From: Macrostomum lignano
Lineage: Eukaryota
Assembly: GCA_002269645.1 (NCBI GenBank)
Contig: NIVC01000647.1
Location: 1 to 64,000, forward strand
DNA: 64,000 nucleotides
Direction: 5' to 3'
Below the pieces are notes generated by a model. It had not been told where the DNA came from. It saw nothing but the letters and a program-made list of their open reading frames with translations, and searched no databases. Every line of letters starts with the position of its first letter. Positions within the stretch are counted from its first letter, which is position 1. The position numbers were made by a program, and so were the translations under genes. Shown in pieces: positions 1 through 64,000 of this stretch.

Positions 1-180
1 ATAGCCAACACTCACGATGCAGGAATAAATGGATTGCTAATCTAGCCAGCATCACTGATGAAGGAATAGAATGGATTGCTAATCTAGCCAACATCACTCA
101 TGGGATGAAGGAATATAATGGATTGCTAATCTAGCCAGCATCACTGATGAAGAAATAGAATGGATTGCTAATCTAGCCAA
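1..180. repeat. Tandem repeat, about 43-47 bp unit (core ATGGATTGCTAATCTAGCC), cut by the window start
   Basis: The core GGATTGCTAATCTAGCC recurs four times, with ATAGCCAACA-like remnants at the window start. Confidence 0.8.
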
Positions 181-765
181 TTATCAAGCGCACTGAGTAA
201 CCCGGATGAAAAGCTGCTGCAGTCCTTAGCTGATCAATAATCTGCAGGGAATTACAAGCTGATGCCATCATCCTTAAGCCACGGATGGGGTAAAAAGTAG
301 AAAAGTACACAGTAGTAGAAGCTTCAAACTTTGGGAGGGGAACCCAGATCGTTAACCTATTAGTCAAGGCATTTGGCTTTGACATTTGAAATCCAGCAGC
401 ACGTAGTAAACGGCGAATCAGGGCTGCGCTCACTCGCAAATGATCCATCAATCATGGATGGCCAATCTAGCTGGTTCGAGTTTAAAAGACAACTATTTAG
501 AATAATATTAGATATATAAACGGTTTAACAGAGGCGCAAAATACATTTTAATTTCCACTACCAGCAGTTGGTATCGTGTGTGGTCCAGCAGAGTATAGAA
601 AAAGCCTTGGGAAGATGGGAAAAGACGAGAGAGAGAGAGAGAGGAGAGAGTCGAATGGGGGAGAGAGGCAGTAGGGGATTCCCTGATCGGACCAAAGGAA
701 GGGGGGCGAAGCGTGCAGCGAGAAGTGGATCGCGCTCGGACGGGGGAGCCCGGGCAAGAGAAGAG

Positions 766-813
<48 letters not shown>

Positions 814-2280
814 GAGAGAGCGCGAGAAAGATAGCAAAATGGCTTAGTTGCCAGGGTTTTTCGAAACGAATGACGGAGTTTATCCAGCCTGGCGCATTGC
901 CCAGTTCTGAATTGCCCTGAAAGTGGGGGAGGGAGCTGGGGGAGCTAAAAGAGGGGCAGGGCAGGGCCGGTGCTGCACTCGAGTGTCTCTGCAGCTTGGC
1001 TGCAAAGAATGCCGCATAATTCAAGCTATACGGTGGTGCTGCACCATGCCTAACCGAATCCAGAGAGAGAGTGTGTGTGTGCGTGGCCAGCCCACCGCAT
1101 CGCCTGCATGGGAGAGTCTAAAAAAGCGCAACACCCACCCCGCCTCTGAGCCATCGAAATGGGATGTCACCCTGCTAACGGGGGACGATTTATGCTAGAG
1201 AGGTTTTGGGTTTTGTATGGGGCGCGACCCGCCTACCAGGAGTTTATGCGCGTTTCGGTTGAAACCGAAGCGCGGTCACTGCATGAGTTCGGCCATGTAT
1301 TTTTCATAGGCCGGCAGAATGGGATGGGGAGGGAGGGTTGCTTGATTTCCCAGCAACTGCAGGCTGCTGCAGTGTAGCAACAAATTTATGGCAGCATACC
1401 GAGCCGCTGAGTCAATTAACCACAACAGCATGCATGAGTTCTTAGAGCAAAAACGCATCAAAGTATCTTATAGTATTTTCTGCCTGCCTCTAATGTTTTA
1501 CTCTATTTACATGAAAATCATATAGAAAACTGGACGAAAATGCATCAGTAGCGACAGCTTAAATACAAAAACAGCGAAAAAACTACAACTGGTTCTTAAT
1601 TGAAGAATCTTTTTGTAAGGAAGCTCAGAATTGTTATGCTGAAAATGACGATTTACATTTTTTGCAGCTCATGTATACTCAGCAACATCGAAAAGTCGCC
1701 ATCACAGAACATTCCGTCTGTGGTCGCCACTTTTAAGAGAGCAAGTAAAGTCTCAATCTCAGTGACGCAACTCAGCTACGCAGACTTGAGTTGAGGAATG
1801 AAGTGGGGAGCGGTGTGCGAGGGTTGGGCGGATTAAAGCTATTAAAGATATTTCAGAATAGTTTATGAGAAAGCGCTCACTGGCTCATAGAGTGGCGAAT
1901 TTTTAATGTTGCTGAGTATATACTCCGAAATATACATTTATCTTGCTTCAAAAATCTGACATACTCGCACCTGTATAATAAACAAAATCGATTGCTTTCA
2001 AATCTGCTTTGAGCAAAATAATTTGCAGCGAGGCCATTTGTCGTTGTGGGAACCGAGACATTTAAACAAAATGATAAACATTCTTTGTCTGAGACACCCG
2101 TTTCCACTTTTCAGTCCCCATCTTCTAGAAAACTTTAGATTTAGTTTAAATTTTGCAAACGAAAATAGCCTCGCATGATGAGAATAATTTGCAGATACCA
2201 GTAAAAGCAAAACGCTAATGTATAATGTACAGCATCTGAATGAATACTTAAAGCAGGAGCTGAAGGACGGATTTGTTATA

Positions 2281-5267
2281 TCATAATTTCCGGTTCAATA
2301 AGCAAACGGCCGCGCTACTGTCATGGTGCAGTCTCGGTTGTCCAAGCTGATCCACCCTAACAGAGCATTTCGTCAAGATGTGCCTGATAACTTCATCGGT
2401 CTTCACATGGCGCTTATCGTAGCGCTTGAGCATCTCCTTGAGCATCTGCCTGGCCTCAGTTGTACTATCTGTAATCAACGCTACCGCGTGAAGCTCTTCA
2501 AAGTCGGCACTCCGCCAATCGCCGCGGACATCATCCAGAAAGGCTTTGGTAGCAGATCCAGCTTGATCAGGGCTATCAGAGAAACTCATTCGCAGAAGAT
2601 ACAGCAAAACAACAAAGTTCAAGTAGACTCTCCTCTCGTGAAACGGCAACACGCTGGGGAAGCACGCCCGGCAGACCAGGTTGATCGACTGATCTCGATC
2701 TGGAGCGAACCGGATGCAGTCCACTGTTCCGTGGCCCATGCGACAGCAGATTCGCCACAGAGTGTCGTGGCCAGTCAGCTGACTCCAGATCGCCTCTTGG
2801 TTTTAGTTTTACTCAGTCCTTCCTTGATAGTCAAGTTTCGCAGAACGCGGCTGCTTTGATTGTCCAACAAAACCTTCCGTGCTGCTTCCTCATCGCCCAG
2901 TCTCATTAAGGCTAAGACTCTAAGGCAAATCTTGGCCGTATTAGCAAAGCTTGGAATCTTGTCTAGTTCGAGCATAAAATTCTGGGAAAGAGGCCTGTCT
3001 AACTTAATTAGCTCCATCAAGATCCGCTTGATTCGAATGTAAGCATTATGGTAGGCATCAGTCGATTCCTGGTCGCAAATTAACGAGAAGCCGAACGGGA
3101 ACAACGCAAACGGGTGCACTGATAAATATCCAGGATCTTCCAGCGGCTTCAGTTGATCTCGGAATTCAGTTATGTATCTGTCAATATTTCCAATCACATG
3201 GTTAATGTGCTCCACAATCTTGCATTTTGGGTAATGATCCTTTTTAAAAAACAAAATGGTATCTTTTAGGAAGAAATGCGGCATGCAGTACTCTTCAATG
3301 TTGGACTTTTCTGTCATATAGTTTCGCAGCATGTGTAGAGCTGTAATCAATAGGGTTCGAAAATTCTCCGTCTTCCAAGCTTCTTTCGGCGTCTTCTTCA
3401 ACATAAACAGCTGTATGGACTTGGCGTGGTAAGACTTTAAACCGAAACTTTCGTGTTCTGCAGTGCGAATACCGAGCACTTTCTTGACAATGTACTTGAG
3501 AATAATATAGAACTGACCCTGCTCAGTGGTCAGTGAGCGGAGAACAATCCTCTCCAGAATTGATGTGCTCACTCTCAATTGAGTTCCTTCCTTGTTCGGC
3601 GTTCCCGCGCGGATCAGATGGCAAGGATACTTTGGTGACTTTACTGCGTTACAGAGCTTCTGAAGCACTTCATCTGGAAAGTGTTCCTTGTCTTCTACCG
3701 AAGCAAGCATGCTGATTTCCGGATAGCCACACGCTGCATATGAGTAAACAATATCCATGCTGGGTGTCACATGCGATGCCTGGGTTGTCATCGCTGGCTG
3801 CGACACTACAATTATTAACAAGAGGCACGGGAGTCTGTAGATGCCAATTATATTTCAAAGATTCAAATAGCAACAGCCATGCCAAACTTACCAACAGAGC
3901 GTTTAATTCTAATGTGCCCATTCTTGTAGATGTATTTCATGCCCTCGTCAATAGCGCACTGGCAAGCACCTTGGATGTGATAGCTCTGTCCCAGCATTAT
4001 CTCGGTGAAGTCTATGTCCGACTCTCTGCTGACCGAGCCATCCACTGAGCTCAGATTGCAGCCCCAGCCGTCGCCGAAGCTGCCCAGGATGAAAATGGTT
4101 CTAGAATCCTTCTCCAGGTTATTTCCTTCTTCTTTTGGAAGAAAGACCTATAGACGCCCTGCACTACGTCGGCGGCAGCGGTTTGCACTCGCGATCGTTC
4201 CCTGGTGAAGCCTGCTTCAGACATCCTTTTGCTCAGCTCGTTCATATCGACAGGCTGCCTGAAAAACAAAAATTGTAGACATTTCCGCTTAACTTAAAAA
4301 TACGAGTAAACGCATTCACATGAGCATCAAGCTACAATCAATAGTAAGAAGCTTACAAAGAGCTACAGGCGGGTTTTTGTTCAGAACGCAAAGACGCTTC
4401 TGGATGAAGCAAATCGGCCAGCTCTTCGTTACCAAGGCTTTTGCAAATCTCAATGGCATGACGCCTCTGCTGCTCAGACACTCGGTCCCAAAGCAGGCGA
4501 GCGGTGGAACGGCGGTCGTAGGCGCAGCTCTGCGCCAGAGGGCACACTGTTGAACTGTCGGATTCATCGATATCCGGATTGTCACCCGAGCTCAGCAACA
4601 GCTTCACTACCGAATCGTGTCCGTTGCATGCAGCCAGCGATAGAGCTGTTTGTCCATCAGTACAGCGAGCCTCAATATTGGCTTGATAGTCGATGAGGAT
4701 CTTCACAATATCAACAAAGCCGCCTTCGGCAGCCGCCATGAGAGGTGTGTGACCGTCATCTCTGGCCAGCTCCGAGTCTGCACCAAGCCCGATTAGGAGT
4801 TCAACAATTTGCCGAAAGTTTGACTGGCACGCCACCCACAGGCAGGATTCTCCGTTGCTTCTGGTCGCGTTGTAATTGCAGCGAGAGTCAATCAGCAGTT
4901 TCACAATTTCGTAGAATCCGTAAGAAGTGGCCGTCCACAGGGCCGTCACGCCCCGAGAATCGGGAATCTCGGGATCGGCTCCCCCGTCGAGCAGAGTCTG
5001 AATGACTTCAATGTGCCCGTTGGCCGCTGCAATCCACAGTCCCGTCACATTGCCGTTTCGCAACTGAGCGTCGAGGTTAGCCTTCTTCTCGATGAGAACT
5101 CTGAGACAGTCTAAACAGACGTTCCTAGACGCGAACCAAACTGCAGTCTCGCCGTTTTTATTTTCGTAGTTGGGATCTACTCCGGTGTCGATCAAGTCGC
5201 GTAGCCGTCTCGACAGGTTTTCTTTCGCACATTTCAGCAGCTCTTCGCCAGAGTCTGCCGATGCCAT
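2281..5267 (-). CDS. Ankyrin-repeat + Mab-21/cGAS-like nucleotidyltransferase (cGLR-type), copy A; 3 exons, two apparent frameshifts
   Basis: Exon 1 (5267-4357) encodes about 7 ankyrin repeats (GETAVWFAS, GVTALWTAT, GHTPLMAAA, GQTALSLAA). Phase-2 intron 4259-4356 and phase-1 86-nt intron 3806-3891, both GT-AG. NTase motifs: ILGSFGDGWG...ESDIDF, SMDIV, LRVSTSILE, LKSYHAK, CMPHFFL. A helical C-terminal region follows. Frameshifts at about 4130 and about 2800. Confidence 0.85.
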
Positions 5268-5717
5268 TCAGGCAGATCTGAGTGGCATTGCTGCTGCAGA
5301 GGAGTGGCTTCTTCAGTTCTTTTGCTTAGTACCTTTTAATTGGCACCGGTATGAATTGGTTGAAACGAGTGTTTATAAGCGGCTACGAGCTATGTGCTTG
5401 TGTTTATGATATAATAGCTGAATATAGAGTAGCTTACTATAAATGAATGAGCATCGCAGCTATATAAACAGAACAATTAAACTGTACAGTGTACCGTGCA
5501 AAATGTACAGCGCTGCCTTGTACGGGCGCACTGTTACGGAGAAAGCCTAAAAAAAGGTACTTCATGCCCGCATACGCTCGTGCTCATGCACGAGTACACT
5601 TAGCCTGACAAATTCAAAAAGGAACATAAGTTCCTCTCTACCAATCTACTATGGATGACTCACACTCACCGGCCAACCATTCTCTGTCTGTGTCTGGCTG
5701 CTGAAATGCGCGCTCAC

Positions 5718-6302
<585 letters not shown>

Positions 6303-6493
6303 GGCTTACAGACTGTAGGGCAAGATAAAAACCAAAAGGCAACAATTTACCTCGTACTTTTTAAACTGAAACAATGCCAATTCAAAGTGCGGCATGCGAT
6401 ATTTACTATGGGGTTAGAATGGTTTGGCATGCGGAATAAAAAAATTCCTATATGAAAAAAATTCCTGCCGATCTACAGTAGATACATGTTAGG

Positions 6494-9400
6494 TTAAACA
6501 TCGGCAAGTCTATTGAAACAGGCTTTTGCGTCAGAGTCGTGACGGACAGCCGAACAGTCAACTTTCCGACCAAGAATTTGATTGATGAGGACGTCCGTCT
6601 TCTCGTGACGCAAATTGAAAAGTCTGCGCATCGCCTGCAAGGCCACTCGCTTTTTGTCCCGATCAGTGGCGAGCTGAGCGGCTGCAAACAACTCCTCGAA
6701 ATCAGCGCCTCTGCAGCTGTGATCAATGACAAGTTGCGACCAAGCGAGGCCGCGGTCTGTATCAGAGGGATTCAGAAGTCGCAGTCTGAGGAGCTGCAGC
6801 AGCACTTCAAAGTTCAGGTACAGCCGCCTGTCGTGGTTTGGTATCCGGCTGGGGAAGCACGCCCGGCAGACAACGGGAGAGAAGCTCTCGTTGTCTTCAA
6901 AATCGATCCGGCAGCACATTCGCCACATTGAATCGCAGCTTTTCAACTGCTCCAAGATGTTCAGCTTGATACTCTCGAAGCTGCTTTCTTTGTCTGCACT
7001 GACAGACAGGTATCGACAGGCAGTAAACTCGCTGTGCTCGAGTAGTAGGCGTCTGGCATCTTCGTTTTCACCTTGACGAATGAGCATCAACACTTTTAGA
7101 CAGAGCTTGGCAGTGCGAGCGAACTCTGGTAGACAGTCAATACCCGAGCCAATGTCTTCCGGCAGCGCGCTGTCCTTGGCTATTCCAGTGTAAGCTTCAG
7201 GCACTTCTTGATGCGAATGTAGGCATTGTGAAACACATTCTCCGACTCTGTCGAATCGTCAAACAGAGAAAAGCCGAATGGAAAAAGCGTAAAAACATGC
7301 AGCGAAAGATGATCGTTGCATTCAAGTGGCTTCAGTTGATTTTTAAATTCGACCAAGTATCGATCGATATTTTCAATCACGTGACTAATGAGCTGTATGA
7401 TCCTAGACTTTGGGAGATGGTCTCTCTTCAAATACAACACCGCATCCTTCAGAAAGAAATGCGGCATGCAGTACTTCTCATCGTCTGAGTAGTTGTTCAT
7501 AAAAGACTTTAGCATAGCGAGCGCTGAGATCAGCAGCTGGCGAAGATTATCGACTGACCACGCGTCGCTGTCAGTTTCCTTCAGCATGAAGAGCAGCAGC
7601 GATTTCGCGTGATACGATTTGAGGCCAACGCATTGGTACTCTTCTCTTCTAGTACCAAGCACTCTCTTGATGATGAACTTCAGTAGAATGTAAAACTGAC
7701 CCTGCTCGGTGCTCAGCGAGCGTAGAACTATGCTCTCCAGGATTGAAGTGCTCAATCTCAGCTGAGTGCCCTCTTCGTCTGGCGTTCCAGCGCGTATTAG
7801 CTGAACCAGGTGCGTCACCAGTGCGACTTCTTTTTTCAGCAGTGCCGTGATTTGCTTTGGAAAGTGCTTGCAGTCCACTTCACTGTCGGTTACAATGCTC
7901 AGTGCTGGATAGCAGCAGGCGGAATAGGCGTAAACAACGTCCATGCTGGGCGTTACAGGAGACGCCTGAGTTGTCATGGCTGGACGCGAACCTAAATTTA
8001 TTGGTTTATTGCGAGAAATGTATTGGTAATTTTTTGGATAATATTCTTTTAAGTTCGAGAATGGAAGAAAAACTAACCAACAGTAAGTTTTCCGGCAAGC
8101 ATAACGTGTCCGCTTGTAGACAACCTTTTCCTCTTCAGACACGTCTTTGCACTTGCAAAAGTTCTTCAGGTGAAACTTTTGGCCACGCATGATCTCTGCG
8201 AAATCAATATCGGAGTCAAGGCCTATGGAACCGTCCGCTGTGCTGAGATTGCAGCCCAAGCCATCGCAGAAGCTTCCAAGAACATAGAAGTTGTCGATAT
8301 GAAAATAACACCTGAAAATGTCTTGCACAATATCAGCTGCGGCGGCGATGACTAGCGACTTTTCCTTTGTAAATCCTGACCGCTTCATTTCTGCCGATAA
8401 TTCACTAAAATATTTAAGGAATTTAGCTCCGATTTTTCATATATGTCCATCATGTGTGGGGCAAAATGTTCTCGTCGTTTCAAATAATCTACTTAAGAAT
8501 TTAAAATCGAAAAAAAATATTCCGGGCATTTACCCCATATCTAGACAATATGCCGACGATTCTTGACCTTGAAGATCTTGAAGATCTTCAAGAACTTGAA
8601 GAAGCGCTTTCAGCTCTTTGCTACCAAGGCTTTTGCAAATCTCAATGGCATGACGCCTCTGCTGCTCAGACACTTGGTCCCAAAGCAGGCGAGCGGTGGA
8701 ACGGCGGTCGTAGGCGCAGCTCTGCGCCAGAGGGCACACGGTTGAACTGTCGGATTCATCGATATCCGGATTGGCACCCGAGCTCAGCAACAGCTTCACT
8801 ACCGAATCGTGTCCGTTGCATGCAGCCAGCGATAGAGCTGTTTGTCCATCAGTACAGCGAGCCTCAATATTGGCTTGATAGTCGATGAGGATCTTCACAA
8901 TATCAACAAAGCCGCCTTCGGCAGCCGCCATGAGAGGTGTGTGACCGTCATCTCTGGCCAGCTCCGAGTCTGCACCAAGCCCGATTAGGAGTTCAACAAT
9001 TTGCCGAAAGTTTGACTGGCACGCCACCCACAGGCAGGATTCTCCGTTGCTTCTGGTCGCGTTGTAATTGCAGCGAGAGTCAATCAGCAGTTTCACAATT
9101 TCGTAGAATCCGTAAGAAGTGGCCGTCCACAGGGCCGTCACGCCCCGAGAATCGGGAATCTCGGGATCGGCTCCCCCGTCGAGCAGAGTCTGAATGACTT
9201 CAATGTGCCCGTTGGCCGCTGCAATCCACAGTCCCGTCACATTGCCGTTTCGCAACTGAGCGTCGAGGTTAGCCTTCTTCTCGATGAGAACTCTGAGACA
9301 GTCTAAACAGACGTTCCTAGACGCGAACCAAACTGCCGTCTGGCCGTCTTTATCAGCATGGTTTACTGAGGCGCCTGCGTCGACGAGTCTCTTTAATTCC

Positions 9401-9501
9401 TTGTAATCATTTTTTTCAGCTACTCGAAGTAGTTGTTCGCCTTCAGCCGATATAAGGTTTTGATCGGGGATATGCTGCTCCAGACTCGCACGTGTAATCA
9501 T
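6494..9501 (-). CDS. Ankyrin-repeat + Mab-21/cGAS-like nucleotidyltransferase (cGLR-type), copy B; two apparent frameshifts
   Basis: The ankyrin ORF 9501-8530 is nearly identical to copy A. Probable phase-2 intron of about 8406-8533 and homologous 86-nt intron 7992-8077. Motifs: VLGSFCDGLG...DSDIDF, SMDVV, LRLSTSILE, LKSYHAK, CMPHFFL. The C-terminal ORF 6494-7204 is homologous to copy A (VCRACFP, LYLNF, GADFEEL). Frameshifts at about 8112 and about 7190. Confidence 0.85.
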
Positions 9502-10340
9502 GGTCGTGAAAGCTTTTCTACCAGACGTACGAGCGTAAAGATTAGATCGAAAACTCTAAGTGGAACTTGCTGTCATGCGTATTTACGTTTCACTCTGAGC
9601 ACCCGAAGTTTTCTTGCCCTTGCTGCAAAATTCAGTGTACACGCTGCACATGCGCTGTACGCGAGACTGTACTTTGTGCGTACACTGGTGTGGAAGTCAA
9701 TTACCCTGTCTTTTAAAATTCGAAAATCAATTTTATTAATAAATAGTGAATTCTATCAAGACCATTGTTTACTTATTAAGGCTTTGAATATAGCATGCCG
9801 CATTTCAAACCGAAGCGGCTAAAGTAAACTTGTAAGCTTGTAACTTGTATGTAAAATCATATTAAAAGTAAATATTATTGGAAGTATGAGGTCCAACTTG
9901 GATTTTGATTTATTGAAGCAAAAGCCATTGTACAGCAAATTATAACTTCAAACTCTCGACCACCCAGGAAGAAAATCTACTTAGCGAATAGAAAAATATC
10001 TGAAAGTTATGAAGATTCACAACACCGTTGCAGATAATTTTGATGAGAAGTTCAGGCCAGACCCTCACAGTCCTCGTCATCTCCAGCAGATCTGGGAAAG
10101 TGCAGGACGTAATTAGCTGCTAAAAGTCATTGCTGATAGTTTACTCTCATCAAAGTTTGGCACGGTTGGCCCCAATGGGACCCATTGCCTTGGAGAGATG
10201 GCCTGGGCAGCCGCCTACGATATCAGGCCTAGTTGTTAGTTCGTAGTTGGTGTCGACACGCCAAGCGACACGCTAAAAATCCCTTGTGGGCATCATTTCC
10301 TGCTCAGTTTACGGTCTGCCATCTAATTTCTGCATTGCAG

Positions 10341-12596
10341 GCGGCCGCATGTGGTTCTACGGAAGTGCGGAGACATCGTGGATCGAGATGACACGCTCCG
10401 ATGGTCCCGAAACCATATCCGGGCATCAGGTCTTCTTTCAGACGTGCTGCAAACTATTCGGCAAGGGTCAGTTAATGTGCAGTTTTGATGTGGAAATTTC
10501 TAGATTTTCTTCTCATAAAGATTTAAATTGGTTTCTAATTTTAGACGGATAGAAATCCTGCCCAAGCCCAAGTGCCTTAGCTTACTTCTTACTGGAAAAA
10601 TCTACCATAAAAAGTCCGGCAATGTGCTAACGATAAGGGCAGGAGCACAGTTTGCCTCATTTGAGTGGCTTACTGGACTCCGTGCTCATTTAGATTATTT
10701 TAGACAAAGCGCGTCCATGTCTCCCCAATGGCACTTTTACCCCCACTGTGCACGGACTTGATCCCGCCTGGTTCCGTTTCTTCAGTGTTTTTAAGTGACA
10801 CGTTAATCGATTAGGCTCAGGGCTCGGTCTCAATAACTGTGTGGTTTGTTTTCTTCGATTGAGAGCTCCGGCTTGAGTATTGCTAGCACATTTCGGAGCA
10901 AGGGAAGCTTCAGGAAATTGGGACAGAAAAAACTATCCAATATAGGCAGACAAATACGCCAAACTAGAACTACAGCACACAGTGGAGCTGAACTAGATGC
11001 CGTCGAAGTATATGTTGTATTTTGTTTATTGAAGCATAAATTTTGCTTTATTTCTTCCAGACTTTGACGAAAATAGCGACGGATCCTGCTACACAATCAG
11101 TCCCGGTTTCCACCAGTTTCCATTCAAGTTTCAACTGCCAGAAAGGCTGCCTTCATCATTCGAATATTACTCAGAGACAGGCCGAATCAAGGCGCGCATT
11201 ACATTCAACGTCAAGGCGGAAGTTGAAAACGCGAAGCGCTCGGCCAGTCATAGTCGGGAGCGAACGATACTAGTTGTGAATTACTATGACTTGAACGCTC
11301 ACCGTCATCTTATTGTAAGTGATTCGCCATAATCAGTAATGAGTACGAGCATGATGAAGGAATAGAGCAATGCTTAGTAGAAAACGCCGTCGAAATCTCT
11401 AGAGCGTTACAAACAGTCGTCATAACCGTTTAACCATGATGCGACATTTCGAATCAAAATTATCATCCAGGATCGGTCTGCTTGAAAAAGGAGATCTCCC
11501 TAGCCTATTGCTGCGTGAGCAAAGGACGGATAATCTGCGAATTATCGCTGGCAAAAACTGGCTACGTACCTGGCGAGACAATGGACATTAGCGTGCACCT
11601 GTTCAACAGTTCCTCGCCTGCGTCCGCAGCACCCACATCACCTTCCAGCAGCGCGTGTTCCTGTCGGCAGGCAGTCATAGGAAAGTGGCCTCGGCGCTGA
11701 TATTCAGCATCTCTGGCCAACGCGTCAAACCCGGCGCTTCGGGTTATTACCACGACGTGATCCACATCCCACCTCTGCCGCCAACTGGAATGCCGCACTG
11801 CGAGATTATCGATCTGGAATATGTGGTGCAGGTGAGTACTGAAGTTTTTATGCATTTGAAGACGCAAGACAGTTTCTTATTGCTAGATTTGAATCATTTT
11901 TCTTGCATCAGTAGAACTCAGAAGAAGCTAGCCGTTGACGGGACTAGCCGCACATAGTCACTAGCGGGAACTTACCAGGTTTTGATCGAATTCGCGATAA
12001 ACCAATTCAGACACGCGAGCTAAATTAGCTAGCTTAGGACAGTCAACAGCTATAAAATGCAAGCATCAATAGAAAGGCGTCAACGCTAAAACCCCAAATC
12101 AAGCCGAGACCAGTTCTGCCTAATAAAACTGCTTCTGAGCGAGTCTGGCACACGAGACGGAACTCAATTAATCCCATGCTGCCAAATGTAACGAATTTCG
12201 ATTTCGATTCCGCACCAAGCCAGCTTTAACTTCGGCAGCCTCTCTCGGTCCTCTGCACCCGACTCAATCTTGCCGATTTTTTCTTCTTCTGGTTTCTTAG
12301 TTAAGACTCCTTAGCTAGGGAATAGCATGCTTGAGCATTGCTTTAGTACAAATCATTGCTATTATTGATCCGATCCGCGATGCCACAGAACATGCCGCTG
12401 CTTGAAAAAATCGAATGCCAACGGAGCGGATGAAGGCAAGATGTACCCCGAGAACAGAGAGCACTTTATTACATCGCGTTTTAGAAGTTGGGAAAAGTAT
12501 TACCCAAAGTGGTGCTCAGATAGGGTTTTTTCGGTGCATGACATGGCTGTCACATGGCTACCACAAAAAGTTACTTACGCAATTGAACTGGATTAG

Positions 12597-12638
<42 letters not shown>

Positions 12639-13382
12639 CTGATTACACACTCCCCCATCCCGTTTTGCATCCTACAGATTCAAATCGAGGCCTCGGGAGC
12701 TTTCGGGCAAACGCAGGTGCTTGAGCTGAGCCTGCCAGTCATCATAGGTAACGTGCCGCTTCGCGAATCTTTCATGGACAACAAGCAAGGTGAGTGTTTT
12801 TCACCTTAGGCTTCTGATGCACCGCTGGTACTCCTGTCTCTCCAATGAGATTTTTCTAAACGGAAAAGTTAATGTAGAGTTATAACTACGAGCGTACAAG
12901 GTCTTAAAAGGCTACCAAAATGCACACAAAAACACGCATATTCGCAATAGCCTATGCCACGCTTTGCAGTTGTCCCCTGCTTTGCCCACTTCGATTTCGG
13001 CACCGGAGACATTATCGAGCACAGTCCCAGCGAGCTGTCAACGGAAACGCCTCGGCCTGTGTACACCTACTACAAAACCGAGCGGCGACCTCTTGCCGGT
13101 ACCGACTATGGCGACGGCGCAGGCACGGATTCCGTTATTGGCGTTGGCTACGGCAGCAGCAGTCAGGTGAGTCTCGACCGCGGACGTCAGCAGCAGCAGC
13201 AGCAACAGCAGCAAAATTTACGACCAATTATGGCTGCATCTTCCCTGGATACCAATGCATCATCCAGCCTGATGGCTAGCGGCGGAGGCGGAGGAGGCGG
13301 AGGTGGAGGCGGCGGCGGCGGAGGCAGGTGTTCCAGCCGGTCCAGTTACGGTGGACGAAACGGCACCATCACAGCCATCTGA
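10341..13382 (+). CDS. Arrestin-domain-containing (alpha-arrestin/ARRDC-like) protein, multi-exon; first exon uncertain (possibly about 10008-10110)
   Basis: Exons 10341-10466 (FYGSAETSW), 11061-11314 (PGFHQFPFKFQLPERLPSSFE), 11471-11831 (LAKTGYVPGE, IPPLPPT), 12678-12789 (LSLPVIIGNVPL) and about 12951-13382 (polyQ/polyG tail), with GT-AG boundaries. The 11471 exon has two single-base frameshifts. Confidence 0.8.
12601..12637. repeat. (CA)n microsatellite in an arrestin-gene intron
   Basis: Direct read of the sequence. Confidence 0.95.
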
Positions 13383-14983
13383 TGATTGAGAAAGGACCGA
13401 TACTTTCCAGCTGATGACGTGAATTATTGCAGCATAAACACTGAGGACCGCTTACCGTTAGTTCGCCTTCCGACAAGATTTGCTAGATTTTATCAATTCA
13501 TCTTTCAGAGAAGGATCCCCTCAGTCTTTGACGATTAATCGCGATAATACGATCCGTCGTCCACGGATGACCACGCAGTCAGCGCCTCTGATACCTGGAC
13601 TGTCTCGCAGATGTCTATCGGTCTTTCTCGGCATCTTTCTCAATCAGATTGGGCTTCCCCATCTCAGACTGCCTGCCTGTTTGCAGAATTATTCTGTTTA
13701 TTTATTTGCAATTGCTTCAACCGTGCGTCAGTCCAGTCCGCGCTCCGAATTCTTTGCGTCTCTGACTGCTAGCGAATGCTTTGTTTAATTCCTTTTTTCT
13801 TGTCGCTTGCAGTTGCTTCCAAGCGGTTTTGCGGATATTCTAACGAATTAACAATAATTGATTACGTAAACTCGTATTTATAAATTCCTTCCTTACTTTC
13901 CTGTGCTACTACTGCGCTAAGACACAAGAAAAAGCAATGATAACTGGTTAACGATGCTGTTTCCCGCGAACATTCGACTGAGCAATGATCTAAAAATATT
14001 GTCAAATGGAAGCCATCTTGTCATTTAAAAATCTTGAGGGAAAAGCATGACACTGGGATGCAAAAATATTCAATAGTTTTTGGTAATTTTCTACTATTTT
14101 TATTTTACCTACAAACGAGTATTATCCAGCAGATTGTTCTGGCGTAAAAAACCATTTAGACGACCTTGATTTTCAAAGTGAATGAAGATAGCAATTAATG
14201 ATATCGAAATGACAAGCTGATGAAAAGTTTTAGTAAAGAGGATTGGGTGAATTAATGTTTATAAAGTGTGTCTATGGTAAAGGTTAATTTGTCGATGGCT
14301 ACGTCCCCACACCCCCGTTTTGTTTATGGCTCAAGTATGTGGAGCTTCGCCCCCACACCTGGCCCAGTTTTGTCTATGGTTCAAGTTCACTCGTGCGGCA
14401 TCATTTCATTTCATTTTGGTATGAATTTAGTGAGTTCAACCTGTATTCATTTGGCCCTCGAAATGGAGGAGTTCTAGTCGGGTATGTCTATGGTTCTGAC
14501 GGCCAAAACAATATGAGAGCTGTGCGGCTGTATTCATAGAAAAATTCAAGTTTAGTACATGCAGAAAATTACACGTGAAATTAGGCCTGAGAAGTTCTCA
14601 TTAGTAGAAAAAATTAAACGCATAAACGAGTCGTACAGGCCGTTGTTCAAAGCGTTTTTAAAGTCCAGACAAGATAAAGTGTTCGTTCAGAGTTGAAAAA
14701 CAGCAAATTCCTATCCCGCTAATACATTTCTAAGCAAACTTTGAACTCCAAAGAACGCCTACTCTCACTATGCAAACCTTTCTACGTTATCTGAGGTGCT
14801 TTAGTTTGATTAAAATTTGTTTAAAGTTGAAGTGTTGAAGAATGAACTCAGCTAGTAATTAGTCTATGGCCTCTGCTGGCAGCTAGGAATAGCATGGAAT
14901 GAAGTTAAAGTCAGCTATATTGGGAAAACAGTGATAACTTTCTCACAGGCATAAGCCTGAATATAATTAACTGGACTTTGAGA

Positions 14984-17900
14984 ATGCCGCGTCACTCCAA
15001 ACATCTCGTAACGACGGGTCGTCTGTCCTCGATGGATCGGCAGGCTCGAGTCCGCGGCGGCAACAATGAACTTCTCGACGAACTCCGACGTCAGAGGCAT
15101 CGGAGACAGCAGCAGAAGGAGCCGGAGCGAATCAGCTTGGCTGACGACTACCTGGCTTCCATGAGCAACGAGGATGAAGGTCTGTACGAAGCCCGGATGC
15201 GGTATCTGCGGAAGGAAAGGCGACCCAGTCAGAGCAGGTGAGATTTAATCACCGATTTTTAGTAGGCTGCCAGCGAAGGTTTCTTAGCATTGTTGCGATC
15301 ATGCAGAGAAGCGTGGCTGAGTCTCTTGATTCCTGAGAAGGACTCATCCTCCTTATACTAAAAGTGATGCGTTGTTTGTTTGTCTGTATGTGTGTTGCAA
15401 TTTTTCTCCTAAACTACTGGCAAGTCAGCGTTGAAACTTATATGGGTAAACTGCAAATTTTCCGGACTGGGTTTATAGCAATTTTAATCTTTCATTTTTA
15501 CATTTTAAGATCCCTAAAAAAGCAGAAAACTGATTTCCTAACCTTCTTTGGCCCTTCTGTGGCCACTCTGCCTCTCCAGTGGAGGGGTTGCAGTCTGTTT
15601 GTAAAAATAGCCACCCCAACCTCCGCCCGCGGGTCGCTGTGTTTTTTGGGGGGGGGGGGGGTGGGTGCGCGTGTTCTGCGTTAAATGCAAAACCCCCGCG
15701 TGTTGGGGGGTTCAATTAAATTTAACGATTCCCCCGGAATGGGGGGTTGGGCTTGGGCTGAGTGTACATAGCAGTTGTACAGTGTAAGGAGATAGCTAGG
15801 ACTGTGTCGAGATTTAATTGGTTTTATTATCGGCGCCATTCAATAGGCAGCCATGTGTATTTGCTGGGCAGTGAAATTCAATGAATAAACTTGCGAGCCT
15901 CTTTAGCAGGTAGTGAACATACACTCGATACTTCAATGCTTTAAATCGGGAAATTTCAAACGCTAACTATTCCTTGAGTTTTAAACTTTCAGAGAGACTT
16001 ATATTGCTGGAAAGATCTTGCAATACTGAGTTCGGGGATATAAGTTGTTTGCTTTAAATGTGAAAACAAAAAAGCACAGCATTTAAAAAACAATTTCCAT
16101 ACTTTTAACTTTCTGCAGAGTGTACTCATTTTGGGTTCAAAGGGGGTTCGACCAACCCCCAACAGTTGGAGGGGAGTTCAACTTTTAATTGCCACTGCGT
16201 ATTGGAAGGGGGTCAGTCGCTGTGTATTGGAGGGTTGATTTAGTTTGCGCAATCTTTTTGTTAACTTTAACTGAGACTGATACTGACTGACTGTTAAATC
16301 GGTTGCGCAATGAATTGATTCAATTAGTTCAATTTTTTATCGACGCCTTTCAACACACTGCTGCGTGTAGCTCTAACCCTAACCCTAACCCTAACCCTAA
16401 CCACTGAATCCTGAGAGTTGATTCTTTTTGACGGAGAAAATTTCGATTCAGTCCATTTTTATGGAGAGAATTTCTGTTTTGCGGAGACGATTTTAATGGA
16501 TGTCAGTTTCACGGAGAGGTGTTTGATGGAGTTCTCTTTTACGGAGAGGATTTCGATGATGTTCAATTTCGCGGAGAGGAGTTGGATGATGGGTTTCATG
16601 GAATGGCATTTCAGGGAATGGAGTTCCGGTGATGGGAATTCTTCCCCTTTCTCCTCCAGAGGAGGAGTTGGCCTCGTATATACTAAAAATGAGTTGTCTG
16701 TGGGTAGGTAGGTATGCGATAGATTTCAGAAAAAATGGCTCAACCGATTTTCTTCAAACTTGCACCATTCGATCAGAAATTTTCCTGGGATGGTACATGC
16801 ATATTGGCTAAGAAATTGCTCAATGTTAAAGGGATTAAATATTCGAAAAACATGCTTTTTTGCAAAGGTCAAGCAGCTCTTTCGACCTGAAATGCGTTGT
16901 AAGAATGCTAGAGAAAAAACTGACTGACTGAATTCCGATTGTGATAAAGATTGCATCACAACAAGTTGAAAACAGTACCGAAGAAATGCACACACGACTT
17001 GATTTAAATTGCGTAACCAATATTGCTAACTTGAATTGAGACTGATACTGGCTGACTGAGAAATTGATTATGTCATAACTTTTTACTCTATTTTACTCTA
17101 ATTGACTTGCTGTAAGAATTAAATTATAAGGGCCACAATGCATGTTCTCCAATTAAAAAGGGATAGCCTCGATGCGAGCAGACTGGACTGCTAATGTAGC
17201 GGCCTGGGTTCGAATCTTAGTAGTGCAAAATAATTTTTTTATTAAAAAACCTTAAAGACACAAAATGCAAAACATAAAAGAGCCACCATGTAAAACATAA
17301 AAGAGCCACCATGTCAAACATATATGTGACTCCATGTCAAACATATACGTGACTCCATGTCGAGCATTAAAGAGCTACCATGTCAAAACATTAAAGAGCC
17401 ACTATGTCGAACATTAAAGAGCCACCATGTCAAACATTAAAGAGCCACTATGTCAAACATTAAAGAGCCACCATGTAAAACATAAAAGAACCACCATGTC
17501 AAACATACAGAGCCACCATGTCAAACACTAAAGAGCCAACATGTCGAAGATTAAAGAGCCACCATGTCAAACATTAAAGGGCCACCATGTCGAACACTAA
17601 AGAGCCACCATTTCAAAAACTAAAGAGCCACCGTGTCAAACATTAAAGAGCCACCATGTCAAACATATATGTGACTCCATGTCAAACATAAAAGAGCCAC
17701 CATGTAAAACAATAAAGAGCGACTATGTCGAACATTAGAGAGCCACCATGTCGAACATAAAAGAGCCACAATGTCGAACATTAAAAAGCCACCATGTCAA
17801 ACACTAAAGAGCCACCATGTCAAACACTAAAGAGCCACCATGTCGAACATAAAAGAGCCATGATTTTGAACATTAAAGAGCCACCATGTCAAACATATAA

Positions 17901-20900
17901 GAACCACCATGTCGAACATATATGTGACTCCATGTCAAACATAAAGAGCCACCATGTCGAAGATTAAAGAGCCACCATGTCAAACATAAGAGCCACCATG
18001 TCGAAGATTAAAGAGCCACCATGTCAAACATAAGAGCCACCATGTTGAAGATTAAAGAGCCACCATGTCAAACATAAAAGAACCACTATGTCAAACATAA
18101 AAGAACCACCATGTCAAACATAAAAGAGCCACCATGTAAAACAATAAAGAGCCACCATGTCAAACATACAGAGCCACCATGTCAAACACTAAATAGCCAC
18201 CATGTCAAACAATACAGAGCCACCATGTCGAACATTAAAGAGCCATGATTTTGAACATTAAAGAGCCACCATGTCGAACATATGTGACTCCATGTCAAAC
18301 ATAAGGAGCCACCATGTTAAAGATTAAAGAGCCACCATGTCAAACATAAGAGCCACTATGTCAAACATTAAAGAGCCACCATGTCAAACATGAAAGAACC
18401 ACCATGTCGAACATATATGTGACTCCATGTCAAACATAAAGAGCCACCATGTCAAACACTAAAGAGCCAACATGTCGAAGATTAAAGACTCACCATTTCA
18501 AACATTAAAGGGCCACCATGTCGAACACTAAAGAGCCAGCACTTCAAAAACTAAAGAGCCACCATTTCAAACATTAAAGAGCCACCATGTCAAACATATA
18601 TGTGACTCCATGTCAAACATATATGTGACTCCATGTCAAACATAAAAGAGCCACCATGTAAAACAATAAAGAGCCACTATGTCAAACATTAAAGAGCCAC
18701 CATGTCGAACATAAAAGGGCCACAATGTTGAACATATACGTGGCTCCCTGCCAAACATAAAAGATCCACCATGTCAAACGTTATTGAGCCACCATGTCAA
18801 ACATAAAAGAGACACCATTTCAAATGTAAAAAAGCTTCATACCAAACATAAGGGAGCCACTATAAAAGCTTAGGATATTATTGCACTAGCTACTTGTTTT
18901 CTCGGTGGATGCTTGCTATTTAAGGATAGATTATTGCTAGCTCGTATTAGGGGGATGCTTGCTATCGGAAGGATGCTTGCTATCTGGGGTAACCCAATTT
19001 TGGAGGATGCTTTCTCTCGGGGTGGAGGGTACTTTCTATCTGAGAGGGGGTGCTATAGCTATCTATAAGGATTCTTTGTATATAGGGATGCTTGCTATCT
19101 GGGTGGATTCTTGCTATCTGGGGGATGCTTGCTATCTGGGGGGATTCTTGCTATCTGGGGGATGCTTGTCAAACTCCATGTCAAACATATACGTGACTCC
19201 ATATCAAACATATTCGTGACTCCATGTCAAACATAAAAAAGCCACCATGTCGAACATTAAAGAGCCACCATGTCGAACATTAAAGAGCCACCATGTCAAA
19301 CATAAAAGAGCTACCATGTCAAAAATAAAAGAACCACCACGTCATACACATAAAAGAGCCACCATGTCAAACATTATTGAGCCACCATGTCAAACATAAA
19401 AGAGACACCAAGTCAAACAAAAAAAGACAAAATTTGAAACGAAAAAAAAGAAGCGTCATGCTAAACAAAATGGAGCCATCAAACATATTCGTGACTCCAT
19501 GTCAAACATTAAAGAGCCACCATGTCAAACATTTAAAAGCCACCATGTCAAACATTAAAGAGCCACCATGTAAAACATTAAAAAGCCACTATGTCAAACA
19601 TTAAAAAGCCACTATGTCAAACATATACGTGATCCCAAGTCAAAAATAAAAGGGCCAACATGTCAATCATAACAGAGACTCCATTTCAAACGTAAAAGAG
19701 CCGCCATAGCAAACATAGAAGAGCCACCATGTAGACATTAAACAGCTACCATGTCAAACATGGAAGAGCCACCATGTCAAACATTAAGAAGCTATCATGC
19801 CATACATTAAAGAGCCACTATGTCAGACATAAGAGAGCCACCATGTTAAACATTAAAGAGCTACCATGTCGAACATAAAAGAGCTACCCCATGTCAGACA
19901 TAAAAGAGCCAACCATGTCAAACATAAAAGAGCCACCATGTCAAATATTAAAGAGCCACCTTTTTAAACAAAAAGAGACACCATTTCAAACATAAAAGAA
20001 TATTCATGCCAAACAAAATGGAACCATTATAAAGCTAAGTAAATTGTTGCACTAGCTACTTGTTACCTGGTGGATGCTTGCTATTTAAGGATGGATACTT
20101 GCTATCATGGGGATGCTTGCTCTTGGGGGTGGGGAGTACTTGCTATCTGAGAGGGGGTTGCTAGATATCTATAAGGTCTTTTTGTATCCAGGTTATGCTT
20201 GCTATCAGGGGTTGCTTGCGATCTGGGGGATGCTTGCTGTCTGGGGGATGCTTGCTATCTGGGGGATGCTTGCTGTCTGGGGGATGCTTGCTATCTGGGG
20301 GATGCTTGCTGTCTGGGGGATGCTTGCTATCTGCGGGATGCTTGCTATCTGGGGATGCTTGCTGTCTGGGGGATGCTTGCTATCTGGGGGATGCTTGCTA
20401 TCTGGGGGATGCTTGCTATCTGCGGGATGCTTGCTATCTGGGGGATGCTTGCTATCTGGGGGATGCTTGCTATCTGGGGGATGCTTGCTATCTGCGGGAT
20501 GCTTGCTATCTGGGGGATGCTTGCTGTCTTGGGATGTTTTGTTTTTAAGAGGGATGTCAGTTGTTTTTTTATAAAGGCTTTATTTCGCTGTTTATTTGTT
20601 ATTTGTAAAGAACAAGGATTCTATCCAGATGTCCCCCATCGGGGGGCAAAGATTGCTAGTCCTATATACTAAAAATGAGTTGTCTGTGGGTATGCGATAG
20701 ATTTCAGAAAAATTGGCTCAACCGATTTTCTTCAAACTTGCACCATTCGATCAGAAATTTTCCTGGGACGGTACATGCATCTTGGCTAAGAAATTGCTCA
20801 ATGTTAAAGGGATTAAATATTCGAAAAACATGCTTTTTTGCAAAGGTCAAGCCAAATTTTCGACTTGAAATGCATTGTAAGAATGCTAGAGAAAAAACTG

Positions 20901-23900
20901 ACTGACTGAATTCCAATTCTGATAAAGATTGCATCACAACAAGTTGAAAACAGTGCCGAAAAAATGCACACACGACATGATTTAAATTGCGTAACCATAT
21001 TGCTAACTTAAATTGAGACTGATACTGGCTGACTGAGAAATTGATTATGTCATAACTTTTTACTCCAATTGACTTGCTGAAAGAATTGAATTATAAGGGT
21101 CACAATTTATGTTCTCCAACTAAAAAGAGATAGCCCTGATGCAAACAGACTGGAATGCTAATGTAGCGACCTGGGTTCGAATCTTAGTAGTGCAAAAAGA
21201 TTTTTTTATTAAAACACCTTAAAAACACAACAAAACTGCTAAACATCAAAGAAGCGCACTGTCAAACATAGAAGAGCCAACATATCGAACATAAAAGAGT
21301 TACCATGTCAAACATAAAAGAGCCACCATGTCAAACATAAAAGACCCACCATGTCAAACATAAAAGACCCACTATGTCAAACATAAAAGAGCCACCATTT
21401 CCAACATTAAAGAGCCACCATTTCCAACATTAAAGAGCCACCATTTTGAACATTAAAGAGCCACCATTTTAAACATTAAAGAGCCACCATGTCGAACATT
21501 AAAGAGCCCCCATGTCGAACATTAAAGAGCCAACATGTCAAACATTTAAGAGCTACCATGTCAAACATTTAAGAGCCACCATGTCAAACATTTAAGAGCC
21601 ACCATGTCAAACATTTAAGAGCCACCATGTCAAACATTTAAGAGCCACCATGTCAAACATATATGTGACTTTATGTCAAACATTCAAGAGGCACCATGTC
21701 AAACATATATGTGACTTTATGTCAAACATTAAAGAGCCACCATTTCGAACATTTAAGAGCCACCATGTCGAACATAAAAGAGCCAACATGTCAAACATTT
21801 AAGAGCTACCATGTCAAACATTTAAGAGCCACCATGTCAAACATTTAAGAGCCACCATGTCAAACATTTAAGAGCCACCATGTCAAACATTTAAGAGCCA
21901 CCATGTCAAACATATATGTGACTTTATGTCAAACATTAAAGAGCCACCATTTCAAAAACTAAAGAGCCACATTGTCAAACATTAAAGAGCCACTATGTCT
22001 ACCATAAAAGAGCTATACCATGAAGAACATTAAAGAGCCACCATGTCAAACATAAAAGAGCCACCATGTAGAATATTAAAGAGCCCCATGTGAAACATAA
22101 AAGAGCCACCATGTCAAACATTTAAGAGCCCCCATGTCAAACATATATGTGACTTTATGTCAAACATTAAAGAGCCACCATGTCGAACGTTAAAGTGCCA
22201 CTATGTGTAACATAAAAGAGCTACATCATGAAGAACATTAAAGAGCCACCATGTTAAACATTAAAGAGCCACCATGTGAAACATTAAAGAGCCACCATGT
22301 GAAACATTAAAGAGCCACCATGTCAAACATTTAAGAGCTACCATGTCAAACCTAAAAGAGCCACCATGTCGAACATAAAAGAGCCACCATTTCAAACATT
22401 GAAGAGCCACATTGTCAAACATTAAAGAGCCACTATGTCTACCATAAAAGAGCTATACCATGAAGAACATTAAAGAGCCACCATGTCAAACATAAAAGAG
22501 CCACCATGTAGAATATTAAAGAGCCCCATGTGAAACATTAAAGAGCCACCATGTCGAACATAAAAGAGCCACCATGTCAAACATTTAAGAGCCACCATGT
22601 CAAACATATATGTGACTTTATGTCAAACATTAAAGAGCAACCATGTCGAACGTTTAAGTGCCACTATGTGTAACATAAAAGAGCTACATCATGAAGAACA
22701 TTAAAGAGCCACCATGTTAAACATTAAAGAGCCACCATGTGAAACATTAAAGAGCCACCATGTGAAACATTAAAGAGCCACCATGTCAAACATTTAAGAG
22801 CTACCATGTCAAACCTAAAAGAGCCACCATGTAGAATATTAAAGAGCCCCATGTGAAACACTAAAGAGCCACCATGTCGAACATAAAAGAGCCACCATGT
22901 GAAACATTAAAGAGCCACCATGTCAAACAATTAAGAGCCACCATGTCAAACATTAAAGAGCCACTATGTCGAACATTAAAGAGCCACCATGTCAGACATT
23001 AAAAAGCCACCGTATCAAACATAAAAGACTTACCATGTAGAACAAAAAAGAGCCACCATGTCGAACAAAAAAGAGCCACCATGAAGAACATTAAGGAGCT
23101 ACCATTTTGAACATTAAAGAGCCACCATGTCGAACATTAGAGAGCCACCATGTTAGATATTAAAAAGAGCCACCATGTCGAACATAAAAGAGCCACCATG
23201 TCAAACATTTAAGAGCCACCATGTCAAAAATATATGTGACTTTATGTCAAACATTAAAGAGCCACCATGTCGAACATTAAAGATCCACCATGTCAAACAT
23301 TAAAGAGCCACCATGTAAAACATTAAAGGGCCACCATGTAGAACATTAAAGAGCCACCATGTCGAACATTAAAGAGCCACCATGTCAAACATTAAATAAC
23401 CACCATGTCGAACATTAAAGAACCACCATGTCAAACATTAGAGAGCCACCATGTAAAACATTAAAGAGCCACCATGTCAAACATGTATGTGACTTTATGT
23501 CAAACATTAAAGAGCCACCATGTAAAACATAAAAGAGCCACCATGTCGAACAGTAAAAAGCCACCATGTCGCTTGCTATCTGGGGGTGCTTGCTATCTGG
23601 TGGTGCTTGCTATCTGGGGGTGCTTGCTATCTGGAAGTGCTTGCTATCTGGGGGTGCTTGCTATCTGGAAGTGCTTGCTATCTGGGGGTGCCTGCTATCT
23701 GTGGTGCCTGCTATCTGGGGGTGCTTGCTATCTGGGGGTGCTTGCTATCTGGGGGTGCCTGTTATCTGGGAGAGCCTGCTATCTGGGGATGCTTGCTATC
23801 TGGTGGTGCTTGCTATCTGGGGGTGCTTGCTATCTGGAAGTGCTTGCTATCTGGGGGTGCTTGCTATCTGGAAGTGCTTGCTATCTGGGGGTGCCTGCTA

Positions 23901-26900
23901 TCTGGGGTGCCTGCTATCTGGGGGTGCTTGCTATCTGGGGGTGCTTGCTATCTGGGGGTGCCTGTTATCTGGGGGTGCCTGCTATCTGGGGGTGCCTGCT
24001 ATCTGGGGGGTGCTTGCTAACTGGGGGTGCCTGCTATCTGGGGGGGGGGTGCTTGCTATCTGGAGGTGCTTGCTATCTGAGGGGATGCTTGCTGTCTTAG
24101 GATGTTTTCTTTTTGCATTGCACTTCATCTGAGCAGTTTTTCTATTGACTATGTGAAGGCTTTGTTTGGTTATCTTATTGATACTTGTAGAGAACAGAGA
24201 TTCTATCTAGATGTCCCCCATCGGGGGGCGAAGATTGCTAGTCCATATACTAAAAATGGTCTGTCGGTATGTGTGTGTGTGTGTGTGTGTGTGATCGATT
24301 TTAGCAAAAATGGCTCAACCGATTTTCTTCGAACTTGCAACATTCGATCAGAAATTTTTCCGTGACGGTACATGCATCGTGGCTAAGAAATTGCTCAATG
24401 CTAAAGGGATTAAATATTCGAAAAACATGCTTTTTTGCAAAGGTCAAGCAGCTCTTTCGACTTGAAATGCATTGTAAGAATGCTAGAGAAAAAACTGACT
24501 GGTTGATTGAATTCTGATTCTGAAATAGATTGCATCATCACAATAGGCTTTTATTTATCGTCTGTGTACTGGCTGAATTTTGACACTTAATTGAATTACG
24601 TCACAGTATCGAAAACGCAGTGTGGAAGCATAGCACAATACTTGATTTATCTTGCGTAACCATATAGCTAACTTTAATAGACTGGTACTGACTTGCCTAA
24701 GAAATTGATTATGTCATAACTGCCTCATGTAACTTTTACTCAATTGACTTGGTGTGAGTGTTGAATTATAAGTGCTACAAATTCATTTAATTTCAGTGAG
24801 AGCTAGCCTAGATGTAAACAAACTGGACTACTAATGTAGCTACCTGGGTTCGAATCTTAGTAGTGTATAAAAGAATAAAAGTAGCATAAATTTTTTATTG
24901 AAAGCTTTTATTAAAAAACTAATTAAAAAGACCTGGGTTATGGATTGTAAACCAAGGATTATTGCACTTGATAAACCAAGGATTATTGCACTTGATAGAC
25001 CAAGGATTACTGCACTTGATAAAACAAGGATTATTGCACTTGATAAACCAAGGATTATTGCACTTGATAAACCAAGGATTATTGCACTTGATAGGCCAAG
25101 GATTACTGCACTTGATAAACCAAGGATTATTGCACTTGATAAACCAAGGATTATTGCACTTGATAAGCCAAGGATTATTGCACTTGATAAGCCAAGGATT
25201 ATTGCACTTGATAAGCCAAGGATTACTGCGCTTGATAAACCAAGGATTACTGCACTTGATAAACCAAGGATTACTGCACTTGATAAGCCAAGGATTTCTG
25301 CACTTGATAAACCAAGACTTATTGCACTTGATAAACTAATGATTACTTCACTGGATAAACCAAGACTTACGGCACTTTATAAACCAAGGATTACTGCACT
25401 TGATAAACCAAGGATTATTGCACTTGATAAACCAATGATTATTGCACTTGATAAGCCAATGATTATAGCACTCGATAAGCCAAGGATTACTGCACTTGAT
25501 AAGCCAAGGATTATTGCACTCAATAAGCCAAGGATTACTGCACTTGATAAACCAAGGATTACTGCACTTTATAAGCCAATGATTACTACACTTGATAAAC
25601 CAAGGATTATTGCACTTGATAAACCAAGGACTACTGCGCTTGATAAACAAAGGATTACTGCACTTGATAAGCCAAGGATTATTGCACTTGATAAACCAAG
25701 ATATACTGTACATGATAAGCCAAGGATTACTGCACTTGATAAACCAAGACTTACTGCACTTGATAAACCAAGGATTTCTGCATTCGATAGGCCAGAACTT
25801 ACTGCACTTGATAAGCCAAGGATTACTGCACTTGATAAACCAGTGATTACTGCACTTGATTAACCAAGAGTTACTGCACTTGATAAACCAAGGATTACTG
25901 CACTTGATAAACCAAGACTTACTGCACTTGTTAGACCAAGGCTTACTGTACTTGATTAACCAAGGATTTCTGCACTTGATAAAGGAAGGATTACTGCAGT
26001 TGATAAGCCAAAGATGACTTCGCTTGATAAGTCAAAGATTTCTGCACTTGATAAACCAAGACTTACTGCACTTGATAAACCAAGGATTACTGTAGTTTAT
26101 ATACCAAGAATTACTGCACTTGATAAACCAAGGATTTCTGCACCTGATAGACCAATGATTACTGCACTTGATAGACCAAGGCTTTACTGCACTTGATAAA
26201 CCAAGGATTACTGCGCTTGGCAAACAAAGGATTACTGCGCTTGATAAGCTTGGCTACATGTATGGGATTCTTTCTATCTAGGGATGTTTGCTTTTTATGG
26301 ATTCTTGCTAACTGGGTGGATGCTTGCTATCTGGGGGATGCTTGCTGTCTGGGTGGATGCTTCTACAATATCTGGGGGGGGGGTGCTTGGTATCTGCAGG
26401 ATGCTTGCTGTCTGGGTGGATGCTTGCTATCTGGGGGATGCTTGCTGTCTGGGGGATGCTTGCTGTCTGGGTGGATGCTTCTACAATATTTGGGGGATGC
26501 TTGCTATCTAGCTGGATGCTTCTACAATATTTGGGGGATGCTTGCTATCTAGCTGGATGCTTCTACAATATTTGGGGGATGCTTGCTATCTGCAGATGCT
26601 TGCTATCTGGGTGGATGCTTCTACAATATTTGGGGGATGCTTGCTATCTGGGTGGATGCTTCTACAATATTTGTGGGATGCTTGCTATCTGGGTGGATTA
26701 TTCTACAATTTTCGGGAAATGCTTGGTGTCTGCAGGATGCTCGCTCTCTGGGTGGATGCTTGCTACGAGTATTAGGGGATGCTTGCTATCTGCGGTTGCT
26801 TACTTTTGGAGGGGGTGCTTGCTATCTGGAGGGATGCTTGCTGTCTTTGGAATATTTTCTATTTAGGGGTAGGTAATGTCTATTATCTTTGTGAAAGTTA

Positions 26901-28985
26901 TATTTTGTTGTAGATTTGTTAATTTTAAAAAAAAATAGATTCATAGCAAATATCATTGTCCGTGACAATTTTACATGAATAAGGTGATTTTTAAAAGTTA
27001 AGAAGGAATTGGTGTTTAAGAAAATGTGCTTTTTTAATTTTTTTCAACTAACTATTTTTGCTCCGTGCTTATTGGGCGCCCCGAAGGGGGGCCGCACTAG
27101 ATTGCTAGTCACCAGACTAAAACGCAACGGGGCGTTTTGGCTCCGCCGCTAATTATCAAGACGACGCCAATGTTAAAAATTAATATAAAGCAGTTATGCA
27201 AGCAGTTGTATTCATTCCGTTGAGCTCTGAGCACGTAACCCGCGTTCACGAATACGCATACACATACAGTGTACATGTATACCCACTGGGCCTTGCGGGT
27301 CGGTACTTCAGGTTGTGAATTGTTTGACAAGCTCTACCTAAGCTGCAGGTGGACTCGACCCCATGGACTCTTCTGCACTGCTCCTGGTTCCCTTCTATTT
27401 TAGACCAGACCAAACTGTTTGTGCTCTGTAAAATCGATGAAAGCAATCGATGCAAGAGCTATTTTTTTAGTCTACAACTCGACAAAAGCTTACTAAAAAT
27501 GCCCTGAACTCACTGCTTCTGTAGCGTCCATGAGGTCAAGCAAATGAAGATATCGTAGGCTCCTCGTTCTTAAACCCTAGAAATGGCTCCATCATTTGCG
27601 GTCCACAAAGTACCCTGTACATGTACACCCTGCGCCAGGGAGTGACTGTTTATCCGAACAATTCGTTTTTGTCATGCAATACGCTGACCCATTCAAATTC
27701 CCGCAGACAGCATCGCCGTCCGCCGCCAGCGGAGAAGCACGGCCTGATCAACTTCGCCAACACAAGCCAGCCAAAGGTCGGCCAGAAGACCATACTGAGC
27801 TACAGCAAAGAGAGCAAAGAGCCGACCAAAGACCTGAAGATGCTGGTGCTGGCGCTCGTAAGACGTCAGCTACGCGACGAGGTGCTGCACATGAGCGAAA
27901 TCGCCATCGAGCAGAACCCGTTCGAGATGGGCAACATGCGGCTGAACAGCTTCATTGCCAACACACCGGATCTCATGGACCATTGGAAGGTAAACCAGGA
28001 GTCTCGGGCTTAACAACGCGGTTTATTGGACTCACTATAGCACAATTTCGTTGACTTTTTAGAAACTTTTATTACAAACGATCTTATCGTTTTAAAGTAC
28101 CCGTGTACTTTGTAAATTGTCAATTGCACTACCATAAGTAATAATAAACGAACTACTAAAGTGCAAAATTAATCTTTTTTCCCAGGTGATGATGCTCGAA
28201 GAGGGTATGCGGTTGATCGACGAGAGCTTCGACGTTGATAATTTATCCTGGGTGGCTCCAGGCCTTGTCGGCAGCGGCAGCACCGACTGGCGCAAGCAGT
28301 TCTCAATGCCGATTGACGAGCTCACCCTGGTGTCGCTACCGCCGGATAAACCCGAGATTAGCCGGTCTCAAGTGGCCACGGAGTACATTCAGGTTGAGTC
28401 CATAAGCTTCTGCTTTATGTTTCTGTTCCTGGATTTCATGAGAGACAAAGTTTCATCGTAAAAGTGTCCTTTTCTCCTCTACGTCTCGTATTGTATCATC
28501 TCAAGCATTCGTCGAACTTGCCGTCCTCCCCTGTCAACCACTTTGAATCTGGACGAAAAAATGCCAAAACAACGAACCATTCAAAGGCTCAACGCGGTCG
28601 CCAGGGCAACGAAGCCGAGGAAGCCGCTCAGCTGTTCCAGAGCGAACTGCTGAAAACCGAGAATGCCGCGGCCGCGCCGCCGGAAACCTTCGAGCGAGTC
28701 TGCAGCAGCTACAAGGCCATCCTGCAGAAGGCGATCGAGATCGAGTACATCGAGGGCAAGCAGGAAACTTGCGATGCAATCGGAAAATACATTGATCAGT
28801 TGAAAAACTCGGTTGAAAAGGTTGTGTCGGAGGCCTTGGCTAACGATATCAAGGACACGCAGAAGCACGGGTCGAATTTTTTGCACAGCCTCATCGGAAA
28901 AATCATGGACGACCTGCACGATGCTCACAAAGACCGAAATTATGAACCGATGAGGATTGTGCTCACTGCGCACAGGCGCGACTGA
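14984..28985 (+). CDS. Unrecognised four-exon gene of about 400 aa with a 12.5-kb first intron
   Basis: Exons 14984-15237, 27707-27989, 28186-28392 and 28506-28985 show GC-rich coding composition and GT/AG boundaries with matching phases (2,0,0). No family recognised. The exon 1-exon 2 link is inferred from phase only. Confidence 0.55.
15347..16370 (+). mobile_element. Older Helitron-like fragment (5' end)
   Basis: A|TCCTCCTTATACTAAAAGTG followed by GTTTGT/GTATGTGT repeats resembles the unit starts downstream. It shares TGAGACTGATACTG with them. 3' end not found. Confidence 0.4.
16373..16402. repeat. Interstitial telomere-type repeat (CCCTAA)x5
   Basis: CTAACCCTAACCCTAACCCTAACCCTAACC read directly. 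Confidence 0.85.
17270..20030. repeat. 22-23 bp minisatellite (AAAGAGCCACCATGTCAAACAT), interrupted at about 18860-19165 by an 18-bp-repeat block
   Basis: Dozens of units read directly. Confidence 0.9.
20195..20530. repeat. 18-bp minisatellite (GGGGGATGCTTGCTATCT); further arrays at about 23567-24090 and 26320-26845
   Basis: Direct read; it explains the GGCLLS/WGMLAI ORFs. Confidence 0.9.
20660..24241 (+). mobile_element. Non-autonomous Helitron-like unit 2
   Basis: Starts TCCTATATACTAAAAATG directly after the CTAG of unit 1. Ends with the same hairpin and CTAG at 24238-24241. Confidence 0.75.
21265..23566. repeat. 22-23 bp minisatellite array in Helitron unit 2
   Basis: Same unit as at 17270-20030; it joins the 18-bp array abruptly at about 23567. 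Confidence 0.9.
24242..27108 (+). mobile_element. Non-autonomous Helitron-like unit 3 (diverged)
   Basis: Starts TCCATATACTAAAAATG with a (GT)n tract. Ends with hairpin GGCGCCCCGAAGGGGGGCC, then CTAG at 27105-27108, followed by T. Confidence 0.7.
24950..26245. repeat. 24-bp minisatellite (CCAAGGATTACTGCACTTGATAAA) in Helitron unit 3
   Basis: Direct read; it explains the KPRITALD ORF. Confidence 0.92.
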
Positions 28986-29089
28986 GTAATGCATAATAAC
29001 GGAAGGGTTATTATGCGTGTAAAAGCCAGCGTGGCATTCAAATATGCTCTAACAGGGCGTGATAGAGCTCCCCAGATTTGACCTTGAAA

Positions 29090-29420
29090 GCTGCCCAGTA
29101 AGGTTGTGGTGGAATCCCGAATTCGACCTTGAAACCTGCCCAGTAAGGGTGTGGTGGAATCCCCCGAATTCGACCTTGAAACCTGCTCAGTAAGGGTGTG
29201 GTGGAATCCCCCAATTTCGACCTTGAAACCTCCCCAGTAGGGGTTTGGTGCAAACTCCCAATTTCGACCTTGAAATCCGAAATCAGTTAAGGTGTGGTGG
29301 AATCCCCCCGAATTTGACCTTGAAATCTTAAATCAGTTAAGGTGTGGTGGGATCCCCCCAAATTTGACCTTGAACTCTGCTGAATGAAGGCGTGATGGAA
29401 AATCCCCCAGATTCGACCTT
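29090..29420. repeat. About 46-bp degenerate tandem repeat (GTAAGGGTGTGGTGGAATCCCCCGAATTCGACCTTGAAA...)
   Basis: About 7 recurrences of GACCTTGAA. Confidence 0.8.
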
Positions 29421-29726
29421 GAAATTCGTTGTTTAGAAACTCCAGCAACACTCGTACGACAAAGTCATAAAAGCCAGATGCTCGATTTATTGCTTCATTC
29501 TCCATCTGCATGTCATAAAGTCCAGACTGTCGCTAAAACCAAACGAGCCAAAAGTGGGACATGCTGTACTTTTAAAGCACTAATTTTTTGACCGGGTGCC
29601 TTTTTTCAACATACTCTTGAGAGACGTGAAAAATAAAGATTCACCCGAGTTTTCCTTTTTTATGCGTTGAATTGCGTCAATGCGTTTGATGTTAAAAAAC
29701 TGCCAAAAACTAGAATTGACCCTTTT

Positions 29727-30270
29727 CAAACCCCAACCTCACACCCTTTACAAACCCCAACCTCACAACCTTTCCGAACCCCAACCTCACACACTTTCCA
29801 AACCCCAACCTCACAGCCTTTCCAAACCCCAACCTCACAACCTCTCCAAACCCAAACCTCACACCTTTTCCAAACCTCAACCTCACAACCTCTCCAAACC
29901 CCAACCTCACAACCTTTTCAAACCCCAACTTCACAACCTTTCCAAACCCCAACCTCACACCTTTTCCAAACCTCAACCTCACACCCTTTCCAAACCCCAA
30001 CCTCACAACCTCTCCAAACCCCAACCTCACACCCTTTCCAAACCCCAACCTCACACCCTTTCCAAACCCCAACCTCACACCCTTTCCAAACCCCAACCTC
30101 ACACCCTTTACAAACCCCAACCTCACACCCTTTCCAAACCCCAACCTCACACCCTTTCCAAACCTCAACCTCACAACCTCTCCAAACCCCAACCTCACAC
30201 CCTTTCCAAACCCCAACCTCACAACCTCTCCAAACCCCAACCTCACACCCTTTCCAAACCTCAACCTCAC
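29727..30270. repeat. 24-bp minisatellite (AAACCCCAACCTCACACCCTTTCC)
   Basis: Direct read. Confidence 0.92.
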
Positions 30271-31851
30271 CTTTTCCAGGCACCCCAGCTTCACACAATT
30301 AAGATAGCTTCGGAAACGTGATAGTTGAGACACCAGAGGTCGACCCTACCCTCTTCTCAATGCATCTAATTTGAAAACTAATTCTCCAAATTAATTCACA
30401 TCCAATGTGGTCCCCAGCGACATTTCAAATAGATTTATCAAGCATCAGAATTTCAGCACATGACTGAAGATCAAAAGAAAAAGAGTTCAAATAAACCATC
30501 AGTGTAGTGTAGGCTATGGGCAACGCCTTAAAGTGTTCACTTACAGCCGCTGTCTGCTAAAGGGGCAAAAGGGGTAGGTTTCTACGGCAACGGCACGAAT
30601 CAGGGTGATGGGAACAAGGCAAAGAAAGAGCGAGAGAGGAGAATTTGAACCGGGATTTCGCACTTAGAGATCAAGCTCTGCTTTTATCCCAGCGATCCGC
30701 TGGGGATTTGGGATTTAAGCTTACGCTGCGGGAATTCATAATGGGATTGGAGAGGGATTTGAGGCGGGCACACGAGCTATGGGGGGGGAGATGAGACTGA
30801 GAGAGGGAGAGAGGGGGAAATCGATGTGGGTTTGTCCAGGGAGTACTAGAGAGAACATCTGGACTGGCTGAGCTTCTAGGGCTAGGGTTTTGGCTGCTAA
30901 ATGAAATATGAAGATCTGACATTTTCAGCCATTTTAGCACTAAATTGAGAAAAGATCAGACGAGACAGAAAAGGAGAATGAATAGAGAAGAGAGGAGATG
31001 AGAGGATCGATGAGATGAGAAATTAAATGGAGAAGAGATAAGAGAAAAGATGAGAGAAGAGGAGAGAATAAAAGAGAGGGAGAGGGGAGAAGAGACTTGA
31101 GAGGAGACCTTGAGCGGGAGTTTTCGGACCCCTGATTTAGACGACTGAGGTTTCAAGCTATAAAAACTGTAAAAACGATAACTTTATTAAAGATCAATAT
31201 GCGTTTTCATATCGCAAAACAAACATTTCGCTTTTCACTTTCTACTGAAGCTCCCAGCCCATCCGGATTTCTAAATCTGCCCCACAGTCCAGGGATGGAT
31301 GAACTTCGTGGCAAGAGTTCTATACTTTTTTTATAATCCCCATGGGCCGCCACCCCTCTGGACTAGAGTTTCCCCAATGCAAAAGCCTCCCCTAACCCGG
31401 CCTCTTTCCGCGCTCGTGTTCCAACAAAAAACACCCAGGAAGTGCTGCAGGAACGCGGGGCATTCCCTGCACCGATGCTTGAGCTCCTCAGGTGCGGCAG
31501 AGGGCCCGACATAGAGCTTGCAGAGCCAGTGAGTGTAGGGCTGCTGGTCTGGGATCTGGCTTAGCTGGGGGGATCGGGCAGAGAGCGCTGGGGACGCTGC
31601 AGCAGTCCCAGCCAATAGCGGCAAATCGCTCAGCCAGAATTTGCCCGATGGGAACTGGGCGGAGAGTGGGAGAATTTCAAGCGGAGAGCATTTTTATTTC
31701 CCATTGACTTCCCTATTCAAATCCCATGGACTGTTGGGCTGAACACTCTGCAAGCTGAACGCCGCATTTTTAGCTTCCCAGATCCCAAGTGCGCCGCTAG
31801 CGCCATCAAGCCCGGAAGCTGACAGTTGCTGCTCAGCCGGCGAGAGAAACG

Positions 31852-32889
31852 ATGCAACGCCTCGAAGCATTCTGCATGCTGGCCATCGTGCCCACCTGCT
31901 GCCTAGCCGGGATGCTGGGCGCCGCTCTCACCATCCGCGTGACGCTGCACAAGTCCATGCGGGGCCACCTCATCAACCGCTGCCTGCTGGCCCTGTCAAT
32001 CATTGACCTGTTCTACCTGGCCACCGCCCTGGCCCACTCGGCTCTGTGCGCCGAATCGATTCTTGCCGGCGAGCACGACGACAATAACGGCGTCGCCATA
32101 GCGGCCGGGCTGCGCCGGTTCCTGCTGCCGTCGCTAGCGAGAGCCTCCCTGCTGGTCATCGTGGTGATCAGCGCCGAGCGGTTCTGCGCCGTCCGCAAGC
32201 CCCGACACCTGCAGGCCGGCAATTCGAGGAAGTCGACAGTGCACGTCGCCCTCAGCCTGGTGACTGCGGCGCCGTTCCTGTTCTACGGCAGCGAGTTCGC
32301 CAGCGGCCAGCGTCCAGCAGCTGCCGGGCTCGTCATCGCAGAGTCCAACTACTCGGCGCTGTCAACGGCGTTGCCGTCTGTGCACGTCTATCTGACGCCG
32401 TCAGCCGTAGCTTTCGCCGCAGTCGACGCCAGCCTCCGCGGCCTGCCGCTACTGGCCATCCTGCTGCTGAACCTGGGCATCGTCCGACTGCTGCGCGAGT
32501 CGTTCCGTCAGCGCGAGCAGCTGCTGTCCGGCTTCCTGGGCATCCAGCGCGCCCTGATCCGGCCCGGCCACCTGCCGCCGAACGGGCAGAATGTCCTGCA
32601 GCGGCAGCGCAAGACCACCTGCATGCTGGTGTACATGTCCACCTTTCACCTGCTGCTGCTGGTGCCAGCCATTCTGCTCAGCGCCCTGGCCCGGGTTCGA
32701 GTCCTTCGACCGAACGCCCTGCCGTGGTTCGCGCCCTCTGCCGGCCAGCGCGAGCTGGCGAGCCTGGTGGTGGCGCTGGAAGCTGCCAGCTGCTCGTTCA
32801 ACTTTGCCGTCTACATTCGACAGAGCGAGAAATTTCGCAACGTTTTTCTGCAACTTCTCGTGCCGGGCTGCGCCAGCCGCAGAGTCTGA
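31852..32889 (+). CDS. Intronless class A (rhodopsin-like) GPCR, 345 aa, peptide-receptor-like orphan
   Basis: Seven hydrophobic segments. TM2 LSIID, TM3 SAERFCAV (DRY-equivalent), TM7 SFNFAVY followed by helix-8-like SEKFR. Confidence 0.85.
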   Translation: MQRLEAFCMLAIVPTCCLAGMLGAALTIRVTLHKSMRGHLINRCLLALSIIDLFYLATALAHSALCAESILAGEHDDNNGVAIAAGLRRFLLPSLARASLLVIVVISAERFCAVRKPRHLQAGNSRKSTVHVALSLVTAAPFLFYGSEFASGQRPAAAGLVIAESNYSALSTALPSVHVYLTPSAVAFAAVDASLRGLPLLAILLLNLGIVRLLRESFRQREQLLSGFLGIQRALIRPGHLPPNGQNVLQRQRKTTCMLVYMSTFHLLLLVPAILLSALARVRVLRPNALPWFAPSAGQRELASLVVALEAASCSFNFAVYIRQSEKFRNVFLQLLVPGCASRRV

Positions 32890-33009
32890 GCACCGCACCG
32901 CAAGCCGGGGCATCACTGAGGAACTCACAACTTATTACCGTCATCCCAAACCTTCCTTTTGGTCCATTCCGATCTTCTCAGCTCGACTCTCCACTGACTC
33001 ACTCAAACC

Positions 33010-33965
33010 ATGATCCCAATTTCTTCAGGATCTCAACTTCTCCAAGGTCCCAGCTTCTCCAAGATCCCAGCTTCTCCAAATCCCAACTTCTCCAAGGTCC
33101 CAGCTTCTCCAAGATCCCAGCTTCTCCAAAATCCCAACTTCTCCAAGATCCCAGCTTCTCCAAGATCCCAACTTCTCCAAGATCCCAGCTGCTTCTCCAA
33201 AATCCCAACTTCTCCAAGATCCCAACTTCTTCAAGATCCCAACTTCTCCAAGATCCCAGCTTCTCCAAGATCCCAACTTCTCCAAGATCCCAACTTCTCC
33301 AAGATCCCAACTTCTCCGAGATCCCAGCTTCTCCAAAATCCCAACTTCTCCAAGATCCCAGCTTCTCCAAATCCCAACTTCTCCAAATCCCAACTTCTCC
33401 AAGATCCCAAATTCTCCAAGATCCCAGCTTCTCCAAATCCCAACTTCTCCAAGATCCCAACTTCTCCAAGATCCCAGCTTCTCCAAATCCCAACTTCTCC
33501 AAATCCCAACTTCTCCAAGATCCCAACTTCTCCAAAATCCCAACTTCTCCAAATCCCAACTTCTCCAAGATCCCAACTTCTCCAAGATCCCAACTTCTCC
33601 AAGATCCCAACTTCTCCAAGATCCCAGCTTCTCCAAAATCCCAACTTCTCCAAGATCCCAGCTGCTTCTCCAAGATCCCAGCTTCTCCAAAATCCCAACT
33701 TCTCCAAGATCCCAGCTGCTTCTCCAAGATCCCAGCTGCTTCTCCAAGATCCCAGCTTCTTCAAGATCCCAACTTCTCCAAGATCCCAACTTCTCCAAGA
33801 TCCCAACTTCTCCAAGATCCCAACTTCTCCAAGATCCCAATTTCTCCAAGATTCCAACTTCTCCAAAATCCCAACTTCTCCGAGATCCCAGCTTCTCCAA
33901 ATCCCAACTTCTCCAAATCCCAACTTCTCCAAGATCCCAGCTTCTTCAAGATCCCACCTTCTCCA
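33010..33965. repeat. Compound minisatellite built from TTCTCCAAGATCCCAAC/AGC variants
   Basis: Direct read; long ORFs on both strands are repeat artefacts. Confidence 0.9.
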
Positions 33966-34694
33966 AGAGGAGTTTGATTCCAAGCTATGTGTTGATGTTT
34001 CGACTCATTCAAATTAAAAAGAAAATATTACTCCAACTAAGACTGCTGAATTAACCAAAAAGTTTGATACCCTCACTGCCTGGCAACAAAATACTGCCCT
34101 CATATCACATCTGCTAAGTCGCTCTTTCATTACTCGCACCACCTAATTTCTCGAGTTCCAGTTTATTTATTAACTGCTTGAAAAATTCACTGTTGGCTTA
34201 TTCAAAAATAAAATGACATATAGATTTCATGCACTTCGAGACAGCAAAACAAGGTGAAGCCACATTGAGTTTTGCTCCTCAGGAAGTTGGTCGGATTATT
34301 GGAGAGGAAGAGATGCAGCTCATATAAACAGTCGAGTGCCATGGAAAAAATAAGAAAGACAGGCAAAAACTTTGCTCGGAGGAAAATCGATCAGCAGAAG
34401 GAGGATTGGAATTGGCGAGAGGCCTGCCGGACATCCCAGGCTAAAAAGAAGGCAGAGGACCATTTTCCGGGCAAAGGCAAAACACGATGCGAGGGACCTC
34501 TCAGGCTGAAGGAAATTCAATCAAGTGCAGAGCCGGCCGACTCTCCACTGCTGCTCCGCCTGTGTCTCTCAGCATGACTTCGGCCTCAGCTTGTTGTCTG
34601 CGAGTCATCTGAACTGTCTGCTTCTGGTCTGCGCCTCTCTCCCGGCTTTGTGCTCCAGACACTTCCTAATCAGCCCCTAGGCATCTAGTGACAC

Positions 34695-36195
34695 TGCTCT
34701 CTCTTGCACCCATCTCCTGCTCTCTCCCGCTCTCTCCTGCTCTCTCTCGCTCTCTCCTGCTCTCTCCTGCTCTCTCTCGCTCTCTCCTGCTCTCTCCTGC
34801 TCTCTCTCACTCTCTCTTGCTCTCTCTCGCTCTCTCCTGCTCTCTCTCGCTCTCTCCTGCTCTCTCTCACTCTCTCTTGCTCTCTCTCGCTCTCTCCTGC
34901 TCTCTCTCTCGCTCTCTCTCGCTCTCTCTTGCTCTCTCTTGCTCTCTCTCGCTCTCTCCTGCTCTCTCTCGCTCTCTCCTGCTCTCTCTTGCTCTCTCTT
35001 GCTCTCTCTCGCTCTCTCCTGCTCTCTCTCGCTCTCTCCTGCTCTCTCTCGCTCTCTCCTGCTCTCTCTCGCTCTCTCTCGCTCTCTCTCTCGCTCTCTC
35101 TCGCTCTCTCCTGCTCTCTCTCGCTCTCTCTTGCTCTCTCTCGCTCTCTCCTGCTCTCTCTCGCTCTCTCTCGCTCTCTCCTGCTCTCTCTCACTCTCTC
35201 CTGCTCTCTCTCGCTCTCTCTCGCTCTCTCCTGCTCTCTCTCGCTCTCTCCTGCTCTCTCTCGCTCTCTCTTGCTCTCTCTCGCTCTCTCCTGCTCTCTC
35301 TCGCTCTCTCCTGCTCTCTCTCGCTCTCTCCTGCTCTCTCTCGCTCTCTCCTGCTCTCTCTCGCTCTCTCTTGCTCTCTCTCGCTCTCTCTTGCTCTCTC
35401 TCGCTCTCTCTCGCTCTCTCTCGCTCTCTCCTGCTCTCTCTCGCTCTCTCCTGCTCTCTCTCGCTCTCTCTCGCTCTCTCCTGCTCTCTCTCGCTCTCTC
35501 TCGCTCTCTCCTGCTCTCTCTCGCTCTCTCCTGCTCTCTCTCGCTCTCTCTTGCTCTCTCTCGCTCTCTCCTGCTCTCTCTCGCTCTCTCTCGCTCTCTC
35601 CTGCTCTCTCTCGCTCTCTCCTGCTCTCTCTCGCTCTCTCCTGCTCTCTCTCGCTCTCTCCTGCTCTCTCTCGCTCTCTCCTGCTCTCTCTCGCTCTCTC
35701 TCGCTCTCTCTTGCTCTCTCTCGCTCTCTCCTGCTCTCTCTCGCTCTCTCTCGCTCTCTCCTGCTCTCTCTCACTCTCTCGCTCTCTCTCGCTCTCTCCT
35801 GCTCTCTCTCGCTCTCTCTCGCTTTCTCCTGCTCTCTCCTGCTCTCTCTCGCTCTCTCTCGCTCTCTCTCGCTCTCTCTCGCTCTCTCCTGCTCTCTCTC
35901 GCTCTCTCTCGCTCTCTCTCTCGCTCTCTCCTGCTCTCTCACTCTTCCAAACCCTGTCATATCACCCTTCTGTCGCCCTGATTCCCTGTCTCCCTGTCTC
36001 CTTGTCGCCCTGTCTCCCTGTCTCCCTGTCTCCTTGTCTCCTGTCTTCTTGTCTCCCTGTCTCCCTGTCTCCCTGTCTCCCTGTCTCCCTGTGTCCCTGT
36101 CCCCCTGTCTCCCTCTCTCCTTGTCTCCCTGTCTCCCTGTCTCCCTGTCCCCCTGTCTCCCTGTCTCCCTGTCTCCCTGTCAACTCCTTGTCTCC
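34695..36195. repeat. CT-rich 10-bp satellite (CTCTCTCTCG/CTCTCTCCTG) followed by an 8-bp CCTGTCTC array
   Basis: Direct read. Confidence 0.92.
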
Positions 36196-36408
36196 CAGCC
36201 TGGAGAAAAATGAGAAACGCGAGTGCTTCTGTGTGCAGAACTGACGTTTTCTAGAAGTCAAAAAGCGGCAGTAAGAGTTCAGAAATAAATAGAGCGCTTG
36301 GCACAGTAGCGGAAATCGTTTCAACTGTATTCTTGAGCAGCCGTGAACGAGGGTACGTGGTCAGCAAATACAAATATTTCCTCTGATTTTTTGTAAACAA
36401 TGATTCGC

Positions 36409-36662
<254 letters not shown>

Positions 36663-37020
36663 CTGTAAAATTGAAACGCACCCTCGAGCTGAGGCTGGCG
36701 ACGCCTCGCATTGAATTTTCCTTTCAAAGTTCTTCTTTAACCCTCCATGGAGGTGCGGCTCTGGGAACTGGGGAGGCTGCTGGCTGGAAGACTTAAAGTA
36801 CACGAGCTTCATCATTTTCTCAGCTTCCTTTCGCCCATCAGCCAGTCCTTGGTGGCAAAGCAAGATGCAGTGCAGAAGCTGGGGTTGCCATGCCAGAAAA
36901 CGGGGGGATTAGACACGGGCTGATTTCTTTGGGGAAATTCCTGTCAAAGCACTTCCCCGCCCCCAGCCACAATGTAGCATTGGAGACGAGAGGCTAAAAC
37001 TGTTATTTCCTACATAGCGA

Positions 37021-37190
37021 CCCACGGCTGTAGCCAATTGTTTTATGGGATTTTAGAGGGGTGATGGAGGGTAAAATGGGTGCAGCAGACAAACCCAAAT
37101 AATTCAATCGTGCTGCATCGGCGTCGCTATCGCTGGCCAGTTCACGCCTGAGTTGTTGGCCACCCGAGCGACATTTTATTAGGCGAGAGA
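37021..37190. repeat. About 170-bp dispersed repeat; near-identical second copy at about 51990-52157
   Basis: Both copies read CCCACGGCTGTAGCCAATTG...GCTATCGCTGGCCAGTTCACGCCTGAGTTG...TTATTAGGCGAGAGAG in the same orientation, near GA/CT microsatellites. Confidence 0.8.
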
Positions 37191-37309
37191 GAGAAAAAAG
37201 TGCATGCTTGATGGCTTGCACTTTTTCACTGGCGTGTTTTTTACTTCTTAAGTATAACGCTCTGGCAATTGAAGATGCTTTTATTTTGCTAGAGTTGCTA
37301 CAGAAGAGA

Positions 37310-37862
37310 AGGAGAGAGAGAGAGGGGGAGGGAGGGAGGGAGGGAGGGAGGGAGGGGGAGGGAGGGAGAGAGGGAAAGAGGCAGACAGGCAGAAAGAGAG
37401 AGAGGGGGAGAAATGGAGAGAGGGGGAGAGAGAGGGAGAGAGGGAGAGAGGGAGAGAGCGGGGAGGGAGAGAGGGAGTGGCAGAGAGGGAGAGAGGGAGA
37501 GAGGGAGAGAGGCAGAGAGGGAGAGAGCGGGGAGGGAGCGAGGGAGAGAGGGAGAGGCAGAGAGGGAGAGAGGGAGAGAGGGAGAGAGGGAGAGAGGGAG
37601 AGGCAGAGAGGGAGAGAGGGAGAGAGGGAGAGGCAGAGAGGGAGAGAGGGAGAGAGGGAGAGGCAGAGAGGGAGAGAGGGAGAGAGGGAGAGGCAGAGAG
37701 GGAGAGAGGGAGAGAGGGAGAGGCAGAGAGGGAGAGAGGGAGAGAGGGAGAGGCAGAGAGGAGAGAGGGAGAGAGGGAGAGAGGGAGAGGCAGAGAGGGA
37801 GAGAGGGAGAGAGGGAGAGGCAGAGAGGGAGAGAGAGGGAGAGAGAGAGAGAGAGAGAGAGG
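37310..37862. repeat. GA-rich compound satellite; the same motif resumes at about 39806-40080
   Basis: The unit AGAGGGAGAGGCAGAGAGGGAGAGAGGGAG occurs on both sides of the Penelope-like element. Confidence 0.9.
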
Positions 37863-39805
37863 AGGGCGCCTCCAATCTCGGGCACTGACACGGTAGAAAG
37901 TCAGAAAGGACTGAAAAAAGTCAATTTAAATTGAGTAGCCAATTTTTCGAAATTAAATTTCTTCGTCAGGGCTGTAAGCGAGTGAAGTTTATTTGGCGCG
38001 AATTGCCGTCAAAATATAAAGGCGATATCGCCAGGGAGAGACGATCGATAAATTGATGTGCTCAAGCACTTAAAACAGTGCGCATGGTCAGTACATTAAA
38101 ACGAGTCCGAGACTATGAGAAAAGCGGGGGGTGGCTAAAACTGTACAAGTGGGCCTAGACGACCTTTAAGTGTAGAATAAAAATTGCAAAAATAAATGGC
38201 GAAATAAATAGGTAAGGTAAATAAAAATAATTATTAAATGCTCAGAGCAAAAATGCAGGTGCACCGTACACAGTGTCAGAAAAATGAATAAAAAGCAGAA
38301 AATAAATAATCTGAATAAATCGAAATAAAGTCAATGAAAAAATCACAGAGGGGAAAATAGCAGTAAAGGAGCCTTTGTACAGCTGATCTCAATTGGCAGA
38401 AGCTGGTTCGAGCTGGCTGTGGCAGAGTAGATCCCGAAGGCTCCTCCCTTTAGTGAAGGCCGGCAGTACAGGGGCATCGCAGTGCTGTGCCACGCCGTCC
38501 CTCACCTTGGCAACCAGGGTGTCTGACCCAGCGCAGTGCGGCACAATCAGTGGGATCGCCGGATTGTGCAGCACCCCGGCCAGCTCGTTGGCGCCATGTG
38601 GGACCAGAGTTTTCAGGACCGCGATGAGTTTGGCCTCCTGGCGTTGACGTCGTTCATTGGCCTTGGGTCCAGAGCCGTCCCGCGTCCACACTCCGGTGAA
38701 GGCAAAGTCCTCGAGACTATGGCCATCGTTGCTGAAGTGGCGGGCCACCGGAGTGTCGCGTGCGTGCCTGATGTCGCCGACGTGCGCTAGCATGCGGGCC
38801 CGGATGCTGTTGACCGTCTCGCCGACGTAGACCGTGCAGCTGCAGCGGCGGCAGAACACGGTGTAGACAGCGTTGACCGAGTTGCAGTCGATCCTCTGGC
38901 TGATGGTGATCTTGACGGTCGTGGACGCGGATCCCGGGCAGACGGAGGTGAATCTGGCGTGCGCCTGGCAGCACTTGCACAGCCGGGCCGGGTTGCACGG
39001 CAGGAAGCCGAACTCCCACCGCCTTGTCGGGTAGAAACCCAGCCCCGCCAGCACCTCGTATTTGATATTGCGTAGAAAACGCCTGTTGTAGCCCTGGTGC
39101 TGCACCAGATTCGACAGCAGCTCGGTGCAGGCCGCGTCGAAGTCGACCATCCGGGAGCACCTGCGGGCGTATCTGATGAGCTGGGACTTGACCACACCCT
39201 TGAACGTCCGCCTCGGGTGGAATGAGTCGCGGTGGATAAGAGCTCGGCTGTCCGTGGGCTTGAAGAAGACTCTAGTCGCCAGACGCTTGGAGTCCCCCTC
39301 GCGGTCCCAGAAGACGGTGGTGTCCAGGAAGTTGACCTCGGTGCTGCTGTAGCTCAGCTGCAACCTGATGTTCGGGTCGAGGCCATCCAGGAGCTCGTGG
39401 AAGCGGACCAGCTCGTCTCTCGTTCCGTGCCAGACGCCGAAGATGTCGTCAATGTAGCGCAGCCACAGGGCGGGCTTCTGCGGGCTGAGCTCCAGGCCCC
39501 GCTGCTCCCAGTAGCCCATGTAGATGTTGCTGTAGCTGGGTGCAAACGACTTCCCCATGGCCGTGCCTTTCACTTGCAGGAAAAATTTGCCGTCGAATTC
39601 GAAGTCGTTGCGCTCCAGGTTAAGCTTGAGCAGACTGAGGAGACTCGCGTCTGGGCGCCTGGCATCCGGGTGCTCCCTGAAGGCCCTCTGTACGCACTCG
39701 AGTCCGGCCGCGGTCGGGATGTTGGTGTAAAGGCTGGCGACGTCCATGGTGAACAGGAAGGACTCCTCGGACGCCGCACAGGCGATCCCGCGGATGGCGG
39801 CTTGG
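37863..39805 (-). mobile_element. 5'-truncated Penelope-like retroelement (RT + GIY-YIG endonuclease)
   Basis: Stop-free ORF 39747-38389. RT motifs [16 protein letters not shown]...FAP, RYIDDIF, FLDTTV, FFKPTD; Cys-rich linker; GIY-YIG-type NAVYTVFC...YVGET...RMLAH. An AT-rich 3' region follows. Confidence 0.92.
37937..37973 (-). ncRNA. Minimal hammerhead-ribozyme-like motif at the 3' end of the Penelope-like element (possibly degenerate)
   Basis: Minus strand reads AGCC-CTGACGAA-GAAATTTAATTTC-GAAA-AATT-GGCT: core CUGANGA and GAAA, stem II GAAAT/ATTTC, stem I AGCC/GGCT. Confidence 0.5.
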
Positions 39806-39975
39806 AAGAGAGGGAGAGAGGGAGAGAGGGAGAGGCAGAGAGGGAGAGAGGGAGAGAGGGAGAGGCAGAGAGGGAGAGAGGGAGAGAGGGAGAGGCAGAG
39901 AGGGAGAGAGGGAGAGAGGGAGAGGCAGAGAGGCAGAGAGGCAGAGAGAGATGGAGAGAGAAAAAGAGGCAGACG

Positions 39976-40026
<51 letters not shown>

Positions 40027-41027
40027 AGGGAGAGAGGGAGAGAGGGATATAGGGAGAGAGGTAGAGAATGAGGCAGAGAGGCAAAGGCACAGTCAGAGGC
40101 AAGGCCAGAGAGAGTTCAAGCCAGAAAGCTTGGAGCAGGAGAGCAGAGCAAGGCGCAAAGATAGGGAATTGCCGATTTTTATGGGCGATGCAGAGAGACA
40201 GACAGAGTGAGGGAAATAAGCGAAAGCGAGAGATTCGAAACATCCGGAAGTAGAATGGGTGCAACTCTGATCAGTTCAACGGATTGAAATGCAAACAAGC
40301 CGAACTTGACGAGCGCAGGCCCATGGTTTTCCAAAGCCCTCAATCTTCGTCTGCGTGCCCTGGCTGGTGTTACCGTCAATATTCAAAAAGTAAAGCACAA
40401 CCGGTGTTGCGCAGGTGGTAATCAGGATCTTCCTCCAGGACCGCACCAGGGGTATTCCGTGATCCGCCAAGGCAACGCTTTCCTCCAGATGGGTTTGATC
40501 CATTTTCATTTTACCCTCAACTGCGTCTCCCACCAGAAGGCACGCCTATGTCCCCCTTGGTGCTTTATTGACCTTTTTCTCCCGCGCGACGCGGTGGTAA
40601 CTGACGTGCCCGGCTGCACGCAAACCCGAGCTGGGGATCCGGAATGAGATGCGGGGTTGGGGGTTAACGATCTGTGTGGCAAAGACTGATTGTAGCTGTT
40701 AGCGATTTTAGGTCTTCTATATATTTATGCACTTTTAGCTGCAATTCAAATCCTGGCTATATGATCATTGTAAACTTTCTGTCAATTAACTTTAATCATA
40801 ATAAACTGTTGAACTGTTGGATCGGTTGGAAGCGTTATCAAACTGAATTCAACTGCTCATTTTGTGCTTGTTTGAATGAAACAAGCGCTTAAACCAGGCT
40901 GGCGTTTTGAAGAACGTTTTTCATGAATTTTAACCATATAATGAGAAGTATAGAATCTCCTCCTTTTCCCAGTGTGGCTAAGGAAAAAGAAGCCTTTTTT
41001 CCATAGACATACTGGGAAAAAGGAAGA

Positions 41028-43311
41028 CAAGGACAACTTAATAACTCAGGACCGGAAACGAACCAATTCATGGCGAAAAAGTATGAGGCTCGTTTAAAAG
41101 CATTGTTCTATGGCCCATCCGTATGCGCATGCTTTCAGTTGCCAATGTATACTCGTATCATATTTGACTTTTTGATAGGCAGTCAGAAGGCGGGTGCAGG
41201 GTCGTTTTTCTTAAATGTTGAATAGTTTTATTACATAAAGTAACCGTCGTGAAAATACACAATGGGAAAGCTGTACACGCAGCACATGTATAAGGAAACT
41301 CGAGAAAAATTTACGATTCTTTCTTCATCTGAACTACAAACAGAGAGGAAAATAACAGTCACAGAACGGGACAAGAGCTGACTATGATAATTAGTGAAGT
41401 GTTTGCTCCAGGTTCGCTCACTGTCCACTCAGCTTCAGTATTTTTCTATCGTGCACTTTATCCGGTGAAGGAGCGCTATTTGCTCCTCGTTGAACATAAC
41501 CCTTGAAGAAACAGTTGGTGAGGCGCACGCAGCATCCCAGAACATCTGCTTCAGGGAAGTAAAACTCGCCAACGGCAGCAAACAATTTGCGCACTCGCAA
41601 AGCACATTACGGTGATCGCAGCGAAATGAAGCATCCGAAACAAAGGCAAGCAAAATTGAACAGCCACTTTGGCGGGTGCTTCAACTTTCCCCGGGAAATC
41701 ATTTCAGTGAATTCACCGAGCGGGGTGTTTAAATTTTCGGCAGTATCATCACCGGCAATTTTCTCCTTAAACGTTATGTAGCCTGAAATGGTATTATTAT
41801 GCCTCAGTTGTCCTTCGCCTCAGCAATCGTTATTTCCATCCAAGTTCAAGTAACACAAATGCATGCCTTACCTGCAATATAATAAACAGATGCCTTTTCG
41901 GCCATTGATAGGCTCTCAGCTTTGACGTAGCAGTCATCGAGCGTCGAAAGTTCTTCGTCTGAAAGGGGCGTGTCGCAGCAAAGTCCTTTGTTGTGCACGA
42001 ATCCATCCAGCTGTAACACTGTGTAGAGTTTCATTCGTCGGAGTCGAGCGCTGAGAAGAACTTGCTCTACTGAGATAAAGTAATTGCCTCCGCTCATTTG
42101 GCGATAAACACCAAATTCTGCTTCCAGAGGATCACTTTGCAACTCCGCTATGAGAATGTACGTTGCACCAGATTCGCAGAGCAGTCGTTCGCATAGTTCT
42201 ATGATTGCATGAATAGTGTAAGCTAATGACCTCTTCGTCTCTGACGTCAGAGATTGGTGTCTTGTTCTTCCCTTTCCACTGCGCATCTCCTCAATCGATT
42301 CGCAAAGCGCGCGCAGGAACTTGATGTTTGGATCTTGAACTGAATAGACAGCCCGTCTGTCTGGGTCATTAAGTCTAACATGAAGATGCGGGTTCTTGCA
42401 GTTCACAATTTTCCAGAATTTTGAAATTACGTCAATGAATGCAGCTGTTCCATTCTTCCCGTCGCATTTTAGGGCGGCAGCAACATTGTCGCAGAAAACT
42501 TGAAGAGCCAAATTGACTTTAGTCTTTTGGACATTTGTTGGGAAACACGCTTCGTATGTAATGCCTGTACGCTTAACAATGTGATTTGCTTCAGATTTAT
42601 ACAGTTCTACAATGTCTGACCACTTAGCCGTGACGACTGTTGTAGACTTGGGCAAACGAATGGTTAGCATTCCATCAGACTCAGTCTGCCAATTGTTCCG
42701 AATTTACTTCAAAAGGTGTACAACATCATGGAGCAAAAAGAAAGTAGACTCCTGTGATTCAGATTTGCCGATCCAAGGTTTTTTCTGTTGAGCAGCAAAC
42801 ATCGAGAAGCACTTTCTGTTTGTGGGATGGTTGTCACACACAAGCGCTACATGTTGATTGACGAGTTGAATGCACACGCCCATGTAGTCTGTCACGGTCT
42901 AAACAACAACAAAATTGTTAATGAATTCATGTGGCCAGGCTAAATCTGATTCACAAAGCACATTTGAAGAAATTCTTACCGTCAGTTGATTAGGCAGAGA
43001 CAGTCGCCAAGCCTCTCGTTCAGTTGCATCTTTAGGAAACGAAAATACTGCAACATTCCGATCACGGTTACTATTGTAGTTTGCACAACAGAAAATGACG
43101 CTGCATTTTCTCGGCATGATATTTAGTTTCAGCAAGAATAAAAGTTCTCTCTCTCAATTGCAAGTGCATGCGAAGAACTCAATTTTCAGCTCAGATTTCT
43201 TCGCTTTCGTAGCACACGGATGGGCCATAGAACAATGCTTTTAAACGAGCCTCATACTTTTTTCGCCATGAATTGGCTCGTTTCCGGTCCTGAGTTATTA
43301 AGTTGTCCTTG
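41028..43311 (-). mobile_element. P-element superfamily (THAP9-like) DNA transposon, internally deleted, 2284 bp
   Basis: TIRs 41028-41122 and 43216-43311 start CAAGG and differ by one mismatch and one indel. Perfect 8-bp TSD AAGGAAGA at 41020-41027 and 43312-43319. Confidence 0.93.
41418..43117 (-). pseudogene. P-type transposase pseudogene (THAP N-terminus fused to C-terminal catalytic part)
   Basis: THAP-like MPRKCSVIFC...FSFPKD...W. Introns 42899-42979 and 41783-41871. Motifs VCDN, HDVVHLLK*IRNNW, LQSDPLEAEFGVYRQMSGGN, VYYIAGYI, SRGKLKHP. In-frame TAA stops at 42704 and 41607. Confidence 0.85.
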
Positions 43312-43619
43312 AAGGAAGAGAAAATATTTAACCTACTGCTGAAAGCATCAATATCCAGTACAGTTGGCCTATGGCACAAGCTATGTGACCGAGTGGCTAA
43401 AGTGTTGTGAATCTAACAACAGTCCATCCAATATTTTTTCGTCCTGTTCATACATTAGTATATTCTACATCACAATTGAAGATGCTCTAGTGTTAAGATA
43501 TTTTGAAAGTAAAGAATCCTTTGCAACGAATCCTGCTGCTGGTAGTCACCCGTCGGCTGGCACAGCTCGAAGGGTATTGTTCGTGAATAACTGCTCCCCT
43601 AACTGGAGTGACTGAAAGA

Positions 43620-43732
43620 TACACTAATCAGTCTCTATGCGAGACTTGCACAAGTACTCTACACGTGCTGGCTTCGCTAGAGAGGACATCGCTCGTGTTA
43701 CAGGGCACTCTTCGACAGCTATTGAGCGCTAT
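43620..43732 (+). mobile_element. Degenerate tyrosine-recombinase (Crypton-like) C-terminal fragment
   Basis: Across one frameshift it reads YTNQSLCETCTSTLH-AGFAREDIARVTGHSSTAIERY, matching the YTNHSLRAT...AG...TGH.S...Y pattern. Confidence 0.5.
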
Positions 43733-45450
43733 AGTCAGTTTGACGCACAAGACCATGTTGAAGTATCACATGCTCTTCAATCTGGTGGTCAGTCATCAAG
43801 TCCGTCTCTTGAAACCGAGTCGGAACAAAGCAACGTAGTGAGTGAGTGCAGAGAAAATGAGGCTTAAAATCAATTAAAATGGTAAAACCAACACTGTTGA
43901 AATCGGTTTCGAGTGAATGCTTACAAGACGCTTCAATTGCTCACTATGTTCAACTTCTTGTTTTCTTATAGTTTACATTTGTTAAATACAACTCTAGAAG
44001 GACCACAGATTCTGTGGATTCTGTGATTCTAAGAAATGGTTCTCAGTCCTTTTACAACCGATAAATTACCATAGAAGTTGCTAATTGTTCCTCGGGAAAT
44101 GGATGAGACTCGGAAAGAGGCGAGAAATGCACTTTCTATGGGTTAGCATAGCTAACATAGCTTATAACTAAATTTGATTATCAAGACCAGGAGTAATGCT
44201 CCTGCTCTGAGTTGGAGAAACTGCTCAGAGCTGAGAAACAGCTTGCATCCCTGCCAAGGTCCAAGGACCAACACAACTATATAAAATACAAATTAAAAGT
44301 CCTTTAACGATCAATTTAAAAGGTCAAGTGCAATAATTGATTTTGCGATGAAAGAAATTATTTTTTTCCTATCTCCGCAGTGTCTCTTTTTCAAAGAAAT
44401 TGGCCTCCTAGAAATTACACGATCTTTGAGTTTTACGTACTGATATAATAGGTACAGTGGTCCTTGCCAATGTCATGCACAAAACTCAAAAGCGTTGCTG
44501 GGCGATGCTTTTTGATATGCTGTTTGATTCTGCACAGGCTATAGAAGTAAGCACCACCTGGTAAATAATCTACATGTACACAAAAGTTTGTAGTCAAATG
44601 AAAGACAAGATTTTCCACTTTCCAATGACTTTAAACTTGTTGAATTTTAGGCATGCATTAAAAACTCTGCAAGAAAAAAGTATCGCTACTTTTTGGGACA
44701 CCTTTCATAATCATTAGGCACTGTGTGCACAGTCTGTGTCTCGCTGGTTGGGCCATCAATGGGCAAGAGTTGCAACTTCAAGCCAGGCCAGTTTTTGTGC
44801 TCGAACCGCGAGAGTCGTAGGAGCTGCTCTGCCCGGACAAAGACATGTACAGTTAGCCAGGCTTTTCTTGATACTTGATCTTAGCTTCCCAGAATTGTCA
44901 AAGCATGGACCACTAGAAGCCAGTTACGAGTGTTACGTCCAGATACAACGGTGACTTCTAATGGTCCTCGGTCCTACACAGTTTTCTACTGTCTACTTTA
45001 AGTAGTGCAGACAAGTTATAAACATTTCGAATGCCTTCGGTCGAGGTGCGACCAGCGAGCAAAAGACGAGCTTTGATGAAACAGCTGCCAAATTGATGGA
45101 AAATCCCGCTACCGCTGCTGATATTACACCTTATTTTAGAGCTACTACTAATGCAAAAGAAAATTACGAGTAGCTTCAATAATTTTGCTAGGCTCGAATT
45201 TTTCCTGGTATTTTATTTTTTAGCTTCAATCTGCTGAATACGAGTGTATCTACTCAGAAGTCAACTTGAGTTTAAATTAGTGCGAGAAAGACAGACAGAC
45301 AGACTTACCAAAAATAAAGATGCAAAAATAAAACTATTTAATTGGTTCAGCAAAGTTGTTCCATCGTTATTTTTTATCTAACATTCCTTATTTATATCTT
45401 TTCCATAAGTTATTTGCCACTGATTTATTATGACTTTTTCGTCTTTTTCG

Positions 45451-46205
45451 TTAGTTTCTTCTTAAAACTGGTCTCTCAGTCGTAGTATTTGACGCTTCAG
45501 CGGTCTCTGGAGTTCGTTCAATAGGTTGAAAAATCGTAGTCTTTGAGGCTTCAGCGGTCTCTTGAGATCGTTGAGTATGTTGGACAGTCGTAGTATTTGA
45601 CGCTTCACTGCTGGTCTCTGGAGCTCGTAGAGTAGGTTCGACAATCGTAGTATTTGAGGCTTCAGAGGTCTCTTGAGCTCGTAGAGTAGGTCCGACAATC
45701 GTAGTATTTGAGGCTTCAGAGGTCTCTGGAGCTCGTAGAGTAGGTTCGACAATCGTAGTATTTGACGCTTCCGTGGTCTCTGGAGCTCGTTGAGTAGGTC
45801 CGACAGTCGTAGTATTTGAGGCTTCAGAGGTCTCTGGAGCTCGTAGAGTAGGTTCGACAATCGTAGTATTTGACGCTTCCGTGGTCTCTGGAGCTCGTTG
45901 AGTAGGTCCGACAATCGTAGTATTTGACGCTTCCGTGGTCTCTGGAGCTCGTTGAGTAGGTCCGACAATCGTAGTATTTGAGGCTTCAGAGGTCTCTGGA
46001 GCTCGTAGAGTAGGTCCGACAGTCGTAGTATTTGACGCTTCCGTGGTCTCTGGAGCTCGTTGAGTAGGTTGGACAGTCGTAGTATTTGACGCATCGGTCG
46101 TCGCTAGAGCTCGTTGAGTAGGTTCGACAGTCGTAGTAACTGACGCATCAGTGGTCGCTGGAGCTCGTTGAGTGGGTTGGACAGTACTAGCCCAAGGTTT
46201 GGAAT
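45451..46205 (-). CDS. Putative terminal exon of a mucin-like Thr/Pro-rich protein, about 13 x 18-aa repeats (VGPTQRAPETTEASNTTT)
   Basis: 54-bp tandem repeat. An open minus-strand frame runs from acceptor CATTCTAG|AT at 46205 to TAA at 45451; it is absent from the ORF track because it has no start codon. Upstream exons unresolved. Confidence 0.45.
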
Positions 46206-46885
46206 CTAGAATGCGACGTATTTATAGCGTAACTCGATTGCCGGCAGGTTGTGGCACGCAATTTTCAACATTTCAAGCAAAAATAAAAATTTAATTTAAA
46301 AAGAGAAAATTCGTTCGGGTTGGGGTTATTGTTCGCATCCTGATCAACGGCCGTGCGATTGCAATCCATGCCCAGCACACTTGAAGACTCTTTAGTGTCC
46401 TTAAGAACGAGATCAGCTTCTGCGCCGCAGAGCCATGTTGCAAGAACGCTACTGAAAGGATAATTCGTATTATCAGCACCCCCCAGGCGGCTCTGAGATG
46501 TCCTGTTGAAAAGACATCCGGGCCATCACCATGACCCTCACGGTCGAGACATGCGAGACACTTTTTCCTCCGAGAGACCTCCGGAGCGAACTTTGCCCCT
46601 TCTGAGGTCTAGACAAAGAGACGTCCAGCATTTCGTCCGCCAATGTCTTTAACAACGATCCGCTGCACTACCTCGGGCCAAACCCATCCTTGGATGAGAT
46701 CTGCAAACCCGGGAACATTTCTCGGCTTTTCAGGCAACTAGACGAGCCTCTTTTTTCCCTAGCAAAGAGCACGCTCCAAGAAGGCCCACCGGCCTTCTTT
46801 GACTTGGCCCGCGCCTTGATCCTCATTAACGGAATGGGCAATTCCCACCTCCTCGCTGTGTCTTCGGACCGCCCTACAGCTAATG

Positions 46886-47202
46886 GTGGGGTCGGCAAAC
46901 TCCGGACACTTGTGGGTCCGGCCCTCGGGTCCTTTAAAACTTCACAATAGCAATCCAGTCCACTCAAGGTTTGTATCTTTCAGCTCTCTCTCTTTTTTTC
47001 AGGCTTGTCTCTCCTCTCTCCTTTTTTCTCTCTCCGCTTCTCTCTTATCTTTTAACTTTTCTCTCATCGCGTCTCTGGCCCCCTATCTATTCTTTCATCT
47101 CTCATTTTCTATTCCCTCTCCTTTCCGCTCTCATCAGACCCGGAGCCATGAGCTGGATCCCTTATTTGGCCCATGAGGTTAAAAACAGTTTGCCAGCCCC
47201 TG
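46886..47202. mobile_element. hAT-type MITE; paralogous copy at about 55797-56183
   Basis: Degenerate TIRs GGGGTCGGCAAAC...GTTTGCCAGCCCCTG around a CT-rich interior. Confidence 0.6.
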
Positions 47203-48564
47203 CAGCCAAGTCAAGCTAAGTCAAAACAAAATTGCTTTCAGCTCGTCAAGGAGCATCATAGCAGAGCGCTTTGCCTTTGCTTTTGCCTTGCGAGTTCAGC
47301 ATGACGGCGACAGCCTAAAAGCTTGGAAGCTTCTCGTCGTCACCTAACCCGGTGATTGATTTTTGGTGCAAACTTCATAGTATGTATAATACGCTCGTAC
47401 CTAAATGAATGACAGCTTTCAGGAAAGTAGATACTTACTGGCAAACGGCGTTGTCCGGGGAGCTGCTGAAGCCGCAACAACGAGCGAAGCAACAAAAAAC
47501 AAAACTTGATGTCGCATTTTTCAGGAGGACAGAGCGCTCGTGTAACAGAGTTCTAGCTTGTCTCACAATTTACAAATTTGTAACTACATTTATACTGCAC
47601 GTCTTTTCCCCAATTCTTTTAGGCACAAGTTTTCACATGTGTTTAGAACTCAGGGCAAATTTTAATTGATCACAAAGTTTCGTAAGAAATTGATCTATTT
47701 TGATACAGGTGGCAATGCTAATTAACTTCTTCCAGTTGAATATCTAAGAGTAAAAACGTTTTTGGTATGAGCGAGATTATTCTCCCCGAATACACTTCAT
47801 TTTGTACTTTCGAGTTTAGAAAAAATTTAAACGAAAAAAATATGTTGGCACGCGATATGCAAGTGTTGGTCTAGAATGGATAGAATGGTTTATTATGGAT
47901 TAACACCAAGAAACTCGTATTACTGTTTCGAATTCTCAAATTGGATAGGCAACGAAAAAGGATATTTTAAAATAAACCTTGTACAGTCGCTCTTGTTAGT
48001 AATCTCAGCTATTCTCCAAGAGTCACAGCATTTCACTAATTCTCCCATGAGCCTTGAAATCATAGCAATTCTGAGTTTCGGAGTTTCATGTATTTCTGAG
48101 TTTTGGAAGATGTTTCTATTTCTACATGTATTTCTGAGTTTTGACAGGTGTTTTTACACGTCTCTGAGTTTCGACAGGTGTTGCGACATTTTTGTATACA
48201 GAAGAACCTTCAATTGGTTAAGAACGTATTTTGCGTGTAAAGAACATTTAAATGTATTTTAAATCTATTATTGAAGCAATTTTAAGGATAAGAAGCATAA
48301 CTAAACATCAATCCCGAATTACCGACATTTCACTCACACAGGTGTGACCGTGGGCAACTAACTAAAGTGCATGGAGCAGTTTTTCTCTGTAAAAACCTTT
48401 TTAAAGCTAGGAATTGGAGTTTAAGGATAAAGTTTTACTAAAGTTATTTCCATAAGCATGTAGTCCAATGAGTGATCAGTACTGTTTTTGTCCTTTAAAA
48501 TTTGCAAGATTTGTGAGTGTACTTTTAGCTTCCGCCGTTCGCTAAGAGTTTACTTGCCCTAGCG

Positions 48565-48934
48565 CAGGGGTCGGCAAAATTTTTTACTTCAAGGGCCACA
48601 TGGAGTACCTAACGCATGACTGAGGGCCAGAGGGGAGAGAGGAGAGGGAATAGAGAAGAGAGAAGACAAATGGGAGATAAGAGAAGTGAGGGAATAAAGG
48701 AGAAGAGAGGAGAGGAGAGATCAAATAGAAGTGGAGAGAGGAGTAGAGAGGACAGTAAAGAAGGGAGAGAAAAGAAGGGAAAGGAGAGAAGAGAAAAGAG
48801 AAGACAGGAGATTAGACAGAAGGGAGCTGAAAGAGACAGAAACCTTGAGTGGACCGGATCATTGCTGTTGTGAAGTTTCAAAGGACCGAGGGCCGGATAG
48901 AGAGGCTTTAGGGACAGGAGATTGCTGACCCCTG
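48565..48934. mobile_element. hAT-type MITE; paralogous copy at 58199-58568
   Basis: TIRs CAGGGGTCGGCAA / TTGCTGACCCCTG. Flanks CCCTAGCG / CTCTAGTG are consistent with a decayed 8-bp TSD. Confidence 0.7.
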
Positions 48935-48968
48935 CTCTAGTGCGAACCTCCCCCCATCCCACCATGGC

Positions 48969-50093
48969 TCAAAAATCATTCCGAGCGTGAATGCTGTCGT
49001 AAATGACTCCGTCAACGCCCCACTCTCGCTGGAGTCGGCGGAACTCCGACGAGTTATTCGCCGGGCCCCAGGTTAAACAACGCAGCTTGCGGCGTTTGCA
49101 ATCGATAATAAACTCTCGACCGGGTTCCGTAACGTTTCTGCCGTCTTCCATTGACTCCACCTTGGGCGGCTGCAGCTCCTCGGAGCGGATGGCCACGCCT
49201 TGCAGCTTGGCTGAGGCCGCAAACTTGAGTCCTGAGCGTCCGTTTAGGCCGTGCACTTCAGTGTACTTGTGGCCCTCCTTGTGGTTCAGCAGGAACACCG
49301 TGGGATACTCCGGGTGCAGGCGACGCAAGGCCAGACAGACGTCGGACACGAAGCAGGAATAGAAGATTCGCCTGCGACTGCCGTTGCTTAGCAACCGGAC
49401 TGAGTCTACTATGGTGGATACGTAGTCCATTAGATCCCAGTGAAATTCCGGACAAAGGCTGGCGCCTGTCTGTGGGAAATCATTGGGATAGTATGACCAG
49501 GTGGATTCGTGGTGGTCGGATACATGAGAGCCTATTAGAACTCCATTAGAGAAACTACGGTCTGCCAGATGAATCCCTCTTTTGGAGGCACAAACTTTCG
49601 CTTGGACACCTGCAGCATCCCAAGGCCTAAGACATAGGCTCCAACTACTTCAATACAGACTCACCTTGTACTGCCTTGGATACTTAATCTCAATGTCAAA
49701 TCCCAGCTCATCTGGCAGCAGCCGGAAGAACGACTCCAAAGTGGAGTACTGGTGCTCATCCGGTCCACAGCCGTCTTCCTCATTGATAGCCTGCAGTTCA
49801 GCCAGCGTCAAGTTGCCAACGAATCTGCCGTCGTCGGTGTAGAAATTGTGATGAATAATTGGCACTCGGTCTTTGCTCAGCTGCACGTCGAACTCAACAA
49901 AGTGTCCGCCGGCAGCGTGAGTTGCCAGCATCGAGCGCAGCGTGTTTTCTCGAATTCTGTCCGGCAACGGTAGGCCGAGCTCCGAGCAGCGCCGCCTATG
50001 CAGCTCCTGCTCCTGACAGGTGCCAACACCTCGGTGGCCCATCAGCAGCATTTGACTGCCATCGCTTGGTGGAGCCAGTGGGTCCGCCGACAT
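48969..50093 (-). CDS. Glycerophosphodiester phosphodiesterase (GDPD domain, GDE5/GPCPD1-like), copy 1, two exons
   Basis: Motifs GHRG, ENT, VEFDVQLSKD, IIHH, DIEIKYP; donor at 49664. Exon 2 has FYSCF, LTWG, GVDGVIYD. Exact acceptor uncertain. Confidence 0.85.
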
Positions 50094-50520
50094 TGTGTCT
50101 TCAGCGTTGACCGAAGTTTCTTAGAATACGATAAATTCTTCTTAATGGCAAATGGCCTCTCCCCACTCTCTCTCTCTCTGTCTCTTATCTACGAACACGC
50201 CCGCCCGCCTGCCTCCCTCTCTTCTAAGGCTTTTTTAGCGCGGGGACGGAATTGAATGTACATTTAGTCTAGGGGGTGAGTGTTTAATGATAGACGGACG
50301 AGGGATGAGCGCGCGTGCGCGCTCATAAACTGCTCTCCTCTTCAATCGGATGTACACTAACAGTAGTAGCTAATGTACATTGATTTGCATGGACTTTGTA
50401 GCTACGAGCGTATCTTCATCTCTCTTTTGTCGGCCAAAAACTTCAATCTCACGTATTGTATCTGTTTTAAAGCGTCTAAAGCTTTATGTAATAATTAGCG
50501 TTATGATGATTTCATATACA

Positions 50521-51930
50521 TGAGTGCTACTCTGCTGCTTTGGCTTCTGGCAGCCTAGACAGAAGCTCCTGCCTCGGCCCCAGCCTTCTCCGCATCCCGC
50601 CCGCCCTGCTCACCGCCACGGGGAGGGTCGGCCTCGTAGGAGCGGATGCGCAGCTTCCAAAGGCCTCATCCAGGCGTCCGACAGCCCCAGCGGGAAGCTC
50701 TCGGTTGACTGCTAGCAGTCCTTTCCTGAGCTCGTCAGCAGACGTAACGAAGCTCCTGGCCGGAACCCAGATTCGATGCCTCTTGGTCCGGGGGCGCTCG
50801 TCCTCTCTGCAGAAGGCTAAGTTGATGTCCCAGCTCTGCTCGGGCAGCAGCTCAAGGAGCCGCCGTCCCGAGTCAGCATCACTGGGCCAAATGAGAAGGC
50901 ACGAGTCCCTCGTCGCATTCGAATGAATGTTCAGAGGCGTGCCCTTCAGAGTTAGCTTCCACAGGAGGCCATCAACAGCACCTCTCACCTGCTTCAGCTG
51001 GTCGGGAGACAGGCGCGCGTCCTTCCCCAGAATGACAACCGCCGGTTGCCTCTTTGCCGCATCAGCGTAGGAGGCCCGGGGGTCGGTGGAGCATTCTTCA
51101 GGTGGGCTGTCCACCCTCCCGGCTGCATCGGCCTCCCTATCCTGGGCAGGGACTTCAGTGGGCTCAAGGCCCTCTTCCGCCACCGCCCCAGATTGGGAAG
51201 CTTCCGCTGCCGCGGGCCGTTGGCCCCTGGCGCCGGTTAGGCTTCCGCCCTCCTTGGCCCGCCTCGACTTGCTAAATCGACGGCGGGCAGTTCCAGAGGT
51301 GGTGCTCAGCTGCTTGGCAGCTGGAGTAGCAGGTGTCTTCTCGGAGGCACCGCTCAGAGCTTGCTCCACGGGTCACGCCGGGGCGTCCCCGATGGTAGCA
51401 GATGGTATGGTCACGGAGTCCACGTCCCCAGCCGAGGCCGGAGGCACTGTTTCATCCACAGCCGGTAGGTTACTTCGGCTAGAAGCCATTGGTTGGAAGT
51501 AAAAAAGGTGGGACTTCCAAGCGGTAGGTCCCCAAAAAGTAAAATACCACCCTGTGAGGGGGGACCCAAAAGCCCAGGGGGACCGTTAGCGACCAGAATA
51601 CTCCCTGGCCAAACGTCCATCCGGACGGAGTTACACTGGGACCTTAGAGGGTGGGTTTATATGGTCACACCAGGACCCGGCGCCAACGAATCAGGTCGGC
51701 AAGGCCCAAGAGCCTGCCTTAACACCCACGGAACGAGTACCCTTCGAAGTACGCCTTGCAAGAGAAACAGGAGACAGAGTCTCTTGAGCTATCAGCCCGC
51801 CAGGGGAGGCAGGTGTGAGCATCGCTGGCTGGGATAAGGGCCATACCAGTCTCATACTGCACAGATAATTCACCACGCCATTGCGTGCAGGATCCGAGGT
51901 CCTGGGGGCAACAGCCCCGGCCTCCTTGTC
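50521..51930 (-). mobile_element. LINE 5' fragment (LOA/R1-type): 5' UTR plus truncated gag-like ORF1
   Basis: ORF 51369-50527 has a low-complexity N-terminus, then SYADAAKR...VVILG...LLIWP...RIWVP, similar in layout to ORF 63057-63611. No ORF2. Confidence 0.55.
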
Positions 51931-52249
51931 TTCTGTCTCCTTATCTCCCTCTCTCCCTCTCTCCCTCTCTCCCTCCCTCTCCCTCGGCCCACGGCTGTAG
52001 CCAATTGGTTTATGGGATTTTAGAGGGGTGATGGAGGGTAAAATGGGTGCAGCAGACCCACCCAAATAATTCAATCATGCTGCATCGGCGTCGCTATCGC
52101 TGGCCAGTTCACGCCTGAGTTGTTGGCCACCCGAGCGACATTTTATTAGGCGAGAGAGAAAAATGAGCAAATAAGAGAGGAAGACAAGACGAAGGCAGAG
52201 AGAGCGAGAGAGAAATAGAGAGATAGAGATAGAGACAGAAATAGAGATA

Positions 52250-52611
<362 letters not shown>

Positions 52612-53907
52612 CTATCATATAAGTTGTTGTTCCTCGGTAAAAGGGCGAGACTGGGAAAGAGGCAAGAAATGCACTTTCTGTGGCTTAACAAAGTATAACT
52701 AAATTTATCGCTCCATCAATCTTCCGTATGAATAAACTGAGCTGTTGATCACGAGTAAATGCTCCTGCTCTGAGTTGGAGAAAGTGTTCAGAGTTGAGAA
52801 ACAGCTTGCACCCCTGCCAAAGGTCCAAGGACTAACAAAACTATATAAAATACAAATTAAAAGTCCTTTAACGATCAATTTAAAAGGTCAAGTGCAATAA
52901 TTGATTTTGCGATGAAAGAAATTATTTTTTTCCTATCTCCGCAGTGTCTCTTTTTCAAAGAAATTGGCCTCCTAGAAATTACACGATCTTTGAGTTTTAC
53001 GTACTGATATAATAGGTACAGTGGTCCTTGCCAATGTCATGCACAAAACTCAAAAGCGTTGCTGGGCGATGCTTTTTGATATGCTGTTTGATTCTGCACA
53101 GGCTATAGAAGTAAGCACCACCTGGTAAATAATCTACATGTACACAAATTTTTTTTGTCAAATGAAAGACAAGATTTTCCACTTTCCAATGACTTTAAGC
53201 TTGTTGAATTTTAGGCATGCATTAAAAACGCTGCAAGAAAAAAGTATCGCTACTTTTTGAGACAAATTTCATAATCATTAGGCACTGTGTGCACAGTCTG
53301 TGTCTCGCTGGTTGGGCCATCAATGGGCAAGAGTTACAACTTCAAGCCAGGCCAGTTTTTGTGCTCGAACCGCGAGAGTCGTAGGAGCTGCTCTGCCCGG
53401 ACAAAGACATGTACAGTTAGCCAGGCTTTTCTTAATACTTGATCTTAGCCTCCCAGAATTGTCAAAGCAAGGACCACTAGAAGCCAGTTACAAGTGTTAC
53501 GTCCAGTCCAGATACAACGGTGACTTCTAATGGTCCTCGTGTCAAAGCAAATCAGTTTCCTACTGTGTACTTTAAGTAGTGCAGACAAGGCATCAACATT
53601 TCGAGTGGACACAAACTTTTTATGGACAGCTCTCAGACTCTTGTGCAGCTACGCAATTATCGCTTGAAGATATGAATGGCGCAAAAAACTAACAAAAAAG
53701 AATCTAGAGTTGACTGAGCGGGTTTTGACTGTGTTTTGCCTTTCCAAGTTGCTATTGTCCGATTATGAGCTCAGGGTTGTTTCTGTGTCATATATAATAA
53801 ACTATGCCCGACGCGGCGAGCTCTTGGCGAGCTCTAGAGAGATCTCCGGAGAGCAAACGGAAAGAGCGTCTCATTCAAGACAGAACAAAACAGTTCGAGT
53901 TGCAGAA

Positions 53908-55206
53908 ATGTTATTTAGCAAATATTTTTTCTGTCTAAATATGCATCTATTGCTTCTGTCCAGGTGCGCAAGCCATCAGCTGGACATGCTAGAGTTGGAT
54001 CGGTACCTCTCCAGAAAGCTGGAAATTTTGACCAACTTCACCCACAGACAGCCAACGGAAATTTCCGGCAGTCTTCGCGGTGGACCAGCTCGAATTGTGT
54101 ACTTCGGCAACTTCAACCAGGAAGAAAGCTCAAATTTTCAAAGCAGCCTGTCTTTGCTGGCTCTGCTGCCGAAGTACTCGCGGCCAGGAGATGTGGAAAG
54201 CGTCGGCTTTGTCGACACGTCCTCACCAGCTGGCGACAGGCTTCGAACTCGGCTTGGCATTGGAATGCTGCATTCCATTGTCGGCTGGACAAAGCAGCGA
54301 AGGGCGGCTTTTCTCGGCTACAGAAACGTGCAGCTGCTGCTTGACTTTGTGGACCGGCTGCTGCTGTCGGAACCGCTCTGGCTGACCGGCAAGAAGGACA
54401 AAAGCAAAGAGGCGGCCGTGCTGCTGCTGCCAGAGGGCACCGACAGACTTCATCCAGACTTGGCTGCCCAGCTGGCGGAAATTGCGGTCGAAATGCCGGC
54501 TTACATCGGCTCGGGCAGGCGGCTGGCGACTGCCTACGGCACCGTGCCAGGCTCCCTAGTCTATCGAAGCCCGGTCACGGGGTCTCTCGCTGCAGCTCGA
54601 CTCCGAGACCACAGCAACAGAAGTCTGCATGCAGTGCTGCGCTACCTCCGCTCAGGCCAGTCCGTGATACCGCTGAGTGCCGGGAATCTCTATCTGCCAG
54701 CCTCCGAGGCGGAGCACTGGAATGCTGATAAGGCTGGCCGAGCGATTCACGGCAAGCCACTCCTGATTCTGCTTGCCGACCCTGAGAGTCAAGCAGCAGC
54801 TTCCGCTGCGCTGGCACTGATGAAGCGTCTCGTCCAGCAGCGAAAGCAGCGACAACACGAAAATCCTCCTTGGCTGGCGGCTTCCCTGAACCCGTGGCGC
54901 AGGCTCGCTGGCGAACCGCAGATCGACTGGTCGGGTGTCCTTGGCGGACCAGAGCTCGGTAGGGGTCCATGCTTCCTCATGACGAATAATCAGCGGTTTG
55001 GTGGAAGCGAGCCGGTCGGCAGAGAAGATGTGTTCCACCTGGACGAATTCCGGCTTGTCGCTAGTGTCGGGGGCGGCAGCGACGGTGGCCACGCGGCTGC
55101 CATGGCGGGGCTTCAGCAGTGGCTGCGCGACCGACTCGAACATTTTGAATTGAGTTTGAGAACTGAGCAAGGGAGCAAAGGGCCGCGAGCGGAAGACGAG
55201 CTGTGA
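53908..55206 (+). CDS. Putative ER-lumenal protein ending in EDEL; N-terminus uncertain; possibly non-catalytic thioredoxin-fold/PDI-like
   Basis: Long GC-rich stop-free ORF ending ...RAEDEL*, with a hydrophobic N-terminal stretch. No CXXC seen. A possible acceptor TGTCCAG at about 53963 could mean an upstream exon. Confidence 0.65.
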   Translation: MLFSKYFFCLNMHLLLLSRCASHQLDMLELDRYLSRKLEILTNFTHRQPTEISGSLRGGPARIVYFGNFNQEESSNFQSSLSLLALLPKYSRPGDVESVGFVDTSSPAGDRLRTRLGIGMLHSIVGWTKQRRAAFLGYRNVQLLLDFVDRLLLSEPLWLTGKKDKSKEAAVLLLPEGTDRLHPDLAAQLAEIAVEMPAYIGSGRRLATAYGTVPGSLVYRSPVTGSLAAARLRDHSNRSLHAVLRYLRSGQSVIPLSAGNLYLPASEAEHWNADKAGRAIHGKPLLILLADPESQAAASAALALMKRLVQQRKQRQHENPPWLAASLNPWRRLAGEPQIDWSGVLGGPELGRGPCFLMTNNQRFGGSEPVGREDVFHLDEFRLVASVGGGSDGGHAAAMAGLQQWLRDRLEHFELSLRTEQGSKGPRAEDEL

Positions 55207-56524
55207 TGAAGCAGCTGCCAAATTGATGGAAACTTCCGCTGTCGCTGCTGATATTACACCTTATTTTAGAGCTACATGTACTACTAATGCAAGAATTTAG
55301 CTTGAATCAAATTTTGCTAGCTGGACTTTTTCCTGTTTTTAGACTAAACTAAATATAGTTCATTTTTGCGGCTTGACTTTAAATTGGTGCGAGAAAGACG
55401 GTCAAACAGACAGACTGACAAAAGTAAAGCGATGAAAAAAATTGAAACGATGTAAAGGGTTCAGAAAAAACTGTTCTATTTTTTTCATCCAACTTTTCAT
55501 ATCCAAGTTAATTATCTATAACACCCTTTTATTAGTTCCTTCTTTCAAACTGATCTGGCAACCGTAGCTATTGACGCTTCAGTGGTCTCTGGAGCTCGTT
55601 GAGTCGGTTGGACAGTCGGAGTCTTTGGCGCTTCAGTGGTCTCTGGAGCTCGTTGAGTCGGTTGGACAGTCGGAGTCTTTGGCGCTTCAATGATGATTTC
55701 TGGAGCTTGGCCCGCGCCTTGGCTCTTCAGTGACGTAATGTAACGCAATGGGCGACTCGCACCTCTCTGAGTCTTTGGACAACTCTGTAGCTAAGGATGG
55801 GGTCAGCAAACTCCGGCCTGCGGGCCACATGCTGCTCGCTAAGCCTCTCTATCTGGCTCTCGGGTTCTTGGAAACTTCACAAAAGCAATCCCGTCAACTC
55901 AAGGCTTGTCAATTTCAGCTCTCTTCTTTCCTCTTCTCTCCCCTCTCTCCCCTCCCATCTCCTCTCTCTTCTTCTCTTCTTTCCCCTCTTCTCTTTTCCC
56001 TCTTCTCTTCTCTCTCCTCTTCCCCCTTTTCTCTCTTATCTTCTAAATTTTCTCTTATCCCATCTATCGTCTCTCATCTACTATTCCCTCTCATTTCCGC
56101 TCTTATAAGACCCGCAGCCTAGCCATGAGCTTCATGTAGATCCTTTTTTAGGTCCTTGAGGTTAAATAAGTTTGCCGGCCCTGCAGCTAAGTCAGGTAAG
56201 TCAAAATCAAAGCGCTGTCGAAGGACATTTTCAACTCGTCAAGGAGCAGCAGAGCGCTTTGCCTTTGCCTTGCGAGCTTCCCAGTGATACTCGTAGATTT
56301 TTGGTGCAATTTTTATAACATGTGCAATACATAAAATAGATACGCACTGGCAAACTGGGTTGTCGTGGGAGCTCCTGAACCCGCAACAACAAGCGAAGCA
56401 ACAAGTAGCAAAACTTGAAGTCGCATCATTCAGTAAGACAGAGCGCTCTCTTGTTAACAACTCTTGTTACTCTTGTTAACTCTTGTTAACAGACCCAAAC
56501 AAGTGCTTCATCAGAGCGGCTGGT

Positions 56525-57470
56525 TTTGACAGGTGTTTCTACATGTATTTGACTTTCGACAGGTGTTTCAGCATGTATTTGAGTTTCGACAGGTGTTTCT
56601 ACATGTATTTGACTTTCGACAGGTGTTTCAGCATGTATTTGAGTTTCGACAGGTGTTTCTACATGTATTTGACTTTCGACAAGTGTTTCAGCATGTATTT
56701 GAGTTTCGACAGGTGTTTCAGCATGTATTTGAGTTTCGACAGGTGTTTCTACATGTATTTCTGTTTCGACAGGTGTTTCTACATATAGTTGAATTTCGAC
56801 AGGTGTTTCAGCATGTATTTGAGTTTCGACAGGTGTTTCTACATGTATTTGAGTTTTGACAGGTGTTTCTACATATATTTGAATTTCGACAGGTGTTTCA
56901 ACATGTATTTGAGTTTTGACAGGTGTTTCTACATATAATTTAATTTCGACAGGTGTTTCAGCATGTATTTGAGTTTCGACAGGTGTTTCTACATGTATTT
57001 GAGTTTTGACAGGTGTTTCTACATATATTTGAATTTCGACAGGTGTTTCTACATGTATTTCTGTTTCGACAGGTGTTTCTACATGTATTTGACTTTCGAC
57101 AGGTGTTTCAGTATGTATTTGAGTTTCGACAGGTGTTTCTACATGTATTTGAGTTTTGACAGGTGTTTCTACATATATTTGAATTTCGACAGGTGTTTCA
57201 GCATGTATTTGAGTTTCGACAGGTGTTTCTACATGTATTTGAGTTTCGACAGGTGTTTCTACATATATTTGAATTTCGACAGGTGTTTCTACATGTATTT
57301 GAGTTTCGACAGGTGTTTCTACATGTATTTCTGTTTCGACAGGTGTTTCTACATGTATTTGACTTTCGACAGGTGTTTCAGCATGTATTTGACTTTCGAC
57401 AGGTGTTTCAGCATGTATTTGAGTTTCGACAGGTGTTTCTACAATTTGAATTTCGACAGGTTTTTCTACA
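56525..57470. repeat. 30-bp minisatellite (GACAGGTGTTTCTACATGTATTTGAGTTTC), about 31 units
   Basis: Direct read; only about 2-3 units at the paralogous site near 48110-48185. Confidence 0.92.
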
Positions 57471-57936
57471 TGTATTTGTATAAATTTATTTGCTTTTTTC
57501 TTGAAGAACCTTTAATTATTCAAAAACGCATTTTGTGCCTAAAGAACATTTCAATGTATTAAAAATATTGTATTTAAGAATAGGAAACTTAATTGAACAT
57601 GAATGCCGAATTACCGACATTGCATTCACACAAGTGTGAACATGGGCAACTAAAAAAGTGCGTGGAGAATGGCGCTCGCTCACACTTGCAAATCGTGCAA
57701 ACTTCGTTGGAGCAGTTATGCTGTTTTGATATTTCTGTGTTGCTTATCCATATACTCGTGCTAAAGATTTGAGTACCTAAGGTTGACAACTGCCCGCCCT
57801 ATCTCAGCTTCTATAAGCTTGCAACGGCAGATTTTAGATAATGAAGTTTTACGACAGTTTTTTTCCATGGACATGTATAGTCCAAACAGTGATAAAACAT
57901 GATTTCTTTGTTTAAAGTTTGCACGATTTGCGACTG

Positions 57937-58180
57937 TAGCTTCCGCTTTCAATTAAGAGTTTCAGGTGTAGCTTCCGGCTTCAACCAAGAGTTTCAGGTG
58001 TAGCTTCCGGCTTCAACTAAGAGTTTCAGGTGTAGCTTCCGGCTTCAACTAAGAGTTTCAGGTGTAGCTTCCGGCTTCAACTAAGAGTTTCAGGTGTAGC
58101 TTCCGGCTTCAACTAAGAGTTTCAGGTGTAGCTTCCGGCTTCAACTAAGAGTTTCAGGTGTAGCTTCCGGCTTCAACTAC
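57937..58180. repeat. 32-bp tandem repeat (GTAGCTTCCGGCTTCAACTAAGAGTTTCAGGT), about 7.5 units
   Basis: Near-identical contiguous units with no spacers; a single related unit at about 48525-48550. Confidence 0.92.
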
Positions 58181-58613
58181 AGTAGTCCCGCCCTAGCACA
58201 GGAATCAGCAAACTTTTTTACTTAAACAGCCACATGGACTACCTAACGCATGACTGAGGGCCAGAGAGGAGAGAGGAGAGGGAATAGAGTAGAGAGAAGA
58301 CAAATGGGAGATAAGAGAGGTGAGGGAATAAAGGAGAAGAGAGCTGGAGACAAGAGGAGAGGAGAAATGAAATAGAACTGGAGAGAGGAGTAGAGAGGAG
58401 AGAAAAGAAGGGAAAGGAGAGAAGAGAAAAGAGAAGACAGGAGATTAGACAGAAGCGAGCTGGAAGAGACAGAAACCTTGAGTGGACCGGATCATTGCTG
58501 TTGTGAAGTTTCAACGGACCCGATGGCCGGATAGAGAGACTTTAGGGACCGGAGATTGCTGACCCCTGCTCTAGTGCGAACCCCCCTCCCCCACCCCCAC
58601 CATCCAAAATGGC

Positions 58614-60042
58614 TCACAAGTCATCCTGCTCAGCATGAATGTTGTCGTAAATGACTCCGTCAACGCCCCACTCTCGTTGGAGTCGGCGAAATTCCGCCGA
58701 ATTATTTTTTGGGCCCCATGTTAAACAGTGCAGCCTGCGGCGCTTGCAATCGTGAATGAACTCTCGACCGAATTGCGTGGGGTTTCTGCCGCCTTCCTTG
58801 GGCGGCTGCAGCTCTTCGGAGTGGATGGCTACGCCTTGTAGGTAGGCTGAGCTCGCGAACTCGAGTCCTGAGCGTCCGTTTAGACCGTGCACTTCGGTGT
58901 ACTTGTGACCCTCCTTGTGGTTCACCAGGAACACAGTGGAACACTCCGGGTACAGGCGACGCAAGGCCAAGCAGACGTCAGAAGAGAAAGAGGAATAGAA
59001 GATTAGCCGATTCTTCACACTGCGGATGCTGTGACGCTTGGCTGAGTTCACAATTTTGGACACGTAGTCCTCTAGATCCCAGTGAAATTCCGGACAGACA
59101 CTGGCGCCTGTCTGTGTGATACAATTGGGATAGTATGACCAGGTGGATTCGTGGTGGTCGCATGTATGAGCCATTAGAATTATGTTCTGTGTTGCACTTC
59201 GGTGTACTCGTAGTACAAGGGCACTCCGTTCTATGCTTGTACTCTTACTTGATGTTATTTGTCTATTTACTTTAATGGTTTTTGAGTCTCGGTTCTGGCT
59301 GGTTGGGCGGGCCCCGGGCTGAGGCTTTGCGCCTCCCCCCGTCGGGTGCCGCCAGCTGATTGGTTGAGCAATGCGAGCACCTCGCGTCCTGGCGCAGGCG
59401 AGCAAGGATCCGGATACTAGTATAGTACCCTGTACGCCCTTAATGACCACCGAGGCTAGGGGTCAGGGATGCAACAAATAGAACTCTTTTAAAGAAACTA
59501 ACACAAAACCTTTTGGGGTCACGAACTTTCGCTCGGACACCTGCAGCATCCCAAGGCCTAAGACATGGGCTCCAACCACTTCAATACAGACTCACCTTGT
59601 ACTGCCTTGGATACTTAATCTCAATGTCAAATCCCAGCTTTTCTGGCAGAAAATCGAAGAACGACTCCATAGTGGTGTACAGCTGCTCATGCAGTATATC
59701 GTCGTCTTCCTCATTGCAATCCTGCAGTTCAGCCCGCGTCAGGTTGCCAACGAATCTGCCGTCGTCTGTGTAGAAATTGTGATGAATAATTGGCACTCGG
59801 TCTTTGCTCAGCTGCACTTCGAACTGAACAAAGTGTGCGCCAGCTTTTTCAGCTTGCATCATCGATAGCAGCGTGTTTTCTCGAAATCTAAGCGGCAACG
59901 GTAGGCCGAGCTCCGAGCAGCGCCGCCTACGCAGCTCCTGCTCCTGACAGGTGCCAACACCTCGGTGGCCGATCAGCAGCATTTGAATGAAGTCGCTTGG
60001 AGGAGCCAGCGGGTCCGACTTCAGCTTTCGTAGCGACAACAT
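58614..60042 (-). CDS. GDPD paralogue, copy 2, two exons (60042-59596, probable 59186-58614)
   Basis: Homologous to copy 1, with phase-0 GT-AG junction YK|NII. The metal-binding motif reads VQFEVQ instead of VEFDVQ. Confidence 0.85.
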
Positions 60043-60173
60043 CTTGCTTTGTTTTTGAATACGATAATTTCTGCTTAATGATAGAATGTGGCTCTCCCTA
60101 CTCTCTCTCTCTCTATGAAAACACGTCCGCCTGCCTTTCTCTCTTCTTGGGTTCTGACTCTGAGCGCGCGCGC

Positions 60174-60475
60174 AATGGATGAAGGAATAGAAAGGATCGC
60201 TCTTCTGAAAGCGAGTCTATGGCCAAGACTTTCTAAAAATTGGGATATTCCCCCATGAATTTCATTGGCTGTTGGAATTTAATAATAGTCCCCACTAAGT
60301 TCTTACTGGCTGAAGCTGGTACGCGAGGGAAATTCCAAAGTCACGATTAACGTAAGACATCTACAACTGCTTTCTTCCTCTGGGCCACGACGGCTTAAGG
60401 GAAAGAAATTGGGAAATTCTATTTCCTTGCGGAATAGAATAGAATAGAAAATAGGATCCTATTCCTTCATCCATG
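60174..60475. mobile_element. About 300-bp MITE with P-like termini
   Basis: TIRs (A/C)ATGGATGAAGGAATAG, flanked on both sides by GCGCGCGC(GC), consistent with an 8-bp TSD. Absent from the paralogous upstream region of GDPD copy 1. Confidence 0.7.
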
Positions 60476-61244
60476 GCGCGCGCGCTCAGAGTCAGAACCC
60501 TCTGCTCTCCTTTTCAATCGGGTGTACGAGTCGTACACCATCAGATGAACATTGATTTGTATGGGCTCGCTCGCATTGCGTATTCAGCATCCCAGTGAAG
60601 TATGAGACAGACCAGGCCCATGGGCTAAGGTCTGCGATGCTTCACGCCTGCCCATATTTTCAGCAGGTAAAGGCTGGTGGGAGGTCTGCACCCTCTATTT
60701 GCCGCTGGCAGCCGCAGACCCTCCCATACTGTCTCGCAAGCCGACCAGGGGTACCCGTCCCCGCGTGTGTTCAAGGCAGACCCTAGGCAGGGAATCCTCT
60801 TTGGTTGCTTCGCTTCCCCAGGAAGCGACACTCACTCTGCCCCAGCCCCTCCGCTGTACAAGGTTAGTCTCGTTTTTCGAGCTGTGTGGGCAGTTTATGG
60901 CCGCCCGTTAGCGGAGCCCATCCCACGCTAAAAAAGCCCGTTAGCGGGGTCCGCCCCACGGTGGGGTGGGCTCCCTTAGCGCGGGCCAGCCCACAATGGT
61001 TAGGATATGCCATTGCGGGGCTGTGGAGAAACAGACGCCAGAACTTGACTGGCATTGGTTTTCAAGATACATGGCACTAATTCAAAAAAGAAAAAACTTT
61101 TTTTCGGCTCCGTGCGTGAGCACTAAATGCATTGACCTTGCCAGGGTACTAAAATTGGCGCCCAAAGGCTGAAATTAGCGCCGGCATATTAAAATTGGCG
61201 CCAAGAAGTAGCAAGCTGATATATGCTGCCACTTCTACACCCGT

Positions 61245-61935
61245 TAGCACATTCCAGCGCTGATTTGGGGATCCTGGCGCCGATTTGGGGATCCAGGCGC
61301 CGATTTGGGGATCCTGGCACCAAATTTGACTTCCGGCGCCAATTTGAGCTTTCCCGCGCCGATTTGAGCTTTCCCGCGCCGATTTGAGCTTTCCAGCGCC
61401 GATTTGAGCTTTCCAGCGCTGATTTCAGCATTCCGGCGCTGATTCAGCGATCCTGGGGCCGATTTGGTGATCCTGGTGCCAAATTTGACTTTCGGCGCCA
61501 ATTTGAGCTTTCCCGCGCCGATTTGAGCTTTCCAGCGCCGATTTGAGCTTTCCAGCGCTGGTTTCAGCATTCCGGCGCTGATTCGGCGATCCTGGCGCCG
61601 ATCTGGTGATCCTGGCGCCAAATTTGACTTCCGGCGCCAATTTGAGCTTTCCCGCGCCGATTTGAGCTTTCCAGCGCCGATTTGAGCTTTCCAGCGCCGA
61701 TTTGAGCTTTCCAGCGCCGATTTGAGCTTTCCAGCGCCGATTTGAGCTTTCCCGCGCCGATTTGAGCTTTCCCGCGCCGATTTGAGCTTTCCCGCGCCGA
61801 TTTGAGCTTTCCAGCGCCGATTTGAGCTTTCCAGCGCTGGTTTCAGCATTCCGGCGCTGATTCGGCGATCCTGGCGCCGATCTGGTGATCCTGGCGCCAA
61901 ATTTGACTTCCGGCGCCAATTTGAGCTTTCCAGCG
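61245..61935. repeat. 21-bp minisatellite (GCGCCGATTTGAGCTTTCCCA/C) with higher-order organisation
   Basis: Direct read; recurring larger blocks containing CAAATTTGACTTCCGGCGCC. Confidence 0.88.
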
Positions 61936-63049
61936 CTGGTCCGGGCTTTTTGGCATGACTTCAGGGATCAGCGCAGATTTATATCGCCTGAAAAAAAGGT
62001 TGAGAACCGCTGCTTTAATCCGTCCAACCCTCGCACACCGCTCCTCCCCCTTCATTCCTCAACTCAAGTCTGCCGCGTGGCGTAGTTGAGTTGCGTCACT
62101 CACAAAGATTCAGAAACTTTACCTGCACTCTCAAAAGTGACGACCATAGACTTCTGTGATGGTGACTTTTCGATGTTGCTGAGTATATGCGAAGTTACTA
62201 CCTTGTTATTATAATTGAGTTATGATTTACTTTTACTACTTAATTGTGTAATGCCTTTGTCTTCATCTTTTACTCACTTGATGCACGGTTAGTGATGAGT
62301 TATGTTGCCACACAGAATCGCCCATATCGCTTTTATCGCTTTTTATCGCCTTCCTCCAGGTCATTTAGTCATGCTACTCTCGTCCTACCCCCCTCTCTGT
62401 ATCTCTACCTATTGTCCTATCTCGCGATCCTCTCCTTTACAGTACATCACTCTTCTGATATTTCATCACCCTAACCTACAGGAGTAGGGGGGGGGGGAGA
62501 GATGGGGCGCATGAGGGCGGGAATCAGAGTTTTCGCAGACGGAAATCTTCATTATGAAGTTTACGAATGAATAGGCCTTTAACCCCCCCCCCAACTAAAA
62601 CCGCACCTGCGTGTAATCCCACAAGGTGTAGTATATATAATGTTTGAAAGAATATTTGATGTTTGATGTTTGAATGTCTAAATGTTTGAAAGACTGCCAG
62701 AAATCATAGAACCGTGAGAAGCTCGTTTTTTTAAATCTCAATCCCCGATTCTTAATTCCCTTTCCCAGATAGGGCATATGGCAACTTTTGCGAGAAACTT
62801 GAAAGACTGGGTCAGCTATCATTATTTCATTAAATTAATTCATGAATTAATTCATAAGACAGAGAGGAGAGCTTATGGCACCTTTTTCTAAATGTTTGAA
62901 AGACTGCCAGCTATCATAGAACCGTGAGAAGCTCGTTTTTTAAATCTCAATCCCCGATTCTTAATTCCCTATCCCTGATTCCTAATGTTGGAATCCGAAT
63001 CCCCAATTCTTAATTCCCTATCCTTGATGCCTAATTCCTAAATCACGGC

Positions 63050-64000
63050 GCAACAAATGGCCGCTGCCAACAAGGAGGTTCCTTCGGGAGCTACCTTTGC
63101 GGCGAAGGCCAAGGCCAAAATCCCGGGAGTGATCATTCAAGGTCGCGACCAGGACTGGACCACTGGTCAGCTTCAAAAAGTGTGGAGTGCTATTGACTCC
63201 TATCTGATTGAGCTGACTGTCGAGGAGGGAATCTCCATCGGCATTGAGCGGATGGTGCTGCAAAGCAAATTCGTTCTTATTGCTCCTAGCAGTGAGGAGG
63301 ACGCTCAGCAGCTGCTCCAGCGCCTGCCGACGGTCTCCTTGGATGCTGACCTCGGCGGAGCTCTTTTTCTTCGCGAAGGCCAGCGTCCAAAGACGATACC
63401 CTATGTGGTTTTCGTCCCTGCTAAGAGCACCGCAGCTGGATCAGACGTTATCTGCCGGGTCCTACTGCGCCTGAATCCCGACCTCCCTGCTAGTGGACTG
63501 GTGTATCACCGCAAAGTCCGCAGGGGGGAGACGGGCAACTCAGTCAAGCCCCAGCGGCCTGGGACGAGGACGATTTGCTGTCCAAGTCTCCTTGATGGCC
63601 CGGGGCTCTAGCCAGACATTGCATTTAATACAGTAAGACTAAGCTCCACGTGTGTGGCCCGGGGAACAACCGCCCTAGAGAGGCTATCCTCGCTGCCAGC
63701 CATCTCCAGGCTTGGTTGAGGACTGATCTTTCAGATGGAGACCTCTGTATCATCCAATCTAACCATCTCTCATCTCTAACACAACTCTAACGCAAACCTC
63801 ATGCTCCGCAACCGCGGTAGCACTCCAGAAACTCCGCGGAAACTCAGGCGGAAGGCCAAAAGCCTTTACCGCCGTGCCATGAAGACCAGAAACCCGGAGG
63901 ACATGGAGATTTTCCGGCAAGCCTCCCGCAACTTCAAATCTGAAGTGCACAAGGCCAAGGAATGTAAATGGCGCCAATTTTGCAATGAATTGGAGCAAGA
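63050..64000 (+). mobile_element. Internally deleted LOA/R1-type LINE (gag-like ORF1, endonuclease fragment, pre-RT region); runs off the window end
   Basis: ORF1 63057-63611. Endonuclease-like fragment PREAILAASHLQAWLRTDLSDGD at about 63670-63740. LRRKAKSLYRRAMKT...FKSEVHKAKECKWRQFCNE is typical of the region preceding the RT. Confidence 0.7.

Follow-up and report, generated by a model that had tools for sequence, protein, structure and literature searches.

Do two neighbouring genes in the genome of the flatworm Macrostomum lignano encode working receptor-enzymes, and has their lineage built a signalling family around them? The genes lie in a 64,000-nucleotide stretch (contig NIVC01000647.1, positions 1 to 64,000; hereafter the window), in which a preliminary description, made from the sequence alone, had picked out a tandem pair of ankyrin-repeat (ANK) proteins resembling cGAS. 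cGAS-like receptors (cGLRs) have only recently been recognised as a major class of pattern-recognition receptors in animals, and few of them have a known ligand or product.

We found that the locus (2281–9501, minus strand throughout) contains two head-to-tail three-exon paralogues, here called gene A and gene B. They lie 4.19 kb apart, in agreement with the period of about 4.2 kb first proposed, and direct repeats in the locus are spaced 4192, 4183 and 4195 nt. Gene A begins with an ATG (5267–5265) that has an in-frame TGA immediately upstream. Its exon 1 (4357–5267) encodes an acidic ankyrin-repeat domain of ~7–8 repeats followed by a linker and ends at a phase-2 donor (TT/GTAAGC, the slash marking the exon end). 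Exon 2 (3892–4258) encodes the N-lobe of a nucleotidyltransferase (NTase) with its spine helix, GS loop (LGSFGDG, 4087–4067) and metal-binding pair (ESDIDF, 4024–4007), and exon 3 (2281–3805) encodes the third catalytic Asp (PSMDIV, 3764–3747), the motifs LRVSTSILE, KSYHAKS and CMPHFF, a Mab-21_C domain and a C-terminal domain of ~240 amino acids. Gene B has the same organization: an ankyrin-repeat exon 1 (8534–9501) with its ATG at 9501 and a phase-2 donor (GG/GTAAAT), an N-lobe exon 2 (8078–8404) with the GS loop LGSFCDG (8280–8260) and the pair DSDIDF (8217–8200), and an exon 3 (6494–7991) with the third Asp (PSMDVV, 7950–7933), LRLSTSILE, KSYHAKS, Mab-21_C, the C-terminal domain and a TAA stop (6496–6494). 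A tetranucleotide microsatellite (5541–6301) lies in the intergenic sequence that separates A's start from B's stop, outside both genes. Every motif quoted in the preliminary description is present, and the C-terminal region that it put at ~200 amino acids proved to be a family-specific domain of ~240.

The introns of the two genes are GT-AG and occupy homologous positions and phases, and in both genes the ANK and NTase exons are connected by phase-matched GT-AG junctions. The BOX15_Mlig022265g5 gene model uses the same junctions, and spliced gene A is 100% identical to the public protein of that model (P0001, 936 aa). For gene B there is no public protein model of full length, and a database of 5.8 billion proteins contains nothing B-like.

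In the window both reading frames are interrupted, which the preliminary description had missed. Compared with five colinear contigs, the window copies carry six single-base deletions – near 4128 (exon 2), 2797 and 2285 (both exon 3) in gene A, and near 8113 and 8111 (both exon 2) and 7186 (exon 3) in gene B. The one near 2285, just before A's stop, affects no more than the final residues and the stop codon; the remaining five break the frame. Such lesions across both coding sequences could mean that the window copies are decaying pseudogenes with real frameshifts, and this reading is favoured by the lack of B-like proteins in the database, by a LINE insertion in gene B exon 3 of one haplotype (contig C2079) and by the greater frequency of one-base deletions in B copies than in A copies of other contigs. 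However, all the lesions are single-base deletions, and those in the window each lie at or beside a position that differs between the other contigs, the pattern that consensus errors from noisy long reads would leave. Moreover, the window contig (C647) and contig C3494 overlap by 11.5 kb and represent nearly the same haplotype, yet they differ in their one-base deletions; so do contigs C673 and C328, which are separated by only 2 mismatches and 6 one-base gaps in 7.2 kb. Gene A is intact in three contigs, and gene B, once one-base gaps are ignored, has no stop codons and a pN/pS of 0.3–0.5 among haplotypes. We therefore regard pseudogene decay as highly improbable. Because overlapping contigs of the same haplotype lack the window deletions, we read them as assembly consensus errors at the contig end and, judging from the contigs compared, both genes as intact in the real genome. 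The frame breaks in contig NIVC01000647.1 should not be taken as pseudogenisation.

The other contigs also settled the exon boundaries. In them, gene B exon 2 ends in ...VVYKAGHVMLAGKLTV with the donor G/GTTAGT, which is homologous to the gene A donor. An alternative B donor (TACT/GT) was rejected, since in five other contigs the family motif Y..GH reappears and the donor is the A-homologous one. A 47-nt mini-intron bridging A's first frame break was likewise rejected: the site near 4128 has one more base in 5/5 other contigs, and the public protein is continuous. Finally, without the two exon 2 deletions a 418-aa ORF (7180–8436) would not cross B's second intron, and with two more bases in five other contigs it was ruled out as a genuine exon.

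We observed that the two genes have diverged very unevenly. Their ankyrin domains are 99.6% identical by virtue of a 715-bp gene-conversion tract in the repeats (A copy, 4430–5144; B copy, 8622–9336) with 3 mismatches between copies, and in the flanks of the tract A/B identity drops to 30–60%. Since almost every contig shows identical A/B differences, the conversion is older than the haplotype split; independent ongoing conversion in each haplotype was ruled out on the same ground, the three differences within the tract being common to nearly all contigs. In the enzyme and C-terminal halves, synonymous divergence is saturated, and between A and B pN is 0.26–0.34 and pS ~0.78. A and B are old tandem paralogues of a large ankyrin-fused cGLR family and, as their substitution patterns indicate, both are under purifying selection.

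We next consider what the proteins are. Pfam Ank_2 matches the first exons at E-values of 2.6e-49 and 3.8e-58, and an AlphaFold2 (AF2) model (pLDDT 87.2) has seven canonical helix-pair repeats preceded by a cap pair at the N-terminus – in line with the roughly seven repeats per gene of the preliminary description. Mab-21_C (PF20266) matches both third exons with 28.6 and 29.6 bits, above its gathering score of 24.1. The Mab-21 core profile (PF03281), which the preliminary description had also proposed as a check, matches neither gene, and the N-lobe is not recognised by Pfam. A fold search with a full-length model returned only ankyrin and DARPin structures, and the NTase ORF was therefore refolded alone. 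The resulting model of the gene B NTase (pLDDT 84.2, pTM 0.86) was compared with the PDB using Foldseek, and the top 50 matches were all cGAS, Sp-cGLR1, Cv-cGLR1 or MAB21L1 (E-values 2e-7 to 4e-6, probability 1.0), at target TM-scores of 0.40–0.59 that denote moderate similarity to cGAS. The predicted structures support a bilobed cGAS/Mab21 NTase fold for A and B. An OAS (2'-5'-oligoadenylate synthetase) identity is not indicated: Pfam matched no OAS domain, and OAS structures are missing from those 50 matches.

Profile comparison points the same way. An hhalign alignment of the family profile with cGAS and cGLRs (99.2% probability, E-value 1e-18) placed the GS, SDID and PSMD motifs on the GS, EFD and SVD of cGAS, so that the GS, DxD and third Asp positions coincide: G363-S364, D385, D387 and D444 of gene A correspond to G212-S213, E225, D227 and D319 of human cGAS. 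The catalytic GS/DxD/D columns are retained in 46–51 of the 53 family members. Single-sequence comparison was far less sensitive, and phmmer with the NTase and C-terminal part found only a weak match in the PDB (8gjy, E-value 0.027). The predicted active site of A and B looks intact, with an hGS loop, a [D/E]-h-[D/E] pair and a third acidic residue. We consider it very likely that A and B are ANK-cGLR family genes and, with less assurance, we expect from these conserved residues that they are catalytically competent.

Comparison with human and mouse cGAS, Sp-cGLR1 (8gjy) and Cv-cGLR1 (8gjw) shows both what is shared and what is peculiar to A and B. The fold, GS loop, two metal-binding acids, third Asp, R.S.S..E strand and SYH.K helix all align, at 12–19% identity. 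In contrast to these proteins, A and B carry added ANK and C-terminal domains, have no PF03281 match and no identified insert resembling the Zn thumb, and have a longer GS-to-DxD loop, by ~9 residues (~20 residues against 11 in cGAS). Their catalytic domains are also neutral to acidic (pI 8.3 for A and 6.3 for B, against 9.1 in the cGAS/cGLR comparison), and B's acidic NTase domain argues against direct nucleic-acid sensing. Searches of Pfam and the PDB with the C-terminal domain sequence found no credible relatives; the best matches were a designed helical protein (E-value 0.0014) and, in one member, TPR_8 (E-value 0.016).

Gene A had in fact been catalogued already. It is PAA45980.1 (BOX15_Mlig022265), cGLR no. 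90 in Table S3 of Li et al. 2023 (PMC9980059), where Table S2 places Ank_2 domains at residues 10–233 and counts it as an ANK-containing cGLR. PAA45980.1 (BOX15_Mlig022265g3, as opposed to the g5 model of P0001) represents gene A in an allelic or homeologous copy; the sequence used in the screen begins RERSRVQTAAADVV... and has the H584R variant seen in contig C5143. Li et al. cloned five M. lignano members, and the gene A catalytic domain, without ankyrins, was screened with poly I:C and ISD45; its Note field is empty, and the 15 actives that the authors examined in detail do not include it (PMC9980059). The published construct lacks the ankyrin domain, and the paper does not discuss tandem partner B. 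We found no other experiments on gene A in the literature. Since gene A was listed, cloned and tested in the 2023 survey, our observation is mostly confirmation, with gene B as an unannotated paralogue. The suggestion that a local expansion of this architecture may be uncharacterised holds only in part: gene A was already known as an ANK-containing cGLR, but the conversion tract, gene B and the size of the M. lignano expansion are not described in Li et al. 2023 (PMC9980059).

The ANK-fused cGLR class itself is recognised and functionally uncharacterised (Li et al. 2023, PMC9980059). Among the closest described counterparts are ANK-cGLRs of other animals such as Stylophora pistillata (PMC9980059), which likewise combine an N-terminal ankyrin array with a cGLR NTase core. 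In M. lignano, by contrast, ANK fusion is the prevailing design within a lineage-specific expansion, and the members have an extra conserved C-terminal domain. The local expansion suspected from the pair alone proved to be large: the assembly contains at least 144 Mab-21_C loci, and the family forms 72 clusters at E ≤ 1e-10. Ankyrin repeats are present in 36 of the 51 top members and the C-terminal domain in most members, and overall identity between paralogues is only ~30% despite the kept catalytic residues. One family member has a caspase domain; we did not locate it among the seven long members scanned.

No animal receptor for cGLR products other than STING is known, and the preliminary description had called for a search for STING. 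A six-frame profile search of the genome with PF15009 gave no candidates, and the best match to the human STING ligand-binding domain had an E-value of 1.8 and contained stop codons; the same kind of search does recover the Mab-21 families in this genome, but it was run with no STING positive control and could miss a multi-exon gene, which leaves the absence of STING unproven. A literature search for flatworm STING returned nothing useful. S. pistillata, by comparison, has 7 STINGs.

Each protein thus consists of an N-terminal acidic ankyrin array, a flexible linker, the NTase and the ~240-aa C-terminal domain. By analogy with cGAS and characterised cGLRs, we propose that the enzyme would stay off until it binds a ligand or partner. 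The partner would probably bind to the ankyrin array, or possibly to the C-terminal domain; the three acidic residues would then coordinate Mg2+/Mn2+ and link NTPs to form a nucleotide second messenger. Since A and B share an ankyrin surface and differ in the enzyme half, the same input could lead to different outputs. We favour, with moderate confidence, this account of A and B as tandem ANK-cGLR paralogues that act as ligand-gated second-messenger enzymes. An immune role is plausible from the size and clustering of the family, and that A and B themselves act as immune sensors is a tentative proposal.

Two other accounts of the proteins deserve weight. A and B could be active NTases that are not STING-type cyclic-dinucleotide immune sensors, making linear 2'-5'-type oligonucleotides or another nucleotide signal for another receptor, perhaps the ankyrin or C-terminal domain of the same proteins, or nucleotidylating macromolecules. 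This would fit the failure to detect STING by a type of search that recovers Mab-21 families, the unusually long GS-to-DxD loop and the presence on most members of a conserved C-terminal domain lacking known relatives. Moreover, nucleotide binding by ankyrins has a precedent in RNase L: its ANK domain, which binds 2-5A, is among the structural matches. Yet the nearest structures are cGAS and cGLRs, no OAS structure appears in the Foldseek top 50, the absence of STING is unproven for want of a positive control, and nothing points to any particular alternative chemistry. We consider this account unlikely, if the better of the two.

The proteins could instead be non-enzymatic scaffolds or nucleotide-binding regulators like MAB21L1 or MiD51, in which the fold would bind a nucleotide or partner but catalyse no reaction, with the ankyrins mediating protein–protein contacts. 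MAB21L1/2 share the fold (5eom is among the Foldseek matches), Mab-21_C is the only part of the enzyme domain that Pfam recognises, and the gene A catalytic domain is absent from the published actives (PMC9980059). However, most cGLRs in that screen were inactive, probably because the right ligand was missing, according to its authors, and Mab21L1/2/3 have no predicted functional active site (Li et al. 2023, PMC9980059), whereas retention of GS, DxD and third Asp in 46–51 of 53 paralogues at ~30% identity is hard to explain without catalysis. In addition, the canonical mab-21 orthologues of M. lignano are separate single-exon genes – PF03281 finds only three such loci in the genome, on contigs C401, C402 and C835, with an E-value of 2e-34. 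With no PF03281 match and their catalytic residues kept, A and B do not appear to be MAB21L1/2-type non-catalytic proteins, and we think a scaffold role improbable.

The constructs of the published screen, without ankyrin and C-terminal domains, may be the wrong ones to test. Most flatworms lack cGLRs beyond Mab21 (Li et al. 2023, PMC9980059). M. lignano is an exception among them, with well over a hundred loci, mostly ankyrin-fused, and no STING detected. A bolder and rather unlikely extension is that this worm runs a large STING-less cGLR signalling system of ~70 or more ANK-fused lineages, in which the C-terminal domain or another protein would replace STING as reader or effector, the variable ankyrin arrays would form a diversified sensor surface, and A and B would couple a shared, converted sensor to two enzymes, giving two signals from one input. 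M. lignano is an experimentally tractable flatworm, and together with the expansion and the lack of a detected STING this would make it a good system for identifying the inputs of ANK-cGLRs and the proteins that read their products.

The region 2281-9501 of the window, whose DNA is eukaryotic, consists of two minus-strand genes, A and B. Direct repeats spaced 4192, 4183 and 4195 nt apart bear out a tandem arrangement with a period of ~4.2 kb and confirm the tandem pair proposed in the preliminary description; all of the motifs quoted there were located where stated. Using GT-AG sites, we modeled the exons of gene A at 5267-4357, 4258-3892 and 3805-2281 and those of gene B at 9501-8534, 8404-8078 and 7991-6494. 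The two introns of each gene occupy homologous positions, in phases 2 then 1; their lengths are 98 and 86 nt in gene A and 129 and 86 nt in gene B. Pfam searches identified strong ankyrin families in exon 1 of each gene and Mab-21_C (PF20266), barely over its gathering score, in exon 3 of each; PF03281, the other model named in the preliminary description, matched neither gene. Most of the A-B intergenic space is a ~0.7 kb tetranucleotide microsatellite (5541-6301) that translates to (LTYL)n in three frames.

As they stand in the window, neither gene has an open frame. We searched the 764 Mb assembly (5269 contigs), in which contig C647 begins with the 64 kb of the window, and found that window positions 1-12000 are colinear with five other contigs (C673, C328, C2079, C3494 and C5143) at 98.3-99.3% identity. 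All five of these contigs carry one extra base at every one of the three breaks noticed initially. Gene B exon 2 is short by two further bases in the window; in the other contigs the sequence is VVYKAGHVMLAGKLTV|G, bringing back the family motif Y..GH and a donor homologous to that of gene A. A sixth missing base, immediately before the gene A stop, alters only the last residues. Relative to the sister contigs, the missing single bases thus fall at window ~2285, 2797, 4128, 7186, 8111 and 8113. C647/C3494 (11.5 kb overlap, 21 mismatches, 46 gaps) and C673/C328 (7.2 kb, 2 mismatches, 6 one-base gaps) are pairs in which contig ends from the same haplotypes overlap. Because contigs within these pairs carry different one-base deletions in coding sequence, the frame breaks are not biological. 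The window deletions coincide with or adjoin positions that are variable between haplotypes, a pattern typical of consensus errors. The frame breaks in both genes are assembly errors, and any ORF-based reading of the C647 end, whose first ~10 kb has many single-base deletions relative to C3494 (46 gap openings in 11.5 kb), will show false frameshifts. The assembly is broken twice at this locus, with both pairs overlapping end to end across both genes; the six ‘copies’ therefore represent about four haplotypes or homeologues.

We next considered the enzyme domain. AF2 models built on a 51-53-sequence family alignment were confident for both full-length gene A protein (pLDDT 87.2, pTM 0.83) and the gene B nucleotidyltransferase (NTase) ORF (pLDDT 84.2, pTM 0.86). 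The full-length A model matched only ankyrin proteins in the PDB. Consistent with a cGAS-like fold, the best 50 PDB matches of an NTase-only model were all cGAS, Sp-cGLR1, Cv-cGLR1 or MAB21L1 (E 2e-7 to 4e-6, probability 1.0, target TM-scores 0.40-0.59). When the M. lignano NTase alignment was compared, profile against profile, with one of a small set of cGAS/cGLR sequences (99.2% probability, E 1e-18), the catalytic motifs lined up, pairing GS with GS, SDID with EFD (human E225/D227) and PA.D with SVD (D319). The corresponding gene A residues are G363-S364, D385, D387 and D444, and the GS/DxD/D columns are retained in 46-51 of 53 family members despite ~30% identity. Beyond lacking a PF03281 match, A and B depart from cGAS in a GS-to-DxD loop that is ~9 residues longer, a milder NTase charge (pI 8.3 for A, 6.3 for B and 9.1 for the human cGAS catalytic domain), a strongly acidic ankyrin domain (pI 4.7) and a conserved ~240 aa C-terminal domain (motifs LPD.ARTARE.L, DSAWKF, FP, NF.AL and AD.QEL) for which sequence searches found no relative in Pfam or the PDB.

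The local expansion suggested in the preliminary description proved extensive. At least 144 genomic loci exceed the PF20266 cut-off (150 of 385 candidates scored), and at least 108 places match the gene B NTase ORF (100 of 999 scored), with many family loci clustered on the same contigs. PF03281, by comparison, has only 3 loci, copies of the canonical mab-21 orthologue. Searched exhaustively with HMMER, 1.84 billion representatives yielded 157 relatives, 72 at E<=1e-10; the sampled top relatives were all from M. lignano. Among the 51 best, 44 have Mab-21_C and 36 have ankyrin repeats, the arrays differing greatly in length. A caspase domain (Peptidase_C14, E 2.7e-25) is present in one of these 51; should that gene model be correct, it would tie the family to cell-death signaling. 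STING, for which the preliminary description proposed a search, was not found in searches run without a positive control: PF15009 gave no candidates in the genome, and the human ligand-binding domain gave a best E of 1.8, with stop codons within the match. The same kind of search recovers other families in this genome, and the genes here have long exons.

Spliced gene A is 100% identical, with the same exon junctions, to the public 936-aa M. lignano protein BOX15_Mlig022265g5. A survey of animal cGAS-like receptors (cGLRs) reported ankyrin or TPR modules on some cGLRs and, in most platyhelminths, no cGLRs apart from Mab21-like proteins (Li et al., 2023; PMC9980059). Its Table S2 lists PAA45980.1 (BOX15_Mlig022265g3; Table S3 row 90) with Ank_2 domains at residues 10-233. 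The Table S3 entry is the gene A catalytic part from RERSRVQ on, without ankyrins, which was cloned for a poly I:C and dsDNA screen. The Note field, which names active enzymes, is empty for all 5 M. lignano proteins tested, PAA45980.1 among them, so the gene A catalytic part is not among the 15 actives. In its essentials the finding was therefore on record before, and gene A, previously catalogued, cloned and screened, is of low novelty. We found no functional study of any ankyrin-cGLR in the literature. A 5.8-billion-protein collection contains no full-length B-like protein, and gene B is therefore unannotated. The suggestion that a local expansion of this architecture may be uncharacterised is only partly right: the survey includes gene A but does not describe gene B, the ankyrin conversion or the size of the expansion in M. 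lignano. Gene B, the conversion tract described below, the real expansion size and the apparent absence of STING are modest additions to the record.

None of the neighboring genes is obviously immune-related. Just upstream of the gene B start, on the opposite strand, are arrestin-domain exons (11033-11957, plus strand; Arrestin_N E 1e-10, Arrestin_C E 2e-6). A 285-aa minus-strand ORF (41849-42703) matches PF21788 (TNP-like GTP-binding insertion domain, E 2.5e-8), which suggests a P-element/THAP9-like transposase remnant, and two minus-strand glycerophosphodiester phosphodiesterase (GDPD, PF03009) genes or fragments (48972-50120 and 58617-59462) lie ~9 kb apart. Large simple or short-period tandem repeat blocks (~20000-26900, 29600-30350, 33000-34050, 34670-36250, 36250-37930 and 52080-52715), with GC-skewed stretches at 32-40 kb, produce spurious ORFs, long and of low complexity, in several frames.

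Broken frames in the window could be read as pseudogenes, and in one haplotype (C2079 ~17107-19157) gene B exon 3 contains a 2,051 bp, 5'-truncated non-LTR retrotransposon (LINE) with a 653-aa ORF bearing a YADD reverse-transcriptase motif, a 3' tail of short repeats and a flanking 9-bp target-site duplication, TTCTCTGCC. Gene A is intact in 3 contigs, and gene B has zero stop codons in any contig once one-base gaps are ignored; its pN/pS of 0.3-0.5 among haplotypes (pS 0.02-0.03) indicates constraint, and the pseudogene reading is effectively excluded. The ~4 haplotypes hardly differ in gene A (pS ~0.002), a divergence ten times lower than that of gene B, 1.2 kb away; this could reflect a sweep or conversion between haplotypes restricted to A. 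Two further readings, that A and B are non-catalytic scaffolds or that they are active enzymes with a readout other than STING or a different chemistry, are both compatible with the computational evidence. The interpretation in the preliminary description is thus partly supported: the best-supported reading is that A and B are ankyrin-fused cGLR family members with a predicted competence as metal-dependent nucleotidyltransferases.

Beyond the ankyrin domain, A and B are old paralogues (pS ~0.78, saturated; pN 0.26-0.34), with protein identity of ~47% over the NTase and C-terminal part and 55-57% over the NTase ORF. Their ankyrin-coding sequences share a near-identical 715 bp conversion tract with sharp boundaries (minus strand, 5144-4430 in A and 9336-8622 in B) that differs at 3 positions, with the initial ~560 bp identical, leaving 2 amino-acid differences over ~250 residues. 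The same three differences are present in nearly all contigs, and a single conversion therefore predates the haplotype split. It is reasonable, by analogy, that the ankyrins may act as sensor or autoinhibitor; the result of the conversion is two different enzymes bearing one ankyrin surface.
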